DNA of 64,000 nucleotides from Candidatus Omnitrophota bacterium (GTDB lineage Bacteria > Omnitrophota > Gorgyraeia > Gorgyraeales > Gorgyraeaceae). Every line of letters starts with the position of its first letter. Position 1 is the first letter of the stretch. Positions 1 to 64,000 of the stretch are shown piece after piece. Location of the stretch: contig DNHS01000056.1 of the NCBI GenBank assembly GCA_003485765.1, positions 8,064 through 72,063 of the forward strand, read 5' to 3'. Under the pieces are notes generated by a model. The model did not search any database. It saw only the letters and a program-made list of their open reading frames with translations, and was not told the origin of the DNA. The translations under genes were made by a program, and so were the position numbers.

Positions 1-923
1 TGGGGGGTAATAGAGCCTGGTTTTGCAAGGACTTGCCCGCGCTCAATATCAGCTTTTTCAACACCTCTTAAAAGAACTCCTACATTGTCTCCGGCCTGTC
101 CTTCATCAAGAAGTTTTCTGAACATCTCTATGCCTGTAACTACTGTTTTCTTGGGCTTTTCTGTCAAACCTACTATGTCAATATCTTCTCCTATCTTCAC
201 AACGCCTCTTTCTATACGGCCGGTTGCAACTGTTCCGCGGCCTGTGATACTGAATACGTCTTCAACTGCCATTAAGAAAGGTTTTTCAACGTCTCTTTTT
301 GGCATAGAGATATAGGAATCAACCTGTTTCATGAGCTCTAGGATTGGGCCGCATGACTTACATTCATCTTTACCGCAGCCGCAGTTCATTGCGTTAAGGG
401 CCGAGAGTCTTACTATCGGAATCTTGTCCCCGGGAAATTCATATTTTTTAAGGAGGTCTCTTACTTCGAGTTCTACGAGGTCTAATAATTCCGGGTCGTC
501 AACTGCGTCAACTTTATTTAAGGCTACAACTATCGCAGGGACACCTACCTGACGGGCCAGGAGTATATGCTCTCTTGTCTGAGGCATTGGGCCGTCGACA
601 GCAGAGACTACAAGTATTGCCCCGTCCATCTGGGCGGAACCCGTAATCATGTTCTTTATATAATCAGCGTGCCCTGGGCAATCAACGTGAGCGTAATGGC
701 GATTCTCGGTTTCATATTCTGCGTGATGAACGTTAATGGTAACGCCGCGTTCCTTCTCTTCTGGGGCGTTATCGATTTCATCGTAGTTCATTGCTTTGGC
801 TAAGCCGCGGCTAGAAAGAACCTTTGTGATAGCGCTGGTGAGCGTGGTCTTGCCGTGATCAACATGCCCTATGGTGCCGATATTTACGTGTGGTTTTTTA
901 CGCTCAAATTTTTCTTTTGCCAT
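1..923 (-). CDS. tuf: Elongation factor Tu (N-terminal ~307 aa; C-terminus runs off window start)
   Basis: Reverse translation from 923 gives [28 protein letters not shown]... (G1 P-loop). AGGAGG RBS at 928-933 on minus strand. No stop before window edge. Confidence 0.93.
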
Positions 924-955
924 GTTAACCCTCCTGATTAAACGTTAATCGACGG

Positions 956-1028
<73 letters not shown>

Positions 1029-1063
1029 ATAAAATGCTGCTATCATGGTATATAGAATTAAGA

Positions 1064-1092
1064 ATTTTACCATATTCTAGCCTATTGTCAAG
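1064..1092 (-). promoter_or_regulatory. sigma70-like promoter (TTGACA-17nt-TAAAAT) upstream of tRNA-Thr(GGU)-tuf
   Basis: Minus-strand TTGACA (1092-1087), 17-nt spacer, TAAAAT (1069-1064), about 35 nt upstream of the tRNA 5' end. Confidence 0.4.
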
Positions 1093-1141
1093 AAAAAAAT
1101 AATATATTTTTATATACTATGAAGGATTTATTCCCTAATCT

Positions 1142-1298
1142 GGAGCTGGCGAGAGGAATCGGCGCTTTGTCCTTCGGACAAAGTCGGCCACTCGCTTTGC
1201 TTACGCTACTCCTATTTGTCGCAGCTTTTCCTCGCTTCGCTCGGCGCAAAGCTCACTTCGATTCCTCTTTACATATTCGGAGCTGGCGAGAGGAATCG
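1142..1298 (-). repeat. 20-nt direct repeat of the tRNA-Thr(UGU) 3' end (1142-1161 and 1279-1298) flanking a 117-bp hairpin-rich insert
   Basis: GGAGCTGGCGAGAGGAATCG occurs twice. The second copy is the true T-arm/acceptor 3' half of the tRNA at 1281-1352. The intervening sequence contains inverted repeats (GAGGAATCG...CGATTCCTC; CTTTGTCCTTCGGACAAAG). Confidence 0.6.
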
Positions 1299-1352
1299 AA
1301 CCTCCAACCTATGGTTTACAAAACCATTGCTCTGCCGTTGAGCTACGCCAGC
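1281..1352 (-). tRNA. tRNA-Thr (anticodon UGU)
   Basis: GCTGGCG acceptor, anticodon stem ATGGT/ACCAT with loop TTTGTAA, GGTTCGATTCC T-arm. Confidence 0.85.
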
Positions 1353-1375
1353 GAAATTTGCGAAACAAAATTCGG

Positions 1376-1446
1376 AGCGGGTGAACGGGATCGAACCGTC
1401 GTAACTAGCTTGGAAGGCTAGCGCTCTACCATTGAGCTACACCCGC
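1376..1446 (-). tRNA. tRNA-Gly (anticodon UCC)
   Basis: GCGGGTG acceptor, anticodon loop CTTCCAA, GGTTCGATCCC T-arm. Confidence 0.85.
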
Positions 1447-1454
1447 ATAGTAGA

Positions 1455-2394
<940 letters not shown>

Positions 2395-2423
<29 letters not shown>

Positions 2424-2778
2424 TGCTGACTGCGTAATTATTCGTATGAGACATGCTGACTATTATCTTGTTTAGTTTATTCTTGTTTGCAAATCTCCTG
2501 GCTTCCTCGTGTAATATCACTTCCGGCTTGCCTTTTGAATCATTCAGGACTTCTATATTTTTTAAGTTTACACCCACCCTTGTATCCCCGAATGCCTTTA
2601 AGACTGCTTCTTTACAGGCAAACCTCGCAGCCAAATTTTCATGCGGAAATTTTTTCTTGTTCGCATAAGAAAGTTCCCGCTTGGTAAAAACCCTGTTCAG
2701 GAATTTATCGCCCCAGATATCCAAAGCTTTTTTTACCCGCGATACCTCTATTATATCAATTCCGGTTCCTATAATCAT
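2395..2778 (-). CDS. acpS: Holo-[acyl-carrier-protein] synthase
   Basis: 127 aa. MIIGTGIDIIEVSRV... is the typical AcpS N-terminus with the GxD motif. Confidence 0.85.
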
Positions 2779-2802
2779 TTCAATCTCTCCAGCAACCCGC
2801 CA

Positions 2803-2837
2803 ATGTTACAAAACGAGTATGGCTTGTTTTGTAACAT
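2803..2837. repeat. 35-bp palindromic intergenic element, copy 1 (ATGTTACAAAAC-gagtatggctt-GTTTTGTAACAT)
   Basis: 12-bp perfect inverted arms with an 11-nt loop. The same element is at 9219-9252, 24231-24263 and 43632-43666. Confidence 0.8.
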
Positions 2838-3550
2838 TAGGAGCACAATGCCTTCATATCCTGAACTGCTTGGCACAATCCTGTAAACACAGCTCGAGAT
2901 ATTATCGAATGGCCGATATTTAGTTCGTTTATGCCTTTAATATCAGCTATTGGTTTAACATTCATATAATTAAGGCCGTGTCCTGCGTTTACAATAATGT
3001 CTCTGGACATTGCGTACTCAGCCGAATCTTTTATTTTCTTAAACTCTCTGGCCATAGACTTCTTGTCTTTCGCCAGGCTATACTCTCCTGTATGTATTTC
3101 TATAGTGCCTATACCTATATATATAGCAGAACGGATTTCGTTCTTGTCAGGCCCAATAAAAACACTTACGTCTATGCCTTTTTTATTGAATAATGCCGTT
3201 ATTTTAGCCAGCTTTTTTTCAAATTTTATAACGCTTAACCCGCCTTCTGTTGTAAGTTCCTGCCTTTTTTCAGGCACTAGAGTAACTTGATCAGGCCCAA
3301 GCTTCAAGGCAATATCCACTATCTCCGGATTTATTGACATCTCAAGATTAAACCTTGTATTTATTCTCTTTCTTAACTCAAAGACATCCCTGTCGTTTAT
3401 GTGCCGCCTGTCTTCCCTTAGATGCGCAACAATACTGTCGCAACCTGCCTTCTCGCATATCAAAGCAGCTTCAATAGTGTCAGGTTCGATCCCTCCTCTG
3501 GCCTGCCTTAAAGTTGCAACGTGATCTATGTTGACTCCTAACTTAGGCAT
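2837..3550 (-). CDS. pdxJ: Pyridoxine 5'-phosphate synthase
   Basis: 237 aa. MPKLGVNIDHVATLRQARGG...EDRRHI... are PdxJ signature residues. Confidence 0.9.
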   Translation of the reverse strand: MPKLGVNIDHVATLRQARGGIEPDTIEAALICEKAGCDSIVAHLREDRRHINDRDVFELRKRINTRFNLEMSINPEIVDIALKLGPDQVTLVPEKRQELTTEGGLSVIKFEKKLAKITALFNKKGIDVSVFIGPDKNEIRSAIYIGIGTIEIHTGEYSLAKDKKSMAREFKKIKDSAEYAMSRDIIVNAGHGLNYMNVKPIADIKGINELNIGHSIISRAVFTGLCQAVQDMKALCS

Positions 3551-3576
3551 TTTCTTTTTTTCTCCTGAAAATATTT

Positions 3577-3759
3577 TTATTTCACTGGCTTTTTATTATA
3601 GGGCGGATTTTGAATCTGACTTATAACCGAAGATTTATATAATTGCTTGACCATCTTTTTTTCTTTGATCAGCTCTTCGTTAACATAAAACCACGTTATT
3701 ACAGCAAGTGTCAGCGATACTATCTTTATCCAGAAATTATTTATTATCCAATTATTCAT
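3577..3759 (-). CDS. Hypothetical small membrane protein (60 aa)
   Basis: Single predicted TM helix (IVSLTLAVITWFYV). Fits exactly between cdaA and pdxJ on the same strand. No recognisable family. Confidence 0.3.
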   Translation of the reverse strand: MNNWIINNFWIKIVSLTLAVITWFYVNEELIKEKKMVKQLYKSSVISQIQNPPYNKKPVK

Positions 3760-3760
3760 A

Positions 3761-4519
3761 TTATTTCCTATTTTTCTTATCCGGCCTGTAAAGATTACTC
3801 AGAACTCTCTCCAGAGATTCTCTGTCCAGATCATGTGTAAGCCTGCCGCCTATTGCTACAGAAACCCCGCCTGTTTCTTCAGACACAACAACTACTATAG
3901 CGTCGGTCTCCTCGCTCAAACCAAGAGCTGCCCTGTGCCTTGTGCCAAGGGTCGTTAAAACCTTTGGATTCTGCGTAAGCGGAAAAAGACATCCTGAAGC
4001 AGCTATCCTTTCTCCTGCAACAACTATACCTCCGTCGTGAAGCGGGGTATTCGGCATGAATATAGTTATTAAAAGCTCTGAATTCACTTTTGCATCTATC
4101 TCTATGCCGCTTTCTATATAATTTTCAAGCCTCGTCTCTCTTTCGATAGCAATAAGCGCTCCTATCTTTTTCTTGGATAGCAAAAAACACGCTGTGGTTA
4201 TTTCACTTATTATCTCTGACTCTTTGAGGAAAAATCTGGACCACCTGCGCTGCCCTATGTTAGCAAGACCCCTTCTTATCTCTTGCTGGAATATTATAAG
4301 AAATGCCAATATAGACAATGCGAATATTTTTGTAAATATCCAGTTTATCCTCTCGAACCCAAGCTGCCTGGTAATGATAAATATCAGAGTTATTAAAATC
4401 ACGCCTCTTAAAATATATACGCCCCTGGTGCCTCTTGCAAACAGTAAAATACCATAATACACAAACCACAATATGCCTATCTCTATTAATATCTTGGCTA
4501 ACGATAGGTAATCATTCAT
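3761..4519 (-). CDS. cdaA: Diadenylate cyclase (c-di-AMP synthase), membrane-anchored CdaA/DacA type
   Basis: 252 aa. N-terminal TM helices plus DAC domain motifs (GALIAIERET..., FMPNTPLHDGGIVVAG, RHRAALGLSEETDA). Confidence 0.85.
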   Translation of the reverse strand: MNDYLSLAKILIEIGILWFVYYGILLFARGTRGVYILRGVILITLIFIITRQLGFERINWIFTKIFALSILAFLIIFQQEIRRGLANIGQRRWSRFFLKESEIISEITTACFLLSKKKIGALIAIERETRLENYIESGIEIDAKVNSELLITIFMPNTPLHDGGIVVAGERIAASGCLFPLTQNPKVLTTLGTRHRAALGLSEETDAIVVVVSEETGGVSVAIGGRLTHDLDRESLERVLSNLYRPDKKNRK

Positions 4520-5343
4520 TATTTTTCTCCGTTACGGCTAATTGCATCGGCAACCATAACAACCTGCTTCATTTCTTTAACGTCATGCACCCTTACTATA
4601 TCTGCGCCGTTTTTGATTGCTATAGCTACTGACGCTGCTGTGCCGAATTGCCTTTTATCAGATTTAGCTCCCGTGAGTTTTCCTATAAAAGACTTTCTCG
4701 AAGTTCCGATGAGTACAGGCAGCTTAAATTCTTTAAATTCAGAGAGCCTGTTTAAAATCTGAAGATTATGCTCTAGTGTTTTTCCAAATCCAATTCCAGG
4801 ATCTATTATTATATTTTCTTTTTTTATGCCCCTTATTATTGATTTTTCAATAATAATTTTTAGCTTCTCTTTAATTTCCTGAACCACATTCCCATAATTC
4901 GGGCTATGTTGCATTGTTTGTGGAGTGCCTTTTATATGCATCAGCACAACCTTTGCATTAAATCCCTTAGCCACATCTATAATTTCAGGATCCGACTCCA
5001 AACCTGTTATATCGTTTACTATTGATGCCCCGTTTTCTAACGCAAGCCTGGCAACCTCTGACTTGGCTGTATCTATTGAAATAGGAACGCTTATTCTTTT
5101 TGACAATCTTTTGATAATAGGTATTGTCCTTTTTATCTCTTCTTCAGTTGTAACAGGCTCTGCGCCTGGCCTGGTAGATTCGCCTCCTATGTCAATTATA
5201 TCAGCCCCGTCTTCAACCATCCCTTCTGCTATACTGACTGCTCTATCTACATCTTGATATATGCCGTCTCCGCTAAAAGAATCAGGCGTGACATTCAGTA
5301 TCCCCATTATATAAGTACGGGAACCAAATTTAAAATCTGTCAT
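4519..5343 (-). CDS. folP: Dihydropteroate synthase
   Basis: 274 aa. GILNVTPDSFSGDG...DIIDIGGESTRPG... pterin-binding motifs. Confidence 0.9.
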   Translation of the reverse strand: MTDFKFGSRTYIMGILNVTPDSFSGDGIYQDVDRAVSIAEGMVEDGADIIDIGGESTRPGAEPVTTEEEIKRTIPIIKRLSKRISVPISIDTAKSEVARLALENGASIVNDITGLESDPEIIDVAKGFNAKVVLMHIKGTPQTMQHSPNYGNVVQEIKEKLKIIIEKSIIRGIKKENIIIDPGIGFGKTLEHNLQILNRLSEFKEFKLPVLIGTSRKSFIGKLTGAKSDKRQFGTAASVAIAIKNGADIVRVHDVKEMKQVVMVADAISRNGEK

Positions 5344-7181
5344 ACTTGCGCAGGAAAAACTATCTTTTTTACCTCTTCCGAATCCAATACCTCTTTTTCA
5401 AGCAATGTTTCAGCAAGGGCTTTTAATTTTTCAACATTAGCTGTTAATTCATCTTTTGCCCGCTTATAGCACTCTTCTATGATTTTGCGTATCTCTTTAT
5501 CTATTTCCACAGCTGTTGCTTCGCTGTAATTTCTTTCTTCCACAATATCGCGGCCAAGAAATATCTGATCTTCTCTCCTCCCAAAAGTAAGATTTCCAAG
5601 TTTCTCGCTCATGCCCCATCTCATTACCATATCCCTGGCAATATCAGTAGATTTTTCTAAATCGTCTTGAGCGCCCGTTGAAAGCTCCCCGAACACAAGA
5701 TCCTCGCTGGCCCTGCCGCCCAATATGCCAACTATCCTTCCTATCAGTTCTTTTTTAGTCACGATGTATCTATCTTCCAAAGGCAGCCTCATCGTGTAAC
5801 CAAGCGCAATGCCCCTTGGTATAATAGAAACTTTATGCAAAGGGTCAGCTCCTGGTATCAGAAGCGCTAAAAGCGCATGGCCTGATTCATGATACGAAAC
5901 TATTTTTTTCTCCTCTAGGTTTATAACTCTTGTCTTTTTTTCAGGCCCTGCAATAACTCTTTCAATAGACTCTCCTAATTCTTTCATCTCCACATTCTCT
6001 TTATTTCTCCTCGCAGCCAAAAGAGCAGCCTCGTTCACAAGATTAGCAAGGTCTGCCCCTGAAAAACCAGATGTCTGCCTTGCAATGTATTTAAGGTCAG
6101 CGTCTTTGTTGAGCTTAATGCCTTTTGTGTGAACTTTCAATATCGCTTCTCTGCCTATGATATCAGGCCTGGAGATAACTATTGTTCTGTCAAATCTCCC
6201 TGGCCTTAACAATGCCGGGTCCAGAACATCAGGCCTGTTGGTAGCTGCTATCAGTATAACGCCTTCCTGTGTATCGAATCCATCCATCTCTACAAGAAGC
6301 GCGTTCAAAGTCTGTTCCCGTTCGTCGTGGCCACCGCCTATTCCTGCGAACCTCTGCCTTCCTACTGCATCTATTTCATCAATAAAAATAATGCATCCTC
6401 TGCCGCTTATCTTTGCAGAGCGTTTGGCTTGCTCAAAAAGATCTCTTACTCTGGAGGCGCCTACGCCCACAAACATCTCTACGAAATCAGAACCGCTTAT
6501 GTTGAAAAATGGCACACCTGCTTCGCCGCTCACTGCCTTTGCTAGAAGGGTTTTTCCCGTGCCAGGGGGCCCCATCAATAAAACGCCTTTAGGAATCTTG
6601 CCGCCTAATTTCTGGAACCTCTTAGGATCTTTTAAAAATTCTATAATCTCCTTCAATTCTTCTTTTGCTTCGTCAACCCCGGCAACATTATCAAATGTTA
6701 TTTTTAATTTATCGCCTGCTATTTGTTTTGCGCGACTTTTCCCAAACGAAAGTATTTTGCCTCCTCCCTGCGCACCTCTATATACAAAAAACCACAGGAA
6801 TCCTATGAATAAAAGCATTGGCCCAAGTGAATAAAAAAGATTTGTCCACAACGTCTTTGGAGGTTTAACATCAAAATCAGGCACATTGTTACGTAATAAA
6901 TTTAAAAGCTCAGGATCTTCCTGGGGTATATGCACTGTAAAACGCGCTCCGCTGGAAAACGTGCCTTTGAGCTCATCCTCCATTTTTACAACAGACTTAA
7001 TGGCCACTGTTTGTTTATTGCCTTGTAATAGCCTGTAAAATTCACCGTAACTCAGCTCTTTTGGAAGCGAAGCTTGGGAGAAAGAATCCATCCTGAATAT
7101 ATATATAAGAAGCAAAAACAGCCCTACCCATAATAAAATATTCTTATTAACTTTATTCCCGCCTTTATTTTCCATTTTCAT
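5340..7181 (-). CDS. ftsH: ATP-dependent zinc metalloprotease FtsH
   Basis: 613 aa. N-terminal TM region, AAA Walker [14 protein letters not shown], second region of homology, HEAGH zinc motif (HESGHAL). Confidence 0.95.
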
Positions 7182-7229
7182 ACATCTCCTAAATTAGATA
7201 CATATATTACCACAACTTATTTGAATAAA

Positions 7230-8237
7230 TCAACTTTTTATTAATTTCAAGACAATATTTGTTCTATCTTTTGCAACACTTATGCCTGCTGGTAAGTTAA
7301 CTATTGAGTTCGCAGGCCTGTTATTAATTAAATCTTCCATTTCCTTCCAGTGCTGATACGTAAATCTTCTCAGGTCACCCTTGAATTCTTCCAGGGCAGC
7401 CCTTAAAATTCTTTTTCTTATAGCTTCTGGCTGCTTTTTAAATTTCTTGATATCTATTAGAATCTCTTCCTGCCTGACTTTCGACACGCTCTTAAATTTT
7501 CTATTTGCATATTTAATTAGAAATTCATTCTCCACTTGTAAGTTCTCTGCCATATTAGCAAGGACTTCCTTGATATTAGAATTAAAATCTTTTTCCAAAA
7601 GAGGTATTAATTCCAGCCTGATTTTATTTCTTGTAAAGATAGTTTTCTCGTTCGAAGAATCTTTTCTGAATTCAAGGCCTGTTTCTGAAATAAAAGCCTC
7701 CACATCTTTTCTGGATATTTCTATAAGCGGCCTTATTATTTTAAACCCCTGCATATCTTTAACAGGGCTAATCCCTCCCAAGCCTTTCATGCCAGCTCCT
7801 CTTATTATCCTCATAAGAACTGTCTCAGCCTGATCATCCCTTGTATGGCCAACTGCTATTTTATCCACGCCTCTTTCTTTTGCAACCCGCTTAAAAAAAT
7901 CATATCTCTCAAACCTTGCAGCCTCTTCTGGAGAAATCCCTTTTTCCTTACTAATCCTTGGGACATCTATTTCTTCCCAAGCAATTTCAAGACTGTATTT
8001 TTTCGCAAGCTCTTCGCAAAATTTCCTGTCAGCTCTGGATTCTTCTCCTCTAAACCTGTGGTCCAAGTGAGCAATCAATATGGTTAATGAATATTCTTTC
8101 TTCAGATCGCATAACACATGAAGCAGGGTAACTGAATCAGGCCCTCCCGAAAGACCTACCAGAACACTATCATTTTTCTTTAACATATTATATTTTTTTA
8201 TGGTGGATTTAACTTTGTCTAGAAAAGTGGCAGGCAT
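7230..8237 (-). CDS. tilS: tRNA(Ile)-lysidine synthetase
   Basis: 335 aa. PP-loop SGGPDS near the N-terminus. Typical tilS-ftsH synteny. Confidence 0.85.
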   Translation of the reverse strand: MPATFLDKVKSTIKKYNMLKKNDSVLVGLSGGPDSVTLLHVLCDLKKEYSLTILIAHLDHRFRGEESRADRKFCEELAKKYSLEIAWEEIDVPRISKEKGISPEEAARFERYDFFKRVAKERGVDKIAVGHTRDDQAETVLMRIIRGAGMKGLGGISPVKDMQGFKIIRPLIEISRKDVEAFISETGLEFRKDSSNEKTIFTRNKIRLELIPLLEKDFNSNIKEVLANMAENLQVENEFLIKYANRKFKSVSKVRQEEILIDIKKFKKQPEAIRKRILRAALEEFKGDLRRFTYQHWKEMEDLINNRPANSIVNLPAGISVAKDRTNIVLKLIKS

Positions 8238-8250
8238 TATATTTTTGTAA

Positions 8251-8327
8251 TGGTAGCGGCGAGTGGATTTGAACCACTGACACGCCGGGTATGAGCCGAC
8301 TGCTCTGCCAGGCTGAGCTACGCCGCC
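8251..8327 (-). tRNA. tRNA with CAU anticodon (elongator Met or Ile2/lysidine substrate), CCA encoded
   Basis: GGCGGCGTAGCTCAGCCTGGCAGAGCAGTCGGCTCATACCCGGC...GGTTCAAATCC...CGCCGCTACCA. Immediately upstream of and co-oriented with tilS. Confidence 0.8.
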
Positions 8328-8392
8328 AAATTTTACGAAGTAAAATTTGATCCTGAGGCTGCGACTGAATAAGGAGCAGCTGAAGGACCTTC

Positions 8393-9193
8393 TTACCTCA
8401 ACACTTCATTCAAGCTTCCAGTCCTATATCCTTCTAAATCCAGCGTAATATACTTAAACTCAAGCTGTTTTAAATGTTTTGTTATTTTATCACAAAATTT
8501 TTTATTCACAAACCTTTTTATATCCTCTTTTTCTACTTCAATTCTTGCAACATTGCCATGATAACGAACCCTTACTTGAGTTATGCCCTGCCTTTTTATA
8601 AAATCTTCCGCTGCCTCTATTTTTACTAACGTCTTTTTATTTATCTTTTCGCCATATGGGAATCTGGAAGCCAAGCATGCCATTGAAGGCAGCATAGCGG
8701 TCTCTAATTTTAATTTCGTAGAATATCTTCTTATATCATATTTTGAAAACCCTGCTTCCATAAGAGGGCTTCTTATCCCTAACTCCTTTTTTGCTATACT
8801 GCCGGGCCTATAATCCTTTGCATCGTCTGTATTTGATGCGTCCAGCACATAGTTAAAACCCTGCTTTCTTGCTATTTCATTTAGTTTGCAGAATAATTCT
8901 TTCTTGCAATAATAACATCTATTAATTGGATTCTTTGTAAAATTTTTATTTTTAAGCTCATCTGTAAAGATTATTTTGTGCCTTGCTCCTAGCTTTTTTG
9001 CAAATCTCTTTGCCTGTTTAAGCTCAGAGCTGGTATATGTCTCTGAAACAGCTGTTACAGCCAGGACATTCCCATCCTGCAAAATATCCTTTGCCATCTT
9101 AAGCAAAAAACTACTATCCACCCCTCCTGAAAACGCCACAACGACCCTGCCCATTCCCATCAAAATCTTCTTCAATCTCTCTAATTTACCCAA
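8393..9193 (-). CDS. PP-loop ATP pyrophosphatase, LarE/TIGR00268-type sulfur transferase family
   Basis: 266 aa. SGGVDSS PP-loop and a conserved Cys segment (MACLASRFPYG) typical of LarE-like proteins. Confidence 0.6.
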   Translation of the reverse strand: MGKLERLKKILMGMGRVVVAFSGGVDSSFLLKMAKDILQDGNVLAVTAVSETYTSSELKQAKRFAKKLGARHKIIFTDELKNKNFTKNPINRCYYCKKELFCKLNEIARKQGFNYVLDASNTDDAKDYRPGSIAKKELGIRSPLMEAGFSKYDIRRYSTKLKLETAMLPSMACLASRFPYGEKINKKTLVKIEAAEDFIKRQGITQVRVRYHGNVARIEVEKEDIKRFVNKKFCDKITKHLKQLEFKYITLDLEGYRTGSLNEVLR

Positions 9194-9218
9194 ATCGCCA
9201 TCCTTTTATCCCCCCCCC

Positions 9219-9252
9219 ATGTTACAAAACGAGTATGACTTGTTTTGTAACA
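9219..9252. repeat. 35-bp palindromic intergenic element, copy 2
   Basis: ATGTTACAAAACgagtatgacttGTTTTGTAACA, between larE-like and mnmA. Confidence 0.8.
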
Positions 9253-9268
9253 GGCACGAATTGTAAAG

Positions 9269-10426
9269 TTACGATAATATTTTGTCGATCCAGCCGCCGC
9301 CTGAGACATATTCTCCATCATAAAAAACAGCTGCTTGTCCTGGCGTTATTGCGCTTTGTGGCTCTTTAAAATCTACTTCTGCAATATTGCCGCCTAAATC
9401 CTTTACGTAAGCCCAAGCCTTTTTATGATTATATCTTATCTTCACCTCTAAATCTTTTTCTTTTTCAGTATCCTTTGCCAGCCAGTTGATTTTCTTCACC
9501 AGAAATCTTTTTTTCTTAACATCTTCCGCGGCTCCGACAACAATAATATTATGCTTAGGCCTTATTTCTGTAACATAAAGAGGTTCTTTGGCGGCTATGC
9601 CAAGCCCTCTGCGCTGGCCTATTGTAAAATTCCAGAAACCCATATGATTTCCAAGCGCCTTGCCAGATCTATCTATTATATTGCCTTTCTGAGGCTTTAT
9701 ATTTCTATACTTTTTTATAAAATCAGAATAATTATTATCAGGAACAAAACATATCTCCTGACTATCAGGCTTATCGTATATGTTAAGCTCTAATTCCTTT
9801 GCTTTACGCCTGATATCATCCTTTGTAAAATTTCCTATCGGAAATAGTATTTTTTTCAACTGGCTTTGTTTCAGGCAAAATAAAACATAAGATTGGTCTT
9901 TTGCTTTATCAACAGATTCTCTCAGCCCATAAGAACCATTTATACATTCGCCCGCCACAGAAACCAATGGCGGGCTCAGTATTCCGCCCAAGGAACCCCG
10001 GGCATTAGCCCGGGTGGGCTCCATTTCTATCCTGGCATAATGTCCTGTTGCAATAAAATTACAGCCTAGGCCAATTGCTTTTTTAAGCAGACTGCCGAAC
10101 TTTATTTTTTCGTTGCAAACAATACATGGATTAGGGGTTTTGCCTGCTAAATATTCTTTTACAAAATAGTCTATTACATTCTTTTGGAAGTCCGCTTCAA
10201 GATTTAAAACATAATGTTTTATGCCGAGGACTCTTGAAACCTTTCTTGCGTCTTCTATATCTTTTAATGAGCAGCACGCCTTTTCTTTTTCCTTGCCGCA
10301 TAACTCCTTCGGCCAAACCTTCATGGTGGCGCCTATGACTTCATATCCAGCTTCATTCAGAATAGCTGCTGCCACAGAGCTGTCCACCCCGCCACTCATC
10401 GCAACTAGTACTCGCTTATTCTTCAT
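9269..10426 (-). CDS. mnmA: tRNA-specific 2-thiouridylase
   Basis: 385 aa. VLVAMSGGVDSSVAA PP-loop, catalytic Cys residues, C-terminal beta-barrel region. Confidence 0.9.
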   Translation of the reverse strand: MKNKRVLVAMSGGVDSSVAAAILNEAGYEVIGATMKVWPKELCGKEKEKACCSLKDIEDARKVSRVLGIKHYVLNLEADFQKNVIDYFVKEYLAGKTPNPCIVCNEKIKFGSLLKKAIGLGCNFIATGHYARIEMEPTRANARGSLGGILSPPLVSVAGECINGSYGLRESVDKAKDQSYVLFCLKQSQLKKILFPIGNFTKDDIRRKAKELELNIYDKPDSQEICFVPDNNYSDFIKKYRNIKPQKGNIIDRSGKALGNHMGFWNFTIGQRRGLGIAAKEPLYVTEIRPKHNIIVVGAAEDVKKKRFLVKKINWLAKDTEKEKDLEVKIRYNHKKAWAYVKDLGGNIAEVDFKEPQSAITPGQAAVFYDGEYVSGGGWIDKILS

Positions 10427-11157
10427 ATTGCTATTATTGCAAGGCCTTTTAGGGTAAGCTCTGGGTCTATTTTATCAATACTTTCGCAATAGGGCCCTAT
10501 AAGTTTAGAAAAACCCCCTGTAGCTATAACCTTGGCATTTCTCGAATACCGTTTTTTCAGCTTATACACTATGCCATCGCATAAACTGCTGAAACCATAT
10601 ACGATCCCTATAAGCATGCTTTCCTTTGTTTCTTTACCCAATATACCTTTTGGTTTTTTGATAATAACTTTTGGCAGAAGCGCTGTCTTTTCATACAATG
10701 CCCACAATGAAATCCCTGGGCCAGGCGCTATAACTCCGCCAATATATTGCCGCTTCTCGTTTACAATATCTATTGTTATGGCTGTGCCAAAATCCACAAC
10801 TATACATGCCCCACCGTATAGCTCATACGCAGCCCTGGCATTCACAAGCCTGTCAGAACCTACTTGCTCAGGGTTTTTGTAAAGATTCTTAACCCCGCTG
10901 TCCACATCTCTTCCAACAACTATGCAATTTATGTTAATTGTTTTTTTAACAGCCTTTTCTACATTTTTTAAAGCAATAGGCACTACGCTAGTTACAATCA
11001 CAGAATCTATAACCTTAAGATAAAGCTTTAATTTTACCTCATAGTCTCCAGCCAAATCACCAGAATACGTAGGTATTCTAAAAGCCCTCTTTAAAACCTT
11101 TTTATCAAAAATGCCATTATGAATACTTGTATTGCCAATATCAATTGCTAACAGCAT
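10423..11157 (-). CDS. coaX: Type III pantothenate kinase
   Basis: 244 aa. MLLAIDIGNTSIHNGIF ASKHA-fold N-terminus typical of CoaX. Confidence 0.85.
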   Translation of the reverse strand: MLLAIDIGNTSIHNGIFDKKVLKRAFRIPTYSGDLAGDYEVKLKLYLKVIDSVIVTSVVPIALKNVEKAVKKTININCIVVGRDVDSGVKNLYKNPEQVGSDRLVNARAAYELYGGACIVVDFGTAITIDIVNEKRQYIGGVIAPGPGISLWALYEKTALLPKVIIKKPKGILGKETKESMLIGIVYGFSSLCDGIVYKLKKRYSRNAKVIATGGFSKLIGPYCESIDKIDPELTLKGLAIIAI

Positions 11158-11159
11158 AA

Positions 11160-12122
11160 CTACCTCAGCATTGTCACATCGCCAGCAAGAACCCTTTCAT
11201 TGAGCCCTGAATCCATTCTTAATACAAGAGCGCCGTCCTTGTCAACATCTATAGCATAGCCTTCAATCTTTGTCTCGTGATATGTCACCTGAACCCTTGT
11301 GCCCAGAAAGTTTGAAAATTCTTTATATTCTCTTATAATCTCGCCTATATGGCCGCTATTAAAAAGCCTGTAATATTTGTCCATATTTTTAAAAATACTT
11401 CTTACTATTTCAACTCTGGATAACTCTCTGCCAAACTCTTCTGCAATAGAAGTTGCGCCTTTCGGCAAAAGCTCTTTTTTTGTATTTATATTAATCCCTA
11501 TGCCTATTATAACAAAATTAATCTTGTCTGTCTCCGCATTCATTTCAGTCAATACGCCGCATATCTTTTGCCTATCTATCAAAACATCGTTTGGCCATTT
11601 TATAAACGCGGCCAAATTTGTCATTTCTCTGATTGTCTTTGCGACGCTCAGAGCTGAAAAAAGCGTAATGCTGGACACCTCTTTTGGCAATATATCTGGC
11701 CTCAATATAATAGACATATATGCGCCTTTGGATTTAGGAGAAACCCAAATTCTACCCATCCTTCCTCTGCCAGCAGTCTGCGATTCTGCTATAACAATAG
11801 ACCCCTCTTTTTCTCCGGCCATGGCAAGATCATGCGCCGCATCATTGGTAGAGGCTATTTCTTTGTAAGAATAAATCTTTTTGGCTATGATATCTGTTTT
11901 AAGATGCCACTTTAGCTCCACCTCTGTTAAGCAGTCTGGTATAGAGATCAGCTTGTAGCCCAGATGCGGGAATGCCTCGATATCATAACCTTCTTCTCTT
12001 AGATTTTCTATGTGTTTCCACACTGCCGCACGGGAAATTCCAAGTTCATGACTCATATCTTCGCCTGAAATATACCCTTCTTCGTGTCTCTTAAAATAAT
12101 TTAATATTTTATCATCCAGCAT
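11160..12122 (-). CDS. birA: Bifunctional biotin-[acetyl-CoA-carboxylase] ligase / biotin operon repressor
   Basis: 320 aa. N-terminal wHTH ([26 protein letters not shown]), GRGRMGRIW biotin-binding loop, C-terminal domain. Confidence 0.85.
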
Positions 12123-14082
12123 TATTTTTTAATTCCTTTATTCTATCTCTCAATTTCGCTGCGCGTTCAAACTGTAAATTCCTAGCCAAAAGCTCCATCT
12201 CTCTTTCAAACTCAGCAATTACCATTTCTTTTTCATAATCTTCTTCACTCTGGCCAGTTGCTTCAATAACAATCTCTTCTGCTTTTTTAAGAGATTCTAT
12301 GCCGTTTCTAATAGCCTTTTCAATAGAGCGGGGCGTAATATTATTTGCCTTATTAAACTCTGCCTGTTTCTTCCTTCTCCTGTTTGTTTCCTCGATAGCC
12401 TTTCTCATTGAACTTGTTATATTGTCTGCATACATTATAACATGGCCGTCTATATTCCTGGCTGCCCTTCCTGCCACCTGAATCAAAGATGTCTCTGATC
12501 TCAGGAAACCTTCTTTATCTGCATCCAAAATAGCTACCAGAGCTACCTCTGGCAAATCCAGGCCTTCTCTCAATAGGTTTATCCCTACCAGGCAGTCAAA
12601 TTTCTGCATCCTTAAATCCCTTAATATCTCCGAGCGCTCAATAGTATCTAACTCTGAATGTATATACCTTGCTTTCAGGCCTAACTCTTTCAAATACCCG
12701 GCAAGGTCTTCGGACATCCTTTTTGTTAAAGTAGTGACAAACACTCTCTGGTTTTTAGACGCTCTTTGTTTTATGTTTTCAACAAGGTCCTGTATCTGAT
12801 TCTCAGTTGGTTTCACAGTTATTTCCGGGTCCAATAACCCTGTAGGCCTTATGACCTGTTCCGCTATCCGGCCTGAATTTTGCAGCTCGTATTCCGAAGG
12901 CGTAGCTGAAACAAATACTGTTTCATGAACAATGCCCATAAATTCTTCAAAGCTTAAAGGCCTGTTATCCAAAGCTGACGGAAGCCTGAATCCATAATCA
13001 ACAAGCGTCTGCTTGCGGGCTCTGTCTCCATTGTACATGCCTCTCAGCTGCGGCATTGTGACATGCGATTCATCAATTATTGTCAAAAAATTTTCCGGGA
13101 AATAATCCAGAAGGCAGCTTGGCCTTGAGCCAGCAAGCCTTTGGCTCAAATGCCTTGAATAATTTTCTATGCCGTTACAAAATCCCATTTCCTGAAGCAT
13201 CTCAATATCATAACGCGTCCTGGACCCTAACCTCTGTGCCTCCAATAATTTATTCTGCGCCCTTAATTCCTTAAGCCTTTCTTCAAGCTCTACCTCTATT
13301 GACCTGATAGCTGAGTCTATTCTTTCCTGCGTAGTGACAAAATGTTTGGCTGGATATATAGCTATCTTTTCAATAAAATCCGCGAGCGTGCTGCCGCTAA
13401 CAGGATCTAATTCTGAAATCTTCTCTATCTCATCTCCAAACAAACTTATCCTGAAAAATGTTTCTTTATACGCGGGGAATATATCTATAGTATCGCCTCT
13501 TACCCTAAAACAGCCTCTCTTGAAATCAACATCGTTTCTGGTGTAATGTATGTTTACAAGGCGGGATAATAAAGCGCTTCTTTTTATCGCCTCTTTCTTC
13601 TTTAAAAATAATAATAAATCTTTATAATCTTCTGGCGAACCCAGGCCGTAAATGCACGACACGCTTGCTACTATAATAACATCGCTCCTAGACATAAGAG
13701 AACTAGTAGCAGAAAGCCTGAGCCTGTCTATATTATCATTTATAGAAGCGTCTTTTTCTATATAGATATCTGCCTGCGGCACATATGCCTCTGGCTGGTA
13801 ATAATCGTAATAGCTTACAAAATATTCAACTGCATTATACGGAAAGAATTCTTTGAATTCACTGTATAACTGCGCAGCGAGAGTTTTATTATGCGATACC
13901 ACAAGCGTAGGCCTTTGGACATTACTGACCACATTAGCCATAGTAAATGTTTTACCGCTGCCAGTAACGCCAAAAAGCGTTTGATACTTCAAATTTTTTT
14001 GCAGCCCATCAGTAAGCTTATCAATAGCCTGCTGCTGATCCCCGCAAGGCTTAAATGGAGCGACTAATTGAAATTTTGGCAT
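12112..14082 (-). CDS. uvrB: Excinuclease ABC subunit B
   Basis: 656 aa. [12 protein letters not shown] Walker A, helicase motifs, C-terminal UvrB/UvrC interaction coiled coil. Confidence 0.95.
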
Positions 14083-14933
14083 ATTTCCAACGAAAAATCT
14101 ATTGAAGGAGCCGAGTGGGTGAGTTTGCCTATTGAAATTCTGTCAACTCCTGTTTTAGCAATCTTTCTTACATTCTCCAAGCTGACTCCGCCAGAAGCTT
14201 CCAAAATTACCTGTCTAAAACGGCCTTTGTCTTTAGTATCTTTAAGCTTCACGGCTTTCTTAATCTCCTCGGCTTTCATATTATCCAACATAATTATATC
14301 TGCCTCTGCTTCCAGCGCCTCTTTAAACTCTGCAATATCATCTACCTCAACCTCTATATTTTTATATCCCCTGCTTTTGAATATAGAAACTGATTTTTTT
14401 ATAGCATCTTCTCTTAATGCCCCTAAATGATTATCCTTTATCATTACCTCGTCCCATAAACCAATCCTGAAATTAAACCCTCCTCCAGCAACAACAGCAT
14501 ATTTTTCCATTTCTCTTAACCCAGGGGTTGTCTTTCTGGTATCATATATTCTGGCGCCCGTACCCTTTACTTCTTTCACAAATTCAGCAGTAAGCGTTGC
14601 TACGCCGGAAAGATGCCCCAGAAAATTCAAAACAGTCCTTTCAGCTGACAAAATATTTTTTGCAGAGCCTCTTACTGATATGATCCTTTTGTTTTTCTTA
14701 ACCCTGTCACCATCTTTATACAACGCTGTAAATGCTATCTTTTCATCAACTGCATCAAAAACCCATTTTACGACATCCGCGCCAGCTAAAATACATTCCT
14801 CTTTTACTATAATATGCGCTAATAGACTGACGGGTTTTTCAAAAATAACAGAACTTGTAATATCGCCAGAGCCGATATCTTCTTTTAAAGCGCTTATAAT
14901 TATTGGAAATACCTTTTCTTTTGTAAGTTTCAT
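14064..14933 (-). CDS. nadC: Nicotinate-nucleotide pyrophosphorylase [carboxylating]
   Basis: 289 aa with QPRTase N- and C-domain motifs ([12 protein letters not shown]..., MLDNM). Confidence 0.85.
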
Positions 14934-14957
14934 CTTATTTAACTATTAACTCTGCCC

Positions 14958-15247
14958 GTGCCAGCAGTTTGCGAGGACGCAAAATTTTCCCAGCGTGAAA
15001 ATTTTGCTCCGTTTTGACCCTCGCTCGTCTGTTGAGCCAGGTGGGGTCTGAGGCACATTAGAATCGTTTCGGCAAAAGTCCGCAAGGATTTATGGTGAGT
15101 TCTGTTCAGTTGACAATACGATAGTCGACAGAAGAACGAACCATAAACCGTAGCGGACGGCGAAACGATTCAGTGCCGAATGGCCCCACCTGGCTCAACA
15201 GACACCGTGCCCGCTCGTGTCAAAGAGGCCTCTCAAACTGCTGGCAC
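14958..15247. repeat. Composite structured repeat, copy 1: module A (14958-15029 plus 15201-15247) with module B (15030-15200) nested inside it
   Basis: Terminal inverted repeat CCAGCAGTTTGCGAGG / CCTCTCAAACTGCTGG. The 57-nt core GAGGACGCAAAATTTTCCCAGCGTGAAAATTTTGCTCCGTTTTGACCCTCGCTCGTC is identical to the one at 20830-20886. The inner module has TIR TGTTGAGCCAGGTGGGGTC / GGCCCCACCTGGCTCAACA. Lies in the valS-nadC intergenic region, the nadC leader. Confidence 0.75.
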
Positions 15248-15261
15248 AGGCAGAAAGCCAA

Positions 15262-17895
15262 CTACAGATCTTCAATAGTCTTTCCCAACCTATCTATTTG
15301 TTCTCTGAGCTTCTCAGCCTTTTCCTGCTCAGCCCTGACTACGCTTTCAGGCGCGTGATCCATGAAATTTTTATCCTTCAATTTCTTTTCTGTAAACACA
15401 ATCTGTTGCTTTAATAAATCCTGCTTCTTTACCAGCCTGGCCTTTTCTGCCTCCACGTCTATTACCCCCTCCAGAGGAATAAATATATTAAACTCTTCTG
15501 TAACAGCGCTGAGAGAGCTCTTCGGCCTTATAAAATTTTCATCTATTGTCAATTTCTCAAGATGAGCCAGATTTTTGATATATTCCGCGTTATTGGATAC
15601 TACAGAACCAGCTCCTTGTTTCAATGGCGCAAGCCCTACTGTCAATTTTTTAGAATAAGCTATATTCATATCAGAACGAATATTCCTTATATTGACTATA
15701 ATATTTTTTACTATCTCTATATCGGACTCTATTTTTTTATTTATATAATGCTTATCTGCTTCGGGCCACGCTGCAATCATTATGCTGTCTCTTTCTCTTA
15801 TGCTCTGCCATATGGCCTCTGTCACAAACGGCATAAAAGGATGTAATAATTTCAGCGAATTTTCTAACACATGTATTAAGATTTCTCCTGTTCTCTGCTC
15901 TTTGCTCTCCGCGCTTTGCCCTATAATTTGCGGCTTTACCATCTCCACATACCAATCGCAAAAATCATGCCAAAAGAAATCATATAACAAGCTCTCCGCT
16001 TCATTAAATCTATAATTTTTCAATGCCCTAGTCACAGCCTCTATGGTTCTATTTAATCTGCTCAATATCCACCTGTCAGCTATAGACAGCTTTTCTTCTG
16101 CTCTATGCTCTACGCGCTCTGCCCTCTGCTCGATATTCATCAACACAAACCTTGACGCATTCCATATCTTATTCGCAAAATTCCTGCCTATCTCAAATTT
16201 TTCTTTTGATAAGAATACGTCCTGGCCAGCAGAGGTTATGGATATAATGCTAAACCTTAAAGCATCTGCGCCAAATCCATCTATTATCTCCAATGGGTCT
16301 ATTATATTCCCCAGAGATTTTGACATCTTCTTGCCTGTTGCGTCCCTGACAGTCCCGTGTATATAAACATCGCTGAACGGAATCTCTTTTATGAATTCCT
16401 TGCCTGACATAATCATCCTTGCGACCCAGAAAAATAATATCTCAGGCGCGGTTACCAGAACAGAGGTTGGGTAAAAATACTCCATGTCTTTTGTTTTTTC
16501 AGGCCACCCGAGAGTTGAAAATGGCCACAGCCACGACGAGAACCATGTATCCAACACATCCTCATCCTGTTTCAATTCTACGCTTCCGCACTTTTGGCAT
16601 TTTTCAGGCGTAACTTTTGAAACAATAACAGCGTTACATTTCTGACAATAGTAAACAGGCAGGCGATGTCCCCACCATATCTGCCTTGAGATGCACCAGT
16701 CCTTTATATTCTCCATCCAATTCAGATAAACCTTTGTCCATCTCTTTGGGTGGAATTTAATTTTTCCGCTTCTGACCGCTTCTATTGCAGGTTCTGCCAA
16801 TGGCTTCATTCTCACAAACCACTGCAAAGATAGATACGGCTCTATTACAGTATGGCACCTGTAACAATGCCCTACTGCGTGGTCATGTTTTTCTGTTTTT
16901 ATCAATAATTTCTTTTCTTCAAGTTCAGCTACTATTAACTTTCGAGCCTCAAATCTATCCAGGCCATTGAATCTGCCTGCATTTTCATTCATCCTTCCGT
17001 CAGGCCCCATGACAGTTATTGGTTCTAAATTATGCCGTTTTGCCATTTCAAAATCATTAGGGTCATGAGCAGGCGTAACTTTTACAGCGCCTGTGCCGAA
17101 TTTTTTATCCACAAAATCATCCGCAATAATGTTTATCTCTTTCCCAACAATAGGCAATATTAATTTCTTGCCCATTAATTTCTTGTATCTCCTATCCTTG
17201 GGATTTACCGCCACTGCAACATCTCCAAGCATAGTCTCCGGCCTAGTGGTCGCCACCACCACTCCTTTACCCTCTTTAAACGAATACAGTATATAGTAAA
17301 GCTTCCCCTCCACATCCTGATGAGGCGCTTCTTCGTCAGAAAGAGCTGTCTGGCACCTGGGGCACCAGTTGATTATATAATTGCCCCTATAGATCAAGCC
17401 TTTATTATAGAGTTGGACAAATGCTTCCAAAACTGCTTCTGAAAGGCCTTTATCCATGGTAAAACGCGTTCTCTCCCAGTCGCATGAAGCGCCCAGTCTT
17501 TTAAGCTGCATGATAATAGTATTCCCGTATTTCTCCCTCCACTTCCATACCTCTTCTACAAACTTTTCCCTTCCAAGCCCCTGCCTAGTGATGCCTTTTT
17601 CCCGCAGATTTCTTTCCACAACATTTTGCGTAGCTATTCCAGCATGGTCCGTGCCAGGCACCCATAAACTCGCAGATCCTTGCATCCTTTTCCATCTTAT
17701 AAGAATATCCTGTAATGTATTGTTCAGCGCGTGCCCCATATGGAGAATTCCTGTAACATTGGGCGGAGGAATTGTTATGGTAAAAGGTTTCTTGGAAGGA
17801 TCAGGCTCTGCATGAAAAAGCCTGCTATTTTCCCATTTAGAATAAATAGACTCTTCGTGATCTTTTGGATTATATCTTGGAGGTATGTCTTTCAT
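15262..17895 (-). CDS. valS: Valyl-tRNA synthetase
   Basis: 877 aa. HMGH (HIGH-class) and KMSKS motifs, C-terminal coiled coil. Confidence 0.95.
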   Translation of the reverse strand: MKDIPPRYNPKDHEESIYSKWENSRLFHAEPDPSKKPFTITIPPPNVTGILHMGHALNNTLQDILIRWKRMQGSASLWVPGTDHAGIATQNVVERNLREKGITRQGLGREKFVEEVWKWREKYGNTIIMQLKRLGASCDWERTRFTMDKGLSEAVLEAFVQLYNKGLIYRGNYIINWCPRCQTALSDEEAPHQDVEGKLYYILYSFKEGKGVVVATTRPETMLGDVAVAVNPKDRRYKKLMGKKLILPIVGKEINIIADDFVDKKFGTGAVKVTPAHDPNDFEMAKRHNLEPITVMGPDGRMNENAGRFNGLDRFEARKLIVAELEEKKLLIKTEKHDHAVGHCYRCHTVIEPYLSLQWFVRMKPLAEPAIEAVRSGKIKFHPKRWTKVYLNWMENIKDWCISRQIWWGHRLPVYYCQKCNAVIVSKVTPEKCQKCGSVELKQDEDVLDTWFSSWLWPFSTLGWPEKTKDMEYFYPTSVLVTAPEILFFWVARMIMSGKEFIKEIPFSDVYIHGTVRDATGKKMSKSLGNIIDPLEIIDGFGADALRFSIISITSAGQDVFLSKEKFEIGRNFANKIWNASRFVLMNIEQRAERVEHRAEEKLSIADRWILSRLNRTIEAVTRALKNYRFNEAESLLYDFFWHDFCDWYVEMVKPQIIGQSAESKEQRTGEILIHVLENSLKLLHPFMPFVTEAIWQSIRERDSIMIAAWPEADKHYINKKIESDIEIVKNIIVNIRNIRSDMNIAYSKKLTVGLAPLKQGAGSVVSNNAEYIKNLAHLEKLTIDENFIRPKSSLSAVTEEFNIFIPLEGVIDVEAEKARLVKKQDLLKQQIVFTEKKLKDKNFMDHAPESVVRAEQEKAEKLREQIDRLGKTIEDL

Positions 17896-17904
17896 GGCTG
17901 GGGC

Positions 17905-19476
17905 TTATCTGGCCTTGTCTTTTAATAGCTTGTATTCCACGCTATCCACAAGAGCCTGCCAGCTTGCTTCTATGATGTTTTCAGAAACTCCGACAGTGCC
18001 CCATGAGCTATTTTCGTCCTCTGACTGGATAAGGACCCTTACTTTAGCAGCAGTGCCTGCTTTTTCATCCAGCACCCTTACCTTGAAATCAGACAGATGC
18101 ATCTTTGAAAGTGTGGGGTAAAATTTTGTCAAAGCTTTGCGCAATGCATTATCCAAAGCGTTTACAGGCCCATCTCCTATTGCCGCAGTATGCTCTTCTT
18201 TTTTATTCACATTCAGCTTAATAATAGCCTCTGAAATCAGCATATCGTCTTCTCTTTTCTCAATACTAACCCTGAATCCTTCCAACGTAAAAAACGGTTT
18301 ATATCTTTTCAATTCCTTTTTCACCAATAGTTCAAAAGACCCATCAGCAGCTTCAAAATGATACCCCTGATTTTCCATAGATTGGATCAACCTCAATATC
18401 CTTTTTGTCTTGGGATCATCCTTTGTAAGGTCAAATTCCATCTCTTTTGCTTTTAGAATAATGCTGGTCTTGCCTGACAATTCAGAAACAAGGATCCTCC
18501 TATGATTTCCCACCTTTTCAGGTATTACATGTTCGTAAGACGCAGGGTTCTTCATAACTGCGTTAATATGAACTCCGCCTTTATGCGCAAAAGCGCTCCT
18601 TCCAACAAAAGGCTGGTTATCCTGAGGCCTCATATTTGAAATCTCGTTTATATACCTAGATACCTCTGTCAGCTCTTTCAGCTTAGATTCAGAACAACAT
18701 TTATACCCCATCTTCAATTGAAGATTCGGGATAATGCCGCACAAATCTCCATTACCGCATCTTTCGCCATATCCATTTATCGTGCCCTGCGCAATACTTG
18801 CGCCTGCCTCAACCGCAGCTAAAGTATTCGCAACAGCCAGGCCGCCATCATTATGAGTGTGAATCCCCAGTATAACATTAGAACACTCGCTGGAAATCGC
18901 CCTGACAATAGTCCCTAATTCATGAGTAAGCATGCCGCCGTTTGTATCGCATAAAACAACCGCATCGCATCCCGCGTTTACAGCTGAATGCAGGGTCTCC
19001 AAGGCATAATTTTTATTCCGCATATATCCGTCAAAAAAATGTTCTGCATCATAAAATACATAAAGATTCATGGATTTAAGAAATTCTACGGTGTCTTTGA
19101 TCATCCTCAAATTTTCCTGTAGAGACACCTTGAGAATATCTGTCACATGCATATCCCATGTCTTGCCAAAAATAGCAGCTAGCCTTACGCCTGATTTTAT
19201 AAGAGCCTTTAGGTTTTCATCTTCTGTTGGATTGATCTTTGGGCGCCTTGTGCTGCCGAACGCAACAAGCTCAGAATTCTTGAATTTAATTTTTCTGGCC
19301 TGCTTGAAAAATTCCATATCCTTTGGATTTGAGCCCGGCCATCCGCCTTCTATATAATGAACTCCAAACTTGTCTAATTTCTTTGCAATCTTAACCTTAT
19401 CCATCACAGAAAAAGAAATACCCTCTCCTTGTGAACCATCTCTCAATGTAGTATCGTAAATCTTGATTTCCTTCAT
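17905..19476 (-). CDS. cimA: (R)-citramalate synthase / 2-isopropylmalate synthase family (LeuA-related, CimA-like)
   Basis: 523 aa. N-terminus KIYDTTLRDGSQGEGISFS...IEGGWPGSNPKD is characteristic of the CimA subfamily. Has the C-terminal LeuA dimerisation/regulatory domain. Confidence 0.65.
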   Translation of the reverse strand: MKEIKIYDTTLRDGSQGEGISFSVMDKVKIAKKLDKFGVHYIEGGWPGSNPKDMEFFKQARKIKFKNSELVAFGSTRRPKINPTEDENLKALIKSGVRLAAIFGKTWDMHVTDILKVSLQENLRMIKDTVEFLKSMNLYVFYDAEHFFDGYMRNKNYALETLHSAVNAGCDAVVLCDTNGGMLTHELGTIVRAISSECSNVILGIHTHNDGGLAVANTLAAVEAGASIAQGTINGYGERCGNGDLCGIIPNLQLKMGYKCCSESKLKELTEVSRYINEISNMRPQDNQPFVGRSAFAHKGGVHINAVMKNPASYEHVIPEKVGNHRRILVSELSGKTSIILKAKEMEFDLTKDDPKTKRILRLIQSMENQGYHFEAADGSFELLVKKELKRYKPFFTLEGFRVSIEKREDDMLISEAIIKLNVNKKEEHTAAIGDGPVNALDNALRKALTKFYPTLSKMHLSDFKVRVLDEKAGTAAKVRVLIQSEDENSSWGTVGVSENIIEASWQALVDSVEYKLLKDKAR

Positions 19477-19479
19477 ATT

Positions 19480-20700
19480 TTACCTCTTTAATCCAAATGC
19501 TTTATGCAGCGCCCGCACTGCATCGTCTGCGTATTTCTTATTTATCACGCACGATATCTTGATTTCAGAAGTTGATATCATGTCTATATTGATCTTTTTT
19601 GAAGCCAGGGCGCCAAACATCTTTGCCGCAACTCCTGAATGGGTCTTCATACCTACGCCAACTATTGAAACCTTCGCAATCTCATTATTATAAACCACAC
19701 CCTTTGCTTTCACAGCCTTCACTATTCTAGCCACCACATCTTTTGTCTTATTGAGCTCAGCCGTAGGCACTGTAAATGACAAATCTGTATAACCACGCCT
19801 ACTTATGTTCTGAATTATCATGTCGACATTTATATCGTGTTTAGCTAGGCTTGCGAATATTTTCGCTGCTATACCCGGCCTGTCAGGCACATCACAGATA
19901 GTTACTTTTGCCTCGCCTTTATTCGCAGTTACACCGCTAACAAGAACCTCTTCCATTGACTTAACCTCCTTTGAAATAATTGTTCCTTCTTTATCTGTAA
20001 AGCTTGATCTTATATGCAAAGGAACTGAATATTTTTTTGCAACCTCTATAGACCTTGCCTGCATTACCTGCGCGCCCAGAGAAGCCAGTTCTAGCATTTC
20101 TTCATAGCTGATCACGGAAAGTTTTCTGGCGTCTTTTACAACCCTAGGGTCAGCAGTATAAACACCTTCCACGTCAGTATATATCTCGCACATATCAGCA
20201 TCCAGGGTCTTTGCGATAGCAACAGCTGTAAGGTCTGACCCGCCCCTGCCAAGCGTTGTAATCTCTTGTTCGGCATTCATGCCCTGAAAACCAGCTACTA
20301 TAACAACCTTCCCTTTTTTAACCTGTTCCCTGATCCTGTCTGCGCTTATTTTAAGAATCTTGGCCTTTGTGTGAGAACAGTCTGTAACAATGCCTACTTG
20401 CGGGCCTGTAAAAGATATAGCATCAATACCTATCTTATGAAGAGCCATTGCCAGAAGCGCCACAGATACCTGCTCGCCTGTAGATATAAGCATATCCAGC
20501 TCTCTATCGCTTGGCCTATCCGTAATCTGGCCTGCCAGTTCCAAAAGCTCGTCAGTAGTATCTCCTAAAGCAGAAACCACCACTACTATCTTATGGCCTT
20601 GTTTCTTATAACGCGCAATGCGGTTTGCTACATTCTTTATCCTGCCTGTATCCGCTACAGAGCTACCGCCGTATTTTTGAACAATCAAAGACTTTCCCAT
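19480..20700 (-). CDS. lysC: Aspartate kinase
   Basis: Motif (M)GKSLIVQKYGGSSV...VVVVSALGDTTDEL, two C-terminal ACT domains. The ORF track extends to 20775, but the 25-aa N-terminal extension is probably not translated. ATG chosen at 20700. Confidence 0.85.
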   Translation of the reverse strand: MGKSLIVQKYGGSSVADTGRIKNVANRIARYKKQGHKIVVVVSALGDTTDELLELAGQITDRPSDRELDMLISTGEQVSVALLAMALHKIGIDAISFTGPQVGIVTDCSHTKAKILKISADRIREQVKKGKVVIVAGFQGMNAEQEITTLGRGGSDLTAVAIAKTLDADMCEIYTDVEGVYTADPRVVKDARKLSVISYEEMLELASLGAQVMQARSIEVAKKYSVPLHIRSSFTDKEGTIISKEVKSMEEVLVSGVTANKGEAKVTICDVPDRPGIAAKIFASLAKHDINVDMIIQNISRRGYTDLSFTVPTAELNKTKDVVARIVKAVKAKGVVYNNEIAKVSIVGVGMKTHSGVAAKMFGALASKKINIDMISTSEIKISCVINKKYADDAVRALHKAFGLKR

Positions 20701-20806
20701 ATCGATAAATATTACCACAAATGCTAAAAATAATCTATTAAAATATTTCCGTTCACTGAGCCAAGATAGGGTCATTCAACATTGAATCGTTTCAGTAATT
20801 CGCTAA

Positions 20807-20959
20807 TGCTGCTAAGGCTACTGGGTTTCGAGGACGCAAAATTTTCCCAGCGTGAAAATTTTGCTCCGTTTTGACCCTCGCTCGTCCCAACGCTATTCGC
20901 GTCGGGACACCAGCCCGCTCGGGTCAAAGAGGCCTCTCAACCCAGTAGCCTTAGCAGCA
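20807..20959. repeat. Structured repeat module A, copy 2 (stand-alone, about 153 nt)
   Basis: TIR TGCTGCTAAGGCTACTGGG / CCCAGTAGCCTTAGCAGCA. Shares the 57-nt core with copy 1. A small hairpin (CCCAACGC-tattc-GCGTCGGG) sits where copy 1 carries module B. Confidence 0.75.
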
Positions 20960-20986
20960 AAAATACTATCACAATATTTTAGTCAT

Positions 20987-21177
20987 TTGCTGAGCCAGGC
21001 TGGGGCCTGAGGCACATTTGAAAGGTTTTGGCACCATGTTTATTTTACTTTTAGTGCGCAAGGATTTACAGCGAGTTTCGATCAAGTGACAATACGATAG
21101 TCGACAAAGAAACGAGCTGTAAACCGTAGCGCACCCAAAAGCATTTCTGTGCCGCAGACCCCAGACTGGCTCAGCAA
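20987..21177. repeat. Structured repeat module B, copy 2 (stand-alone, about 191 nt)
   Basis: TIR TTGCTGAGCCAGGCTGGGGCCTGAGGCAC / GTGCCGCAGACCCCAGACTGGCTCAGCAA. Conserved apex GTGACAATACGATAGTCGACA. The internal stem shows compensatory substitutions relative to copy 1. Lies in the long lysC leader. Confidence 0.75.
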
Positions 21178-21192
21178 AACGAAACAAATGAT

Positions 21193-22401
21193 TTACCTGA
21201 TAAAAAATTCCATCAGCTCATGGCCTTTATCTATGCGGAATTTGGAAAGGCGGGCTTCTTTCTCGTTAAAATGCTTAATAGTCCCCTGCTCTATATCTGT
21301 GCCATACATGGCAAAACAAACATAATCCCTGGAATGGGTCTTTAATGCAATAGGTGTAGCATGGTCGTACAAAACCAGTATTCTGAATTCTTCATCACCA
21401 GACTTAAAATGGTTTAATACAGTGCCTACTACAAACTTGTCAAATTTCTCTATGCTGTAGATTTTTTCTCTCAAATCTCCATTGTGCCCTGCCTCATCAG
21501 GGGCTTCCACGTGAACAAATACAAAATCCTTATGCCTTAGCGAATCAATAGCATACTCTGCCTTGCCCAGATAGTTGGTGTCATAATATCCTGTAGCCCC
21601 AGGCACATTAATAACGTCAAGCCCTATAATCTTGCCTATGCCTTTTATAAGATCAACCGCTGATATAATAGAACCCTCTACATGATAAAGCTTTGAAAAT
21701 TTTGGCATAAAAGGTTTTATGCCCTGGCCCCACAGCCATATCATATTTGCAGGATTCTCTTTCAGGTCAAGCCTCACCCTGTTCACTTCATGTTCAGACA
21801 AGATCTTTCTGGATTCATCCATTAATCTTTTTAATATTTCTGCCTGAGGCGTCATTGCAGGTAGAAATCTATAAATTGTCTTCCCTGATATATCATGGGG
21901 CGGCATACATTTTGTTTTTACAAAGTTTTCCTGTTCTCCTTTATCTTTACATTTAAATACTACAAGATGCCTGTAACTTATGCCTGGGTAAAATTTAATA
22001 TCTTCTGTCCCTAATTTAGAATTTAATTCTTCTATAAGAGATTTTGCCTCTTCGTTTGATATATGGCCTGCGCTGTAATCCGCCATTTTATCGTCTGAAA
22101 TAGTTACCAGGTTACACCTGAAAGCAACTTCATTATCCTGTAAATCTATGCCCATATTTACCGCTTCTAACGGGCCGCGGCCAGTATAATATTTTTTTGG
22201 ATTATACCCAAGTATAGAAAGGTTTGCCACATCGCTTGCAGGCAGCATCCTGGCAGGTATCATATTGGTAAGGCCGACCTTGCCTTTTTCAGCTATAAAA
22301 TTCATATTAGGAATTTTGGCTGCCTCAAGAACAGTCTTTCCGCCAAGATCCTCAATAGGCCTGTCGCCCATTCCATCGCCAACCAGGACAATATATTTCA
22401 T
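21193..22401 (-). CDS. apgM: Cofactor-independent phosphoglycerate mutase, archaeal ApgM family (possible non-orthologous homoserine kinase)
   Basis: 402 aa. N-terminus YIVLVGDGMGDRP...NM is a metalloenzyme-superfamily motif. Sits next to lysC; ApgM homologues in thr-type contexts have been proposed as homoserine kinases. Confidence 0.6.
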   Translation of the reverse strand: MKYIVLVGDGMGDRPIEDLGGKTVLEAAKIPNMNFIAEKGKVGLTNMIPARMLPASDVANLSILGYNPKKYYTGRGPLEAVNMGIDLQDNEVAFRCNLVTISDDKMADYSAGHISNEEAKSLIEELNSKLGTEDIKFYPGISYRHLVVFKCKDKGEQENFVKTKCMPPHDISGKTIYRFLPAMTPQAEILKRLMDESRKILSEHEVNRVRLDLKENPANMIWLWGQGIKPFMPKFSKLYHVEGSIISAVDLIKGIGKIIGLDVINVPGATGYYDTNYLGKAEYAIDSLRHKDFVFVHVEAPDEAGHNGDLREKIYSIEKFDKFVVGTVLNHFKSGDEEFRILVLYDHATPIALKTHSRDYVCFAMYGTDIEQGTIKHFNEKEARLSKFRIDKGHELMEFFIR

Positions 22402-22459
22402 AGATGTCTCCCAATTTCATAACGCCCTAAAAACGCGATAACCGCTAATTACTTAAATA

Positions 22460-22654
22460 TCAAATACCCCTCTGGTTTTTATGTTCGTTTTCGTCCATCC
22501 ACTTTTTAATAGACTCTTTTCTGATGCGCCAACTTGCGCCTATTTTAAAAGCAGGAATTTTGCCATCTTGGACATGCTTGTATATTGTCATAGGGTGGAC
22601 GCCCATATATTCTGCTATTTCCTTAACTGTCATCACTTGTTTGGCTTTAGTCAT
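22460..22654 (-). CDS. Excisionase-family (MerR-like) helix-turn-helix DNA-binding protein, 64 aa
   Basis: MTVKEIAEYMGVHPMTIYKHVQDGKIPAFKIGASWRI matches HTH_17/excisionase-type DNA-binding domains. Has its own promoter and RBS (AAAGGAG). Confidence 0.6.
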   Translation of the reverse strand: MTKAKQVMTVKEIAEYMGVHPMTIYKHVQDGKIPAFKIGASWRIRKESIKKWMDENEHKNQRGI

Positions 22655-22694
22655 ACTAGGCTCCTTTATATTCCTTTAAGTCGAAGTATAAGAA

Positions 22695-22722
22695 AGTATA
22701 ATGATTTTATTGGGTTTGTCAA
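22695..22722 (-). promoter_or_regulatory. sigma70-like promoter (TTGACA-16nt-TATACT) for the small HTH gene
   Basis: Minus-strand TTGACA at 22722-22717 and TATACT at 22700-22695, about 40 nt upstream of the ATG at 22654. Confidence 0.4.
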
Positions 22723-22783
22723 GAAATTCGAGATCTGCTATTAGGAGAACTTTCTTGATACTGGATTAGAATACCTGCAGAAC

Positions 22784-23437
22784 CTATGCGGAAATGGAAG
22801 ATTCAGCGCGCCTGACTTCTTCTATAAAGCGCTCCATTAATTCGGCATTCTTATTGCCTGGGCTGGATTCAATACCTGAGGAGACATCTACGCCATAAGG
22901 CTTAACTTCTTTTATTATTTTATAAACATTATCAGGGTTTAAGCCGCCTGATATAATAATATTTTTTCCATATTCTTTTGCAATGACAACAAGTGAATGG
23001 TCAAAATCTTCACCTGTGCCGCCATATAACCCTCTTTTATAAGCATCAAGTAAAATCGCATCTGCAGGGCAATCTTCTATAGCTTCCAAACTTTCCCTAT
23101 CCTTGATCCTTATAGCTTTTATAAGTTTCACTCCTTTTAACTTTAAACTTTTAAACTTTAAACAATATTTCACATCTTCATCGCCATGCAGCTGGACAGC
23201 GTTCAAATTACACCTTTCAACGCATTCTTCAATAAATTCGAGATCCTCATTAACAAAAACTCCCACTGCGCTTATAAAAGGCGGGATATCTTTTACTATC
23301 CTCTCAGCCTTTTCCAATGCGACAAAACGAGAGCTATCTTTAAAAAATACAACCCCTATTGCGTCAGCGCCTGCTGCTATTGCGCTATCCCTGTCTTCAA
23401 CTGATATTATTCCGCAAAACTTAACCCTTACTCTCAT
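22784..23437 (-). CDS. trpF: N-(5'-phosphoribosyl)anthranilate isomerase
   Basis: 217 aa. VKFCGI...VQLHGDE...GGTG...SGGL PRAI motifs. Contains an in-frame tandem-heptamer segment at about 23141-23170. Confidence 0.85.
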   Translation of the reverse strand: MRVRVKFCGIISVEDRDSAIAAGADAIGVVFFKDSSRFVALEKAERIVKDIPPFISAVGVFVNEDLEFIEECVERCNLNAVQLHGDEDVKYCLKFKSLKLKGVKLIKAIRIKDRESLEAIEDCPADAILLDAYKRGLYGGTGEDFDHSLVVIAKEYGKNIIISGGLNPDNVYKIIKEVKPYGVDVSSGIESSPGNKNAELMERFIEEVRRAESSISA

Positions 23438-24243
23438 TGCATGATCTCCTTTATCTTCCCTGCAATATCATCTGCTCCCAAAAACGCTCCACCTATTAGA
23501 ACAGCATTCACTCCAGCCTTCCTGAGCTTTCCAATATCTTCATTGGTGGATATCCCGCTTTCACTAATTGTTATAATTTCTTTAGGGATTTTAGGAATAA
23601 GTCTGTAAGCGGTATCCATCGATATTATGAATGTCTCCAGATCCCTATTATTAACCCCTATTATATCTGCTCCGCTCAACAAGGCCTTTTCAAGATCAAA
23701 TTCATCGTGAATCTCAATAATGGCATCCATGTTAATCTTTTTCGCAAGATGCATAAAACTCTTTATCTGGTCCACTGATAAAATCCTAGCAATTAATAGT
23801 ATTGCGTCTGCTCCGAAATAACGGGACTCGTAAACCTGATATTCGTCTATTATAAAATCTTTTCTCAGGACAGGCATATCTACGGCGCGCTTTACTTCAT
23901 TTATATGCAGGATATTCCCGCTAAAAAACTTTTTATCTGTGAGGACTGATATAGCTTTAGCTCCTTCTGCCTTATATATATTTGCTATGGTGGTTATATC
24001 TAATTTTCTGAAAAAATTTCTTTTAAAAGACGGAGATTTCTTTTTTATCTCTGCAATAAGGTTCAGCTCTTCCCCGCTGGAGATAGCTTTTTTAAATGGC
24101 CGTATGCCTCTTAATAGGCGTTTTGAATCAACAAACTCTGTTATAGCCCTTTTGGATTTCAGCGCATCGACTTCTTTTCTTTTTAATATAATTATATCCT
24201 GCAAAAAATTTTTCATATTATGCGCTACTAGTTTACAAAACAA
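23434..24243 (-). CDS. trpC: Indole-3-glycerol phosphate synthase
   Basis: 269 aa with IGPS motifs (IAEIKKKSPS, VLRKDFIID, GVNNRDLETF). The real start is possibly the internal Met at 24216. Confidence 0.85.
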   Translation of the reverse strand: MFCKLVAHNMKNFLQDIIILKRKEVDALKSKRAITEFVDSKRLLRGIRPFKKAISSGEELNLIAEIKKKSPSFKRNFFRKLDITTIANIYKAEGAKAISVLTDKKFFSGNILHINEVKRAVDMPVLRKDFIIDEYQVYESRYFGADAILLIARILSVDQIKSFMHLAKKINMDAIIEIHDEFDLEKALLSGADIIGVNNRDLETFIISMDTAYRLIPKIPKEIITISESGISTNEDIGKLRKAGVNAVLIGGAFLGADDIAGKIKEIMQ

Positions 24244-24263
24244 GTCATACTCGTTTTGTAAAC
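24231..24263. repeat. 35-bp palindromic intergenic element, copy 3 (opposite loop orientation)
   Basis: GTTTACAAAACaagtcatactcGTTTTGTAAAC at the trpD stop / trpC start junction. Confidence 0.75.
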
Positions 24264-25270
24264 TAACGATTAGTAAATTCTACCAGTTTTTCTAATTTCT
24301 CTTTTGCCTTGCCTGATTCTATGGATAAACTGGCTATTTCAATGCCATCTTTAAAATCCTTTGCCATGCCTCCGGCAATTAACGCAGCAGAAGCGTTTAA
24401 TAATACCACATCCTGCCTCGGGCCTTTTTCTCCTTCAATGACCTTTTTTACTATAGCTGCGTTTTCTTCCACGGTTCCGCCTTTTATATCTAAAAGTTCT
24501 GCTTTCTTCATGCCGAAATCCTGAGGCTTTATATAATATCCTTTTACCTTTTTATTATTCAACTCGCTAACTTTGGTTTCACCTGTTATAGTTATTTCAT
24601 CCAGAGTGTCCATGCCATGCACTACAAATGCCCTTTTAACACCCAGATTATTAAGCACGTTTGCAAGCTTATCCGTAAGGCCTTCTTCATATACGCCTAA
24701 AACCTGGCCCATAGCATTTGCAGGATTTGTAAGAGGCCCGAGTATATTGAATATCGTTCTTATTCCTATCTCTCTCCTTGGTCCTATTGCAAATTTCATT
24801 GCATTATGAAAAAGCGGCGCATATAAAAAACCTATGCCTATCTTTTCTATACATTCCTTAACTTTTTCAGGCGATATATCAATATTTACCCCAAGCGCTT
24901 TTATAACATCTGCGCTTCCACAAACGCTAGAGACCCCGCGATTTCCGTGCTTAGCCACTTTTAACCCAGCCCCGCTTACCACGAAAGCAACTGTTGTCGA
25001 TATATTAAAGGTATCCACTCCGCTTCCTCCTGTCCCGCAGGTATCTATTGAATTGCTGCTTATGTCAATTTTTGTAGCTTTCTCGCGCATAACAATAGCA
25101 GCGCCTGTAATTTCCTCTACTGTTTCGCCTTTAATTCTAAGCGCTGTAATAAAACTTCCTATCTGCGCCTGAGTGGCAACTCCAGTCATTATCTCATTCA
25201 TGCAGGAAATCATCTCTTCCCGCGTCAGGTCAAATCCATCTACTGCTTTCCCAATAGCTTCTTTTATCAT
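24263..25270 (-). CDS. trpD: Anthranilate phosphoribosyltransferase
   Basis: 335 aa. [24 protein letters not shown] and NPANA motifs. Confidence 0.9.
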
Positions 25271-25281
25271 ACAAACCTCTC

Positions 25282-25845
25282 TTATAAATTAATAAAGTTC
25301 TTTAATAATTGCTTTCCTTCTTTAGTCAAGATTGATTCGGGATGAAACTGAACTCCCCATATTGGAAATTTTTTATGCGCAAGGCCCATTATTTCGTTAT
25401 CCTTTGTCCATGCCATAATCTGCAATGCATCCGGAAAAGATTTTTTCTCAACTATCAATGAATGATACCTCGTAGCTTCGAATGGATTAGATAAACCTTT
25501 AAAGATAGGATTGGCGTTATGGTATATCAAAGAAGTTTTGCCATGCATAAGTTTATCTGCGCGGATAACCTTCCCTCCAAAAACCTCTCCTATTGCCTGG
25601 TGACCGAGACAAACTCCTAACAATGGAATTCTAGCTCCAAACTCTTTTATAACCTTTTCTGAAATACCCGCCTCGCTTGGCCTTCCTGGGCCAGGAGAGA
25701 TTACGATATGATTCGGCTTTAATATTTTTATCTCTTCAATGTTTATCTTATCGTTTCTATATACAGTTAACTTTTCCCCAAGTTCAGACAAATACTGAAC
25801 CAGATTATAGGTAAATGAATCATAATTATCTATCATTAAAATCAT
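25282..25845 (-). CDS. trpG: Anthranilate synthase component II (glutamine amidotransferase)
   Basis: Class-I GATase triad (GVCLGHQ..., HPES). ATG at 25845 is preceded by a GAGGTG RBS; the ORF-track start at 25857 is a TTG. Confidence 0.85.
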
Positions 25846-25862
25846 GCAGCACCTCAAATTCT

Positions 25863-25899
25863 AAGTTGACACTTCTGACATTGTCAGAAGTGTCAACTT
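25863..25899. repeat. Perfect 37-bp palindrome (18-bp arms, 1-nt spacer) at the trpE-trpG junction
   Basis: AAGTTGACACTTCTGACA t TGTCAGAAGTGTCAACTT. The right arm overlaps the last codons and stop of trpE. Ends 18 nt upstream of the trpG RBS. Confidence 0.8.
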
Positions 25900-27380
25900 G
25901 TCAATCCTCTCTCTGCGATTTCTATCGCCATGACTATTGCTTTTGCTTTATTCACTGTCTCCTGATATTCCCTGGACGGGATAGAATCAGCTACGATGCC
26001 TCCGCCTGCCTGTATAAAAGCGTCTCTTCCTTTAACAAGCATAGTCCTTATGGTTATGCAAGTGTCCATATTCCCAGAAAAACTAAAATATCCTACCGCT
26101 CCTGCGTAATAACTTCTTTTTGTATTCTCAAGTTCGTCTATTATCTCCATAGCCCTTACCTTGGGAGCGCCTGATACAGTGCCTGCTGGAAAACACGCCC
26201 TTAAGACATCAAATGCGTTCTTATTTTTATCAAGAATGCCCCTGCAATTACTCACAATATGCATGACGTGAGAATACTTCTCTATAAACATAAAATCTGT
26301 TACATGCACGCTGCCCGGTTTACAGACCCTTCCTATGTCATTCCTGCCAAGATCCACCAGCATTACATGTTCTGCTCTTTCCTTTACGTCAGCTAAAAGT
26401 TCCTTTTCCAGTTTTTTATCTTCGGCATCATTCCTGCCTCTCGGCCTTGTGCCTGCTATAGGCCTGGTCTCAACTATTCCGTTTTCGCACCTAACCAAAA
26501 GCTCCGGAGACGAGCCTACAATCTTTAGATCGTTAAAATTCAGATAATACATATAAGGCGATGGATTTAAAGATCTGAGCGAGCGGTAAACATCAAACGG
26601 CTCGCAGTCGAGCTTTGTGTGAAACCTCTGCGACGGCACAACCTGTATAATATCCCCGGCTTTTATATATTCTTTTGCCTTTCTAACTAAATTTTCAAAT
26701 TCTAGTTTTGTAAAATTAGCTTCTATCTTATGTTTTTTGTTTGTTGGTTTTATTTTTTGTTTCTTCTCAGGCATGCTCAATTTCTTCACAATCTCTTCTA
26801 TTTTTTTGACTGCCTTATCGTATATCTTTCCGCCTTTAACCTTTAACCTTTCACCTTTCACTAAATATGCATTTACCACTATCTTAACCTTGTGCGTTGA
26901 ATGATCAAATATCACTAGGCTGTCCGCCATCATAAATATAGAATCGGGGATCTGCAAATCATCAGGATTTTTATCAGGCAGGTTTTCAAAAAATCTTACC
27001 ATATCATATCCCATGTATCCTACCAGCCCTCCGGAAAATCTGGGAAGGCCTTTTGTCTCAGCCGCTTTAAAATCACTCATTATATTTTCAATTTCTTTTA
27101 ATGGCTCATCTGCAAGATATGTTTTAATTTTTCCACCCTTATTTATCTCAATTGAATTCGCCTTGCTCTTTAATATTATAGAAGGTTCTAGGCCTATAAA
27201 TGAAAACCTCGCTATCTTTTCCTGGCCTTCAACAGACTCCAATAAATATGAATACCCCTTGCCTATTTTCTGAAAGACAGAAACAGGGGTTAATGTATCT
27301 GCCAGAATTTCTTTATAGACAGGGATTACGTTTACCTTTTTAGCCAGCTTTATGAATTCTTGTTTGGATGGATAATACAT
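25893..27380 (-). CDS. trpE: Anthranilate synthase component I
   Basis: Chorismate-binding motifs ([28 protein letters not shown]). Start set at the Met of MYYPSKQEF (27380), which abuts the hisI stop. The track's longer start would overlap hisI by 50 nt. Confidence 0.85.
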
Positions 27381-27381
27381 A

Positions 27382-27717
27382 TTATACTTTTCTATAAAAA
27401 CAATTCCTGTTTCCCGTATGACACGCAACGCCATCTCCTAATTGCCTTACTTTTATAAGAAGGGTGTCCATGTCGCAATCATAATAAATCGCTTTCACAA
27501 CCTGGAAATTTCCAGAAGTCTCTCCTTTTACCCAGTATTTTTGCCTGGATCTGGACCAGAAACATGTCTTTTTAACTTTCAATGTCTTCTTGAGAGAATC
27601 TTTGTTCATATAAGCCATCATCAAAACTTCTCTAGTCTTATAATCTTGGATTATAGCCGGAATCAAACCTTCTTTATCATATTTTAAATCCTCTGCTTTG
27701 AACCTTTGAGTCTTCAT
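27382..27717 (-). CDS. hisI: Phosphoribosyl-AMP cyclohydrolase (monofunctional)
   Basis: 111 aa. GLIPAIIQD...[16 protein letters not shown]...CD.D HisI motifs. No HisE domain. Confidence 0.85.
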
Positions 27718-28472
27718 ATCCTCACTCTCACTTTTCTATTCCTCAGATACTCTTTAACTTCTCTGATTGAATATTCTTTATAATGAAAAATAGACGCTGC
27801 CAAAGCTGCGTCTGCCTTGCCTTTTGTAAACGCTTCGTATATGTGCTCCAAGTTTCCTGCGCCGCCTGAAGCTATTATAGGGATGCTTAAGCTTTCTGAA
27901 AATTTCCTTGTAAGCTCTATGTCATAGCCGTTTTTTGTCCCATCCATATCCATGCTTGTAAGAAGAATCTCGCCAGCTCCCATTTTTTGCACAATTTTGC
28001 CCCATTTAATAGCGTCAATACCTGTGGGAGTCCTGCCGCCATGCACATAAACTTCCCACCTGTCTTTAGAGCTTTTTTTAGCGTCTATCGCAACCACAAT
28101 ACACTGACTGCCGAATTTTTCGCTGGCTTTTTTTACAAGCTCAACATCTTTTACAGCAGCTGTATTTATAGAGACCTTATCAGCTCCTGCTTTCAATAAC
28201 TGCCTTATGTCTGTCAGGTTTCTTATGCCGCCGCCTACGGTTAAAGGCATAAAAACAGTCTCTGCAGTCTTTTTTACAACATCCAGCATTATATTTCTTT
28301 TTTCAAAACTCGCTGTAATGTCTAAAAAGACAATCTCATCCGCCTTTTCTCTGTCATAAAACTGGGCAACCTCAACAGGATCTCCTGCGTCCCTGAGATT
28401 CAGGAACTTGACCCCCTTGACAACCCTGCCGTCTTTTACATCTAAACATGGAATGATTCGTTTTGTTAACAT
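27714..28472 (-). CDS. hisF: Imidazole glycerol phosphate synthase cyclase subunit
   Basis: 252 aa. [16 protein letters not shown]...GGGI...SGGAG TIM-barrel HisF motifs. Confidence 0.9.
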
Positions 28473-28478
28473 AACATT

Positions 28479-28517
28479 TTGGCAGACTAAAGTCTGCCCT
28501 ACAATTTTATAGCAAAG
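28479..28517 (-). promoter_or_regulatory. Conserved hairpin motif (AAAATTGTAG-GGCAGAC-ttta-GTCTGCC-AA, minus strand) 8 nt upstream of the hisF ATG
   Basis: Perfect 7-bp stem with a 4-nt loop. Near-identical motif at 39717-39755, where the stem carries a compensatory C<->G swap. Confidence 0.55.
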
Positions 28518-28532
28518 ATCTTTACTTTCATA

Positions 28533-29258
28533 TTATTTCGCGATTTGTATGGCTTCCTGTAAATCAATCTTGCTTTCATATATCGCCTTGCCGATAACAA
28601 CGCCTTCTAAATTCTTATTTTCAATTTCTTTCAATTTTTTTATATCTTTCAGGGAAGAAATACCGCCGGAAGCTATGACAGAGATATCTACGGTATTAAG
28701 GATTTGTTTCAATCTCTCTATTCTTGGACCTTTTAATGTCCCATCTACGCTTATGTCAGTCAATATTATAGTCTTAACTCCTATTTTTTGCATCTCCTGA
28801 ACCATAAATATTGGGTCCAGGCCTGTTTTTTCCTTCCAGCCGTGTTTCACAACCTCGTCTCTATGAAAATCCACACCCACAGCTATCTTTTCTCTAAATT
28901 CTTTTATCAGTTCTTCTAAAAACCTTGGATCTTCAAAAGCCTTAGTGCCTAATATCACGCGTCTTGCGCCGCTATTTAAAAAATACTCTATATCGCTTTT
29001 ATCCCTGATGCCCCCGCCTACTTCGCATGGCGTTTTTATATTTTTTATAATCTCCGCTATTATATCTTGGTTTTTTATCTTTCCTTCTCTTGCGCCGTCC
29101 AAATCAACTATATGCAGTAATTCCGCTCCTTTTTTCTCCAAATATTTTGCCATCTCAAGAGGGTTGTTTGAATAAATCCTCTTCTTATTAAAATTGCCTT
29201 TTACAAGCCTAACTACCTTTCCACCAATTATATCTATAGCTGGAATAATTAACATCAT
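28533..29258 (-). CDS. hisA: 1-(5-phosphoribosyl)-5-[(5-phosphoribosylamino)methylideneamino]imidazole-4-carboxamide isomerase
   Basis: 241 aa. IIPAIDI..GKVVRL... and GGGIR HisA motifs. Confidence 0.9.
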   Translation of the reverse strand: MMLIIPAIDIIGGKVVRLVKGNFNKKRIYSNNPLEMAKYLEKKGAELLHIVDLDGAREGKIKNQDIIAEIIKNIKTPCEVGGGIRDKSDIEYFLNSGARRVILGTKAFEDPRFLEELIKEFREKIAVGVDFHRDEVVKHGWKEKTGLDPIFMVQEMQKIGVKTIILTDISVDGTLKGPRIERLKQILNTVDISVIASGGISSLKDIKKLKEIENKNLEGVVIGKAIYESKIDLQEAIQIAK

Positions 29259-29293
29259 AACCTCCTCTAACTGCGTAGGTCACCTCGGGTGAT

Positions 29294-29974
29294 TTAAGCA
29301 ATTATGTTAACAAAGTTCTCTATAATTTTTAACCCCATAGATTGGCTTTTTTCAGGATGAAATTGAAATCCATATACATTGTCTTTACGCACTCCTGAAG
29401 CAAAATCCCATCCATAATCTGTCTCGCATAAAATAACATTTTTATCTTTCGGCACCGCATAATACGAATGCACAAAATACATATAACTCCCGTCTTCCAC
29501 CCCATCTATAACTTTTAACTTTGAACTTTTAAACTTTAAACTAATTCTATTCCACCCCATATGTGGTATCTTTAATCCATCTCTTTCCTTAAACCTTCTA
29601 ACCTTGCCTTTTATAATATCCAGGCCTTTTATACATTCGCCCAAGGAACCCCGGGCTTTAGCCCTGGTGGGCTCCGCTTTCCCGCCTTCCTCGCTTTCAG
29701 TAAATAAAAGCTGCAATCCTAGGCATATTCCTAAAAAAGGTCTGCCTTTTTCTATAGAGTCCTTGATCGGCTCTATTAAATCTCTTTTTTTTAATTCTTC
29801 CATTGCGACCTTAAAAGCTCCTACACCAGGCAGAATTATTTTATCAGCCTTAAGGATATCTTTTGCAGACGAACTCACAATAACATTTGAACAGAATTTC
29901 TCAAACGCCTTCTGAACGCTCCTCAAATTCCCCATCCCGTAATCAATAATAACTATCATTTTACATTCCAACAA
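29294..29974 (-). CDS. hisH: Imidazole glycerol phosphate synthase glutamine amidotransferase subunit
   Basis: GATase triad (GICLGLQ, HMGWN, FHPEKS). Start probably at MIVIIDYG (29959). Contains an in-frame tandem-heptamer segment at about 29506-29540. Confidence 0.85.
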   Translation of the reverse strand: MLECKMIVIIDYGMGNLRSVQKAFEKFCSNVIVSSSAKDILKADKIILPGVGAFKVAMEELKKRDLIEPIKDSIEKGRPFLGICLGLQLLFTESEEGGKAEPTRAKARGSLGECIKGLDIIKGKVRRFKERDGLKIPHMGWNRISLKFKSSKLKVIDGVEDGSYMYFVHSYYAVPKDKNVILCETDYGWDFASGVRKDNVYGFQFHPEKSQSMGLKIIENFVNIIA

Positions 29975-29976
29975 CT

Positions 29977-30603
29977 TTACAGTTTGCCTTTAGTAGACGG
30001 TATAGATTTAGATCTAATATCTATCTGCGTTGCCTCATCAAGGCTGCGGCCCATTGCTTTAAAAATAGCCTCTATCAAATGATGAAGGTCCTTGTCAAAC
30101 GCAAGAATCTCTATGTGCATGTTAATACCTGCGTTCATGACAAACGCCTGCATGAACTGTTCCATGTTTACGAAAGAATATTTTACGCTGTCCCCTATCG
30201 CCAGATTAGCCAATAGATTTTCGATATCGCGTTTTGTTTTATAGTGTACATGCAAAGATGGCCTGTTGCTTATATCTGCAACCACCCTTACAAGGCAGCC
30301 ATCCATAGGGACAAAACTATCTCCGAATCTCCTTATGCCCTTTTTATTTCCCAGCGCCTTCTTAAATGCGCTTCCAAGCGTAATGCCTATATCCTCATTA
30401 GTATGGTGCATATCTACGTCCATGTCGCCTTGAGCAGCTACGCCTAAATCAAAAAAACCATGTTTTGCAAAAAGCGTAAGCATATGATCAAGAAAACCTA
30501 TGCCTGTTTTGATCTCAGCGTTACCCCTTCCGTCTATTGTTAAATTCACAACTATATTAGTCTCTTTTGTTTTCCTTGCTACTTTCGCAGTTCTTTTTTT
30601 CAT
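29977..30603 (-). CDS. hisB: Imidazoleglycerol-phosphate dehydratase
   Basis: 208 aa. IGFLDHML...HH.ED IGPD metal-binding motifs. Confidence 0.9.
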   Translation of the reverse strand: MKKRTAKVARKTKETNIVVNLTIDGRGNAEIKTGIGFLDHMLTLFAKHGFFDLGVAAQGDMDVDMHHTNEDIGITLGSAFKKALGNKKGIRRFGDSFVPMDGCLVRVVADISNRPSLHVHYKTKRDIENLLANLAIGDSVKYSFVNMEQFMQAFVMNAGINMHIEILAFDKDLHHLIEAIFKAMGRSLDEATQIDIRSKSIPSTKGKL

Positions 30604-30618
30604 ATTTATCCTTTTCTT

Positions 30619-31839
30619 CTATTTGAATCGCACTTTGAATGATTCCAGGTGCTTATTTAAGCCCTCTATTTTGGTCATCTTTTCAATAGCGACCTTTTCT
30701 TTTTCAAGCGCTTTTTTAGAATACGAAATAGTATGAATACTCTTTAAGAATGACCTTGCGCCAAGCCCTGAAAAAAATCTCGCAGTCCCGCCTGTAGGCA
30801 ATATATGGCTCGGCCCTGCAACATAGTCGCCTATGCAGACCGGCGAATATGGCCCTGTAAATATCGCGCCTGCATTCTGTATTTTCTTCATTATCCTGTT
30901 AGGTCTTTTGATTAATATCTCAAGATGTTCCGGCGCTATTCTATTTATAACCTCTACTGCCTGGTCAATATTTCTTGTCAGGACTATATATCCTTTTATA
31001 TCTTCATTTTTCATTGTCTTTGCGAACTTCTTAGATGTTGTCACCAGCACTACCAAGCCCTTAACATGTTCTGCCTGAGCCATTAGGTCTTGCGCAACAT
31101 AAGATTTATCTGAAAAATGATTTGCAAGTATAACGATTTCGCTCGGACCTGCCAGCATATCTATATCTACAAAGCCAAACACTTGTCTCTTTGCTTCGGT
31201 AACATATTCATTTCCCGGGCCTACTATCTTGTCCACCCTTGGTATAGTCTTTGTGCCAAACGCTAAGGCTGCTATTGCCTGAGCGCCCCCTACTTTATAA
31301 ACCTCGTCTACTTTTAAAAGATTAGCAACTGCCAGTATATGAGGATCCACATTGCCATATTTATTAGGAGGTGTAGTGAGAATTATCTTTTTAACCCCTG
31401 CCATCTTTGCAGGCACTACGCTCATGTAAACGCTTGACACAAGAGGCACTGTGCCAGCCGGGACATATATGCCGACCCTTTCAATAGGCCTGAATATTTC
31501 GCCGAGCTCTGCGCCGTCATCATATTTTATCTTCCAGGATTTTGGAAGTTCTTTTTTATAATATCTCTGTATATTCTCAATGATATGCTTAAGGCTTGTG
31601 ATAAAAGCTGTATCTATATTCTGAAAAGAACTATTTATCTCATTTACGCTTACTTTTAAATCTTTGGAGGTAAACTTTACTTTATCAAAACGCTTTGCGT
31701 ATTTTAAAACAGCTTTGTCTCCTTCGTTCCTGACATCATCGATGATTCTCCTGACCTTTTCTTCAATGTGCCTTTTATTCGTATAATAACGTTCGAAAAG
31801 TTTCTGCATTTCTTTGGATGATAATTTTAAAATTTTCAT
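30619..31839 (-). CDS. hisD: Histidinol dehydrogenase
   Basis: 406 aa. HisD family N-terminus, GPGN..V..AK motif, QAEH catalytic region. Confidence 0.85.
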
Positions 31840-34421
31840 AGATACCCCTTTATAATCTCCTCTGCCTTTTTTAATATATCCTGAATCTTTGGGCCTGAAC
31901 GGCTGCCTGCTTGAGCAAAATCCTGCCTGCCTCCGCCTTTTATCCCAAAATCAGCTCCTATATCATTTAAAATACCAACTGCGTCAAGTTTTCCTGCCTT
32001 AAGTAATTTACCTATCCCAACTATCAAAGCAATCTTTCCGTCTTTCTCGCTTACAAGCATAAATACCCCATTCGCGAGCCTATCCTTTATTGAATCAGCA
32101 TTTTTTCTCAAAAAAGAAGAATCTGCATTCTTAATCTCATTCATAATTACATCGATGCCGTTTATTTTCTTTATAGACCCCAAAATATCAACTACATTAT
32201 CCTGGACATTTTTATTGATGAAAACTTCCAGGGTTTTCTCCATCTGCTTTAATTTATCTGTAAGCTTTTCTATTTCCTTTGCTATATCCTCTGGCCTCAC
32301 ATTCAATTCTTTCGCAACCTCTTTTATCAGGCCCTCTTCCTGTTTTATTTTTTCATAAGCTGGTTTGCTTGTAATTGCCTCGATTCTTCTCACTCCGCTC
32401 GCAATAGAAGATTCTGAAACAATCTTAAAGATGTCTATCTCTCCTGTCCTTGTTACATGAGTCCCGCCGCAGAGCTCTCTAGAGTAATCGCCCACAGATA
32501 CCATCTTGACCACATCTCCGTATTTTTCTCCAAAAAGAGCAATCACATCTCTTTTACTTGCCTCTTCCAGGCTCAATTCATCTATCCTGACAGCGCTATC
32601 CTTTCTTATGCTTTCATTTACAATATCTTCGATCATAAAAAGCTCTTCATCTGTAACTCGCTTGAAATGCGTAAAATCAAAACGCAGCCTTTCCGGAGCC
32701 ACCATAGACCCTGCCTGCTTCACGTGCAAACCCAGGACCTTTCTTAAAGCATTATGCAAAAGATGCGTGGCAGTGTGATTTTTTCTTATGTCTAGCCTGC
32801 GCTCGATATCAACTTTTGCTGTAACCCGGTCCCCTGTTTTTAGAATGTCTTCTTTCATTTCAATCTCATGCTGAGTCCTGCCTGCCACATCAATGGCGTT
32901 TATAACACTGGCCATTATCTTCCCATCTTTTAAAAGCTCGCCCCTATCTCCTGCCTGTCCGCCTTTTTCGCCGTAAAAATTCGTCTCTTTTAAAAAAATG
33001 CTTCCTTTTTCTTTCTTTTTTATTTCGTTTTTTAAATTTCCATCTGAAACTATCTGAAGCACATGGGTCATTATCTCTTCCTTGTCTTCTATAAAAGGAG
33101 AAATATCCGGCAACTTTATATTAGTATTTCCTTCAATGTTAAATATGCTACCTGCGATTTTACTGCCCTGTTTTGATGCGGAGCGCTGATTTTCCATAAG
33201 GGCTTCAAAACCCTTTATATCCACTTTTATATTTTCACCTTCCGCAATTTCCTGAGTTAATTCCCACGGAAACCCATAGGTGTCATATAGCCTGAACACA
33301 TGCTCTCCAGATAAAATACCTAAATTTTTGGATCCTAGTAACATTACTTTTAATCTCTCAGTCCCTTCATCTATGGTATTTTTAAATCTTTTCTCCTCTT
33401 CCATCACTATCTGGCTTATATTCTCCCGATGTTCTACGAGTTCAGGGTAAGGCTTTTTCATAACATGGCTAACTACAGGGGCTATTCTGTATAAAAAAGG
33501 CTTGTCAAGGCCCATTCCTCGCCCATACCAGAATGCCCTTCTTATCAGTTTTCTTATTACATAACCTCTTTCCTCATTTGAAGGCAAAACCCCATCTGAT
33601 ATTGCAAACACAACAGCCCTTATGTGATCTGCTATTGCATTTACCTTCTGTCCACCTGCCATGTGAGCCATCTGGCTCACCTGGCAGGTGGACAGGTCTA
33701 ATATAGCTTTTATAATAGGCTGAAACGAATCTATCTCAAAATTTGTCTTTTTTCCCTGCAGCACCCTGGCAATCCTCTCCAGCCCCATTCCTGTATCTAT
33801 GTTTTTATTAGGCAACGGCTCCAGCGCGCCTTCACCTTTTCTGTCAAATTGCGTAAAAACAAGATTCCACACCTCTACCTCGTCAGGTCCGCCAAAAAAT
33901 ATCTCAGAACACGGCCCGCACGGGCCATTCGGGCCTGCGGCTGGCGCATTAGACGGCCAGAAATTATCCTTTTCTCCTAATTTTAAAATCTTTTCTTCCG
34001 GGATTTTTACTGTGTCCCTCCATATTTCATACGCCTCTTTATCATCTTTATAAACAGAAACCCATAGATCTTTTTCTTTAAGCCCAAGCTCTTTTGTAAG
34101 AAATTCCCATGCCCAAGAAATAGCGTCTTTTTTAAAATAATCCCCGAATGAAAAATTGCCGAGCATTTCAAAAAATGTGTGATGGCCGGCAGTTCTACCT
34201 ACATTTTCCAAATCTCCAGTCCTGAGGCATTTCTGGCATGTAGCAGCCCTTTTAGGGCCTTTAACCCTGCCCAAAAATTCTTCCTTAAACTGGTTCATGC
34301 CAGCGCCTGTAAATAGAAGCGACGGGTCATTGCGAGGGACAAGCGAATCGCTAGGATAAATCCTGTGGCCCCTTTCCTCAAGAAATCTCAAAAACCTTTC
34401 CCTTATCTCATCAACTTTCAT
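31836..34421 (-). CDS. alaS: Alanyl-tRNA synthetase
   Basis: 861 aa. Class II catalytic core, editing domain HxxxH...CGGTH, C-terminal DHHA1-like domain. Confidence 0.95.
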   Translation of the reverse strand: MKVDEIRERFLRFLEERGHRIYPSDSLVPRNDPSLLFTGAGMNQFKEEFLGRVKGPKRAATCQKCLRTGDLENVGRTAGHHTFFEMLGNFSFGDYFKKDAISWAWEFLTKELGLKEKDLWVSVYKDDKEAYEIWRDTVKIPEEKILKLGEKDNFWPSNAPAAGPNGPCGPCSEIFFGGPDEVEVWNLVFTQFDRKGEGALEPLPNKNIDTGMGLERIARVLQGKKTNFEIDSFQPIIKAILDLSTCQVSQMAHMAGGQKVNAIADHIRAVVFAISDGVLPSNEERGYVIRKLIRRAFWYGRGMGLDKPFLYRIAPVVSHVMKKPYPELVEHRENISQIVMEEEKRFKNTIDEGTERLKVMLLGSKNLGILSGEHVFRLYDTYGFPWELTQEIAEGENIKVDIKGFEALMENQRSASKQGSKIAGSIFNIEGNTNIKLPDISPFIEDKEEIMTHVLQIVSDGNLKNEIKKKEKGSIFLKETNFYGEKGGQAGDRGELLKDGKIMASVINAIDVAGRTQHEIEMKEDILKTGDRVTAKVDIERRLDIRKNHTATHLLHNALRKVLGLHVKQAGSMVAPERLRFDFTHFKRVTDEELFMIEDIVNESIRKDSAVRIDELSLEEASKRDVIALFGEKYGDVVKMVSVGDYSRELCGGTHVTRTGEIDIFKIVSESSIASGVRRIEAITSKPAYEKIKQEEGLIKEVAKELNVRPEDIAKEIEKLTDKLKQMEKTLEVFINKNVQDNVVDILGSIKKINGIDVIMNEIKNADSSFLRKNADSIKDRLANGVFMLVSEKDGKIALIVGIGKLLKAGKLDAVGILNDIGADFGIKGGGRQDFAQAGSRSGPKIQDILKKAEEIIKGYL

Positions 34422-34431
34422 GGTTACATGA

Positions 34432-35472
34432 TTATTTATTCTCTGCTGCTTTTTTCGCTATTGTTTCTTTAATTTTCTTCTCTATTTCACTGCAGACTTT
34501 TGCATTATTTTTAAGATACTCTCTGGCGGATTCCATGCCCTGGCCTAATTTTTCGCTTCCAAAAATTATCGATGAGCCTGACTTAGTCAAGACTTCTGAC
34601 TCTATGCCAAGTTCCAATATACTGCCTTCCCTTGAAATGCCTTCACCATGTATTATTTCAAATTCTGCATTCCTGAAAGGCGGAGCAACCTTATTTTTCA
34701 CAACCTTAGCCCTGACTCTATTTCCTATGACCTTATCGCCTGTCTTTATTGCTCCTATATTCCTCATGTCTATCCTCACAGAAGAATAAAATTTCAAAGC
34801 CCTTCCGCCTGTTGTGGTCTCAGGATTTCCAAACATGACTCCTATCTTCTCTCTTATCTGATTAATGAAGATAACGCAGGTGTGGGTCTTTGCAATAATA
34901 GCTGTGAGTTTTCTCAATGCCTGAGACATAAGCCTTGCCTGTAACCCTATATGTCTGTCTCCCATTTGTCCTTCTATTTCTGCCTGTGGCACAAGCGCTG
35001 CAACAGAATCTATTACTATCAGATCAACTGCGTTACTCCTCACAAGCATCTCCACTATATCAAGCGCCTGCTCGCCTGTATCAGGCTGGGATATTAAAAG
35101 ATCATCAAGGTTCACCTTTAGCTTCCTTGCGTAAGCCGGGTCCAATGCATGCTCAGCATCTATAAAAGCAGCAACGCCTCCTGCTCTTTGAGCCTGCGAG
35201 ATTATAGTCAAGGTAAGGGTTGTTTTTCCGCCTGCCTCAGGCCCAAATATCTCTACAACTCTTCCTTTCGGCACGCCTCCTACGCCTAATGCCAAGTCTA
35301 AAGACAATGCGCCCGTAGAAATAACATCCACATCAAACTTGGTTTCCTGGCCTAATCGCATAATAGACCCCTTGCCAAACTGCTTTTCTATCTGCGAAAC
35401 AGCTGATTCAATAGCCTTTTCTTTATCATCAGACTTTGCCGCAATTACCTTTTTCTCTTCTTTCTTAACCAT
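34432..35472 (-). CDS. recA: Recombinase A
   Basis: 346 aa. GPEAGGKTT Walker A, loops L1 and L2. Typical recA-alaS adjacency. Confidence 0.95.
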
Positions 35473-35595
35473 GCTAACCCCCTTTGTTATAGATATAAAT
35501 TATACATTTACAGTAGGTTAAAGTAAAGCACAAAAGTATCCATCACCCCCTTCCATTACATTAGACACATCTCGCGTTCATTTTCTTTCAAAAAT

Positions 35596-35624
35596 TTGAC
35601 AATATAATAAATATCCCATATAAT
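35596..35624 (+). promoter_or_regulatory. Consensus sigma70 promoter (TTGACA-17nt-TATAAT) 7 nt upstream of the cinA ATG, implying a leaderless transcript
   Basis: TTGACA 35596-35601, TATAAT 35619-35624, ATG at 35632. No RBS is possible in the 7-nt gap. Confidence 0.5.
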
Positions 35625-35631
35625 AAACCCT

Positions 35632-36885
35632 ATGGAAATCAGCGCTCAGGTAATCTGCATAGGCAATGAAATAATGCTGGGCCATATTGCAAATACAAAC
35701 GCCCAATTCATTTCAAATAAGCTTGCCTCTATAGGCATAAAAACTTCCAAACATCTAGATATACCCGACAATCCTGAAGTTATCATCTCGTCTATAAGGG
35801 AAGTTCTCAATGAATCAGAAATAGTAATCACAAGCGGCGGGCTCGGCCCTACTGTTGATGACATAACGCTTGAATGTATCCAGAAGGCATTAAATAAAAA
35901 ACTAATCTTTAATAAAAAAATCTCTGAGCGCATAAAAGCTCATTTTAAGAGACGTAAAATAAAAATGCCCGCTAATAACCTGCGCCAGGCATTATTACCT
36001 GAAGGCGCAATACCAATTGATAACAATATCGGCACAGCCCCAGGCCTCATAATCCCTGTGGAAAATAAAGTCTTAATAGCTTTTCCTGGAGTACCGTTTG
36101 AACTTTATCCTATGTTTGAAGAAACCGCGCTTGTGTATTTAAAAAAGAAATTCTCCCTAGGACAAATTATAAAATCCAGGGTTATAAAAATAACAGGCCT
36201 CGCTGAATCAAGAGTAAATGAAATAATAGAAGATATTTTACAGATAGCGGGAGATGTCCAGATGGGAATCTATCCGCATCCTGAGGAAATACATGTAAAA
36301 ATCACTGTAACTGAAAAAAATGAAATTGCCGCTGATTTAATAATAAATAAAATCCAGAAAAAGGTTGAATCGCGCCTTAAAAATTATATCTTTGGCTATG
36401 ACAACGATGAGCTTGAAGAGATTGTTGGGAAATACCTTCTAAGGGCTAAGAAAACATTAGCCATAGCTGAATCCTGCACAGGCGGTCTTCTGGCCAATAG
36501 AATCACAGATATCCCAGGGAGTTCCAGTTATTTTAAGCTCGGCATTGTTTCTTATAGCAATGAATCAAAAAATAACCTCCTGAATATACCCATGGATACA
36601 ATAAAAAAATACGGCTCTGTTTCAAAACAAGTTGCCGCATTAATGGCAAAAAATGTAAGGGATCTGACTAGTACAGATTATGGTATAGGGATCAGCGATA
36701 TTGCAGGGCCTGGAGGCGCGACAAACAAAAAACCAACAGGACTTGTCTATATAGCTCTATCAACCAAAGCAAAAACTATCTGTAAAGAATTTCGCTTTAT
36801 AGGTACCCGGAATCTCATAAAATACAAATCCACCCAAGCTGCCTTAAACATGCTCAGATTATGGCTACCATCCGCGCTTTCATAG
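35632..36885 (+). CDS. cinA: Competence/damage-inducible protein CinA (MoCF-binding domain plus NMN deamidase PncC domain)
   Basis: 417 aa. N-terminal MoCF-biosynthesis-like domain (ICIGNEIMLG...) and C-terminal CinA/PncC domain. Confidence 0.85.
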   Translation: MEISAQVICIGNEIMLGHIANTNAQFISNKLASIGIKTSKHLDIPDNPEVIISSIREVLNESEIVITSGGLGPTVDDITLECIQKALNKKLIFNKKISERIKAHFKRRKIKMPANNLRQALLPEGAIPIDNNIGTAPGLIIPVENKVLIAFPGVPFELYPMFEETALVYLKKKFSLGQIIKSRVIKITGLAESRVNEIIEDILQIAGDVQMGIYPHPEEIHVKITVTEKNEIAADLIINKIQKKVESRLKNYIFGYDNDELEEIVGKYLLRAKKTLAIAESCTGGLLANRITDIPGSSSYFKLGIVSYSNESKNNLLNIPMDTIKKYGSVSKQVAALMAKNVRDLTSTDYGIGISDIAGPGGATNKKPTGLVYIALSTKAKTICKEFRFIGTRNLIKYKSTQAALNMLRLWLPSALS

Positions 36886-37433
36886 CAGTTGAAATTGATA
36901 ATCAAACCTGGCAAAAAATATCCGAGCTTGTTTCCATCCTCAAAAAATCCAATGCTGATATTAAATGGATAACCGACGGCCAGATGCATCTCACATTAAA
37001 GTTCCTTGGGAATATAGACAAAGATAAGGTTCTGGGAATTTCTGAGGCAATATCCAATATCTCAGATAATTTTAATTCTTTTAAAATCGCATTTTCCAAA
37101 ATAGGCGCTTTCCCAAGCCTGAATCATCCGGCCGTCATATGGCTCGGCATTGATAAAGGCGCAGAATCTTTAAAAACGCTTAATGAGAAAATAGAAATTG
37201 CTTTAGAAAAATTAGGTTTTGAGCGGGAGAGCCGCGAATTCAAGCCCCATCTCACGCTAGGCAGAGTCAGGTCGGATAAAAATATGCCAAACATCACAAA
37301 ACTGCTTAAGGAAACAGCTTTTTACTTAGTGAATGATGTACAAATCGATAAACTTACGCTTTTCCAGAGCGGCCTTAATCCAAAAGGCGCTATCTATTCT
37401 ATTATCTTACAAAAATACCTACAGAACATTTAA
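36861..37433 (+). CDS. thpR: RNA 2',3'-cyclic phosphodiesterase (2'-5' RNA ligase family, ThpR/LigT)
   Basis: 190 aa. Two H-x-T-x motifs (HLTLKFLG and HLTLGRV). Often found beside cinA. Confidence 0.85.
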   Translation: MATIRAFIAVEIDNQTWQKISELVSILKKSNADIKWITDGQMHLTLKFLGNIDKDKVLGISEAISNISDNFNSFKIAFSKIGAFPSLNHPAVIWLGIDKGAESLKTLNEKIEIALEKLGFERESREFKPHLTLGRVRSDKNMPNITKLLKETAFYLVNDVQIDKLTLFQSGLNPKGAIYSIILQKYLQNI

Positions 37434-37888
37434 TGGCATAACAGATTAAATATATATATAATCTGAAGAGCTATATTGGCATATACGCCTGCTATAATAT
37501 CATCTGACATGATCCCTAGACTGCCTTTTAATTTTTCAAGGCTCTGGATAGGTTTTGGCTTTACTATATCAAAAAATCTGAATAGTAAAAATCCTGTAAC
37601 CACATAGCCCATAGTAGGGGGCAAGCGATATAAGCTTATAAGCATGCCAGCAAATTCATCGATTACTATCTCCCCAGGGTCTTTTTCTCCAAAAACTTTC
37701 TCTACCCTGCCAGCTGTCATAAACCCAAGTATAATTACTATTAAAATAACCGCGGCCATTATTAATGCGTCATGGCATATAAAATAATATAAAACAAGTG
37801 ACGCAAGACTCCCGAGTGTGCCAGGCGCAACAGGCAAATAGCCTATATAAAAAACACTTGCTATCATTCTACATAAACGGTCTTTCAT
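37430..37888 (-). CDS. pgpA: Phosphatidylglycerophosphatase A
   Basis: 152 aa. YIGYLPVAPGTLGSL PgpA signature. Confidence 0.8.
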   Translation of the reverse strand: MKDRLCRMIASVFYIGYLPVAPGTLGSLASLVLYYFICHDALIMAAVILIVIILGFMTAGRVEKVFGEKDPGEIVIDEFAGMLISLYRLPPTMGYVVTGFLLFRFFDIVKPKPIQSLEKLKGSLGIMSDDIIAGVYANIALQIIYIFNLLCH

Positions 37889-38451
37889 TTATCACCCATA
37901 AAAATGTCTTTGTTTCTGGCCATATAAGAAATACCTGAAGTCAAAGTCATGCCCACTGTTATAAGCATCAGTAAATACACGGCTATTTTAAAATCTTCCA
38001 TATACCTGAAACTGAACCCTAGATCCCTGATTATTAAAAATATAAGTATCGAGACAACAGCCACCATCTGGGAAACTGTTTTATGTTTTCCTCCCATCTC
38101 TGCGCTAAGAACCTTTTTTTGCGAAAGCGCGAGAATCCTTATGCCTGTAATCACCAGCTCCCTTGCTATGATAACCATCACCATCCACGCGGGTATTATC
38201 TCCATCTCTACAAAAGCCAGGAACGCTCCCAAAATAAGTATCTTATCCGCAATAGGATCCATTAATTTGCCAAAAGCAGTGATGTCGCCTGTTTTCCTGG
38301 CCATATAACCGTCGTAATAATCAGTGGCGCAGGCGGCCAGAAAAATAGCCATTGCTATAAACTTTGCGCTCGGGCCTTTTATAAAAAGAAACCATATAAA
38401 AATGCCAGCCAAAATTATTCTAGAAATCGTAAGCTTATTTGCTATATTCAT
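37885..38451 (-). CDS. pgsA: CDP-diacylglycerol--glycerol-3-phosphate 3-phosphatidyltransferase
   Basis: 188 aa. CDP-alcohol phosphatidyltransferase motif D..DG..AR...G...D...DK. Confidence 0.85.
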   Translation of the reverse strand: MNIANKLTISRIILAGIFIWFLFIKGPSAKFIAMAIFLAACATDYYDGYMARKTGDITAFGKLMDPIADKILILGAFLAFVEMEIIPAWMVMVIIARELVITGIRILALSQKKVLSAEMGGKHKTVSQMVAVVSILIFLIIRDLGFSFRYMEDFKIAVYLLMLITVGMTLTSGISYMARNKDIFMGDK

Positions 38452-39703
38452 AGCTGCCTGCTAAATCATATTCATGCGTATCTTGTATTTTAACGTTATA
38501 AAAATTCCCTATCTTTAGATTTTTGCCTTTAACATACACCAGCCCGTCTATATCAGGGGCGTCATATTCTGTCCTGGCTATATAATAACCCTTGCCTTTT
38601 TCTTCCACTAGCATCTTTAATGCCCTGCCTTTAAATCTTTCATTTATCTTTCTTGATATCCCTTGCTGCGCTGACATTATGCAGTCAAATCTTCTTTGTT
38701 TCTCTTTTTCTGAAATCTGATTTTTATGTTCATAAGCTGGGGTGCCTTCCTCTCTCGAATATTTGAAAATACCCAGCTTTTCAAATTTCATTTCTTTTAT
38801 AAAAGATACGAGTTCCTTGAATTCCTTGTCTTTTTCTCCTGGAAAACCAACTATAAATGAAGTTCGAATAACAGCATCTGGGATCTCTTTTCTTATATAC
38901 TCTATAAGAGCTATTATTTCCCTTTTATTTGTCGGCCTAGCCATCTGCTTTAATATTCTATCATTAATATGTTCCAGCGGCAAATCTATATACCTGCATA
39001 TATTTTCATTATCCCTTATAACCTCAATGACTTCTTTATCTAAATTCGCCGGGTGTAAGTACAATAGTCTCACCCATACATCTTTTGAAATCTTAGCTAA
39101 CTCTTTTAATAAATCTCCCAACCTCTTTTTTCCATACAAATCTATGCCATATAAAGAAGTATCCTGGCCTATTAAGATAATTTCTTTTGCTCCATTTTTT
39201 ACCAGCCTAACTGCTTCTTTCTTTATGGAACCAATGGGCCTGCTTTTATAATTTCCCTTCAAGCGAGGTATAACACAATATGTGCACCTGTTAGCGCAGC
39301 CTTCTGAAATCTTGATATAGGCATAATGCGGCGGAGTAAGTTTCAGGATCTGGTTTTGAGGCTTCCTGAAATCCAAAACACCTCTAAATTCATCCACTTC
39401 TTTTAATTCTCCGGCTAATTCTTTTCTATATCTTTCTGAAAGGCATCCAGCCACTATAATCTTTTTTATATTTCCGTCCTTTTTAGCGTCTATCGCCCTA
39501 AGTATATTGTCTACTGATTCTTTCTTAGCATCCTCTATAAAAGCGCATGTGTTCACAATCACAGTATCAGAATTTAATATATCCTCCTGAAATCTGTAAC
39601 CCTTTTTAATAAATTCGGTTACCAGCTTTTCTGAATCCACAAGATTTCTCGGGCAGCCTAAACTTATTATGCTGACTGTTTTTGCCATAAAAAAACGGGG
39701 CAT
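38435..39703 (-). CDS. rimO: Ribosomal protein S12 methylthiotransferase (radical SAM MTTase with TRAM domain)
   Basis: SLGCPRNLVDSE N-terminal MTTase motif, CANRCTYC radical-SAM cluster, C-terminal TRAM domain. Start could be 39703 (MPRFF...) or 39688 (MAKTV...). Confidence 0.85.
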   Translation of the reverse strand: MPRFFMAKTVSIISLGCPRNLVDSEKLVTEFIKKGYRFQEDILNSDTVIVNTCAFIEDAKKESVDNILRAIDAKKDGNIKKIIVAGCLSERYRKELAGELKEVDEFRGVLDFRKPQNQILKLTPPHYAYIKISEGCANRCTYCVIPRLKGNYKSRPIGSIKKEAVRLVKNGAKEIILIGQDTSLYGIDLYGKKRLGDLLKELAKISKDVWVRLLYLHPANLDKEVIEVIRDNENICRYIDLPLEHINDRILKQMARPTNKREIIALIEYIRKEIPDAVIRTSFIVGFPGEKDKEFKELVSFIKEMKFEKLGIFKYSREEGTPAYEHKNQISEKEKQRRFDCIMSAQQGISRKINERFKGRALKMLVEEKGKGYYIARTEYDAPDIDGLVYVKGKNLKIGNFYNVKIQDTHEYDLAGSYEYSK

Positions 39704-39710
39704 CTCCCCG
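39689..39710 (-). terminator. GC hairpin (CGGGG-agatg-CCCCG) plus 7 Ts, terminator-like, abutting or overlapping the rimO start
   Basis: Read on the minus strand. Lies directly downstream of rodZ-like. Leaves no room for a rimO RBS if rimO starts at 39688. Confidence 0.4.
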
Positions 39711-39716
39711 TAACTC

Positions 39717-39755
39717 TTGGCACACTAAAGTGTGCCCTACAATTTTGTCGCAAAG
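39717..39755 (-). promoter_or_regulatory. Conserved hairpin motif (AAAATTGTAG-GGCACAC-ttta-GTGTGCC-AA), second copy
   Basis: Same flanks as the 28479-28517 motif. The stem sequence differs by a compensatory G/C exchange that preserves pairing. Confidence 0.55.
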
Positions 39756-39759
39756 GCCT

Positions 39760-40581
39760 TTAATTCTTTATTCCATCTTTCGTAATTATAATTTCTTTTT
39801 TTTCGCCTTTTTTCCCGGAAAAACTTGCGGGTTTTCCGTTTACACTTATCTTAATAACTCCGGAATTGCCTGCTTCCAATTTTATTTCTTTTTTTGCCTT
39901 CCACGTATCCGAACTACCTTTTCTAAATGTCCCCGTAAACATAAGCACTCCGTCGCCTATTATCCGGAGCCATGTATTATCCGAAGTAGAAACTTCTATC
40001 TCAATTTCATCTGTTTTTACAGCTGCAGCTTCTTCTTTTTTCTCTTTTAAAGGTTTTCGTTCAGAGAGTTGGTGGGTTGCTTGCTCCGTACCCTTGCGCG
40101 CGCTTTTAACTATCTTATTTTGCTTCTTTACAGATATATTTTTAATAAATTTAGTAACATGGCTAATAGCTGACGATAACACCCAGAATACAAATACTCC
40201 TATAATTATAGCTATTATCTGGTTCTTATATTTAATTATGCATGAAAAACCTAACTGCGGCATTTCTTTTGCAGGCAAAGATTTTTGTTGTGCGGTTCCA
40301 GAAATAGGCACGGCTACTGGCTTTAAAATCGTTGGCGGCTGGCCGGATTTAGCAAGATATTCTTTTATACCAGGCTCATCCAATGCCCCTAAAAAAACAG
40401 CGTATGTTTTTACAAAGCTCTTTGCATAAAAAACTGACCTTATTTCATTCAGCCTGTCTTCTTCCAGGGTAGAAATTATATGCTTAGGTATGCGGCTTCT
40501 CTCGGATACTTCTTCTATGGAAAGATGCTTGGATTCCCTTGTTCTTTTTAATATTTTACCTAATGACTCTGGCAGATGCAT
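39760..40581 (-). CDS. rodZ: RodZ-like cytoskeleton protein (N-terminal XRE-type HTH, TM helix, C-terminal DUF4115-like domain)
   Basis: 273 aa. HTH (LGKILKRTRESKHLSIEEVSERSRIPKHIISTLEE), one TM segment, C-terminal beta-rich domain. Confidence 0.6.
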   Translation of the reverse strand: MHLPESLGKILKRTRESKHLSIEEVSERSRIPKHIISTLEEDRLNEIRSVFYAKSFVKTYAVFLGALDEPGIKEYLAKSGQPPTILKPVAVPISGTAQQKSLPAKEMPQLGFSCIIKYKNQIIAIIIGVFVFWVLSSAISHVTKFIKNISVKKQNKIVKSARKGTEQATHQLSERKPLKEKKEEAAAVKTDEIEIEVSTSDNTWLRIIGDGVLMFTGTFRKGSSDTWKAKKEIKLEAGNSGVIKISVNGKPASFSGKKGEKKEIIITKDGIKN

Positions 40582-40628
40582 AGTCGCCTTTGAATTTTTC
40601 AGATTGCAAAAACAATCTAAAAAATTGG

Positions 40629-42869
40629 CTAAGGAGTGGCTAAACCCTGGTCCCCGCTAACTTCTTCCTTGGTATTTTCCTCTTTTGCCTGATATTCCTC
40701 TATCAATATCTCCCTGGGCTTACTGCCTCTAAAGGGGCCTATTATGCCCTCTTCTTCCATAGCATCCACAATCCTGGCAGCCCTTGTATAACCAAGCCTT
40801 AGTCTCCTCTGAAGCATTGAAACAGACGCCTGGCCTGTTTCCAGCACCATTTTCACTGCCTCATCAAAAAATTCATCCTTTTCAAACCCGCCCCTGGCTG
40901 ATACGCTCTTTTTTTGCTGTTCAAGTATCTCGTTGTCATACACAGGTTCCTGCTGGGACTTTATAAAATTCACAACCTTTTCTATTTCAGAGTCTGTAAG
41001 ATATGTGCCTTGAGCTCTTATCGGTTTTGGCCTTCCAGGCTCCAAAAACAGCATATCTCCTTTTCCTAACAGTTTATCAGCGCCGTTCATATCAAGTACT
41101 GTCCTGGAATCAACCTTTGATGCAACCTTAAATGAGATCCTAGCGGGAAAATTTGCCTTTATTACACCTGTCACAACATCTACAGATGGCCTCTGGGTGG
41201 CGAGTATCATATGAATGCCAACTGCCCTTGAAAGCTGCGCAAGACGCGTGATAGCATTTTCAATATCTTCCTGGGCAACCATCATAAGGTCTGCTAATTC
41301 GTCTATTATAACAACTATATAAGGTAATTTCTCTTCTGATTTCTGGTTAAACGCTGTTATGTTTCTCACGGCTATCTTTGCGAGCATTTTATATCTTGCT
41401 TCCATTTCGCTCACAACCCAGCTAAGCGCGCCTGAGGCCTTTTTTGCATCAGTCACAACAGGGCACAATAGATGAGGCAGGCCATTGTATATTGCAAGCT
41501 CTACCATCTTTGGGTCAACCATTAAAAATTTCAATTCTTCAGGCGTAGCATTATAAACCATGCTCATTATCAGGGAATTTACGCAAACAGTCTTTCCAGA
41601 ACCAGTAGTGCCTGCTATTAAAAGATGAGGCATATCTCCCAGATCCGTAACCACTGATTTGCCTGATATATCTTTGCCAAGGGCCATGGCCAGTTTTGAA
41701 GAAGCTGCCATCTTCTGAAACTCGCTGGATTCCAGTATTTCCCTTAAGAAAACCATAGACGTATCTAGATTAGGCACTTCTATGCCGACGCAGGATTTTC
41801 CAGGTATAGGAGCTACTATCCTTACAGTAGTCGCCTTCATAGTAAGGGCTATGTCATCACTAAGACTTGTGATCCTGTTTACCTTTACACCAGGCGCAGG
41901 CTGTAATTCATATCTTGTAATAACAGGTCCTTTGCTTATATCCAAAACCTTTGACTCTATACCGAAATCCCTTAGCGTATCCTCAAGTATTCTTGCGCTT
42001 TCCTCAAGATTCTCCCCAAAAATATTTCCAAGCTCGTGAGTAGGTGAATCCAATAACTCAAGACCTGGAAGCTTGTAGCCGCCCACAACTCTCGGCTCAA
42101 CCTTTGCCGCTTTTACAAGCGCGGGTTTTGGCCTGGCTACAGGCTTTGACATTATATTTATCCTTGGCCTTTCTTCAGCTTTAACTTCTTTTTCTTCTAC
42201 TTCTTCTTTGTTTCCACTGCTTACTTTCTTCTCCACCCTTACCGCAGGCCTTAATCTCGGCCCACTAGCAGGCTTTTCAATTTTTGCATCCCTAACAGCT
42301 CCTTTTTCTCTTTTTCGCTTACCTATTTTATCCGCTACAGCCCATATTTTCATGAATAAAATAGAAACTACAGGCACTATTAAAAATTCTGTAGCAACTA
42401 GAAGCGCCAATATAGTTAAACTTATCGTCACTATATATCCGCCAATAGCCCCAAGATAATCCAGGAGAAACCTGTCAGTCAATAAAAATCCTAAAAGCCC
42501 TCCTCTAGCCACCATCAAAACTGAATCAGGCCTAGCTGTTAAACTGAAAAATGCAGAACTTGCGGAGAATAAAAATAAAATGCCAAGAATTCTGTATAAA
42601 AGCCTTCCTGTCAGCCTTTCAGCTAAAATCCCTATGCCCCATACTATAAAAAGAAACGGTATAAAAAATCCTGCATATCCTATTAGTTTGAATATTGCCC
42701 ACGCAGTATATGCGCCTATTATTCCTATATAATTACGGATATGGATATTAGGAGTGGATGTTTCAAATCCGATATCATAAAGCGAGTATGAAATCATTCC
42801 AGCCAAAAGCAACAGCGCCAGAACAAACAATCCAATGGAAACTATAAGGTCTTTGTTATCCTTGCTCAT
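40629..42869 (-). CDS. ftsK: DNA translocase FtsK/SpoIIIE
   Basis: 746 aa. N-terminal TM helices, Pro/Lys-rich linker, Walker A GTTGSGKT, C-terminal gamma wHTH domain. Confidence 0.95.
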   Translation of the reverse strand: MSKDNKDLIVSIGLFVLALLLLAGMISYSLYDIGFETSTPNIHIRNYIGIIGAYTAWAIFKLIGYAGFFIPFLFIVWGIGILAERLTGRLLYRILGILFLFSASSAFFSLTARPDSVLMVARGGLLGFLLTDRFLLDYLGAIGGYIVTISLTILALLVATEFLIVPVVSILFMKIWAVADKIGKRKREKGAVRDAKIEKPASGPRLRPAVRVEKKVSSGNKEEVEEKEVKAEERPRINIMSKPVARPKPALVKAAKVEPRVVGGYKLPGLELLDSPTHELGNIFGENLEESARILEDTLRDFGIESKVLDISKGPVITRYELQPAPGVKVNRITSLSDDIALTMKATTVRIVAPIPGKSCVGIEVPNLDTSMVFLREILESSEFQKMAASSKLAMALGKDISGKSVVTDLGDMPHLLIAGTTGSGKTVCVNSLIMSMVYNATPEELKFLMVDPKMVELAIYNGLPHLLCPVVTDAKKASGALSWVVSEMEARYKMLAKIAVRNITAFNQKSEEKLPYIVVIIDELADLMMVAQEDIENAITRLAQLSRAVGIHMILATQRPSVDVVTGVIKANFPARISFKVASKVDSRTVLDMNGADKLLGKGDMLFLEPGRPKPIRAQGTYLTDSEIEKVVNFIKSQQEPVYDNEILEQQKKSVSARGGFEKDEFFDEAVKMVLETGQASVSMLQRRLRLGYTRAARIVDAMEEEGIIGPFRGSKPREILIEEYQAKEENTKEEVSGDQGLATP

Positions 42870-42870
42870 T

Positions 42871-43650
42871 CTATGGTTTTAAAATTAAAACAACCGCTAT
42901 TCCCAGCAGAATACAATATATCCCAAACCAATGAAACTTATTTCTATAAAGCACTTTTAATAATACTTTTAATGATACAACCCCTACAATACAAGATATA
43001 AAAAGTCCGATAAAATAATTTATATTTACGCCTGTAAGATTAAACCCTGTTTCCTTGATTTTAAATAAGAACGCCCCTAGTATTGCCGGGATAGATAATA
43101 AAAACGAGAATTTTGCAGCAGTCTGTCCATCAAGCCCTAAAAATAACCCTGTGGAAATCGTGGCGCCGCTCCTGGATATGCCAGGTAAAGCTGCTATACC
43201 CTGAGCTAGTCCAATCAAACCTGCTTTAAAAACTGTCATACCCTCTGTTCCAAGTCTTATGAAATTAGCAGCAATAAGCCATATGCCTGTCAGTATAAGC
43301 ATAATACCGACTGTTCTTACATTACTAAATGCAGCCTCTATGTTTTTAATAAAGAACAAAACAAAAACAAATGTTACTAAGCTGCTTGCTAAAATTAATG
43401 CGCCTATTCTTTTTTTAGTAGTTACACTTTCTATTATATCTCTGCCGAATACTATAAATACGGCTACTAAGGTTCCAAGATGCAAAAATAAATCGAAAAG
43501 AATTTCAGGCTCATTAAGGCCCATTAATTTATGCAAAATAACCAAATGGCCTGAGCTTGAAATAGGTAAAAACTCTGCCACGCCCTGCACGATCCCTGAA
43601 ATTATAGCCTGAAATAACCCCATAACCCCGTATGTTACAAAACAAGTCAT
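42871..43650 (-). CDS. uppP: Undecaprenyl-diphosphatase
   Basis: BacA family, EFLPISSSGH motif. The real start is probably the internal Met at 43623, which would leave the palindromic repeat fully intergenic. Confidence 0.85.
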   Translation of the reverse strand: MTCFVTYGVMGLFQAIISGIVQGVAEFLPISSSGHLVILHKLMGLNEPEILFDLFLHLGTLVAVFIVFGRDIIESVTTKKRIGALILASSLVTFVFVLFFIKNIEAAFSNVRTVGIMLILTGIWLIAANFIRLGTEGMTVFKAGLIGLAQGIAALPGISRSGATISTGLFLGLDGQTAAKFSFLLSIPAILGAFLFKIKETGFNLTGVNINYFIGLFISCIVGVVSLKVLLKVLYRNKFHWFGIYCILLGIAVVLILKP

Positions 43651-43666
43651 ACTCGTTTTGTAACAT
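43632..43666. repeat. 35-bp palindromic intergenic element, copy 4
   Basis: ATGTTACAAAACaagtcatactcGTTTTGTAACAT between pnp and uppP. Confidence 0.8.
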
Positions 43667-43677
43667 TAGCGTTTAGT

Positions 43678-45756
43678 TTATTGGCTTGCCTGTTTTATGC
43701 TCAGGTTCAATCTGCCCATCTCGTCTATCTTAATGAGCTTAACTCTGACCTTGTCCCCAATCTTAACAACATCTTCCGCGTTTTTAACAAACTTATCCGA
43801 AAGCTCAGAAACATGCACAAGGCCTTCCTTGCCAGGCAGTATCTCGCAGAACGCTCCAAAGTTCATAATCTTTTTTACAGTAGCTTCATAAATCGTGCCG
43901 ACTTCGGGCTCGCTTGTAATACCCTTTATTATATCAATCGCTTTTCTGGAAGCCTCTTCATTGTCAGAAGCAACAGAAACTTTTCCTTCATCATCCACTT
44001 CTATTGTAGCGCCTGTATCCTGAATTATCCTTTTTATAATTTTGCCTCCCGGGCCTATCAAAGCTCCTATTTTTTCCTTGTCTATCATCAATGTGGTTAT
44101 CCTTGGCGCATATTCTGATAATTCTTTTCTAGGCGCATTTATTGTTTCTATTATTTTGTTTAAGATAAATGCCCTTGCAGGATTCGCCTGCTTAACTATC
44201 TTTCTGATTAAATTCATATCTATTCCATCTATCTTAAGGTCCATCTGAAGCGCGGTTACGCCTGAATCAGTACCTGCTACCTTGAGATCCATATCGCCGT
44301 AATGGTCTTCCAATCCCGCAATATCAGTTAATATAGCTACTTCATTCTCTTCCTTTATCAGGCCCATAGCTATGCCTGAAACAGGCTTTGTAATAGGGAC
44401 GCCTGCGTCCATTAAGGAAAGAGTGCTAGCGCAAACAGTTGCCATGCTGCTAGAACCGTTTGACTCAAGTATCTCTGACACAACTCTTACAGTATAAGGA
44501 AACTCTTCATTCGAAGGCATTACTGCCTTGAGCGCCCTTTCTGCTAATGCGCCGTGCCCAATCTCGCGCCTGCCAGGCCCTCTCATCGGCTTTGTCTCTC
44601 CAACGCTAAAAGGCGGAAAATTATAATGCAGCATGAAACTTTTAAGTTTCTCGCCCTCAAGCGTATCCATCCTCTGCTCATCCTGGCTGGTGCCAAGTGT
44701 GGTGATTGATAAACTCTGGGTCTGGCCTCTTGTAAAAAGGCCTGAACCGTGAGTCCTTGGCAAAAGGCCTACTTCGCAGTTTATAGGCCTTATATCTTCA
44801 TATTTTCTAGTATCTATTCTTATTTTTTTCTCCAGAATAAACTTTCTAACCTCGGTTTTTTCTACTTCATACAACGCGTTTTTTATATCAAATTCGCTCA
44901 AGCCTTCATCTTCCTGGGTTAGTTTCTCGATAATCTGCCTGGCTAAAATATTAAAAGCATCTTCTCTCTGTTCTTTTGCAGGCAGAGCATTTATTTTTTT
45001 AAGCTCATCTATAGAAATCTTCCTTACTTTTTCATGCAGCCCGCTAGACACAAGCTTCAATTCAGGTTTAGTCTTTTCCTTGCCGCATTTTTTCTTAAGT
45101 TCTTCTTGTAATTCTATGCTTACTTTTATATACTCCTGGCTTAACTCTATTGCCTCAAGCATTTTTTCTTCTGAAATCTGATTTGCCCCTGCTTCCAGCA
45201 TTATGATCTTGTCTTTGAGCCCAGCTGAAACTAGATTCAATGAACTTTCCTCCAGCTCTTTAAAAGTAGGATTAATTACAAACTCTCCGCCTACTAATCC
45301 AATCCTTACCGCTCCTATAGGCCCCGTAAAAGGTATATCTGAAATAGCCAATGCGCAGGAAGCGCCTATAATTGCAGGTATATCAGAATCATTCTGGCCG
45401 TCGCTTGAAAGCACTATTGCAACAACCTGAACATCATTTACAAAGCCTTTTGGAAAGAGCGGCCTTATCGGCCTGTCTATAAGCCTTGATGTTAAAATCT
45501 CTTTTTCAGTAGGCCTTCCTTCGCGCTTAAAAAATCCTCCAGGGATCCTGCCTGCTGCGTATGTTTTTTCCTGGTATTCTACAGTAAGCGGGAAAAAATC
45601 AATGCCTTCCCTGAGTTCATTTGAACAAACAGCTGTAACCAGGACCATGGTTCCTCCATACTGCACGCGCACTGCCCCATTGGCCTGTTTTGCCATGCTG
45701 CCTGTTTCTATGATAATTGTTTCTTTTCCTATTTTTCTTTCGACTTTATGAATCAT
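43678..45756 (-). CDS. pnp: Polyribonucleotide nucleotidyltransferase (PNPase)
   Basis: 692 aa. Two RNase PH domains, KH domain, S1 domain. Confidence 0.95.
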   Translation of the reverse strand: MIHKVERKIGKETIIIETGSMAKQANGAVRVQYGGTMVLVTAVCSNELREGIDFFPLTVEYQEKTYAAGRIPGGFFKREGRPTEKEILTSRLIDRPIRPLFPKGFVNDVQVVAIVLSSDGQNDSDIPAIIGASCALAISDIPFTGPIGAVRIGLVGGEFVINPTFKELEESSLNLVSAGLKDKIIMLEAGANQISEEKMLEAIELSQEYIKVSIELQEELKKKCGKEKTKPELKLVSSGLHEKVRKISIDELKKINALPAKEQREDAFNILARQIIEKLTQEDEGLSEFDIKNALYEVEKTEVRKFILEKKIRIDTRKYEDIRPINCEVGLLPRTHGSGLFTRGQTQSLSITTLGTSQDEQRMDTLEGEKLKSFMLHYNFPPFSVGETKPMRGPGRREIGHGALAERALKAVMPSNEEFPYTVRVVSEILESNGSSSMATVCASTLSLMDAGVPITKPVSGIAMGLIKEENEVAILTDIAGLEDHYGDMDLKVAGTDSGVTALQMDLKIDGIDMNLIRKIVKQANPARAFILNKIIETINAPRKELSEYAPRITTLMIDKEKIGALIGPGGKIIKRIIQDTGATIEVDDEGKVSVASDNEEASRKAIDIIKGITSEPEVGTIYEATVKKIMNFGAFCEILPGKEGLVHVSELSDKFVKNAEDVVKIGDKVRVKLIKIDEMGRLNLSIKQASQ

Positions 45757-45771
45757 AATTCCTTTCTTATG

Positions 45772-45837
45772 AAAAAAGCGGACTTAAAGACCTTTTTCCT
45801 TCTAATCTAAAAACTAACAGCAGGTCGTTAAATCCGC
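45772..45837 (-). terminator. Long imperfect hairpin plus U-run between rpsO and pnp (rpsO terminator / pnp leader processing hairpin)
   Basis: GCGGATTTAACGACC...GGTCTTTAAGTCCGC followed by TTTTTT on the minus strand, about 15 nt upstream of the pnp start. Analogous to the RNase III-targeted hairpin known in the E. coli rpsO-pnp leader. Confidence 0.5.
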
Positions 45838-45843
45838 CTTCCA

Positions 45844-46110
45844 TTATTTTTTCAAACTCAGCTTATCAGCAAGTTCGCGGTATTTTTCCGGGTTTTCTTT
45901 TTTAAGATAATCCAGAAGTCTTTTTCTATTGCCAACCATACGTAAAAGCCCGACCCTTGAATTAAAGTCCTTCTTATGGGACTTGAAATGATCTGTAAGG
46001 CCATTGATCCTCTCTGTAAGTATTGCTATCTGCACATTACAAGAGCCAGTATCTTTTTCGTGTTCAGCAAACTTCTTTATTACCTCTTTTTTTCTTTCCT
46101 TTATTATCAC
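45844..46110 (-). CDS. rpsO: 30S ribosomal protein S15
   Basis: 88 aa. GSCNVQIAILTERI...LLRMVGNRKRLLDYL S15 signature. Confidence 0.95.
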   Translation of the reverse strand: MIIKERKKEVIKKFAEHEKDTGSCNVQIAILTERINGLTDHFKSHKKDFNSRVGLLRMVGNRKRLLDYLKKENPEKYRELADKLSLKK

Positions 46111-46125
46111 TTTTAACCTCCAATT

Positions 46126-47022
46126 TTAGATTATACTATGCCTTTTTATCCTGGTCAAGAAAAAATTTCCAATAATATAACAATACATCTTGATCTCGTA
46201 TAATAATATAAACGGTAAATTTATTAAAAAACCAGCTATTGAATCATTTTTTTTCATGCATTTATATCTATTCCTTATATATTTTTTCTTTAATTCATCT
46301 GATATGCCTCTAAAGATGTCATTGCGAGGCCGTAGGCCAAAACAATCTTTATTTTCAATAACAGCCGTCGCGCCTCTCTCATGATACGCTGTTGCCATAG
46401 GATTATAATACGCCTTCCATCCCTTTTTCTGCGCCCTCCAGCATAAATCCAAGTCTTCATAGTATATCTCAAAGGTTTCATCAAAATACCCGTTTTTATC
46501 TTTTATATCGTCTAACATAACTTTTTTCATAAGCATGCACGAGCCGCTTACGCCAAAAACATATTCTGGTTTCTCGTGCTGACCTTTATCTAGTTTCCCA
46601 TACCCTCTCTCTAATGGCTTTCTGTTTCTGGCTACAAATAATCCCGTAGAATCTATTGTCTTTTTATCCGTCCTGAAAATCTTCCCGCTTACCATGCCTA
46701 TTCTTTTATCTAAGTTAAAAGAACTTAACGCCTCTTTTAAATAATCCTTATCCAGCACGCAATCGCTGTTTAAGCACAGTATAAAATCCCCCTTCGCCTC
46801 TTTTATGCCTTGATTGTTTGCCTTGCAAAAAAACAAGTTTTCTGTATTTTGCAATAATTTAACTTCAGGATACATGGCATTAACCATCCCACTGCTAGCG
46901 TCTAAAGAACTATTATCTACTACTATTACTTCTTTATCGCCAAAACTCTGCGTCATCACAGAATCTATGCAGCCTTTCAACAAATCTTTTCTATTATAAT
47001 TTACTATTATTACTGATATCAT
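46126..47022 (-). CDS. Glycosyltransferase family 2 (last gene of the RiPP-like operon; candidate peptide glycosyltransferase)
   Basis: 298 aa. ISVIIVNYNRKDLL...VVDNSS..., DxD-type motif (LNSDCV). Packed against the B2-like gene. Confidence 0.7.
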   Translation of the reverse strand: MISVIIVNYNRKDLLKGCIDSVMTQSFGDKEVIVVDNSSLDASSGMVNAMYPEVKLLQNTENLFFCKANNQGIKEAKGDFILCLNSDCVLDKDYLKEALSSFNLDKRIGMVSGKIFRTDKKTIDSTGLFVARNRKPLERGYGKLDKGQHEKPEYVFGVSGSCMLMKKVMLDDIKDKNGYFDETFEIYYEDLDLCWRAQKKGWKAYYNPMATAYHERGATAVIENKDCFGLRPRNDIFRGISDELKKKYIRNRYKCMKKNDSIAGFLINLPFILLYEIKMYCYIIGNFFLTRIKRHSII

Positions 47023-47027
47023 AATTT

Positions 47028-47447
47028 TTAAATAATTATATTACGAGGAGGAAAAATAAAACATACCTTAAAATCTTCGTTCATCTGAGGCTGAAGCTGC
47101 GCAAGATATGGTTTATCATCTAACGTAAGCCAGGCATGGCCATATATCTTTTCACTGTCGCCTTTTACGCCTATATTAATCCTGACTTCGATGCCTTTTT
47201 CCCTCAAAAATTTATAAAGAATCAAAGATCTTTTAAGACAGGTCCCTCGCCTGCTAAAAAATGGCGCTCGCAGCTTAAAAAATAAATCAAGATATTTTGT
47301 TATCTTTGATATATTCCATTCTCTTAATTTAGGAGGCCTGCAAGGCGTCCATGATTTAAGGATTTCAGGAAGAGGTTTTATATGTATTATGACTGGCAGA
47401 ATAAAAAATAGATAAGAAACTCTTGCAAAAAGAAAAATATCTTTCAT
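47028..47447 (-). CDS. Transglutaminase-like cysteine protease, lasso-peptide B2 / McjB C-terminal-domain family (candidate leader peptidase)
   Basis: Putative Cys/His/Asp triad within CLKRSLILYKFLREKGIEVRINIGV...GHAWLTLDD. Start chosen at MKDIF (47447), forming an ATGA overlap with the GT4 stop. Confidence 0.6.
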   Translation of the reverse strand: MKDIFLFARVSYLFFILPVIIHIKPLPEILKSWTPCRPPKLREWNISKITKYLDLFFKLRAPFFSRRGTCLKRSLILYKFLREKGIEVRINIGVKGDSEKIYGHAWLTLDDKPYLAQLQPQMNEDFKVCFIFPPRNIII

Positions 47448-48685
47448 GGCGATCTGCCTTCTGACTTGAGCGAATGCTCTAATAAAAGCGCCTTGCAAGC
47501 CATGACCCACTGCTGGATGCTTTCATCAAAATCCTCTGTCTTTTCAGAAAACTTCCTTGCCTTCTGGCCTATTTTTATCGCTATATCAGGGCTTTTTACG
47601 ATTGACTGCAATCTTCGCGCAAACTCCTTCGTATTATCAGGATCGACTATATAGCTATTTACGCCATCCTGCAGCATGCGGTATACCCCTTTTTCAGCCA
47701 CGCCTTTCCCAATAATAACACACCTGCCGCATGCCATTGCCTCCCTGGCAATCTTAGGATAATGCGTGTTTTTGGGAAGATAAGGCTCTTCAGAGGTTTC
47801 TGGAGAAACAACGCAGGTAGCTGAATTTATAAGAGCCGGCATTCTCCATGGAGCTTGAAAAGGTAGAAACACGGCTTTCCCGCCTAATCCTTTTGAGTGG
47901 ACATACTTCTTCAGCAATAATGATCTTTCATTATTACCCACCACAAATATCAGCCTGAATTTTTCTTTTTTTATGCTACTGCACGCATCTACAAAATTAA
48001 ATGATTTTTTAAGCTTTGAAACTTTGCCTATATATAAAAATGTAGTCATTTTTTCTTTTTTGTTTTTCCTTGAATATAAAGACATATCGAATGGCTTAAC
48101 GTCGGGATGAAACGCTTTTAAGTCTATAGATCTTCGCAATCCAATTATAAATTTATCCCGGCTTATTTTACATCTCCTTAAAATTTTCCGGCTATGTCGC
48201 TGTGTAGTCGATATCTTATCAGCGCCTTTAAATATTTCTATAAAAAGTGATTTTAAAGACGGCGAATCAAATAACCGGGTTATATCGCTTCCAGCGTGAG
48301 CAACCATAAATGGTTTTTTAGTGATATATTTTGCCATCAAACCAGCCACTCCATAAGGCATAAGATATTCTGAATAAATAAGGTCTATGTCATATTTTCT
48401 TATGACCTCAATAGCTATATTGACTAACTTTGGAATATACGGATTGTATGAAGGAATAAAAAACGGCGTATCGCAAGCTGTGCTATGCACCCTTACGTTC
48501 TTTGGTTCAAATTGGCCAGGCTTATTTTCTAAGATTTCCTCGCGATAATCCCCTTCAACCTCCATGCAGTTAGTAACGACGTGCACCTTATGATTTAATT
48601 CGCCCAATCCTCTGGCTAACCAGTATATTCCGGATGATACCCCGCCTTCTATTGGAGGATACTTGCTAATAATGCATATCTTCAT
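47444..48685 (-). CDS. Glycosyltransferase family 1 (GT4-type)
   Basis: 413 aa. N-terminal KICIISKYPPIEGGVS and a C-terminal GT4 E-x7-E-like region. Confidence 0.75.
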   Translation of the reverse strand: MKICIISKYPPIEGGVSSGIYWLARGLGELNHKVHVVTNCMEVEGDYREEILENKPGQFEPKNVRVHSTACDTPFFIPSYNPYIPKLVNIAIEVIRKYDIDLIYSEYLMPYGVAGLMAKYITKKPFMVAHAGSDITRLFDSPSLKSLFIEIFKGADKISTTQRHSRKILRRCKISRDKFIIGLRRSIDLKAFHPDVKPFDMSLYSRKNKKEKMTTFLYIGKVSKLKKSFNFVDACSSIKKEKFRLIFVVGNNERSLLLKKYVHSKGLGGKAVFLPFQAPWRMPALINSATCVVSPETSEEPYLPKNTHYPKIAREAMACGRCVIIGKGVAEKGVYRMLQDGVNSYIVDPDNTKEFARRLQSIVKSPDIAIKIGQKARKFSEKTEDFDESIQQWVMACKALLLEHSLKSEGRSP

Positions 48686-49670
48686 ATTTATGTTTTATCA
48701 ACCTCTTTAAAATCAAAGATAAATTAGCAGGAGACTTTATTATATCTTTTCCGCCAAGAAGCAAATAAGAGCGGCATTGCTTAGCCAGCTTTTTCAAAAT
48801 CTCCATAGCTTCAACATGATGATCTCTAACCGGCTCAAGCGATGAGAACATAAGATTTTCAACTATCTTTATCATCGCTTCATTCGAAGAAAGAGGCATG
48901 AGTTTACTTTTCTTTTTATGCGTTATCGTAGGAAATACAATAAAATTCGGAGCAGAAGCTTTTTTATAACAAGCTTTACGCCTTGCGCATACCCCTGTCC
49001 CTTTTTCGTGATCCCTGCGCAGCATTCTGGTTGGAAACGGATAAACTTTCACCTTGGAATTTGAGCGGCATAAAAACGATATATCATCTCCGCGGCAAAT
49101 AAAACCAGCCTTAGTAAGATTTATAGAAATAGTGGTTTTTCCGTATCCGCTATCGCCCGGAAATAATATACTAACATCGCCCTTTGTCAAATAAGCTGCA
49201 TGTAAGGCGAAAAAACCTCTGATTCTAAAAAAATACATCAACATAATGCGGATAGAATTTCTAAAACTCCTTGGTTTAACCTGGCCTGTAGTAAACAACA
49301 AAATTTTATTTTGATGGTAAAGCCCTGCCATGGGCGAAATTTCGCCATAGTTTCCAAGATGCCTGAGATATCTTACATCTTTGATATCTTTAAAATACTG
49401 AGGCCCTTTAAAATCTTTAGAAACGCCGGGCTGCCAATCTGTTTCGGCCGGCATATCTAAAGGAATCTGAGAAAGGTCCTTGACTGAAATAACTACCATG
49501 GTAACATCAGGTTGCTTTTTTTTAACAATGTCTTTGACAAGATACATTTTGTCAATAGCTCTATAAAAAGAGCTGTTATCTGTCATTATCCTGACAGATA
49601 GACCTCCGATCAGACATGTTTCTGTGAACCTATAGCATTTATTAAAATATGGTGTAAAATCAATTTTCAT
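48666..49670 (-). CDS. HPr-kinase-related (HprK C-domain-like) P-loop kinase, candidate precursor-peptide kinase
   Basis: 334 aa. LHAAYLTKGDVSILFPGDSGYGKTTISINL...GDDISFL resembles the HprK Walker-A region. Such kinases accompany PqqD/B2 genes in lasso-peptide loci. Confidence 0.55.
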   Translation of the reverse strand: MKIDFTPYFNKCYRFTETCLIGGLSVRIMTDNSSFYRAIDKMYLVKDIVKKKQPDVTMVVISVKDLSQIPLDMPAETDWQPGVSKDFKGPQYFKDIKDVRYLRHLGNYGEISPMAGLYHQNKILLFTTGQVKPRSFRNSIRIMLMYFFRIRGFFALHAAYLTKGDVSILFPGDSGYGKTTISINLTKAGFICRGDDISFLCRSNSKVKVYPFPTRMLRRDHEKGTGVCARRKACYKKASAPNFIVFPTITHKKKSKLMPLSSNEAMIKIVENLMFSSLEPVRDHHVEAMEILKKLAKQCRSYLLLGGKDIIKSPANLSLILKRLIKHKYEDMHY

Positions 49671-50817
49671 TTGTAAAAGATGGGCTAAAAGCTGTACTTA
49701 TATGCAGGTTTTTCTTTTCCGGCCATCTCCTAAAAGCTGTTTGAAGAGGAAGCTTTTTAAAAACTCGCCAACATTGCGGGTCTGGCGCGGATAATTGATT
49801 GAAGTATGCATGGCTTATGCACAGCGCTCCTCCATGACAGAATTTAAAATTGCGGCATTTCTGGCACAAAGAGTGCGCATTATTCAAATTTCTCAACTGC
49901 CATAATATATCTGAAGAAAAATATACTTCTAGCAGGCTCTTTTGCAGGACATTTCCTACTTTTATAGGAAGCCGCCTGCATGCTAGAACATCGCCATTAG
50001 GAAACAAAGACAATGTCCTGCCTTCGACCACTCCGCAGCACACTTTCCTATGAGCCATGTCTCCTGTTAAAGCGCTGTTAAATATGCCGTCCTCGCATCC
50101 ATTGGCAATATGAAGCTTGCTATGTTTCGCCCTTAATTCAATGCGCATTTTTCTTTTCCAATGATAAATTTTTCTTAATTCTTCCGGGCTTAATAAGTTA
50201 AACTTGTTTTCTTTGCCCTTTCCGATAGGGACAAACCTCCTTATGCCAACCTTTCCAACTCCTAGCTTTTCGCATAGCTGGACAAGCGCAGGCACATCAG
50301 CCATATTTTTCCTTGTCAGCGTAAAAGAAACAGCGGTTCGCATGCCTGTGTTTACCAATAACTTGGCTTTCTCAATTACTTTATCAAAGCTGCCTTTTTC
50401 GCGTATATTGTCATTATTTTCCTGCATGCCTTCAAGGCTCAACTGCACCCTTTTAACTCCCAAAGATTTCAACTTTAAGGCATTTTTCTCGTTAATAAGA
50501 GAGCTGTTGGTCAAAATGCCTACGGTAAATCTGCCCTTATTATATTTATTTACAAATTTCAATAACCGGAAAAAATCTTTTCTGATAAATGGTTCTCCGC
50601 CGGCAAAGTTAAGATAAGAATGGCCCTTTGGCGAGTTTAAAGCTTTAAGCAAATCCAGATACTGGAAAAAGATATCGCATAATTTAGCGAATGGCAGCTC
50701 TTTCATGTTTTCTTTTTCCCTATAACAATGCTTGCAGCTCCAATTACACCTCTCAGTTATATGCCACTGAAGGGTAAAGGCGCGAAAAAAATCAAAATAA
50801 TGAGGTATGGTTTCCAT
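49660..50817 (-). CDS. Radical SAM enzyme with C-terminal SPASM domain (RiPP maturase candidate)
   Basis: 385 aa. CNWSCKHC (CxxxCxxC) near the N-terminus. C-terminal Cys cluster (CCGVVEG...C...CQKCRNFKFCHGGALC) typical of SPASM auxiliary Fe-S domains. Confidence 0.8.
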   Translation of the reverse strand: METIPHYFDFFRAFTLQWHITERCNWSCKHCYREKENMKELPFAKLCDIFFQYLDLLKALNSPKGHSYLNFAGGEPFIRKDFFRLLKFVNKYNKGRFTVGILTNSSLINEKNALKLKSLGVKRVQLSLEGMQENNDNIREKGSFDKVIEKAKLLVNTGMRTAVSFTLTRKNMADVPALVQLCEKLGVGKVGIRRFVPIGKGKENKFNLLSPEELRKIYHWKRKMRIELRAKHSKLHIANGCEDGIFNSALTGDMAHRKVCCGVVEGRTLSLFPNGDVLACRRLPIKVGNVLQKSLLEVYFSSDILWQLRNLNNAHSLCQKCRNFKFCHGGALCISHAYFNQLSAPDPQCWRVFKKLPLQTAFRRWPEKKNLHISTAFSPSFTNEN

Positions 50818-50825
50818 ACTATGTA

Positions 50826-51107
50826 TTAAGCTGTAATTTCTACCATCTTCTCTTTTATAAGTTTTTTTATCTGGCGATTTACGCTAGCGAATGCTTTATC
50901 TTTATCAACGTCATATTCATCCACTATCGCATCGGTTATTTCTCCAATAGTCTTTTTGCCATCCAAAAGCTGCCAAATCCTTACTCCCGCCTCATTAAGC
51001 CTATAAAAATACTTTGTTTCAAAATTTAAAAGAACAGCTTCTTTGTTATCCAGTTCAGTATAGATTATGGACGGCTTAACTCTTAAGCGCTGTTTGGGGT
51101 TTATCAT
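50826..51107 (-). CDS. PqqD-family protein (RiPP recognition element), copy 1
   Basis: 93 aa. Pattern L.N.T...Y.LN..G..IW.LLDG..T..EI matches PqqD/RRE. Confidence 0.7.
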   Translation of the reverse strand: MINPKQRLRVKPSIIYTELDNKEAVLLNFETKYFYRLNEAGVRIWQLLDGKKTIGEITDAIVDEYDVDKDKAFASVNRQIKKLIKEKMVEITA

Positions 51108-51372
51108 ATAAACTCAATACGCCTGTTTTTGATAACTTATTTATAAAGCTGCTGGCATCTTTTTTCGCTGTCTCATAATTAACGTCGAATTCTTTAAGTA
51201 CGGCGTCTATAATTTTATTTACCTTTGTTTTGCCATCCGCCAAATTCCATATAAAGCTTCCCATGGGATTAAGAAAGTAAAAAGCATTGTCCTTTAGATT
51301 TAAAATAACTGTTTCTCCGTCTATTATTCTACAGTGAAGCTTTTTACCAGGTAATACGTATTTGTCAAGCAC
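51076..51372 (-). CDS. PqqD-family protein (RiPP recognition element), copy 2
   Basis: 98 aa. IDGETVILNLKDNAFYFLNPMGSFIWNLADGKTKVNKII PqqD pattern. GTG start with AGGGAGG RBS. Overlaps copy 1 by 32 nt. Confidence 0.7.
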   Translation of the reverse strand: MLDKYVLPGKKLHCRIIDGETVILNLKDNAFYFLNPMGSFIWNLADGKTKVNKIIDAVLKEFDVNYETAKKDASSFINKLSKTGVLSLYDKPQTALKS

Positions 51373-51515
51373 AATGCCTCCCTTTACCTTATTGAGTATA
51401 AAATACTGCTAAGATTAAGAAATATCAAGAAAATAATTAAGTTTTCAGGTAGGATTTATTAGGAATGATGGCGTTTCTTTATCTTTTCTATAAACATCCT
51501 TTGGGTTTAATATAA

Positions 51516-51659
51516 CTAAGCGCAGGAGGTACAACTGGCGCAGCTGGAACAACTCGTGCCTACCCGATTATTCAGTTTTCCTTCTTTTTTCAACTGCGGT
51601 TCTTTAAAAAACTTTTTGTATTCTGGTTTTTGATATTGTTTTTTATTATTCTTGTCCAT
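51516..51659 (-). CDS. Candidate RiPP precursor peptide (47 aa): MDKNNKKQYQKPEYKKFFKEPQLKKEGKLNNRVGTSCSSCASCTSCA
   Basis: Not in the ORF track (<60 aa). Manual translation of the minus strand. AAGGAGGA RBS 5 nt upstream of the ATG, own promoter, Lys-rich leader, C-terminal C-x-x-C-x-x-C-x-x-C Ser/Thr-rich core. First gene of the operon. Confidence 0.6.
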   Translation of the reverse strand: MDKNNKKQYQKPEYKKFFKEPQLKKEGKLNNRVGTSCSSCASCTSCA

Positions 51660-51685
51660 ATACATCCTCCTTATCTTATATTAAT

Positions 51686-51714
51686 AGTATAAAAGATATA
51701 TTAAAATTGGTCAA
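51686..51714 (-). promoter_or_regulatory. sigma70-like promoter (TTGACC-17nt-TATACT) for the precursor operon
   Basis: Minus-strand TTGACC at 51714-51709 and TATACT at 51691-51686, about 27 nt upstream of the precursor ATG. Confidence 0.45.
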
Positions 51715-51901
51715 GTATTATCATTTTAAAAGTTTTCGAAAAAATTATAAAATTAATATTTTTCTAGTAGCTATGACCGTGATTTAAAAACTTAGAAAGC
51801 ATTTACCTTTATGATATAAATTATAGCATATAATATAACAATTGCAAGGTCATTTTTTTCTTGATTTTCAAATCTATATATAATAAGCTTATTATATAAT
51901 C

Positions 51902-53059
51902 ATGCATAACGCATTATCCAAATCCAGTCTTTTATTGAATAAAAATTCTCCTCTTCCAAGTCTAAATAACGCTGAATTAGAGATAGTCCTTAAAGAATCT
52001 TTATACCATAGCCTTACAAATCTTATCTATTTAACTATAAAAACATCGGATAGATACAAAGAATTAATTCATCATCCTGCATTTTCTCGTCTAAAAAATA
52101 GCTATTTTATGACAGTTAAGGATAATATGCTGAAACAGAAAGAGTTTATTGATATTAGCAATGCTTTTGAAACCGCTGACATACTTATGGTTCCTATCAA
52201 AGGCATGGCTTTATTATTTGATGTTTTCCAAGATAATTTAAGCCGGCCTATGGCTGATATAGATATTTTAATAAAGAAAAATGACCTGGAAAAAGCTAAA
52301 CAGCTCATGCAAGGTCTTGGCTATAAAGCAGCTCTCGGAAATTTTTCAGAAAGATATTATACTGATTATTACCATCATCTGCCTTTTTTTAAAGCATCTA
52401 TGGTAGAACTGCATTGGGATCTTGCAGTTCCAAGGCCGAATAAAATTATTTTACCTGAGTTGTGGGATAGATTGCAAAAGATTGAGCATAATAACGCCTT
52501 TTTAAACATCCTCTCTCCAGAAGACACGATATTCTCGCTTGCGCTTCATTTAAGAAGATTTAACACACCATTCTCATTAAAGCCCATATACGATATTTAT
52601 AGAATAATGGAAAAATACGATAAAGAAATAGATTGGGAGTATCTATCAAAATACAGCGGATTAAACAGGCTAAACTCTATTATCTATTACTCCCTGGTTT
52701 CTGTTAAAACAATATTTGAATATCCTATATCTGAAAAAGAACTGGGGATGTTTTACCCTGGTATATTAAGAGCGTCTTTATTAAAATTATTTATAAATAG
52801 GGTCAAGAATAGAGGCGTTACGAGACTTATAAAATCTGCTTCTTTTAGAAAATACGCCTATATATTTTTACGTTTTTTATTATATGACCGCTTGTGGGAT
52901 CTTATAAAATTCATAATACTTATACCTGAGGAAGAATTCAGCCGTTTCTATTCAATCGAATTTCCCTCAAAAGTATCATCCGCTATTTACAGTCTTAGAT
53001 TTTTGGCCATGCCTTTTCTAGCCTTATTAGACAGGTTTTCTAAAAAATCATCTATATAG
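51902..53059 (+). CDS. Nucleotidyltransferase-family protein (PF14907-like uncharacterised NTase)
   Basis: 385 aa. Pol-beta-like NTase core hinted by ...GMALLFDVF...RPMADIDILI. Divergent from the precursor operon. This family co-occurs with HprK-like kinases in lasso-type loci. Confidence 0.5.
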   Translation: MHNALSKSSLLLNKNSPLPSLNNAELEIVLKESLYHSLTNLIYLTIKTSDRYKELIHHPAFSRLKNSYFMTVKDNMLKQKEFIDISNAFETADILMVPIKGMALLFDVFQDNLSRPMADIDILIKKNDLEKAKQLMQGLGYKAALGNFSERYYTDYYHHLPFFKASMVELHWDLAVPRPNKIILPELWDRLQKIEHNNAFLNILSPEDTIFSLALHLRRFNTPFSLKPIYDIYRIMEKYDKEIDWEYLSKYSGLNRLNSIIYYSLVSVKTIFEYPISEKELGMFYPGILRASLLKLFINRVKNRGVTRLIKSASFRKYAYIFLRFLLYDRLWDLIKFIILIPEEEFSRFYSIEFPSKVSSAIYSLRFLAMPFLALLDRFSKKSSI

Positions 53060-54183
53060 TTTATAAAATTGCTCCAGTTATATTTTATTATATCTTTCCT
53101 GCCAAGGCTGCCCATTTGCATTGTCAATTCCACGTCCATAGCTATTTTACACATATAAGATGCGTATTCTCTTGCATCAGGTGAACTTAAAAATCCTGTT
53201 ATGCCATTTTTTATAATTTCCTTTGGCCCGCCGTTATTAATAGCAATAACAGGCTTAGAAAAAGAAAGCCCCTCCAGCACAGTAAGGCCAAAGTCTTCAT
53301 TCAGGGTAGTTGAGAGAACTGCGCGGCAATCTTTGTAAAGGTTCAAAATATCTTTTTCCGAAGGGTTTATCGTAATGATTATATTTTTATTCGCAGCAGC
53401 CATCTTTTTTAATTTTTCATAATAACTATTATTTGTCTTATACAGCTCTCCTGCTATTATAAGTTTAAAATTACGCAATCCTTCATGTTCCATCTGCGCT
53501 ATATTAAACGCCTCTATTGATAATTCTATATTCTTCCACCATTTTATACGCGTTGGGTGGAAGAAATAATTCTCATATCCAGTATTTCCCGAAAAATACA
53601 TTGTGTCAACGCCAAGGTTCAAAACCTTTAATTTATAATCAGGCAGAAGGTTATTTTTCAGAATCCTATCCCTGACTTCCTTGCTGATACAAAAACACAA
53701 GTCATATAATTCAAACGCCTTTTTATCTATTACCTTGAATAAAAAATAAAACAGAAAATAAAATGGGGCCTTATGTAAATTTTTTAAAACATAGTCTTTT
53801 CTCAAAACATCGTCATATATAATCTTCAATGGGGTGTAACAAATACTAATTTTAGCTATATCCTTATTTTTGAAATTTATCAGGCCTCCCAGGCCTTCGT
53901 TATGCACGCATAAAGCATCAAACCCTTCGAGAGGAAGTTTCTGATTAAAGATAACCCACGCTGACCTTAAGGTATTAAAATAACTTCTCTCTACAGAGAT
54001 CTTTTTAAATTCCGTTATCCTGGATTTAAAATCCTCAAATTCTGGGTAGGTGGTATCTTTTTCATAAAGATTGGTAAACACATGCCAATCATGTCTGGAG
54101 CGCTTCAAGACTTCAAGTATCGTACGCTCAACACCACTTCTTAAATGGATATAAGGATAATATAATGCGATTTTTAAAGACAT
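52987..54183 (-). CDS. Glycosyltransferase family 1 (GT4-type)
   Basis: 398 aa, GT4 fold (N-terminal KIALYYPYIHLRSGVER, C-terminal nucleotide-sugar-binding half). Confidence 0.7.
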   Translation of the reverse strand: MSLKIALYYPYIHLRSGVERTILEVLKRSRHDWHVFTNLYEKDTTYPEFEDFKSRITEFKKISVERSYFNTLRSAWVIFNQKLPLEGFDALCVHNEGLGGLINFKNKDIAKISICYTPLKIIYDDVLRKDYVLKNLHKAPFYFLFYFLFKVIDKKAFELYDLCFCISKEVRDRILKNNLLPDYKLKVLNLGVDTMYFSGNTGYENYFFHPTRIKWWKNIELSIEAFNIAQMEHEGLRNFKLIIAGELYKTNNSYYEKLKKMAAANKNIIITINPSEKDILNLYKDCRAVLSTTLNEDFGLTVLEGLSFSKPVIAINNGGPKEIIKNGITGFLSSPDAREYASYMCKIAMDVELTMQMGSLGRKDIIKYNWSNFINYIDDFLENLSNKARKGMAKNLRL

Positions 54184-55478
54184 TTTTTAGCGCTCAGAAG
54201 AGATAATATCCCGGTATAACTCCAAAAAATATAACTGGGAACTATCCAGTAAAGCGTATCATAGGTTAAAAATGTGCACATTATACCTGCAAGGCCTGAC
54301 AAAAAACCTATCAACAATAACCTATTATCTCTGGTTAAATTAGCCTTAAGCTTTAAGCATGAACGCTTCAAAATAGAAAAAATAAAAATAAGAAAACCTC
54401 CCAACCCTACTATCCCTGCCTCTGCTAAAATTGTTATATACATGCAATCCGCTATCTTTTGGTCATATTCTGTTATATTAGCTATAGCCGGTAAATAATG
54501 GTCAAATAAAACCCTGTAATGTCCAAAACCTATCCCAAAAAAAAGATGGTCTTTGAGTATGGCTTCAAGCGCTGAAAAACGTATAATCTTTCTTAAATAG
54601 ACCTCCCAGCTTGATAGGTATCTAAGGCTGTAACGCCAAAATGCAAAATTATTGTAGCCTAACAGCACAGAACTAACCCATACTAAAAATATACAAAATA
54701 ATATAAGCCACAGTATAAAGACTATCTTCTTCCGCCTAATAAAAAAAGAGGTCATAATGAATACGCTTGTTAATAAGCCAATAAGCGCGCCCCTGGAAAA
54801 TACCAGAATAATACAAACAGCTATCGTAACTGCATAAATAAAAGCTGCTATTTTAAAAAATCTTTTCTCCTCTTTTAAGAACAATACATATGCAAGCGGA
54901 AAGATCGCTAAAAGGTATGTCCCGAATGATATTGGATGCATATGTATAGACATCATCCTAATGCCCTTATACGTCTCATAGTATAAACTTGTTAAATATT
55001 TTTCATATATAATATTGTTTCTTGTAGAGAATTCTATTATTCCATAAAGACATAAAACAAATGCCATAAAACATACAACTCTTAATATATATTTAGTATT
55101 TTGTATTTTAAATGTGATTTTTGCAAAAAAGTATAAAAATGGTATAGGAAATATATAGCTCCAGAAATGCCTATACATAGTAACCGACTCCACTGCATTC
55201 ACAATACCTGCCATTAAAGCCGCTAAAAATATCCAGAAAGGTATTTCTTCCCTGGAAAATATAAGCTTATACAATTGTCTGTCAATAAAAAGCAAAACTG
55301 AAAGAAAAATAATTAACACAACAAAAAACCAAAAGCGACAAGATTCATTAACAATCGGAGCGAAAAACGATATCCATAAAAACAAAGCTATTACTCCTGT
55401 TAACTTAAAATTATTTATTACTTTATCCATAATATATTGCGGCTGTAAGAATGCTATGATGAATCGCTTTTTAAGCAT
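54174..55478 (-). CDS. O-antigen ligase / Wzy-like polytopic membrane protein
   Basis: 434 aa with more than 10 predicted TM helices and a periplasmic loop. Sits in a glycosyltransferase cluster. Confidence 0.55.
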   Translation of the reverse strand: MLKKRFIIAFLQPQYIMDKVINNFKLTGVIALFLWISFFAPIVNESCRFWFFVVLIIFLSVLLFIDRQLYKLIFSREEIPFWIFLAALMAGIVNAVESVTMYRHFWSYIFPIPFLYFFAKITFKIQNTKYILRVVCFMAFVLCLYGIIEFSTRNNIIYEKYLTSLYYETYKGIRMMSIHMHPISFGTYLLAIFPLAYVLFLKEEKRFFKIAAFIYAVTIAVCIILVFSRGALIGLLTSVFIMTSFFIRRKKIVFILWLILFCIFLVWVSSVLLGYNNFAFWRYSLRYLSSWEVYLRKIIRFSALEAILKDHLFFGIGFGHYRVLFDHYLPAIANITEYDQKIADCMYITILAEAGIVGLGGFLIFIFSILKRSCLKLKANLTRDNRLLLIGFLSGLAGIMCTFLTYDTLYWIVPSYIFWSYTGILSLLSAKKCL

Positions 55479-55488
55479 CTTTTTTGAG

Positions 55489-56466
55489 CTAGCTATCCTT
55501 ATGCTTTATTTCTTCTACTAACGACATCTTCTTTGTAAATATTGCAGGTAAATATAATGAAGCGCCTAAAAATATTCCCAACAACTCCGCCATTCTTATG
55601 ATCGGGGAATATAAAATCCAGCTCAATTTATAAGATAAGTTTCTTTTTAAATGCGATATATATATCATATCTTTTATCGACTTAAAAATAAAAATCAAAG
55701 GAAGCTTTAATAATGCTGAAAAAGTCCATCGCTTAAGCAACAAATGATTTAATCTTGCATCATCAAAATATCTCTTCATTGTTCCAATAAAAGACTTGTG
55801 TAAATCATGAGAATGAATAACCTCTGAACTAGACTCAAATATGATCTTATACCCTTTTTCTAACATTCGTTGTGACCATTCTAAGTCTTCGCCAAATTCA
55901 ATATCTGCGAATGGATTTTTCAACAGCAGATCTTTTTTAATTGCGCAACTAATTGTATGAAATGATATAAATCTCCTTTTTTCTTCCACGTCTTTATTTT
56001 TATATTCCGCAAATGTCTTAATATGCTTTATTCTCTCGCTAAAAATACGATCATTGCGTAAGATGTCCAGTACGCCCAATGGGTTGCAATCTTGTCTAGG
56101 ACATAATCTGCTGCACACTCCGGCAACATCTTCGTATATTAAAAATGGCCTGATTAAATTATTTAACCAATGCTTATCTTTTGGCGTTGCGTCTCCATTT
56201 AAAAATACCAAATATTCACCCTTGCTTAAACACATGCCTAAATTTCGAGTTTTGCCATGCCCGAATTCTTCTGGAGAAATTTGAATCAAAACAACAGGAT
56301 ATTTTCTTATTATTTCTAAAACTCTACTGTTAGAACCAGAATCGATTATTATCACTTCAAAACCACAGCTTATCTCCTGGCAAAAAACAGCCTTAAGCGT
56401 TTCTTCAATCATATTTTCCTGGTTTTTAGTTAAAATTACTATAGAGATTTTTATGATATTATTCAT
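55489..56466 (-). CDS. Glycosyltransferase family 2
   Basis: 325 aa. ISIVILTKNQE...IIIDSGSNS... and DxD-type motif (LNGDAT). Confidence 0.75.
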   Translation of the reverse strand: MNNIIKISIVILTKNQENMIEETLKAVFCQEISCGFEVIIIDSGSNSRVLEIIRKYPVVLIQISPEEFGHGKTRNLGMCLSKGEYLVFLNGDATPKDKHWLNNLIRPFLIYEDVAGVCSRLCPRQDCNPLGVLDILRNDRIFSERIKHIKTFAEYKNKDVEEKRRFISFHTISCAIKKDLLLKNPFADIEFGEDLEWSQRMLEKGYKIIFESSSEVIHSHDLHKSFIGTMKRYFDDARLNHLLLKRWTFSALLKLPLIFIFKSIKDMIYISHLKRNLSYKLSWILYSPIIRMAELLGIFLGASLYLPAIFTKKMSLVEEIKHKDS

Positions 56467-57527
56467 GCTATGCGCGAGGTAGGCATAAGCTCTTTTACTG
56501 ACTCGACTACCTTTTCCATAGATATCTTATCCATACAGGTTTGTTTCTTATCGCATTTATTCTTATAACATGGGGCGCACTTTGCTTCTGTGATTATTTT
56601 AGAGCCTAGATTATATAAATCTATTTCCTGAGCACAGGTAGGGCCAAAAAGCGCAACAACCGGTTTTTTAAGCGCTATTGCCATGTGCATTGCAAGCGTA
56701 TCGGCTGCTATAATCAGCCCGCAATTATTAATCAATGCAGTGAATTCCTTAAGGCTATTGTCGCATCCGCTATCAATTACTTTACCATCCATTGCTTTTC
56801 TAATATATTTATGGATATCCTTTTCAAAAGGCCCTCCAAGTAATATTATTTTCACATTTAATTCTTTACACAATAACTCTATTAGACTAACTAACCTATT
56901 TTTTCCTAAGTTCTTATTTGCAAAAACCCTGCCTGCCCCTGTATTGATGCCAATAACAATATCGTCTTTATCTAACCCGTTCTTCTTGAAAAAACTGTCT
57001 GCAAAATCAATATGTTTTTTATCTAACTTTAATTCATAAGGATTGTTTTGATAGTTAAGTTTTGCTGTTTCAAATATTAGCTCCTGATAGGTCTTTTTAT
57101 TTTTAAAAAATTTTAACTCATCATCTATGCCTAACAGATAAGAATAACTCGCTTCCTTATTCAAAGGGCATAACTTGCCTTTTTTATCCAAGCCAAAGCC
57201 ATATTTTTCAGAAGCCCTGACAGACATAGCCAGAGAAGCTGCTTCAATAGCCTTATCTAAAGATATAACAATATCGAACTCTTCTCCGTTTAGCAGTAAA
57301 ACGCTCTTTTTGCTATAAACCAAAATCCGGTTTATGCTATCATTGCCTTCTAAAAGTTCCAGCGCTAACTCTTCGACAATCCATGTTATATGACTATATG
57401 GATATTTTTTCTTTAATCCAGATAAAAGCGTAGTTGTCCTTAAAACATCTCCTGCTGAAGCTAATTTGATAATTAAAATCTTTTTACTATTACAAGAAAT
57501 TGACATGTTCTCTAGGCTGTTTAACAT
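56463..57527 (-). CDS. Glycosyltransferase family 9 (LPS heptosyltransferase-like)
   Basis: 354 aa. KILIIKLASAGDVLRTTTLL... is the GT9 N-terminus. C-terminal GPTCAQEI... region. Confidence 0.75.
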   Translation of the reverse strand: MLNSLENMSISCNSKKILIIKLASAGDVLRTTTLLSGLKKKYPYSHITWIVEELALELLEGNDSINRILVYSKKSVLLLNGEEFDIVISLDKAIEAASLAMSVRASEKYGFGLDKKGKLCPLNKEASYSYLLGIDDELKFFKNKKTYQELIFETAKLNYQNNPYELKLDKKHIDFADSFFKKNGLDKDDIVIGINTGAGRVFANKNLGKNRLVSLIELLCKELNVKIILLGGPFEKDIHKYIRKAMDGKVIDSGCDNSLKEFTALINNCGLIIAADTLAMHMAIALKKPVVALFGPTCAQEIDLYNLGSKIITEAKCAPCYKNKCDKKQTCMDKISMEKVVESVKELMPTSRIA

Positions 57528-58563
57528 TCCAAAGTATCTGATTAAATGTATTATCTCTGCACAATGGTATGCAATTGCGAAAATCTATCCTATTTATAGC
57601 TTTAACCCTTTCTTCGGAATTCCAGATATACTTAAAACTTTTCTTTTTAAGGTCCCCTATGCAATATTTATTATAACCCCTAGTGTGGCAGCATATATAC
57701 ATCTTTCCCGTAGCGGATATCACAGTGGCAAACTGCTGGCCGTAACATTTCTTATAATACCTTCCAAACTTAGAGTCATGTGCCATCTCGTATTTATGCT
57801 GGGAATACAAAACCTTGAATTTGTTGCCTGAATATTTAAGGCAATTTACTATCTCATCCTGGACATCTGCCCAATAATACCTGAACTTTCCTCCGTTATG
57901 GATCTGCATAGGCCTGAATTGCAGATAATCAACACCTAATCTATCTGCTAGCAGCGTTGCCTTCATCATATCCGGTTTTGTATAATCACTAGTTAAGAAA
58001 CCTATTCCTACATTGCATAAACTTTTTATTTTTTTCTTTATTTTTACCAATAAAGCTATATTTTTTATGATTTTATTAAACTCGTTTCCATCAAGGCCAT
58101 GCGTCAGTTTAAATACTCCGGGCGATCCTGCATCCAAAGATACCCTCAGCCATGTGCAGTTATTTAAAAGAACGCTCGATGACTTATGGTCTAATAATGA
58201 CCCGTTCGTTATGAAACCCACGTCAAGGCCCTTTGAGCGGGCAAGCTTAACCATGTCCAGCGTGCAGGGATTGCATAAGGGCTCTCCGCCTCCTGTAAAT
58301 ATTAATCCTTTTATTTTGTTTTTTGCAAGCTGCAAGATAATTTTTTTAGCAAGTCTGGGGGTAAGAAAACTTCTATCATTGATTCTGAAATAATTTACAA
58401 CGCACTCCTGGCATCTATGATTACATATATTTGTCATATCCAATTCTACTGTGATTGGAGGCGTATTCTTTCCATTCAACCAATCATTTACCCTATCTAA
58501 GTGCTTCAATATCTTGTCGGAGCTAAACTGCCTCACATCAATCTGTCTTAAATCCATGCCCAC
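57490..58563 (-). CDS. Radical SAM protein with C-terminal Cys-rich (SPASM/twitch-like) region, embedded in the glycan locus
   Basis: 357 aa. CNHRCQEC (CxxxCxxC), GGGEP motif, C-terminal CC...C...C..C cysteines. Confidence 0.7.
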   Translation of the reverse strand: MGMDLRQIDVRQFSSDKILKHLDRVNDWLNGKNTPPITVELDMTNICNHRCQECVVNYFRINDRSFLTPRLAKKIILQLAKNKIKGLIFTGGGEPLCNPCTLDMVKLARSKGLDVGFITNGSLLDHKSSSVLLNNCTWLRVSLDAGSPGVFKLTHGLDGNEFNKIIKNIALLVKIKKKIKSLCNVGIGFLTSDYTKPDMMKATLLADRLGVDYLQFRPMQIHNGGKFRYYWADVQDEIVNCLKYSGNKFKVLYSQHKYEMAHDSKFGRYYKKCYGQQFATVISATGKMYICCHTRGYNKYCIGDLKKKSFKYIWNSEERVKAINRIDFRNCIPLCRDNTFNQILWNVKQPREHVNFL

Positions 58564-58775
58564 ACTATTTCTCCTTACTGTATCCCAAATTTATAAACAG
58601 ATATCTTAACCCAAACTTTAATAATATAAACCCGGTCGCTATTAATAAATATGTAAAAATTATGATCTCGCGTAAAACTTTGAAAATCATGCTTATCTTT
58701 TAAGAAACTTTTGCATAACTCATACCTTTCATATGCTATATATTCAGCTCATATATAAAATTTTCTCTCTTATTT

Positions 58776-61700
58776 TTACCTTCTAAAGGTTAAATTCTCA
58801 GATTGTTCTGAAGCTAAGACCTCTATAGCAGCTTTATCTCCGTGCAAAGCCAGGGCCTTACCAATAATAGGGAATACAGTGCAAACTAGCCAGCATGAAC
58901 ACTTACCAGAATCTATAAAATCTCTTACCTCACAAGCCTTGTTAGAATCCCATATATAGTCCATCTTATTATCTCTTATATTTCCTATTGTTTTTTCTTT
59001 TAAAAGCGGGCAGAAAAACATATTTCCATAAGGATCGAGCATTACAAATTTAAATCCGGCATTGCAATCATAAGCAAATCTGCTTTTTGTCTTTTGGAAA
59101 TCTACAAGATGGGACCAGTAATATATTTTAGTGAAAAGATTTATTTTACCCCTCACCGTAGACATATTATTATAAAAATCCTCCGGGCTAGAAACCTTTC
59201 TGATAATGCGTTCCAGTATTTGCCCGATATGGCCCTCTATTCTTTCAAGATCTTTATTGCTCCATTTAAATACCTCGCTTTGCCTGGACTCTTTTGGCAC
59301 CCCAAACTGGGCAAAAAAATCAATGCCATTTTTATCAGCAAATTCCCAGCAAGGCACCAGCTGATCCGTATTAAAAGGCGTCAAAACAAAAGTAAGACTA
59401 AAACGCACTTCCGGAAGCTCTTTCTTAAAGAATTCTAATGTTTTCACAAAACCGCTGAATCCGCCATCAACGCCCCTTATCTTGTCGTAAGCATCTCCAA
59501 GCCCATCAAGAGAGCTTCCTATCCATATAGCATTTGTTTTGATCTTTTTAAGAATCTGCTTCATTTTCGAAACTATGACTTCTGTATTTATGCCATTTGT
59601 AAGAATTCCTAAAGATGCTTGCGGCAGCGTATCTTTTATCGCAAAACATATATCTACAAAATCAGGCCTAAGAAAGGGTTCTCCTCCGGACAGGACAACG
59701 GTCTTTATGCCCTTTAACGCATTTGAACCTGATAAAAGTTTCTTGATATCATCTAGAGAAATTTCATCTTTTACGCTTTTGCCTGTTCTTTTATGAATGT
59801 CCCAGATATCGCATGTAATGCACTTGCTGTTGCATAAATGAGTAAGTTCGACATGCAATTCTTCCGGTTTCATATTAATATCCTTAGAATATTCTTTATT
59901 CAAATAATCAAGAGACAGTTTTATAATATCGTCTGTTTTTTTAACAATATCTTTCATGATGCTATCTGAAGACGGTAAACGCTTATCCGCGCCAACAGGC
60001 TTGATAACAGAACCTTCGGGCCTTATTGCAATTCTATCTATTTCCATAACATCAGCGTAAATGTTGTCTAATTTTTGGACTACCTTATTCCAGTCATATT
60101 TTTCCTCTACAAGAAGTCTTGCTTGCCTGGCTATTCTTTTATACAATGCGTCATTATTGAAAAGCTCTGTTACATATCTTGCAAAATCTTTGGGTTTGTC
60201 AGATATTAAAATATTAAAGCCGTTTTCCGCATCTATCCCGCAAGAGCCTCGCGTTGTAGATACAACAGGTGTCCCTGTAGCCATAGCTTCCAATATCTTG
60301 CCCTTTATCCCTGCGCCTACCCTGGAAGCGCATACGAACAGAGAGGCATTATGAAGATATGGCTTAACGTCAGGCACATCACCTATGACTTCTACGCCTT
60401 TGATGCTTGAAAGCCTCAGCACATTTTCAGTAGGTCCTGACCCTACAAGCTTAACAGTTGCTTCCGGGATTAATTTTTTTATCAAAGGAAAGATTTTACG
60501 GCAGAAATATACAGCTGCTTCCTCATTTGGATAATGAGGGTAGTGTCCGACAAATATCAGAGATTTATCTCTACCTGTCTTATCTTTAAATTCAAAATGC
60601 TCGATATCTACTCCTGTAGGCACATAAGAAAAGTCTGAATTAGGAGAAAATACCCTGACTACGCGCATATCTTCTTTTGATAAAACAATTATTTTATCGA
60701 GATTTTTATAAAAAGAGTTGTGGCTATGTACGATTTTCATGTAATCTATTATACCCGGTAAAACATATCTCGTATTTTTTTTATAATAAGACTTATGCGG
60801 CGACAGTATGCTGATATCGTGCTCGGTATATACGATGGGAATATGCTTGACAAATCTGGTAAGGTACAAAAGCTCGTTTGATTCTATGTGGGCAAGATCT
60901 ATGGAAAGCCTGCCTTGAATTTCATTTAATTTCTCTATTAAGAAACTGCTGAACGAATGCCTGTAGCGGTTTGGAAATAAAAATTCATTAACCTTAGTTT
61001 GCCTATCTATTAAATGTATTTCTTTGAAAATATCTTTCATGGAATTAGACTTAGCGTATTCTGAATCTTTTTCATGATGCGCGAGAGACAGGAGCACTAT
61101 ATCGTAGTTTTTAGACAGGCGCTTGTATAAGTTATACATCCTTATCTTCCCTCCGCTATTAAGCGGATATGGTATAAAAGGCGTTATTAAAAGAACTGTC
61201 TTCTTATCAGAATGTACAAAGTTATTGCGCATAAAATTCCTGTAGTAAAGCAAGCTTCTGTCTAAAACCCTCTTATCTTTTACTTCAGCATATCTGAATT
61301 CCTTAAACCTATTAACTAAAGCAGGTATTATATAATTTAATGCCCAGACATACCCTATTAAAAATGTTAACCTTGTGCTATGGCGCCCTTTTAATAAAAA
61401 TTTTGGCAAATTATTAAAGTGGCTTAAGACCATGTTATTATCCCTTAGATTCTTCCACATAAACAACAGTTCATTCTTTATTTCTTTATGCCTTACATAA
61501 TTCAGCGTGGCCGCGCCTTTATGATACATTATGCTGTTCGGTTCATATAAAACTTTCAATCCTCTTTTTTGCGCCCTGTATGAAACATCTATATCCTCCC
61601 AGCAATTAGGCCTGTATATGTCGTCAAAACCCCCCATCCATAAAAAATCTTTCTTGCGGAAACACATTGCGCCTCCTACAGCGAAAACTGTAGGGGAAGT

Positions 61701-63722
61701 CTGCGATACCTTATCGCTATTGCCTGTCTCAGCCTCATTCCACAGATTAAGATAGCCATCCTTAAATTTCCCCATATGCATTCCATAATTAAAACTCTTC
61801 ATGTCCCAATAATAAAGCTTCGGAGATACAGCAAATACTTCTGGATCTTTAAAATGCGCTTTCAGAGGGTCCAGGAATCCCCTTGAGACCATAATATCAT
61901 TATTTAATAAAACTATGAGTTCCCCTTTAGCTTCTCTGACGCCTCTATTGCATGTTTTCCCAAATCCCTGGTTGCCCCTATTTCTGATTACTCTAACCTT
62001 AGGAAAATCATCTTTGATGACCATAGCTATACTCTGGCTGCTGGCATCATCTACCACTAAAATCTCATATCCGTCTTCCTTAAAGCCATCCGCTTCACAT
62101 AAAGAAGACAGGCATTTTTTAAGAAAATTCAGGCCATTCCAATTAGGTATAACTACACTTACAGTTAAATTATCAAAATGCACTATTTCTCTTTTTTTTC
62201 TAAAATAACGCGATAATTTTCCAAAAAATAATTCCAAAGATACCTCTAAAGTAAAAAGCAGAGCATGAGCTAATAATATCGGGCTTATAAAAAAAATCAT
62301 GGCTGTCCAGACAAGAACAGCCGCCTTTTTTGCTGCATACTTTAATGTAGCCCGCATATGCCACATAATCTTCCATAGCGGGCTCAATATAAACCTATAT
62401 CCTTCGGAATTATATATGCCTAATAATTGTTTCCGAGCCTCATCTAGTTTACTTGTAACATTATTTAGCTGGCTAGTTTTATCTAGTATAATATCATCTT
62501 TAGCAGTTCCTTCATCTAGACTTATCTTCAATTTATCTGTCAGCTTAGATATTTCTTCTTTGTAAGCGCCAAGCTCTTCTTTAATGGCAAGTACTTCTTC
62601 GGAAAGCTGCTTTATTTTGTGTTCTTTTTCCTGAATGATATTCTCTTTGTCATGTAAATTACTAGATAAACTAGATATTTGCTTTTTATCTAATTCTATA
62701 TCTTTTTGATATTTTTCCTCCTGCATTTTACACCAATTTCTATCTTTTTTTGTTCCTATTAAATCGTCCAAAAGACTTTTTAATTCCATTTCCATCTTTT
62801 TATTTTCATAATTTGTAATATTTTTAAGCTCTTCGAATAAATCTTTTATTATGCCATCGCTTATTAATCGGCCGTGTTCTTTGAGCAATTTCAGGAATAC
62901 TTGCGCCGTTAAATCAAAAAATCTGCCGCTATTTAAATTATCTTTGTTTGCAATAAAATAACTATTCCCGATTAACGACTTTGCAAGCTTGTCCGGATAA
63001 TGTTTAGCTATGAACAATAACCTATTCTTTTCTATTGCTTCGCGCGAAAATTCTTCATTACAGCTTCCATGTTTTTTATGATAAGCTACGCTTGAGGGAG
63101 CAAATATAAGCCTCCAGCCTTTTTTTCTAAATCTAATAGACATATCCACATCTTCTCCAAACATCAAAAAATCTTCATCAAATAAGCCTATGTCTCGTAA
63201 TGCTGATTTTCTGTAAAGAACGCTTGCCCCGCACACAGCCTCTAGATCTGTCACGTAGTTGAATTCCTTTGGTTTTTTGCCAGCGCCCCTCTCGTCCCAA
63301 TAAAAATTAGGCAGTTCATACAGGCCTGCATTCTGAATAAGCCCGCTCTTCTCCAGCAGCATGCTAGACACGGCGCCTACAGATCTGTCTTTTTCTATCG
63401 GTTTAACCAGTTCTGAAAGCCAGCCTTTTTTAACCACAACATCATTATTCAATAAAACGACGTAGCTTCCTCTTGACTCTAAAATACCAAGATTACATGC
63501 CTGGCAGTAATTATTCTGCCTATTTTCTATGACCTTCACCTTTTTATACTTATGTTTGATAAATTTTACAGAATCGTCCGTAGAGGCATTATCAACAACT
63601 ATGATTTCTAGCCTTGCTTTAGGATACCCTGTTTTCCATAACGAATCCAAGCATCTTTTTATAAGCTTCTTATTATTAAAATGCACGATAACTATGCTGA
63701 CAAAAGGGCTTTTAATGGCCAT
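58776..63722 (-). CDS. Giant 1648-aa multidomain protein: GT2 - coiled coil - GT2 - GT1(GT4) - radical SAM/SPASM-like
   Basis: Two GT2 N-terminal signatures (VSIVIVHFNN...VVDNASTDDS; VSVVIPNWNG...VVDDASSQS), a heptad-rich segment around aa 300-420, a GT4 region (VLLITPFIPYPLNSGG), and a C-terminal CNSKCITC radical-SAM motif followed by Cys-rich C-terminus. Confidence 0.75.
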   Translation of the reverse strand: MAIKSPFVSIVIVHFNNKKLIKRCLDSLWKTGYPKARLEIIVVDNASTDDSVKFIKHKYKKVKVIENRQNNYCQACNLGILESRGSYVVLLNNDVVVKKGWLSELVKPIEKDRSVGAVSSMLLEKSGLIQNAGLYELPNFYWDERGAGKKPKEFNYVTDLEAVCGASVLYRKSALRDIGLFDEDFLMFGEDVDMSIRFRKKGWRLIFAPSSVAYHKKHGSCNEEFSREAIEKNRLLFIAKHYPDKLAKSLIGNSYFIANKDNLNSGRFFDLTAQVFLKLLKEHGRLISDGIIKDLFEELKNITNYENKKMEMELKSLLDDLIGTKKDRNWCKMQEEKYQKDIELDKKQISSLSSNLHDKENIIQEKEHKIKQLSEEVLAIKEELGAYKEEISKLTDKLKISLDEGTAKDDIILDKTSQLNNVTSKLDEARKQLLGIYNSEGYRFILSPLWKIMWHMRATLKYAAKKAAVLVWTAMIFFISPILLAHALLFTLEVSLELFFGKLSRYFRKKREIVHFDNLTVSVVIPNWNGLNFLKKCLSSLCEADGFKEDGYEILVVDDASSQSIAMVIKDDFPKVRVIRNRGNQGFGKTCNRGVREAKGELIVLLNNDIMVSRGFLDPLKAHFKDPEVFAVSPKLYYWDMKSFNYGMHMGKFKDGYLNLWNEAETGNSDKVSQTSPTVFAVGGAMCFRKKDFLWMGGFDDIYRPNCWEDIDVSYRAQKRGLKVLYEPNSIMYHKGAATLNYVRHKEIKNELLFMWKNLRDNNMVLSHFNNLPKFLLKGRHSTRLTFLIGYVWALNYIIPALVNRFKEFRYAEVKDKRVLDRSLLYYRNFMRNNFVHSDKKTVLLITPFIPYPLNSGGKIRMYNLYKRLSKNYDIVLLSLAHHEKDSEYAKSNSMKDIFKEIHLIDRQTKVNEFLFPNRYRHSFSSFLIEKLNEIQGRLSIDLAHIESNELLYLTRFVKHIPIVYTEHDISILSPHKSYYKKNTRYVLPGIIDYMKIVHSHNSFYKNLDKIIVLSKEDMRVVRVFSPNSDFSYVPTGVDIEHFEFKDKTGRDKSLIFVGHYPHYPNEEAAVYFCRKIFPLIKKLIPEATVKLVGSGPTENVLRLSSIKGVEVIGDVPDVKPYLHNASLFVCASRVGAGIKGKILEAMATGTPVVSTTRGSCGIDAENGFNILISDKPKDFARYVTELFNNDALYKRIARQARLLVEEKYDWNKVVQKLDNIYADVMEIDRIAIRPEGSVIKPVGADKRLPSSDSIMKDIVKKTDDIIKLSLDYLNKEYSKDINMKPEELHVELTHLCNSKCITCDIWDIHKRTGKSVKDEISLDDIKKLLSGSNALKGIKTVVLSGGEPFLRPDFVDICFAIKDTLPQASLGILTNGINTEVIVSKMKQILKKIKTNAIWIGSSLDGLGDAYDKIRGVDGGFSGFVKTLEFFKKELPEVRFSLTFVLTPFNTDQLVPCWEFADKNGIDFFAQFGVPKESRQSEVFKWSNKDLERIEGHIGQILERIIRKVSSPEDFYNNMSTVRGKINLFTKIYYWSHLVDFQKTKSRFAYDCNAGFKFVMLDPYGNMFFCPLLKEKTIGNIRDNKMDYIWDSNKACEVRDFIDSGKCSCWLVCTVFPIIGKALALHGDKAAIEVLASEQSENLTFRR

Positions 63723-63860
63723 TAGGACTTCCTCCTTTTGAAATGAGCCAATCCCAGCTATGTTCTAAATACACTGCGCCATGATATTGTCCATGCAGTT
63801 TTCAATAATTTTCTCTGTTGTAATTTACAATAATTACTGATATTATAGTCTTATTATATC

Positions 63861-64000
63861 ATGGAAAATAAAAATTCTAAAGCGTTATCATCCCTTATTT
63901 TCATTCCCTTATTATCCCTGCTTTTTATCAGGCCTTTTGTTTCAGGGCTTTCATACCCTGTATTTGAATTCTGGTATGAAATTTTAATAACCCTCCTTGG
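63861..64000 (+). CDS. Hypothetical membrane protein, N-terminal fragment (runs off window)
   Basis: ATG at 63861 followed by a hydrophobic ORF (MENKNSKALSSLIFIPLLSLLFIRPFVSGL...) that stays open to the window end. Confidence 0.3.
   Translation, partial: MENKNSKALSSLIFIPLLSLLFIRPFVSGLSYPVFEFWYEILITLL

What the first reader, a model, noticed from the sequence alone, without database searches (positions are those of the whole stretch)
50826..51372. Two tandem, overlapping PqqD-family RRE genes
Most RiPP clusters encode a single RRE. Here two divergent PqqD-like proteins (93 and 98 aa) are encoded back to back with a 32-nt overlap, immediately downstream of the precursor. This suggests separate leader-recognition partners for different tailoring enzymes, for example one for the rSAM/SPASM enzyme and one for the B2 protease or the kinase, or a heterodimeric RRE.
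Basis: inference. Interest (0 to 1): 0.55.

Follow-up and report, generated by a model that had tools for sequence, protein, structure and literature searches.

The report
Two specialised leader-binding proteins, one precursor
A peptide natural-product gene cluster from an uncultured Omnitrophota bacterium encodes two different small leader-binding (PqqD/RRE) proteins, and its single precursor carries two different docking motifs; each motif appears to match one of the two proteins, a natural version of the "chimeric leader" trick used in peptide engineering.

Summary
On the minus strand, PqqD-A (51372..51076, 98 aa) and PqqD-B (51107..50826, 93 aa) overlap by 32 nt. Both are full-length PF05402 domains (E about 1e-17) and both give confident RRE models closest to the lasso protein TbiB1. 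Both are under purifying selection. The pair, with the same 32-nt overlap, recurs in four diverged lineages.

They are not redundant copies.
- PqqD-A keeps the canonical helix-3 Asp and Phe. It groups with the single PqqDs of the same SPASM radical-SAM family, whose leaders carry one Y-x-x-P-x-h motif.
- PqqD-B has Ser and Gln at those positions and belongs to a Ser-type RRE subfamily. Where that type stands alone, leaders carry F-x-E-P-x-h motifs. In five of seven loci a lasso-type B2 protease lies beside or near it.

The window's single precursor carries both motifs in tandem (YQKPEYKK, then FKEPQLKKEG). The second sits at lasso spacing (-17/-14/-12) from a conserved (V/I)-G site. A fifth locus with unlinked A-like and B-like PqqDs has the same two-motif leader.

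Best reading (inferred, not shown): each RRE docks on its own motif. A recruits the rSAM/SPASM enzyme and B presents the leader to B2. A cooperative heterodimer is not excluded. This is a new variant of known RRE logic.

The parts
51516..51659 (-). Precursor peptide gene, 47 aa from the second ATG, which is well spaced from the AAGGAGG site (the mechanical ORF starts at 51665): MDKNNKKQYQKPEYKKFFKEPQLKKEGKLNNRVG|TSCSSCASCTSCA
   Evidence: It is the only small ORF between 44 and 64 kb with a leader-type motif and a Cys-rich tail. Homologous precursors are found in L001, L084, L097 and L094.
51612..51635 (-). Leader motif 1, Y9-Q-K-P-E-Y-K-K (Tyr-type RRE recognition sequence). Proposed docking site of PqqD-A.
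   Evidence: It matches the single motif of relatives that have only an Asp-type PqqD, such as YEKPRLKK in L002 and YEKPRMEK in L004. It is conserved in all four lineages with the tandem pair and in L094.
51582..51608 (-). Leader motif 2, F18-K-E-P-Q-L-K-K-E (Phe-type recognition sequence; Gly27 follows). Proposed docking site of PqqD-B.
   Evidence: It matches the leaders of loci that have only a Ser-type PqqD: FVEPKLEKHG (L095), FIEPQLIKHG (L100), FMEPRM (L099). F, P and L lie at -17/-14/-12 from the conserved (V/I)-G site in all four lineages.
51558..51563 (-). V33-G34, the predicted end of the leader (Val/Ile at -2, Gly at -1) and putative B2 cleavage site.
   Evidence: (V/I)G is at residues 33-34 in the window, L001, L084 and L097. 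Ile/Val(-2) is documented for phosphorylated lasso peptides (PMC10368454). The cleavage site itself is inferred.
51076..51372 (-). PqqD-A, 98 aa, an Asp-type discrete RRE (N35, D72, F76, L80).
   Evidence: Pfam E = 3.6e-17. AF2 pLDDT 92.8, helix 3 spans residues 66-82. Fold match to TbiB1. It is closer than B to the single PqqDs of L002 and L011. dN/dS 0.20.
50826..51107 (-). PqqD-B, 93 aa, a Ser-type discrete RRE (N38, S75, Q79, L83).
   Evidence: Pfam E = 9.6e-18. AF2 pLDDT 93.3, helix 3 spans residues 69-85. Fold match to TbiB1. Ser/Gln replace the canonical Asp/Phe in all four lineages. Its nearest relatives worldwide are Ser-type. dN/dS 0.18.
51076..51107 (-). 32-nt out-of-frame overlap between the end of PqqD-A and the start of PqqD-B.
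   Evidence: The overlap has the same length in L001, L084 and L097.
49660..50817 (-). Radical SAM/SPASM peptide maturase (CNWSCKHC family). Proposed client of PqqD-A.
   Evidence: Pfam Radical_SAM plus SPASM. The best NCBIfam match is the ACGX-system rSAM, below its cut-off. It is 50% identical to the L002 enzyme and 44% to the L011 enzyme, each of which is directly preceded by an Asp-type PqqD.
48666..49670 (-). HprK-like (ScmC-like) P-loop kinase.
   Evidence: Weak hits to HprK_rel_A, ScmC and Hpr_kinase_C. Homologues occur in loci of both RRE types.
47444..48685 (-). GT4 glycosyltransferase within the operon.
   Evidence: Homologues are found in L001, L003 and L004.
47028..47447 (-). Lasso-type B2 cysteine protease (transglutaminase core; TCLKRSL ... 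GHAWL). The probable start is Met22 of the mechanical ORF 47028..47510. Proposed client of PqqD-B.
   Evidence: NCBIfam lasso_biosyn_B2 at 45 bits against a cut-off of 33; Pfam Transglut_core3 E = 9.4e-12. It is 41% identical to the B2 proteins of L099 and L100, which lie near Ser-type PqqDs.
46126..47022 (-). GT2 glycosyltransferase, last gene of the run.
51902..53059 (+). Divergently transcribed NTP_transf_5 nucleotidyltransferase. This enzyme family accompanies HprK-like kinases in paeninodin-like lasso and LPP clusters.
   Evidence: Pfam E = 2e-41. Homologues occur in L011, L085, L087, L089, L099 and L100. Its role in lasso and LPP clusters is described in PMC13381572.

Best explanation
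The cluster makes one Cys-rich ribosomal peptide whose leader has two parts, and each of the two PqqD proteins is a recognition element for one part.

PqqD-A is a canonical RRE. It keeps the Asn, the helix-3 Asp that hydrogen-bonds the Tyr hydroxyl, and the Phe that divides the binding cleft. It is proposed to bind the N-terminal Tyr motif (YQKPEYKK) and recruit the rSAM/SPASM maturase to the CxxC-repeat core, as the single PqqD does in related clusters.

PqqD-B belongs to a Ser-type RRE subfamily in which the Asp is Ser and the Phe is Gln. It is proposed to bind the adjacent Phe motif (FKEPQLKKEG). That motif has no hydroxyl to bond and lies at lasso spacing (-17/-14/-12) from a conserved (V/I)-G site. 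B would present that site to the lasso-type B2 cysteine protease for leader removal, acting as a split B1/B2 peptidase without a lasso cyclase.

The HprK-like kinase, the NTP_transf_5 enzyme and the glycosyltransferases add further decorations. Which RRE they use, if any, is unknown. The conserved 32-nt overlap probably couples translation so that A and B are made together.

Shown: the two genes, their fold, their conservation, the residue differences, the two leader motifs, and the co-occurrence patterns. Inferred: which RRE binds which motif, which enzyme each serves, the cleavage site, and the chemistry.
For: 1. Both are intact, conserved RREs. The overlapped pair recurs in four lineages.

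2. The two belong to different subfamilies.
- PqqD-A scores 45.8 and 53.1 bits against the single PqqDs of L002 and L011; PqqD-B scores 23.5 bits and no hit.
- A carries N/D/F/L at the positions Popov et al. 2026 showed to contact the YxxP motif (LppB N33, D70, F74). B carries N/S/Q/L.
- 9 of the 13 single-domain proteins among B's 15 best matches in 1.84 billion representatives have Ser there. Asp dominates from rank 61.

3. The leader motifs track the RRE type.
- All eight sequence families of loci with only an Asp-type RRE and an identified precursor have Y-x-x-P-x-h.
- The three loci with only a Ser-type RRE and an identified precursor have F-x-E-P-x-h (L095, L099, L100) (p = 0.006).
- All five loci with both types have Y motif plus F motif with starts 9 residues apart. 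These are the window, L001, L084, L097 and L094; in L094 the two PqqDs are 7 kb apart.

4. B2 tracks the Ser-type RRE. B2 is seen in 5 of 7 Ser-type loci and lies next to the PqqD in L093 and L100. It is seen in 0 of 22 loci with no Ser-type PqqD, 21 Asp-type and one His-type.

5. The window's rSAM is 44-50% identical to Asp-family enzymes and 22-30% to Ser-family rSAMs. Its B2 is 41% identical to Ser-family B2s.

6. The spacing F(-17)/P(-14)/L(-12) from (V/I)(-2)G(-1) is invariant in four lineages. In the Ser-only loci L095 and L100 the second F motif has the same spacing to a Thr(-2).

7. RRE-dependent presentation of leaders to B2, and Ile/Val(-2), are established for lasso systems (PMC13381572; PMC10368454).
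Against:
- All tandem-pair loci belong to one clade, so the co-occurrences rest on few independent events. B2 could be checked in only two of the four tandem lineages because the L084 and L097 contigs are too short.
- Two Ser-type loci (L094, L095) show no B2 within 8 kb, so Ser-type RREs are not tied to B2 alone. They also always sit near a radical-SAM enzyme and an HprK-like kinase.
- L095 and L100 have two tandem F motifs but only one PqqD. A second motif therefore does not by itself call for a second RRE.
- In the window, PqqD-B rather than PqqD-A abuts the rSAM gene.
- The two motifs start 9 residues apart. A bound RRE covers about 12 leader residues in the crystal structures, so simultaneous independent binding may be hindered.
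- Both proteins score below NCBI's cut-offs for lasso B1 models.
- Gln at the cleft-dividing Phe position is rare even among Ser-type relatives, where Leu is usual.
Confidence: 0.55

Rival explanations
1. Cooperative heterodimer. A and B are made in equal amounts from the overlapped genes and assemble side by side on the two adjacent motifs. They form one composite leader-binding platform that all the tailoring enzymes use, with no one-RRE-one-enzyme division of labour.
For: The 32-nt overlap is strictly conserved in four lineages, which suggests coupled expression. The motifs start only 9 residues apart, so two bound RREs would touch. A and B are always adjacent in this clade.
Against: In L094 the A-like and B-like PqqDs lie 7 kb apart, each next to different enzymes, yet the leader still has both motifs. 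Each type works alone in many other clusters. Solved discrete lasso and LPP RRE-leader complexes are described as one RRE per leader.
Confidence: 0.2
2. PqqD-B serves the HprK-like kinase (or the nucleotidyltransferase or a glycosyltransferase) rather than the B2 protease. The B2 link is then a by-product of shared ancestry of a kinase/B2/RRE module.
For: Every Ser-type locus seen has an HprK-like kinase. The window kinase scores slightly higher against Ser-family kinases (57-66 bits) than against Asp-family kinases (35-50 bits), except L100 at 50 bits. In the Bsf lasso system B1 accelerates the kinase as well as assisting B2 (PMC10368454).
Against: Relatives with only an Asp-type PqqD also have HprK-like kinases and NTP_transf_5 enzymes (L002, L011, L085, L087), so these enzymes do not need a Ser-type RRE. 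B2 is the only enzyme found exclusively with Ser-type RREs. The two roles do not exclude each other.
Confidence: 0.15
3. Two merged or neighbouring pathways, as in the Bacillus loci where two RRE copies belong to adjacent lasso and LPP clusters. Each RRE would have its own precursor, and the second precursor has been missed.
For: There is precedent: loci with two RREs in Bacilli turned out to be two co-located clusters, each with its own precursor (PMC13381572). The window cluster is a mosaic of components from two families.
Against: Between 44 and 64 kb only one small ORF combines a leader motif with a plausible core, and it carries both motif types. The same two-motif precursor is conserved in five loci. 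All genes but one lie in a single co-directional run.
Confidence: 0.07
4. Redundant or decaying duplicate: one copy, most likely B with its altered helix-3 residues, no longer binds peptide and persists by chance or as a structural adaptor.
For: B lacks the Asp and Phe that matter for YxxP binding in solved complexes. LppB D70A weakened binding.
Against: dN/dS is 0.18 and B is intact in four lineages down to 58% identity. The Ser/Gln residues are themselves conserved. B belongs to a large Ser-type subfamily whose members are the only RRE in their clusters. The Asn that fixes the Pro kink is retained.
Confidence: 0.05

Closest known systems
Split lasso-peptide leader peptidase B1 (discrete PqqD-like RRE) plus B2 (transglutaminase-fold cysteine protease), e.g. 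TbiB1 and FusB1/TfuB1
   Same: Both window PqqDs are closest in sequence and fold to TbiB1. A B2 protein above NCBI's cut-off is in the operon. The leader has [Y/F]xxPx[L/Y] motifs, the second at the canonical -17/-14/-12 spacing.
   Different: No lasso cyclase (Asn-synthetase homologue) was found in the 64-kb window. There are two RREs instead of one. The first motif residue for the B2-linked RRE is Phe, and that RRE lacks the Asp/Phe pair. Val/Ile rather than Thr is at -2. The core is Cys-rich and the cluster includes an rSAM/SPASM enzyme. Both RREs score below the lasso_PqqD cut-offs.
LPP (linear polyphosphorylated peptide) clusters and the LppB/PbaB1 discrimination between Y and W motifs (Popov et al. 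2026, PMC13381572)
   Same: The gene set overlaps: discrete RRE, HprK-like kinase and NTP_transf_5, embedded in a polysaccharide locus with no cyclase. The logic is also the same: changes at the helix-3 Asp position of the RRE go with a change of the first aromatic residue of the leader motif.
   Different: In that system two RREs keep two different precursors apart. Here two RREs appear to read two motifs on one precursor. The pairing here is Asp/Tyr against Ser/Phe, not Asp/Tyr against Gln,Gly/Trp. The peptidase is B2, not an SpI-like enzyme. An rSAM/SPASM enzyme is added. The phylum is Omnitrophota, not Bacillota.
PqqD-PqqE and other rSAM/SPASM maturases with a discrete peptide chaperone (PQQ, mycofactocin MftB/MftC; NCBIfam SynChlorMet ScmC/D/E/F, GeoRSP and ACGX systems)
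   Same: A small PqqD-family protein is encoded next to an rSAM/SPASM enzyme and a short precursor. The best NCBIfam matches of the window proteins are the ACGX rSAM, ScmD, ScmC and the GeoRSP PqqD.
   Different: All those matches are far below the curated cut-offs, so the cluster belongs to none of the named systems. As the models are named in NCBIfam, each of those systems has a single PqqD-family protein.
Clusters with several RRE-containing proteins (pearlin/3-thiaglutamate has three, RRE-Finder paper; thiopeptides) and engineered chimeric leaders (Burkhart et al. 2017, ACS Cent Sci; thiopeptides and this paper are from my own knowledge)
   Same: More than one RRE acts in one pathway. A leader that concatenates two recognition sequences lets two unrelated enzyme sets act on one core.
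   Different: In the known natural cases the RREs are mostly domains fused to enzymes of different folds. The chimeric leaders were man-made. Here two discrete paralogous PqqDs and a naturally two-part leader appear to do the same job.
Bsf phosphorylated lasso peptide (Duan et al. 2023, PMC10368454)
   Same: It combines a kinase, B1 and B2. Ile/Val is at leader position -2, and a YxxPxL motif is needed for both phosphorylation and cleavage.
   Different: In Bsf one B1 serves both the kinase and B2, and a cyclase is present. Here two RREs are present and there is no cyclase.

Membership tests
PqqD / RiPP recognition element (Pfam PF05402) | Significant full-length match to the PqqD profile | tested here: met
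   A scores 62.9 bits and B 64.7 bits against a cut-off of 23.4, both covering profile positions 1-67 of 67.
PqqD / RiPP recognition element (Pfam PF05402) | Winged helix-turn-helix fold: antiparallel beta sheet plus three helices, with short terminal strands | tested here: met
   AF2 pLDDT is 92.8 and 93.3, with strand and helix order as in LppB/PbaB1. Foldseek TM is 0.82-0.88 to TbiB1 and 0.69-0.78 to PqqD 5sxy.
PqqD / RiPP recognition element (Pfam PF05402) | Binds the leader of the cognate precursor | not testable with these tools
Only the co-variation of motif and RRE type speaks to this.
Lasso peptide B1 chaperone (NCBIfam NF033536 / NF033530) | Score above the curated model cut-off | tested here: not met
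   Against NF033536, A scores 52.0 and B 49.6 bits (cut-off 80). Against NF033530 they score 36.4 and 37.6 bits (cut-off 70).
Lasso peptide B1 chaperone (NCBIfam NF033536 / NF033530) | Partner B2 cysteine protease in the cluster | tested here: met
   The ORF at 47028..47510 matches lasso_biosyn_B2 at 45 bits (cut-off 33).
Lasso peptide B1 chaperone (NCBIfam NF033536 / NF033530) | Lasso cyclase (Asn-synthetase-like C protein) in the cluster | tested here: not met
   No homologue of the L003 Asn-synthetase-like protein was found among all ORFs of the 64-kb window. The Pfam scans of the neighbouring genes show none.
Lasso peptide B1 chaperone (NCBIfam NF033536 / NF033530) | Leader with [Y/W]xxPx[L/V/I/A/F/Y] at about -17/-14/-12 and Thr at -2 | tested here: inconclusive
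   Motif 2 (FKEPQL) has the right spacing to the conserved (V/I)-G site. However, it starts with Phe, and -2 is Val/Ile rather than Thr. The cleavage site is inferred.
Lasso peptide B1 chaperone (NCBIfam NF033536 / NF033530) | Conserved helix-3 Asp (hydrogen bond to Tyr) and cleft-dividing Phe | tested here: inconclusive
   Met by A (D72, F76). Not met by B (S75, Q79).
PqqD of PQQ biosynthesis (TIGR03859) | Score above cut-off, and pqqA/B/C/E neighbours | tested here: not met
   The scores are 26.5 and 25.3 bits against a cut-off of 46. No pqq genes are in the neighbourhood.
LPP system (Popov et al. 2026) | Core set of discrete RRE, HprK-like kinase, NTP transferase, SpI-like signal peptidase and MsbA-like transporter, with leader motif YxxPxVLxHQxIxFETxxS | tested here: not met
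   The RRE, kinase and NTP_transf_5 are present. There is no SpI-like peptidase (B2 instead) and no transporter in the run. The leader consensus differs, and an rSAM/SPASM enzyme is added.
ACGX / SynChlorMet / GeoRSP rSAM-SPASM systems (NCBIfam) | Component proteins above the curated cut-offs | tested here: not met
   rSAM_ACGX scores 180.6 bits against 400. ScmD scores 38-41 against 100. ScmC scores 23 against 125. The GeoRSP PqqD scores 21-38 against 100.

The most novel reading that the evidence does not exclude
Nature has built a chimeric leader. Two orthogonal pairs of RRE and recognition sequence act on one precursor: Asp-type RRE with Y-x-K-P, and a so far undescribed Ser-type RRE specificity class with F-x-E-P-x-L. 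The abutting motifs force an ordered hand-off: rSAM crosslinking through PqqD-A first, then B2 leader removal through PqqD-B. The cluster arose by fusing the recognition modules of two RiPP families.
Probability: 0.4. Interest if true: 0.72.

Novelty: new variant of a known kind. Interest (0 to 1): 0.6.

Why it matters
RREs are the address-readers of ribosomal peptide biosynthesis. How several enzymes share one leader, and in what order, is a practical question for genome mining and for engineering hybrid peptides. If the reading here is right, it would provide three things:
- a natural example of two discrete, paralogous RREs reading two adjacent addresses on one leader;
- a simple sequence rule (helix-3 Asp with Tyr motifs, Ser with Phe motifs) that extends the Tyr/Trp discrimination described in 2026;
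- a ready-made orthogonal RRE/motif pair for chimeric-leader designs.

It also flags a family of cyclase-less clusters that use B1/B2-type processing, rSAM enzymes, kinases and nucleotidyltransferases. These occur in uncultured phyla and their products are unknown.

Tried and rejected
1. Complex prediction.

2. A fused second RRE in single-PqqD relatives. The C-terminus of the L002/L004 methyltransferase looks RRE-like by eye. It is not supported: no Pfam hit, hhalign probability about 1%, hmmsearch 2-4 bits.

3. Simple rule of two motifs meaning two RREs. This was rejected as a general rule, because L095 and L100 have two tandem F motifs with one PqqD. What correlates with RRE type is the kind of motif (Y or F).

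4. Recent tandem duplication. Rejected: A and B are only 34% identical and their nearest relatives belong to different subfamilies.

5. Sequencing frameshift, or programmed frameshift producing an A-B fusion. Di-PqqD fusion proteins do exist. However, the same two frames and 32-nt overlap occur in four independent assemblies, and no slippery sequence is conserved in the overlap.

6. Regulatory structure between the precursor and PqqD-A. No terminator-like site was found, and the fold is no better than shuffled sequence (z = +1.45).

7. The beta-propeller 'Cake' hits of PqqD-A in the PDB are sums of many repeats of about 6 bits each and are spurious.

8. Literature searches for two RREs on one leader, bipartite leaders, and the SynChlorMet/ACGX/GeoRSP systems found nothing relevant.

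9. The other two rSAM/SPASM domains in the window (57490..58563, and the C-terminus of the 1648-aa protein) are not specifically related to the Ser-family rSAMs.
Full report
**What is there.** The window comes from an Omnitrophota metagenome-assembled genome. PqqD-B is 100% identical to a protein of "Omnitrophica bacterium GWA2_41_15".

On the minus strand a co-directional run encodes, in order:
- a 47-aa precursor (51659..51516)
- PqqD-A (51372..51076, 98 aa)
- PqqD-B (51107..50826, 93 aa)
- an rSAM/SPASM enzyme (50817..49660)
- an HprK-like kinase
- a GT4 glycosyltransferase
- a lasso-type B2 cysteine protease, above NCBI's cut-off
- a GT2 glycosyltransferase

An NTP_transf_5 nucleotidyltransferase is transcribed divergently. 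The surrounding genes form a glycan-assembly locus. No lasso cyclase homologue is present in the 64 kb.

**Checking the observation.**
- Both ORFs match the whole Pfam PqqD model, with E = 3.6e-17 and 9.6e-18.
- They are 34% identical to each other.
- PqqD-A has a strong ribosome-binding site before its GTG start. PqqD-B has only one possible start, an ATG 32 nt inside the end of PqqD-A, so the overlap is real.
- AlphaFold2 gives confident RRE folds, pLDDT 92.8 and 93.3. TbiB1, the lasso RRE solved with its leader, is the best structural match for both, with TM 0.82-0.88.
- Against the 83-87% identical homologues in L001, dN/dS is 0.20 for A, 0.18 for B and 0.12 for the rSAM. At 58-61% identity (L084) both remain intact.
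- The same pair with the same 32-nt overlap is present in four lineages: the window, L001/L032, L084 and L097.

**How unusual it is.** I fetched 83 loci through the rSAM enzyme. Only the window's own clade has two PqqDs. Twenty-four loci have one PqqD next to the enzyme. The rest are short contigs or other subfamilies.

In the literature, clusters with several RRE-containing proteins are known. Bacillus loci with two discrete RRE copies proved to be adjacent lasso and LPP clusters, each with its own precursor (Popov et al. 2026). I found no report of two discrete RREs reading one leader.

**The two copies are different kinds of RRE.** Popov et al. solved LppB and PbaB1 with their leaders. They showed three contacts:
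- a conserved Asn fixes the kink at the motif's Pro
- a helix-3 Asp hydrogen-bonds the Tyr hydroxyl of YxxP
- a helix-3 Phe splits the cleft into two pockets

Changing these positions switches the preference between Tyr and Trp leaders.

Mapping through ungapped alignments to LppB and TbiB1 gives:
- PqqD-A keeps all of these residues (N35, D72, F76).
- PqqD-B keeps the Asn (N38) but has S75 and Q79. All lie on helix 3 of the models.
- The Ser and Gln are conserved in the B copies of all four lineages.

PqqD-A is closer than PqqD-B to the single PqqDs of the closest rSAM relatives, scoring 45.8 against 23.5 bits for L002 and 53.1 bits against no hit for L011.

I also ran a full HMMER search of PqqD-B against 1.84 billion representative proteins. 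Nine of the 13 single-domain proteins among its 15 best matches carry Ser at the Asp position, and Asp dominates from rank 61. A and B therefore come from two RRE subfamilies. They are not a recent tandem duplication.

**The leader has two parts, and the parts track the RRE types.** The precursor reads MDKNNKKQ-YQKPEYKK-F-FKEPQLKKEG-KLNNRVG-TSCSSCASCTSCA.

| Loci | RRE type present | Leader motif |
|---|---|---|
| L002, L004, L011/L085, L087, L089, the large L003-type group, L041, L067 | Asp-type only | One Y-x-x-P-x-h motif, e.g. YEKPRLKK |
| L095, L099, L100 | Ser-type only | F-x-E-P-x-h motifs: PFVEPKLEFVEPKLEKHG, PFMEPRM, PFEEPKLTFIEPQLIKHG |
| Window, L001, L084, L097, and L094 (A-like and B-like PqqDs 7 kb apart, in a different enzyme context) | Both types | Tyr motif followed by Phe motif, starts 9 residues apart |

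Ser-type loci for which no precursor was identified are left out of the table.

Among loci with one RRE type, the association of Tyr with Asp and Phe with Ser has no exception: 8 sequence families against 3, p = 0.006. It also makes chemical sense, because a Phe has no hydroxyl for the Asp to bind.

No second precursor exists between 44 and 64 kb.

**Which enzymes each RRE serves.**
- The B2 protease is found only where a Ser-type PqqD is present. These loci are the window, L001/L032, L093 (adjacent, truncated, BLASTP E = 7e-9 to the window B2), L099 and L100/L101 (adjacent).
- B2 is found in none of 22 dereplicated loci that lack a Ser-type PqqD, 21 Asp-type and one His-type. Fisher p = 1.8e-4. 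The loci are related, so this overstates the independence of the data.
- The window B2 is 41% identical to the B2 proteins of L099 and L100.
- The window rSAM is 44-50% identical to enzymes of Asp-type loci and only 22-30% to the rSAMs of Ser-type loci.
- In all four tandem lineages the Phe motif lies at -17/-14/-12 from a conserved (V/I)-G site. This is the canonical lasso spacing, with Val/Ile at -2 as documented for phosphorylated lasso peptides.
- In the Ser-only loci L095 and L100 the second Phe motif has the same spacing to a Thr at -2.

The RRE's job of presenting the leader to the peptidase is established for lasso B1/B2 and for LppB/LppS.

**Mechanism I commit to.**
- PqqD-A docks on the Tyr motif and recruits the rSAM/SPASM enzyme to the CxxC-repeat core.
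- PqqD-B docks on the Phe motif and presents the (V/I)-G junction to B2.
- The kinase, the nucleotidyltransferase and the glycosyltransferases decorate the peptide. Which RRE they use, if any, is unknown.
- The conserved overlap couples the synthesis of A and B.

The cluster looks like a mosaic. PqqD-A, the SPASM rSAM and probably the nucleotidyltransferase resemble one family. PqqD-B and B2 resemble another.

Confidence is about 0.55 for the whole chain. It is above 0.9 that both proteins are functional, non-redundant RREs, and about 0.6 for the assignment of motifs to RREs.

**Caveats and rivals.**
- Nothing has been measured, and complex modelling was not possible.
- The tandem lineages form one clade.
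- Two Ser-type loci lack B2 within 8 kb. Ser-type RREs also always accompany an rSAM and a kinase, so B may serve the kinase as well or instead (rival, 0.15).
- L095 and L100 have two Phe motifs with one RRE, so motif number alone does not predict RRE number.
- The two motifs abut. A and B may therefore contact each other as a heterodimer on the leader (rival, 0.2) or bind in turn.
- Two merged pathways with a missed precursor (0.07) and a decaying duplicate (0.05) are unlikely.

**Comparison with known systems and novelty.** Both proteins are members of the PqqD/RRE family by profile and by fold. Neither reaches NCBI's cut-offs for lasso B1, PQQ PqqD, ScmD or GeoRSP PqqD.

The cluster is not a lasso cluster, because it has no cyclase. 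It is not an LPP cluster, because it has B2 rather than an SpI peptidase and has an added rSAM. It works like a combination of an rSAM-with-chaperone system and a split B1/B2 leader peptidase.

The closest conceptual precedents are:
- the Tyr/Trp discrimination between two pathways (Popov et al. 2026)
- the man-made chimeric leaders of Burkhart et al. 2017 (from my own knowledge)

Two discrete paralogous RREs matched to two motifs on one natural leader, and the pairing of Ser-type RREs with Phe motifs, appear not to have been described. I rate the finding a new variant of a known kind, with interest 0.6.

Noticed in passing
L094:8001-16300 (JGI Ga0434945_002589): A large mixed cluster carries both a Ser-type PqqD (8001-8300) and an A-like Asp-type PqqD (15462-15749) 7 kb apart. 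Around them are a B12-binding rSAM, ThiF, YcaO, a nitroreductase, an HprK-like kinase and a further rSAM. A precursor near 10857 has the same leader with a Tyr motif and a Phe motif. No B2 lies within 8 kb.
   Followed up: partly
L095:5742-8279 and L100:1609-4762: This appears to be a family of cyclase-less, lasso-like clusters: precursor, HprK-like kinase, non-SPASM rSAM and Ser-type PqqD, plus B2 and NTP_transf_5 in L100. Their leaders carry two tandem F-x-E-P-x-L motifs with starts 7 residues apart. The second motif sits at lasso spacing from a Thr at -2, and the cores are short and Gly/Phe-rich (FFGTFSA, NGFFGSFPIPG).
   Followed up: partly
Proteins P0068, P0126, P0131 (also P0061, P0108, P0145, P0165): Single polypeptides contain two or three PqqD domains. 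In P0068, P0126 and P0131 RRE domains are followed by leader-like Y-x-x-P-x-L motifs, after each domain in P0068 and P0126 (e.g. PYEQPKL, AYEPPRL) and after the first in P0131. This looks like RREs fused to their own recognition sequences. Their genomic context is unknown.
   Followed up: no
L003:7397-14854 and about 18 similar loci (L054-L081): This is a distinct, widespread sub-family. The gene order is rSAM/SPASM, then PqqD, then a precursor with leader YEKPRI...M.FP...IEA and an invariant core CKQCSSCHxCR. These are followed by a 1118-aa protein with a metallo-beta-lactamase domain, a squalene-hopene-cyclase-like protein and an Asn-synthetase homologue.
   Followed up: no
L087:6820-10723: A single Asp-type PqqD cluster (ScmC-like kinase, PqqD, rSAM/SPASM, NTP_transf_5) contains a Peptidase_S24-like gene (weak hit). 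This recalls the SpI-like leader peptidase of LPP clusters. It suggests that relatives without B2 use a different leader peptidase.
   Followed up: no
L002:9117-10733 and L004:6654-8231: A methyltransferase of about 530 aa lies between the rSAM and the precursor. Its C-terminal 100 residues look RRE-like by eye, but they are not significant by Pfam, hhalign or hmmsearch.
   Followed up: yes
window:58776-63722 (-) and window:57490-58563 (-): A 1648-aa protein fuses two GT2 domains, a GT4 domain and a C-terminal rSAM/SPASM domain. A separate 357-aa rSAM/SPASM enzyme sits among glycosyltransferase and O-antigen-ligase genes. Radical-SAM enzymes embedded in a glycan-assembly locus are unusual.
   Followed up: partly
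window:51076-51372 (-), residues 9-49 of PqqD-A: PqqD-A gives apparently strong PDB sequence hits (E about 1e-11) to designed beta-propeller 'Cake' proteins. The scores are sums of 7-9 repeats of about 6 bits each, each matching a short 'DG.lY.lNp.G...W' string. This is an artefact to beware of in automated annotation.
   Followed up: yes

Follow-up and report, generated by a model that had tools for sequence, protein, structure and literature searches.

A candidate RiPP precursor with a Cys-every-third core, encoded beside a radical SAM/SPASM enzyme and lasso-type leader-handling proteins in Omnitrophota

Paeninodin- and pseudomycoidin-type lasso clusters encode a small precursor adjacent to split B1 (PqqD) and B2 proteins, an HPr-kinase homologue and a nucleotidyltransferase (PMC8498205). 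In Firmicutes, the HPr-kinase homologue of such lasso clusters places a phosphate on the C-terminal Ser of the precursor, and the nucleotidyltransferase attaches a hexose to this phosphate (PMC8498205). Ranthipeptides, including SCIFF peptides (CteB, PapB), and sactipeptides combine a Cys-rich core with a radical SAM (rSAM)/SPASM enzyme and an RRE that binds the leader. The Cys-rich tails of TIGR04222 proteins are proposed MNIO substrates and are elsewhere paired with bufferin-like MNIO enzymes, and one third of TIGR04222-bearing genomes lack an MNIO enzyme (PMC12452194). An absorbance at 302-305 nm is reported for SbtMa and bufferins (PMC12538549). The window analyzed here, a 64-kb stretch of Omnitrophota DNA, encodes a gene cluster that, judged by its predicted products, is lasso-like at the leader end and sactipeptide-, ranthipeptide- or SbtM-like at the core end, and that reaches the defining thresholds of none of them. 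The system is best described as an rSAM-modified, RRE-dependent RiPP. On sequence grounds we consider it probable, at roughly 80%, that a 47-codon ORF in this cluster encodes the RiPP precursor and is the first gene of an operon with PqqD proteins, an rSAM enzyme, a kinase, a B2-like protease and glycosyltransferases. In the searchable literature we found no account of this cluster architecture, of the ACGX, Cys-every-fifth, SynChlorMet or GeoRSP systems or of a TIGR04222-rSAM pairing, although the search for ScmC was swamped by unrelated acronyms.

The putative precursor gene occupies 51516..51659 on the minus strand (47 codons plus stop; ATG at 51659-51657, stop codon at 51518-51516) and encodes the 47-aa peptide MDKNNKKQYQKPEYKKFFKEPQLKKEGKLNNRVGTSCSSCASCTSCA. 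It was read directly from the sequence, is matched by an HMM of its own family, and had already been predicted by a gene caller on a public Logan contig. The preliminary description had reported a 47-aa minus-strand ORF with a ribosome-binding site 5 nt upstream, and direct inspection verified its coordinates and sequence. The ribosome-binding site, AAGGAGGA, lies at 51665..51672 on the minus strand, 5 nt 5' of the precursor ATG, and is conserved in the closest relative, locus L002. A second in-frame ATG (51665), two codons 5' of the precursor start, overlaps the ribosome-binding site and is missing from L002, so that 51659 is the conserved start and yields the 47-aa form. Upstream of the gene, a promoter-like site, TTGACC-17-TATACT (51686..51714, minus strand), has 10 of 12 matches. 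This sigma70-like promoter had also been proposed earlier, and the site is indeed present and near-identical in L002 (TTGACT, with the -10 element unchanged), but such matches are not enriched in this AT-rich sequence of 38% GC (29 observed, 23 expected). The pattern CxxCxxCxxC occurs once in the six frames of the window, in the precursor, where shuffled sequences expect 0.075 occurrences. No second precursor copy was found in the window, the family HMM matching 51516..51659 alone (E 7e-25). A search for a structured RNA or attenuator in the 143 nt that separate the precursor gene from the first PqqD gene gave a fold no better than shuffles (z +1.37), no Rfam match and no terminator. A Pfam match to HEPN_AbiA_CTD (16.8 bits; cutoff 27) can be dismissed as noise.

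Comparison with relatives shows that the ORF at 51516..51659 is protein-coding and under purifying selection. Between the window and L090 precursors, whose peptides are 66% identical, pN is 0.19 and pS is 0.86; third codon positions are identical in 23 of 47 codons and first and second positions in 37-38 of 47, and the Ser before one Cys is retained through a switch between the TCC and AGC codon classes. The comparison with L002, whose rSAM enzyme is 89% identical, reveals only synonymous changes and a few replacements in the leader, whereas the cores differ in length by an in-frame indel of 9 nt, equivalent to one additional S-T-C unit.

Six-frame searches of the fetched loci returned ten close precursor homologues with a conserved leader and a variable core, and a word-indexed search of 5.8 billion proteins returned the same family. 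An exhaustive HMM search of 1.84 billion representative proteins found 16 precursor clusters at E of 1e-3 or better, across which the leader is conserved at 35-45% identity, and every member with a named source is from Omnitrophota. A metagenome scan with degenerate patterns from the precursor alignment added at least one confirmed new locus (L090) among the matches listed. The small-ORF homologues adjoin orthologous rSAM and/or PqqD genes in L002, L004, L008, L082, L083, L085 and L090. The preliminary description had taken the peptide for a precursor of the adjacent rSAM and PqqD enzymes and had pointed to conservation of the small ORF beside their orthologues as the way to check this; homologous ORFs were found there in all seven loci, which together with the purifying selection argues for the assignment. 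An additional homologue lies in L089, a contig that ends at the precursor. The family is small and uncurated. An NCBIfam scan of ten members at E up to 10 matched no curated precursor model. Models for thiopeptides, heterocycloanthracins and listeriolysin S gave noise-level matches on Cys-rich tails.

The leader, which holds the conserved columns of the alignment, is taken to comprise residues 1-36 (51552..51659, minus strand). In the window it contains a Lys-rich N-terminus, Y9-Q-K-P-E-Y-K-K and F18-K-E-P-Q-L-K-K-E-G, followed by N-x-x-V-G-T-S. The strongly conserved family pattern is (Y/F)-x-x-P-x-h-K-K twice and then N-x-x-(I/V)-G-(T/S); written out in full, Y-x-(K/R/N)-P-x-x-K-K is followed nine residues on by F-x-x-P-x-(M/L/I)-K-K and then by K-(F/L)-N-x-x-(I/V)-G-(T/S). 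Where the lasso leader has Y-x-x-P-x-L-x3-G-x5-T-x, the window leader reads F18-x-x-P-x-L-x3-G27-x7-T35-x, with Phe for Tyr and a spacing that is off by two. The leader/core boundary is provisionally placed after residue 36, on the model of lasso B2 proteases, which cleave after T(-2)-x(-1). A likeness of this Thr to the conserved Thr(-2) of lasso leaders had been remarked on before; it is a loose one, since family members have T, S, K or G there.

The putative core, residues 37-47 (CSSCASCTSCA; 51519..51551, minus strand), falls in the variable region of the family alignment. Its four Cys do recur at every third residue, as first described, and a Ser stands before each of them; strictly, the motif is (S-C-x)3-S-C-A and not four full C-x-x units. 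In its own family this strict periodicity is seen only in the nearest branch (the window, P0127, L002 and L090), in which a Ser or Thr is retained before each Cys and the third residue varies (S/A/T versus N/G/V); the S-C-x period is kept in L090. Most family cores read ...C-x-(V/I)-V-Y-G-(A/S)-C-x-x-C-(x)-A/V, and a multi-Cys array is dispensable, because the cores of several members have no more than one or two Cys. The precursor C-terminus is mostly Ala or Val across the family, unlike the phosphorylated Ser of lasso kinase substrates, and the target of the kinase described below must therefore differ from the lasso C-terminal Ser. The window core, like most family cores, also has no Asp or Glu at all and so none at position 7-9 to close a macrolactam. 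A lasso cyclase (Asn-synthetase-like, PF00733) was found neither among the cluster genes, nor among window ORFs of at least 500 aa, nor in L082-L085. A lasso peptide is ruled out by the absence of a cyclase anywhere in the examined loci combined with the lack of an acidic core residue.

The genes of the operon are ordered precursor, PqqD, PqqD, rSAM/SPASM, HprK/ScmC-like kinase, GT4, B2-like protease and GT2, followed by rpsO and pnp, and all genes after the 143-nt gap overlap or sit at most 8 nt apart. The two PqqD-type leader-binding proteins, 98 aa (51076..51372, minus strand, GTG start) and 93 aa (50826..51107, minus strand), are encoded by genes that overlap by 32 nt and score 62.9 and 64.7 bits against Pfam PqqD (cutoff 23.4). 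The lasso B1 model NF033536 gives them 52 and 49.6 bits (cutoff 80), and the best natural solved relative of the first is the lasso B1 protein TbiB1 (E 9e-9). The pair is kept in L002, L004, L082, L083, L085 and L090. The HprK/ScmC-like P-loop kinase (334 aa; 48666..49670, minus strand) gives sub-cutoff matches to HprK_rel_A (E 1.7e-10) and ScmC (E 3.4e-5); its orthologues carry precomputed PF27840 ScmC and PF07475 Hpr_kinase_C matches, and the P-loop G-(D/N)-S-G-x-G-K-T-T is invariant in the alignment. The lasso-B2-like transglutaminase-fold cysteine protease (139 aa; 47028..47447, minus strand; Pfam Transglut_core3), whose ATG overlaps the GT4 stop codon, scores 45 bits against NF033537 lasso_biosyn_B2, above the cutoff of 33. 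The Cys in C-L-K-R-S-L-I-L-Y and the His in G-H-A-W-L are invariant in four orthologues, and a third catalytic residue shows no clear conservation. PDB sequence searches with the B2 protein and the kinase gave no useful match.

The GT4-family glycosyltransferase (413 aa; 47444..48685, minus strand) lies within the cluster also in L002, L082 and L084/L085. The GT2-family glycosyltransferase (298 aa; 46126..47022, minus strand) is the last gene before rpsO and is present in L001/L002; operon packing, and only that, would assign it to the peptide pathway. A PF14907 nucleotidyltransferase (385 aa; 51902..53059, plus strand; Pfam NTP_transf_5, 142.7 bits) is encoded divergently, and its gene is found near the rSAM gene in about a dozen related loci. 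No transporter gene was found in the window operon. In every longer contig examined, the precursor stands beside an rSAM/SPASM enzyme, two PqqD proteins, an HprK/ScmC-like kinase and a lasso-B2-like protease, with GT4 and the PF14907 nucleotidyltransferase as frequent companions. The same gene set surrounds the precursors of L001, L002, L082, L083 and L084/L085. In L082, L083 and L084/L085, whose rSAM enzymes are 54-59% identical to that of the window, the rSAM, kinase, two PqqD and B2 genes recur and the position of the precursor varies; in L090 the order is PqqD-PqqD-precursor. The system differs from lasso clusters in its central rSAM/SPASM enzyme, its two B1-like proteins and its lack of an Asn-synthetase-like cyclase in the window and in related loci. 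A second rSAM/SPASM enzyme in the window (57490..58563) was considered as an orthologue of the extra rSAM enzymes in L082, L083 and L089, but the similarity is only weak, and the enzyme is not counted in the pathway.

The rSAM/SPASM enzyme of the operon (385 aa; 49660..50817, minus strand; Pfam Radical_SAM and SPASM) has no N-terminal RRE domain and conserves the CX3CX2C motif and the SPASM cysteines. An extra Cys, C241, lies in an insertion that the window and L083 enzymes have and five more distant clade members in the alignment do not, so that the number of conserved SPASM cysteines supports no choice between open and closed auxiliary clusters. Among solved structures the enzyme comes closest, in a distant pairwise match, to CteB (E 6e-13), a thioether synthase of SCIFF peptides, and next to SkfB. 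Because the alignment is limited to CteB residues 99-425, the window enzyme lacks the N-terminal recognition domain, which fits the presence of free-standing PqqD proteins. Among NCBIfam models, all below cutoff, ACGX scores 180.6 bits (cutoff 400), SbtM 144.4 (cutoff 350), GeoRSP 143.9 and MftC 131.5, and PapB follows lower, at 81.6 (cutoff 340). The upper scores are bunched at 127-181 bits, far below cutoff, so sequence similarity singles out no chemistry. The SbtM model (TIGR04082) is matched only at positions 195-516, its C-terminal two thirds. SbtM is the second-best match and the sole characterized enzyme among the top three; unlike the SbtM system, the window cluster has no selenocysteine.

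A resemblance to SCIFF and ACGX precursors had been noted, but membership in either family did not hold up: no precursor model matched (the SCIFF model not at E up to 10 in any family member), and the rSAM score stays far from the 400-bit ACGX cutoff. ACGX, Cys-every-fifth, SynChlorMet and GeoRSP are systems that Haft defined by bioinformatics. ACGX (TIGR04340/TIGR04341) is the best-scoring rSAM family and likewise has a precursor with periodic Cys, in Ala-Cys-Gly-Xaa repeats, but the period is 3 here versus 4 or 5 in ACGX and in Cys-every-fifth (CefB, NF038107), and the B2 protease is an addition. Unlike SCIFF peptides, ranthipeptides and sactipeptides, the window system has its RRE as separate proteins, a different Cys spacing and leader, and a kinase and B2 protein. 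The SynChlorMet cassette (ScmC/D/E/F) shares the architecture of rSAM, PqqD and HprK-like (ScmC) proteins, and here too the scores remain under threshold (ScmC 23.3 versus 125; ScmD 38 and 41 versus 100; ScmE 86 and ScmF 83 versus 400).

The window enzyme belongs with an uncurated rSAM clade in which the signatures QWHITERC and CRRLPIKVGN are invariant; it has both, along with full-length similarity. At E of 1e-20 or better the clade is large, with 973 proteins; its 484 confirmed genome loci lie on contigs labeled Omnitrophota, Patescibacteria, DPANN archaea, Desulfobacterota, Nitrospinota, Clostridia and others, many of the MAG labels being uncertain. When C-terminal tails were filtered strictly (three or more Cys, and C/G/S/A/T at 17 or more of 25 residues), 25 of 80 clade loci had a Cys/small-residue tail whose end lies no farther than 2.5 kb from the rSAM gene, with a fourfold higher density near the rSAM gene than farther away (0.076 versus 0.020 per kb). 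Most of these tails belong to TIGR04222 proteins encoded directly upstream of the rSAM gene in more distant clade members. In L054-L081, the tail is usually on the protein encoded just before the rSAM enzyme, typically a TIGR04222-type membrane protein of 300-390 aa. Such a protein finishes in ...CGGCGGCGG or, in Clostridium sp. LP20 (NZ_JBPUTF010000006.1, L060), in (CSS)6; overall, the TIGR04222 tails beside more distant clade members are (CGG)n or (CSS)n. The group B peptides, a second kind of apparent substrate that occurs in Syntrophorhabdaceae and other groups, combine a Y-E-K-P leader with a C-terminus that almost always reads V-C-(R/K)-Q-C-S-S-C-H-(G/S)-C-R, and their genes adjoin a same-clade rSAM gene and one PqqD gene. 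The window precursor fits this clade pattern of a Cys/small-residue tail beside the rSAM enzyme. The Cys-every-third pattern takes the form (S-C-x)n in the window, CxxCxxCxxC in the Syntrophorhabdaceae peptides and (CGG)n/(CSS)n on the TIGR04222 membrane proteins. Going by these tails and peptides, 3-residue Cys spacing is a recurrent feature among the apparent substrates of the clade, so the tripeptide periodicity stressed in the preliminary description carries more weight than the Omnitrophota family alone would give it.

We infer a pathway in which the free-standing PqqD-type proteins would bind the Lys-rich leader through its two (Y/F)-x-x-P-x-h-K-K motifs, conceivably one for each protein, and would present the Cys/small-residue core to the rSAM/SPASM enzyme, itself devoid of a recognition domain. 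This enzyme would abstract hydrogen at or near Cys and modify the core cysteines by radical chemistry. The lasso-B2-like protease would cut off the leader close to the conserved (I/V)-G-(T/S)-x site, and the kinase, glycosyltransferases and nucleotidyltransferase may add further decorations; the preliminary description had proposed the Ser/Thr residues of the core as possible targets of the kinase and glycosyltransferases. There is a realistic chance that the chemistry of the cluster defines a new class.

For the rSAM step we slightly favor, by analogy and at somewhat less than even odds, a reaction of SbtM type in which each Cys would be converted independently to a 5-thiooxazole, giving a metal-binding peptide. 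Several observations lead to this preference. First, clade relatives of the window enzyme follow TIGR04222 Cys/Gly/Ser tails, such as (CGG)n, and TIGR04222 tails are paired elsewhere with bufferin-like MNIO enzymes. Second, the one characterized family among the three best matches is SbtM. Finally, the repeat arrays are uniform, and a third of TIGR04222 genomes are without MNIO (PMC12452194). Against a thiooxazole, the MNIO link is an analogy over two inference steps, and the best solved relative, CteB, makes thioethers.

A close competitor, which we judge only a little less likely, retains the same precursor and pathway and has the rSAM enzyme form thioether crosslinks as in sactipeptides or ranthipeptides, joining Cys sulfur to an alpha, beta or gamma carbon in small rings. 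The closeness of CteB, and then of SkfB, points this way, and a Cys-rich core with SPASM and RRE is the classical signature of such products, precedented for SPASM substrates. The PapB and StsB models do match the rSAM enzyme (82-86 bits), but below SbtM, MftC and AhbD and far under cutoff, and the SCIFF precursor model has no match. The long uniform (CGG)n arrays of clade relatives would leave Gly as the sole acceptor, and a core of 11-15 residues has no separate acceptor half. Returning to the thiooxazole reading, we hypothesize more broadly, and regard as unlikely though worth stating, that the rSAM clade does the work of the MNIO enzymes independently of oxygen. By reading the Cys-every-third code, it would convert each Cys to a thiooxazole-type metal-binding group, and enzymes of lasso-type recognition, proteolysis and phospho-glycosylation would have been joined to it in Omnitrophota, forming a RiPP class without a described member.

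A quite different and rather improbable explanation is that the peptide and its enzymes serve cell-envelope glycan assembly and yield no diffusible natural product, for example if a (phospho-)glycosylated peptide is made with the help of the flanking Wzy, GT9, GT2 and GT4 genes. The window operon lies next to a large glycan cluster, the GT4 gene lies within the operon in four distinct loci, and related loci contain Wzy_C, ABC2-type exporters, PMT_2, a WecA/MraY-type transferase and a phosphodiesterase. The glycan genes differ between loci, however, and it is the rSAM, PqqD, kinase and B2 genes that are constant; adjacency alone is no proof of a common pathway, and kinases and nucleotidyltransferases of the same types decorate the peptide itself in lasso clusters (PMC8498205). 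The glycosyltransferase genes may nonetheless belong to the neighboring glycan cluster and not to the peptide pathway.

That the ORF encodes a Cys-rich mini-protein which binds metal without modification, or arose by chance within conserved regulatory DNA, with the neighboring enzymes acting on another substrate, is very hard to credit: four Cys could bind metal unaided, and the window and L002 also share highly conserved intergenic DNA around the precursor, but purifying selection at 66% identity, a leader kept across 16 clusters at 35-45% identity, linkage to PqqD and rSAM genes that persists despite changes in gene order, and stand-alone PqqD proteins, which imply a peptide substrate, all speak for a modified precursor.

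If the RiPP model holds, the B1/B2 proteins of lasso leader handling, together with a kinase and a nucleotidyltransferase, work for an rSAM enzyme in place of a lasso cyclase, and such modules would be interchangeable between RiPP classes. The precursor would also provide a small, tractable substrate for a large uncharacterized rSAM/SPASM clade with hundreds of loci, and possibly an answer on how the Cys-rich tails of TIGR04222 proteins are modified, an open question in the MNIO/bufferin literature (PMC12452194). Omnitrophota are uncultured, and heterologous reconstitution of the five-gene core would be a realistic route to their peptide chemistry.

The DNA between the precursor gene and PqqD1, the PqqD-type leader-binding protein gene that follows it, contains a conserved block of approximately 55 nt (window 51400..51455, minus strand). 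This block is virtually identical between the window and L002, its closest relative, whereas the two sequences diverge just past the precursor stop codon. An Rfam search with the block returned no match and folding yielded no stable structure. A promoter-like TTGATA-17-TATTTT element lies within it. We hypothesize that the block may be an internal promoter of the enzyme genes.

Further precursor-like ORFs were found at L052 (3097-3348 and 4902-5099) and L064 (5560-5811), with the leader motif Y-x-E/A-P-R-V and CGCGCGC-type ends. Both loci also encode a radical SAM enzyme (rSAM), a PqqD protein, and a PF14907 nucleotidyltransferase, and L064 additionally encodes an HprK-like kinase. Together, these ORFs suggest that the precursor superfamily is wider.

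A separate, well-conserved peptide family is represented by L086 (7001-7135) and proteins P0131-P0153, which share the pattern K-K-R-K-Y-E-K-P-x-I-x-K-E-x-K-M-x-F-P ... V-C-(R/K)-Q-C-S-S-C-H-(G/S)-C-R and match no NCBIfam model. These peptides adjoin an rSAM of the same clade as the window enzyme, one PqqD protein, and a 1118-aa metallo-beta-lactamase-fold protein.

In most loci from L054 to L081, the gene immediately 5' of the clade rSAM encodes a product with a (CGG)n or (CSS)n end, typically a TIGR04222-type membrane protein (for example, L060:5042-6004, L081:4835-5947, and L069:4924-5934). The available text of an MNIO landscape paper (PMC12452194) presents such TIGR04222-type tails as possible substrates of MNIO enzymes and contains no discussion of an rSAM partner for them. 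Loci that carry a Patescibacteria or archaeal label also contain small proteins or ORFs with Cys/Gly/Ser-rich tails, at distances of 1-4 kb from the rSAM (L024:9745-10098, L028:9704-10045, L010:4106-4399, and L043:4507-4746). At least three of these products carry a hydrophobic N-terminal segment, and no PqqD gene is present near them.

Directly 5' of the precursor, three loci encode a protein of 125-152 aa (L083:7324-7701, L085:7258-7716, and L089:5357-5752) with a hydrophobic N-terminus and pairwise identities of 43-53%. This protein is not encoded in the window, and the L083 copy, the one compared with NCBIfam, had no matches. Directly upstream of the peptide operon, the window carries a glycan cluster headed by a single ORF of 1648 aa (58776..63722, minus strand), a fusion that joins two GT2 domains and one GT4/GT1 domain to a radical SAM/SPASM domain at the C-terminus. 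Further members of the cluster are a second rSAM/SPASM gene (57490..58563) and GT9, GT2, Wzy_C, and GT4 genes.

What the first reader, a model, noticed from the sequence alone, without database searches (positions are those of the whole stretch)
58776..63722. Giant 1648-aa GT2-GT2-GT4-radical SAM fusion protein terminating a glycan locus
A single ORF concatenates two family-2 glycosyltransferase domains separated by an approximately 120-aa coiled-coil, a family-1 (GT4) domain, and a C-terminal radical-SAM domain (CNSKCITC) with additional Cys-rich motifs. It follows a stand-alone paralogous radical SAM (57490-58563) and GT9/GT2/Wzy-like/GT4 genes. Fusion of three sugar transferases to a radical SAM enzyme is unusual and implies a processive assembly line that also does radical chemistry on the glycan or its acceptor. 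Given the neighbouring RiPP-like operon, a link to peptide glycosylation is conceivable.
Basis: partly seen in the sequence, partly recalled or inferred. Interest (0 to 1): 0.65.

Follow-up and report, generated by a model that had tools for sequence, protein, structure and literature searches.

The report
Ruler-bearing glycan synthase with radical-SAM domain
This giant gene is real and conserved in the uncultivated phylum Omnitrophota, and it looks like a one-protein surface-polysaccharide factory of the known "polymerase plus chain-stopper on a coiled-coil ruler" type, with the new feature that a radical-SAM enzyme is welded onto it.

Summary
An intact 1648-aa ORF lies at 58776-63722 on the minus strand. 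Its order is GT2, a helical stalk of about 140 aa, a hydrophobic anchor, GT2, GT4, and a radical-SAM domain with one auxiliary Fe-S site.

It is not a chimera. About 32 full-length homologues from independent Omnitrophota assemblies share the order and keep every catalytic motif.

In relatives the gene usually sits directly after wzm-wzt (9 of 10 full fusions; 46 of 53 genes that begin with this GT2). The stalk varies from about 140 to 800 aa through tandem repeats whose periods are multiples of seven. This is the architecture of ABC-transporter-dependent O-polysaccharide polymerase/terminators such as WbbB, WbdD and Klebsiella O7 ORF6, although there is no sequence homology to them.

The radical-SAM module is the new element. 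It is optional and shuffled among relatives, has no peptide-recognition (RRE) domain, and its stand-alone relatives also sit in glycan loci beside GT4 genes. It is therefore probably a glycan-tailoring step of unknown chemistry.

- The gene lies inside a locus of about 45 kb, not at its end.
- wzm-wzt lie about 11 kb upstream, outside the window.
- The neighbouring radical SAM is only a distant paralogue.

The 1648-aa length is probably an assembly collapse of a 75-bp repeat (0, 2 or 4 copies in otherwise identical assemblies). The suggested RiPP link is not supported.

The parts
58776..63722 (-). Whole ORF, 1648 aa: GT2a, coiled coil, membrane anchor, GT2b, GT4, radical SAM/Twitch
   Evidence: about 32 full-length homologues
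63731..63737 (-). Shine-Dalgarno AAGGAGG, 8 nt before the ATG at 63722
   Evidence: read directly from the sequence
63853..63881 (-). Promoter-like site TTTAGA-17-TATAAT with TG (10 of 12). This is a consensus match only; the region holds no more such sites than shuffled sequence.
62943..63722 (-). GT2a module (aa 1-260), GT-A fold. Conserved D44, D94, D182-E183-D184, E190-D191-D193 and the ERNRLL..AKH motif (aa 231-241). By its position at the far end of the coiled coil it is the candidate chain terminator.
62403..62837 (-). Helical stalk / coiled coil (aa ~296-440), the candidate molecular ruler
   Evidence: heptad score; AF2 long helices; length varies 141-799 aa in the family through repeats with periods that are multiples of 7
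62629..62653 (-). 25-bp junction (GACAAAGAGAATATCATTCAGGA...) where otherwise identical assemblies carry 2 (L001) or 4 (L082) extra copies of a 75-bp / 25-aa repeat, DKENIIQDSKRRIEELSSQLSTLHN. This is a probable collapse point.
62223..62333 (-). Hydrophobic segment, aa 464-500 (AKKAAVLVWTAMIFFISPILLAHALLFTLEVSLELFF), with a central Ser-Pro and invariant E493. Candidate re-entrant or hairpin membrane anchor at the base of the stalk.
   Evidence: Kyte-Doolittle maximum 2.32; conserved 'TMlink' HMM, 102 bits; invariant W450 and E493
61203..62177 (-). GT2b module (aa 516-840). Conserved D558-D559, N607-N608-D609, E709-D710-D712. Candidate polymerase module.
60033..61202 (-). GT4 (GT-B) module (aa 841-1230). 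Conserved E967-H968-D969, G1138, K1142, E1145. Candidate polymerase module. Best NCBIfam hit is TIGR03087, 192 bits (below cut-off).
58803..59885 (-). Radical SAM domain rSAM1 (aa 1280-1640): partial TIM barrel, a ~60-aa helical insert, then a Twitch/SPASM-like domain
   Evidence: Pfam; AF2 pLDDT 90.1; Foldseek and PDB hits
59811..59834 (-). CX3CX2C radical-SAM cluster motif CNSKCITC (C1297, C1301, C1304), invariant in 33 of 33 family members. The SAM-binding GGEP motif (aa 1346-1349) is also invariant.
58881..59066 (-). Auxiliary-cluster cysteines C1553, C1571, C1608, C1610 (with C1614), i.e. one auxiliary Fe-S site
   Evidence: 97-100% conserved in 74 homologues of the domain
57490..58563 (-). 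Stand-alone radical SAM/SPASM (357 aa) in the position where relatives carry the fused or adjacent second radical-SAM domain. Here it is a distant lineage (57 bits to the tail HMM).
52987..57527 (-). Downstream genes of the same strand block: GT9 (56463-57527, overlapping the radical SAM gene by 38 nt), GT2 (55489-56466), Wzy_C ligase/polymerase-like protein with 10 TM-like segments (54174-55478), GT4 (52987-54183)

Best explanation
The gene encodes the central synthase of an ABC-transporter-dependent surface glycan (O-polysaccharide-like) pathway of an Omnitrophota bacterium close to 'Omnitrophica bacterium GWA2_41_15'. [quoted passage not shown] The hydrophobic segment (aa 464-500) anchors the protein. 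The membrane-proximal GT2b and GT4 modules extend the chain. The N-terminal GT2a sits at the far end of a coiled-coil stalk and adds a terminal residue only to chains long enough to reach it, so the stalk length sets the chain length. The capped chain is recognised by the carbohydrate-binding domain of Wzt, exported by Wzm/Wzt, and ligated outside by a Wzy_C-type ligase. The fused radical-SAM/Twitch domain is an accessory tailoring module that travels with the GT4 module. It performs an as yet unknown radical reaction (for example oxidation, epimerisation or deoxygenation) on the nascent glycan or on the sugar donor. What is shown: the domain order, conservation of the catalytic motifs, the folds, the wzm-wzt linkage, stalk-length variation through heptad-multiple repeats, and fusion/fission of the modules. 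What is inferred by analogy: the terminator role of GT2a, the ruler function, and the substrate of the radical-SAM domain.
For: (1) Architecture: GT-A, long helices, hydrophobic segment, GT-A, GT-B, radical SAM. (2) Linkage to the transporter: in 77 genome loci, 46 of 53 genes that start with GT2a and have at least 2.5 kb of upstream sequence abut wzt, and so do 9 of 10 full fusions. Wzt carries Wzt_C (PF14524) in L002-L004, L082 and L083. (3) In the window's own lineage, wzm and wzt (with two Wzt_C stretches), a PF00953 initiating transferase and a second GT2a-coiled-coil protein lie 11-18 kb upstream of the giant gene, within ~19 kb of continuous glycan genes, in DNA 100% identical to the window. 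(4) The stalk is the only hypervariable part: the region between query residues 250 and 460 holds 196-854 aa. It varies through tandem repeats of period 14, 21, 35 (nine members), 42, 49, 56, 63, 70 and 77, and by 0, 2 or 4 copies of a 25-aa unit within one population. (5) The published paradigm states that an extended coiled coil is the marker of this assembly strategy, with the terminator at the distal end and the polymerase GT modules at the C-terminus (PMC11231755). (6) Modules are redistributed in relatives exactly as in the Klebsiella systems: [GT2a-CC-anchor] + [GT4] + [rSAM1] as separate genes (L061, L065, L067, L072); [GT2a-CC-anchor-rSAM1] (L050, L059, L074); [GT4-rSAM1] (L053); and versions without radical SAM (L028, P0038-P0045). 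(7) The second radical-SAM domain is fused in 17 of 32 homologues, and in 8 short-form loci it is encoded by the very next gene (52-58% identity, 510-529 bits). This fusion/fission indicates one functional unit. (8) The radical-SAM domain is under constraint: CX3CX2C and GGEP are invariant. (9) Stand-alone relatives of rSAM1 in other phyla lie next to GT4 genes, an ABC-2 transporter or a Wzx flippase. (10) No Wzx flippase homologue is present in the window.
Against: There is no sequence homology to WbbB or WbdD: a PDB sequence search with aa 1-520 returned only generic GT-A enzymes, so the ruler and terminator roles rest on architecture and context alone. In this lineage the gene does not abut wzt. 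About 11 kb of other glycan genes, including another GT2a-coiled-coil protein and two Wzy_C genes, intervene, so the giant protein could serve a second polymer or another export route. AF2 models the stalk as a monomer with breaks and only moderate confidence (pLDDT 50-70), so an antiparallel fold-back cannot be excluded. The repeat unit of this lineage is 25 aa, which is not a multiple of 7. The nearest solved structures to rSAM1 include RiPP maturases (SkfB, SuiB, CteB) as well as sugar and nucleotide enzymes (BlsE, DesII, BtrN, viperin, MoaA), all at TM-scores of only 0.4-0.6, so the fold does not reveal the substrate class. No glycan structure is known for any Omnitrophota.
Confidence: 0.62

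Rival explanations
1. The same pathway, but the radical-SAM domain or domains rather than GT2a create the chain-terminating cap that Wzt recognises. GT2a would then be an adaptor or third polymerase module.
For: Known terminators are often non-GT modifying enzymes, such as the SAM-dependent methyltransferase/kinase pairs of WbdD and O7 ORF6. The loci are packed with radical SAM, B12-radical SAM and methyltransferase genes. Some relatives join rSAM1 directly to the GT2a-CC-anchor unit without any polymerase GTs (L050, L059, L074).
Against: [quoted passage not shown] Here rSAM1 is on the membrane-proximal side, after the anchor and the GTs. rSAM1 is preferentially fused or adjacent to GT4, not to the stalk (L053, L061, L065, L067, L072, L085, L086). 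Versions of the synthase without radical SAM still keep GT2a and the coiled coil (L028; P0038-P0045).
Confidence: 0.15
2. A dual- or triple-GT co-polymerase (chondroitin-polymerase-like) in which the coiled coil only mediates oligomerisation or scaffolding. Chain length is not measured, and GT2a takes part in elongation.
For: GT2a and GT2b are paralogues (they cross-hit at 128-141 bits), and both hit chondroitin synthase K4CP domains in the PDB. AF2 does not give one continuous stalk helix.
Against: An oligomerisation domain has no reason to vary six-fold in length through in-register heptad-multiple duplications while everything else stays conserved. Stand-alone [GT2a-CC-anchor] proteins directly after wzt (L061, L072 and others, and the 509-aa protein in L082) mirror the stand-alone terminators WbdD and O4 ORF7. 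The presence of Wzt_C implies recognition of a terminal cap.
Confidence: 0.13
3. One reading: the fusion glycosylates and radically modifies a ribosomal peptide (RiPP) made by the neighbouring PqqD/radical SAM cassette.
For: A 49-aa ORF with a C-terminal Cys repeat (51516-51665), two PqqD genes, a radical SAM/SPASM, an HprK-like kinase, a lasso-B2-like protease, and GT4 and GT2 genes lie 7-12 kb downstream. NTP_transf_5 plus PqqD recur in 5 other loci. The GT2 modules' best NCBIfam hit is MftF (203 bits, below the 280 cut-off). The top structural neighbour of rSAM1 is the RiPP maturase SkfB.
Against: rSAM1 lacks an RRE/PqqD domain: its alignments to SkfB, CteB and SuiB start after their RRE domains. 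The precursor-like peptide is found only in this lineage among 86 loci, whereas the fusion family is phylum-wide and tied to wzm-wzt. The RiPP cassette has its own radical SAM and its own GTs. Stand-alone rSAM1 relatives sit in polysaccharide loci without PqqD.
Confidence: 0.05
4. An assembly or annotation artefact: separate genes joined by a mis-assembly or by a missed stop or frameshift.
For: The window's assembly differs from two otherwise identical assemblies by a collapsed or variable 75-bp tandem repeat inside the gene.
Against: The same uninterrupted domain order is found in about 32 proteins from independent assemblies, sources and continents at 33-64% identity, with conserved inter-domain linkers. 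The repeat indels are in frame and confined to the coiled coil. One relative (L026) shows what a real split looks like.
Confidence: 0.02

Closest known systems
WbbB of Klebsiella pneumoniae O12 / Raoultella terrigena (a single protein integrating polymerisation, termination and chain-length control; described in PMC11231755 and its ref. 29)
   Same: One polypeptide with an N-terminal terminating glycosyltransferase, an extended coiled coil and two C-terminal polymerase GT modules. It is encoded with wzm-wzt, and Wzt carries a carbohydrate-binding domain.
   Different: The WbbB terminator is a GT99 beta-Kdo transferase, whereas here it is a GT2 (GT-A) module. No sequence homology was detected. 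The Omnitrophota protein has a hydrophobic hairpin-like anchor between the stalk and the polymerase, plus one or two radical-SAM domains, which no characterised system has.
Klebsiella pneumoniae O7 ORF6 and E. coli O9a / K. pneumoniae O3 WbdD-WbdA
   Same: The terminator module is separated from the GT2 or GT4 polymerase modules by a coiled-coil ruler. Modules are distributed variably over one or several proteins. The split Omnitrophota loci ([GT2a-CC-anchor] + GT4 + ...) parallel WbdD + WbdA.
   Different: Those terminators are SAM-dependent methyltransferase/kinase pairs that use polar chemistry. Here the SAM-using module is a radical enzyme on the polymerase side of the stalk, and the stalk length ranges far more widely (about 140-800 aa).
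Twitch/SPASM radical SAM enzymes: SkfB, BtrN, BlsE, DesII, anSME, CteB, SuiB
   Same: CX3CX2C and GGE motifs, a partial TIM barrel, and a C-terminal beta-hairpin/helix domain with Cys ligands for an auxiliary cluster. Profile E-values are 1.8e-30 to SkfB and 4.8e-13 to BtrN; Foldseek E is 6.6e-12 to SkfB and 6.4e-11 to BlsE.
   Different: Only 12-22% identity in the Foldseek alignments and TM-scores of 0.4-0.6. There is no RRE domain. There is a ~60-aa four-helix insert before the Twitch domain. It is fused to a glycosyltransferase. All NCBIfam equivalog scores are far below their cut-offs (best 66.7 against 500), so it belongs to no curated functional family.
GT-plus-radical-SAM pairings already catalogued without known function (for example NCBIfam TIGR04157 'glyco_rSAM_CFB'; co-occurrence of PF00534 and PF04055 in long Omnitrophota proteins noted in bioRxiv 10.64898/2026.06.07.730766)
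   Same: Recurrent genomic coupling of GT4-type transferases with radical SAM/SPASM proteins in glycan loci.
   Different: Those are statistical or annotation-level notes. Neither describes this architecture, the wzm-wzt linkage or the ruler-like stalk. The window's proteins score only 32 bits against TIGR04157 (cut-off 400).

Membership tests
ABC-transporter-dependent glycan polymerase/terminator with coiled-coil ruler (WbbB / WbdD / O7-ORF6 type) | Encoded with wzm-wzt, where Wzt carries a C-terminal carbohydrate-binding domain | tested here: met
   46 of 53 GT2a-leading genes and 9 of 10 full fusions abut wzt. Wzt_C (PF14524) is present. In the window's lineage wzm-wzt lie ~11-13 kb upstream, outside the window, in 100%-identical DNA.
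ABC-transporter-dependent glycan polymerase/terminator with coiled-coil ruler (WbbB / WbdD / O7-ORF6 type) | An extended coiled coil separates a distal catalytic module from the membrane-proximal region | tested here: met
   Heptad score; AF2 helices 307-437 followed by the hydrophobic helix 440-504; repeat periods that are multiples of 7; length variation of 141-799 aa. The oligomeric state was not tested.
ABC-transporter-dependent glycan polymerase/terminator with coiled-coil ruler (WbbB / WbdD / O7-ORF6 type) | The distal module is the chain terminator, and the coiled-coil length sets the modal chain length | not testable with these tools
   This needs the glycan structure and engineered stalk variants. 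Here it is a positional analogy only.
ABC-transporter-dependent glycan polymerase/terminator with coiled-coil ruler (WbbB / WbdD / O7-ORF6 type) | Polymerase GT modules are in the same protein or complex, and an initiating polyprenol-phosphate transferase is in the locus | tested here: met
   GT2b and GT4 have intact motifs. A PF00953 transferase is present in L082 and L002.
ABC-transporter-dependent glycan polymerase/terminator with coiled-coil ruler (WbbB / WbdD / O7-ORF6 type) | Sequence homology to WbbB or WbdD | tested here: not met
   phmmer of aa 1-520 against all PDB chains (which, from my own knowledge, include WbdD and WbbB fragments) returned only generic GT-A enzymes. The claim is therefore 'works like', not 'is a homologue of'.
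Radical SAM superfamily | CX3CX2C cluster motif, GGE SAM-binding motif, and a partial TIM-barrel fold | tested here: met
   C1297, C1301, C1304 and G1346-P1349 are invariant. Pfam 64.9 bits against a cut-off of 29.5. AF2 pLDDT 90.1 with Foldseek probability 1.0 to many radical SAM structures.
SPASM subfamily (two auxiliary clusters, seven-Cys motif) | Seven conserved cysteines, CX9-15GX4C ... CX2CX5CX3C ... C | tested here: not met
   Only C1553, C1571, C1608 and C1610 are conserved (with C1614 in 78-85%). This is CX17C (containing GX4C) followed by CXCX3C, i.e. ligands for one cluster, which is Twitch-like. The Pfam SPASM model still scores 26.5 bits against a cut-off of 21.5.
RiPP-maturing radical SAM (sactipeptide / ranthipeptide / PqqE type) | An RRE (PqqD-like) domain or a dedicated partner, plus a cognate precursor peptide | tested here: not met
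   There is no RRE in the fusion or in the 320-390-aa stand-alone relatives: alignments to SkfB, CteB and SuiB start after their RREs. The nearby PqqD genes and the Cys-repeat peptide belong to a separate cassette with its own radical SAM, and the peptide is lineage-specific.
Any curated NCBIfam equivalog (MftF, stp1, EpsD, PgaC, NirJ, MoaA and others) | A score at or above the curated cut-off | tested here: not met
   All hits are below their cut-offs: MftF 203.7 against 280, stp1 192.5 against 316, NirJ2 66.7 against 500.

The most novel reading that the evidence does not exclude
Omnitrophota, and some Elusimicrobia, Desulfobacterota and archaeal MAGs, build a class of surface polysaccharide whose backbone is tailored during synthesis by radical chemistry. 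Radical-SAM/Twitch modules are physically coupled to the polymerase GT4 module, helped by the many B12-radical SAM and double radical-SAM proteins in the same loci. Together they would introduce modifications not known in any bacterial O-antigen, such as radical epimerisation, C-methylation, deoxygenation or C-C/ether cross-links. Chain length would be tuned rapidly, even within populations, by expansion and contraction of heptad-multiple repeats in the coiled-coil ruler.
Probability: 0.35. Interest if true: 0.78.

Novelty: new variant of a known kind. Interest (0 to 1): 0.56.

Why it matters
Coiled-coil rulers in ABC-transporter-dependent glycan assembly have so far been studied mostly in Proteobacteria. 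This family extends the principle to an uncultivated phylum of ultra-small bacteria. It also offers a natural series of stalks of 140-800 aa, built from exact repeats, on which the ruler hypothesis can be tested directly.

The radical-SAM module fused to a polysaccharide polymerase, and loci with up to seven consecutive radical-SAM genes, point to glycan chemistry that has not been described. These are candidate enzymes for site-selective radical modification of oligosaccharides.

In practice the result also shows that the gene length in short-read assemblies of this locus is unreliable, and that the current annotation 'glycosyltransferase' hides a multi-enzyme machine.

Tried and rejected
- wzm-wzt in the window. 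I searched the window and L001 with tblastn and HMMs and found none. I therefore walked upstream through the B12-radical SAM protein and found wzm-wzt 11-13 kb upstream of the giant gene.
- Exact look-up of the window's protein in the contig collection. It is not on record, because that copy-number variant is absent there.
- Tandem Repeats Finder on the gene. It found nothing relevant, because the window carries zero full copies of the repeat. The repeat only became visible by comparing assemblies.
- The idea that the adjacent radical SAM (57490-58563) is the split-off orthologue of the fused second radical-SAM domain. I rejected this for the window (57 bits, 22% identity), although it holds for eight other loci.
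- The fold and sequence neighbours of rSAM1 do not discriminate between peptide and sugar substrates.
- The GT2a fold search gave only generic GT-A hits (ppGalNAc-T, TarS), so donor and acceptor cannot be assigned.
- Literature searches for radical SAM together with Wzm/Wzt, O-antigen, or fused glycosyltransferase found nothing pertinent. One 2026 preprint only notes that GT1 and radical SAM Pfams co-occur in long Omnitrophota proteins.
- A Wzx flippase search was negative.
- A search for the Cys-repeat precursor peptide in the other loci was negative.
Full report
1. The observation.

The ORF exists exactly as stated. It spans 58776..63722 with an ATG start, encodes 1648 aa and has no internal stops, but it lies on the minus strand. 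A perfect Shine-Dalgarno sequence (AAGGAGG, 63731-63737) precedes the ATG.

Pfam finds the following:
- two Glycos_transf_2 domains (aa 9-178 and about 519-741);
- a GT4-type GT-B module (aa 857-1222);
- Radical_SAM (aa 1292-1453, 64.9 bits);
- SPASM (aa 1553-1610, 26.5 bits).

All NCBIfam hits are below their curated cut-offs, so no curated functional family applies.

Between the first GT2 and the second lie two features. One is a proline-poor, charged stretch with a strong heptad signal (aa ~296-440). The other is a 37-residue hydrophobic segment (aa 464-500). AlphaFold2 models aa 8-215 as a GT-A fold followed by long helices at 307-321, 325-352, 360-437 and 440-504.

Because of the strand, however, the giant gene is transcribed first and the radical SAM, GT9, GT2, Wzy_C and GT4 genes follow it.

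2. It is not an artefact, but its length is uncertain.

A search of 5.8 billion proteins found about 32 full-length proteins with the same domain order. They are 1532-2677 aa long and 33-64% identical to the query (one near-identical strain variant is treated below), and those that carry a source name are labelled Candidatus Omnitrophota. A scan of GTDB species genomes gave 77 loci, again almost all Omnitrophota.

In an alignment of 26 members, the catalytic residues of all four enzyme modules are invariant or nearly so:
- GT2a: D44, D94, D182-E183-D184, E190-D191-D193;
- GT2b: D558-D559, N607-N608-D609, E709-D710-D712;
- GT4: E967-H968-D969, K1142, E1145;
- radical SAM: C1297, C1301, C1304 and G1346-G1347-E1348-P1349.

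The fusion is therefore real and under selection.

The window DNA is 100.000% identical (0 mismatches over 13.9 kb plus 1.4 kb) to two other assemblies of the same groundwater population, L001 and L082. The only difference is that those assemblies carry 2 and 4 extra copies of a 75-bp unit at aa 357/358. The unit encodes the 25-aa repeat DKENIIQDSKRRIEELSSQLSTLHN, giving proteins of 1698 and 1748 aa. Three assemblies that differ only in tandem-repeat copy number most simply indicate that short-read assembly collapsed the repeat. A real polymorphism is not excluded. Either way, 1648 aa should be read as a minimum.

3. The context gives the function.

In three relatives examined through their called genes, the giant gene starts immediately after wzm (ABC2_membrane) and wzt (ABC_tran + Wzt_C). 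With home-made HMMs for each module applied to all ORFs of 82 sequences, the pattern generalises. Of the GT2a-leading genes that have at least 2.5 kb of upstream sequence, 46 of 53 abut wzt, and so do 9 of 10 full fusions.

The window itself holds no wzm or wzt. I therefore walked upstream through the B12-radical SAM protein of L001, which is 100% identical to a protein that NCBI names 'Omnitrophica bacterium GWA2_41_15'. In L082 the locus continues upstream of the giant gene in this order:
- GT4;
- a PF00953 (WecA/MraY-type) initiating transferase;
- an amine-oxidase-like flavoprotein;
- a carbamoyltransferase;
- SxtJ;
- wzm;
- wzt, with two Wzt_C stretches;
- a 509-aa GT2a-coiled-coil paralogue;
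- a B12-radical SAM;
- a GT4-radical SAM/SPASM fusion;
- GT4;
- GT2;
- two Wzy_C genes;
- an 80-aa ORF;
- the giant gene.

The gene therefore sits in the middle of a glycan locus of about 45 kb that ends at rpsO/pnp (46110/45756). No Wzx flippase homologue is present. This points to ABC-transporter export, with the Wzy_C proteins as candidate ligases.

4. The coiled coil behaves like a ruler.

Across 32 homologues everything aligns without large gaps except the stalk. The stretch between query residues 250 and 460 holds 196-854 residues. The stalk grows through internal tandem duplications. Their periods are 14, 21, 35 (nine members), 42, 49, 56, 63, 70 and 77 residues, all multiples of seven. 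This is direct evidence both for heptad structure and for selection on length rather than on sequence.

The published paradigm (PMC11231755) states three things about ABC-transporter-dependent O-polysaccharide assembly. An extended coiled coil is the characteristic marker. The terminator always sits at the distal end. The polymerase GT modules sit at the membrane-proximal, C-terminal end, either in the same protein (WbbB of serotype O12; ORF6 of O7) or in partner proteins (WbdD/WbdA; O4).

The Omnitrophota protein matches this plan: GT2a (distal), stalk, hydrophobic anchor, then GT2b and GT4 (proximal). Relatives also show the same kind of module redistribution:
- [GT2a-CC-anchor, ~615 aa] + [GT4] + [rSAM1] as separate genes (L061, L065, L067, L072);
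- [GT2a-CC-anchor] + [GT4-rSAM1] (L053);
- [GT2a-CC-anchor-rSAM1] (L050, L059, L074);
- versions without radical SAM (L028).

There is no detectable sequence homology to WbbB or WbdD. The statement is therefore that it works like them, not that it is a member of their families. The terminator role of GT2a and the ruler function are inferences.

5. The radical-SAM part.

The model of aa 1262-1648, built from 74 homologues, is confident (pLDDT 90.1). It shows a partial TIM barrel, a ~60-aa helical insert, and a beta-hairpin/helix domain.

Foldseek and a profile search of the PDB give SkfB, BlsE, SuiB, CteB, anSME, MoaA, viperin, DesII, PqqE and BtrN as neighbours, at TM-scores of 0.4-0.6. This confirms the fold but not the substrate.

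Conserved cysteines beyond the CX3CX2C motif are C1553, C1571, C1608 and C1610, with C1614 in 78-85% of sequences. That is enough for one auxiliary cluster, as in the Twitch enzymes BtrN and SkfB, and not for the seven-Cys SPASM set. No RRE domain precedes the radical-SAM core: the alignments to SkfB, CteB and SuiB begin after their RRE domains.

Seventeen of 32 homologues carry a second radical SAM/SPASM domain of about 340-370 aa at the C-terminus, and all 17 have CX3CX2C. In eight short-form loci the very next gene encodes its orthologue (52-58% identity, 510-529 bits). This is a clean fusion/fission pair.

The window's downstream radical SAM (57490-58563) occupies that position but is a distant lineage. 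It scores 57 bits against the tail HMM, is 22% identical, and is about 20% identical to rSAM1. Its true orthologue is in L058, next to a GT9 gene.

Stand-alone relatives of rSAM1 in an Elusimicrobia MAG, in a JGI contig and in an 'archaeon' MAG all lie beside GT4 genes, an ABC-2 transporter or a Wzx flippase.

Four observations together suggest an accessory glycan-tailoring module of unknown chemistry: the optional presence, the preference for GT4 as a neighbour, the absence of an RRE, and the glycan context. I hold this with moderate confidence.

6. The RiPP idea.

Downstream (46126-53059) lies a cassette consisting of:
- two PqqD proteins;
- a radical SAM/SPASM (best NCBIfam hit is the ACGX-system maturase, below cut-off);
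- an HprK-like protein;
- a lasso-B2-like transglutaminase;
- GT4 and GT2;
- a divergent NTP_transf_5 gene.

A 49-aa ORF ending in GTSCSSCASCTSCA lies directly upstream of the first PqqD gene. This is a credible RiPP cassette in its own right. However, the peptide occurs only in this lineage among 86 loci, the cassette has its own radical SAM and its own GTs, and the giant-gene family is conserved without it. NTP_transf_5 plus PqqD do recur in five other Omnitrophota glycan loci. That recurrence is unexplained and worth a separate look.

7. Novelty and verdict.

No paper on this architecture was found. A 2026 preprint only records that GT1 and radical SAM Pfams co-occur in long Omnitrophota proteins.

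The finding is a new variant of a known kind. It is a WbbB/O7-ORF6-like polymerase/terminator/ruler protein, with a GT2 at the distal (candidate terminator) position, unusually plastic repeat-built stalks, and fused radical-SAM modules, which is unprecedented.

Interest is moderate to high (0.56). The mechanism of assembly is largely explained by a known paradigm. The radical chemistry on a nascent polysaccharide and the natural series of ruler lengths are new and testable.

Noticed in passing
window 51516-51665 (-), with 46126-53059: A 49-aa ORF, MYMDKNNKKQYQKPEYKKFFKEPQLKKEGKLNNRVGTSCSSCASCTSCA, has a Cys at every third residue of its C-terminus. It lies directly upstream of two PqqD genes, a radical SAM/SPASM (ACGX-like, below cut-off), an HprK-like protein, GT4, a lasso-B2-like transglutaminase and GT2, with a divergent NTP_transf_5 gene. 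This is a candidate RiPP precursor plus maturation cassette. The peptide was found only in this lineage among 86 loci.
   Followed up: partly
L028, L038, L061, L072, L074 (for example L061 16562-20839): Wzy_C, NTP_transf_5 and a PqqD-family gene recur together downstream of the glycan genes in other Omnitrophota loci. The PqqD/nucleotidyltransferase set therefore seems to be a regular component of these polysaccharide loci. Its role is unknown.
   Followed up: partly
window 62629-62653; L001 about 11070-11220; L082 about 20515-20815: Three assemblies with 100.000% identical flanks carry 0, 2 and 4 copies of a 75-bp repeat in the coiled coil. This is either short-read collapse or real copy-number polymorphism. 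The unit is 25 aa, not a multiple of 7, unlike the repeats in other family members.
   Followed up: yes
L002 16649-26054; L003 15588-25583; L004 18042-28034: The relatives' loci are followed by runs of radical-SAM genes (seven in a row in L002). They include 750-970-aa B12-binding radical SAM proteins, double radical-SAM proteins and Methyltransf_24 genes. This is an unusual density of radical enzymes for a glycan locus.
   Followed up: partly
L082 8451-9980 and 12255-14696 (upstream of the window's end, in identical DNA): A second, 509-aa GT2a-coiled-coil paralogue lies directly after wzt, and there is a separate 813-aa GT4-radical SAM/SPASM fusion. The lineage thus has two stalk-bearing GT2 proteins and two GT-radical SAM fusions in one locus. 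L028 also has two stalk proteins.
   Followed up: partly
P0130; P0241: A 238-aa fragment 100% identical to the radical-SAM domain is deposited as 'Parcubacteria group bacterium GW2011_GWC2_38_7', whereas the flanking gene is deposited as 'Omnitrophica bacterium GWA2_41_15'. This is probably a mis-binned contig. Several family loci are likewise labelled Planctomycetia, Patescibacteria, Nanoarchaeota or 'archaeon'.
   Followed up: no
L082 1407-5933; L002 3604-7057: Upstream of wzm there is a conserved set: a PF00953 initiating transferase plus an amine-oxidase/NAD_binding_8 flavoprotein. L002 adds a polyprenyl synthase, and L082 adds a carbamoyltransferase and SxtJ. This hints at a dedicated lipid carrier and at carbamoylated sugars.
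   Followed up: no
window 42871-46110 (-): The glycan super-locus ends at housekeeping genes: rpsO (45844-46110), pnp (43678-45756) and undecaprenyl-diphosphatase BacA (42871-43650).
   Followed up: no
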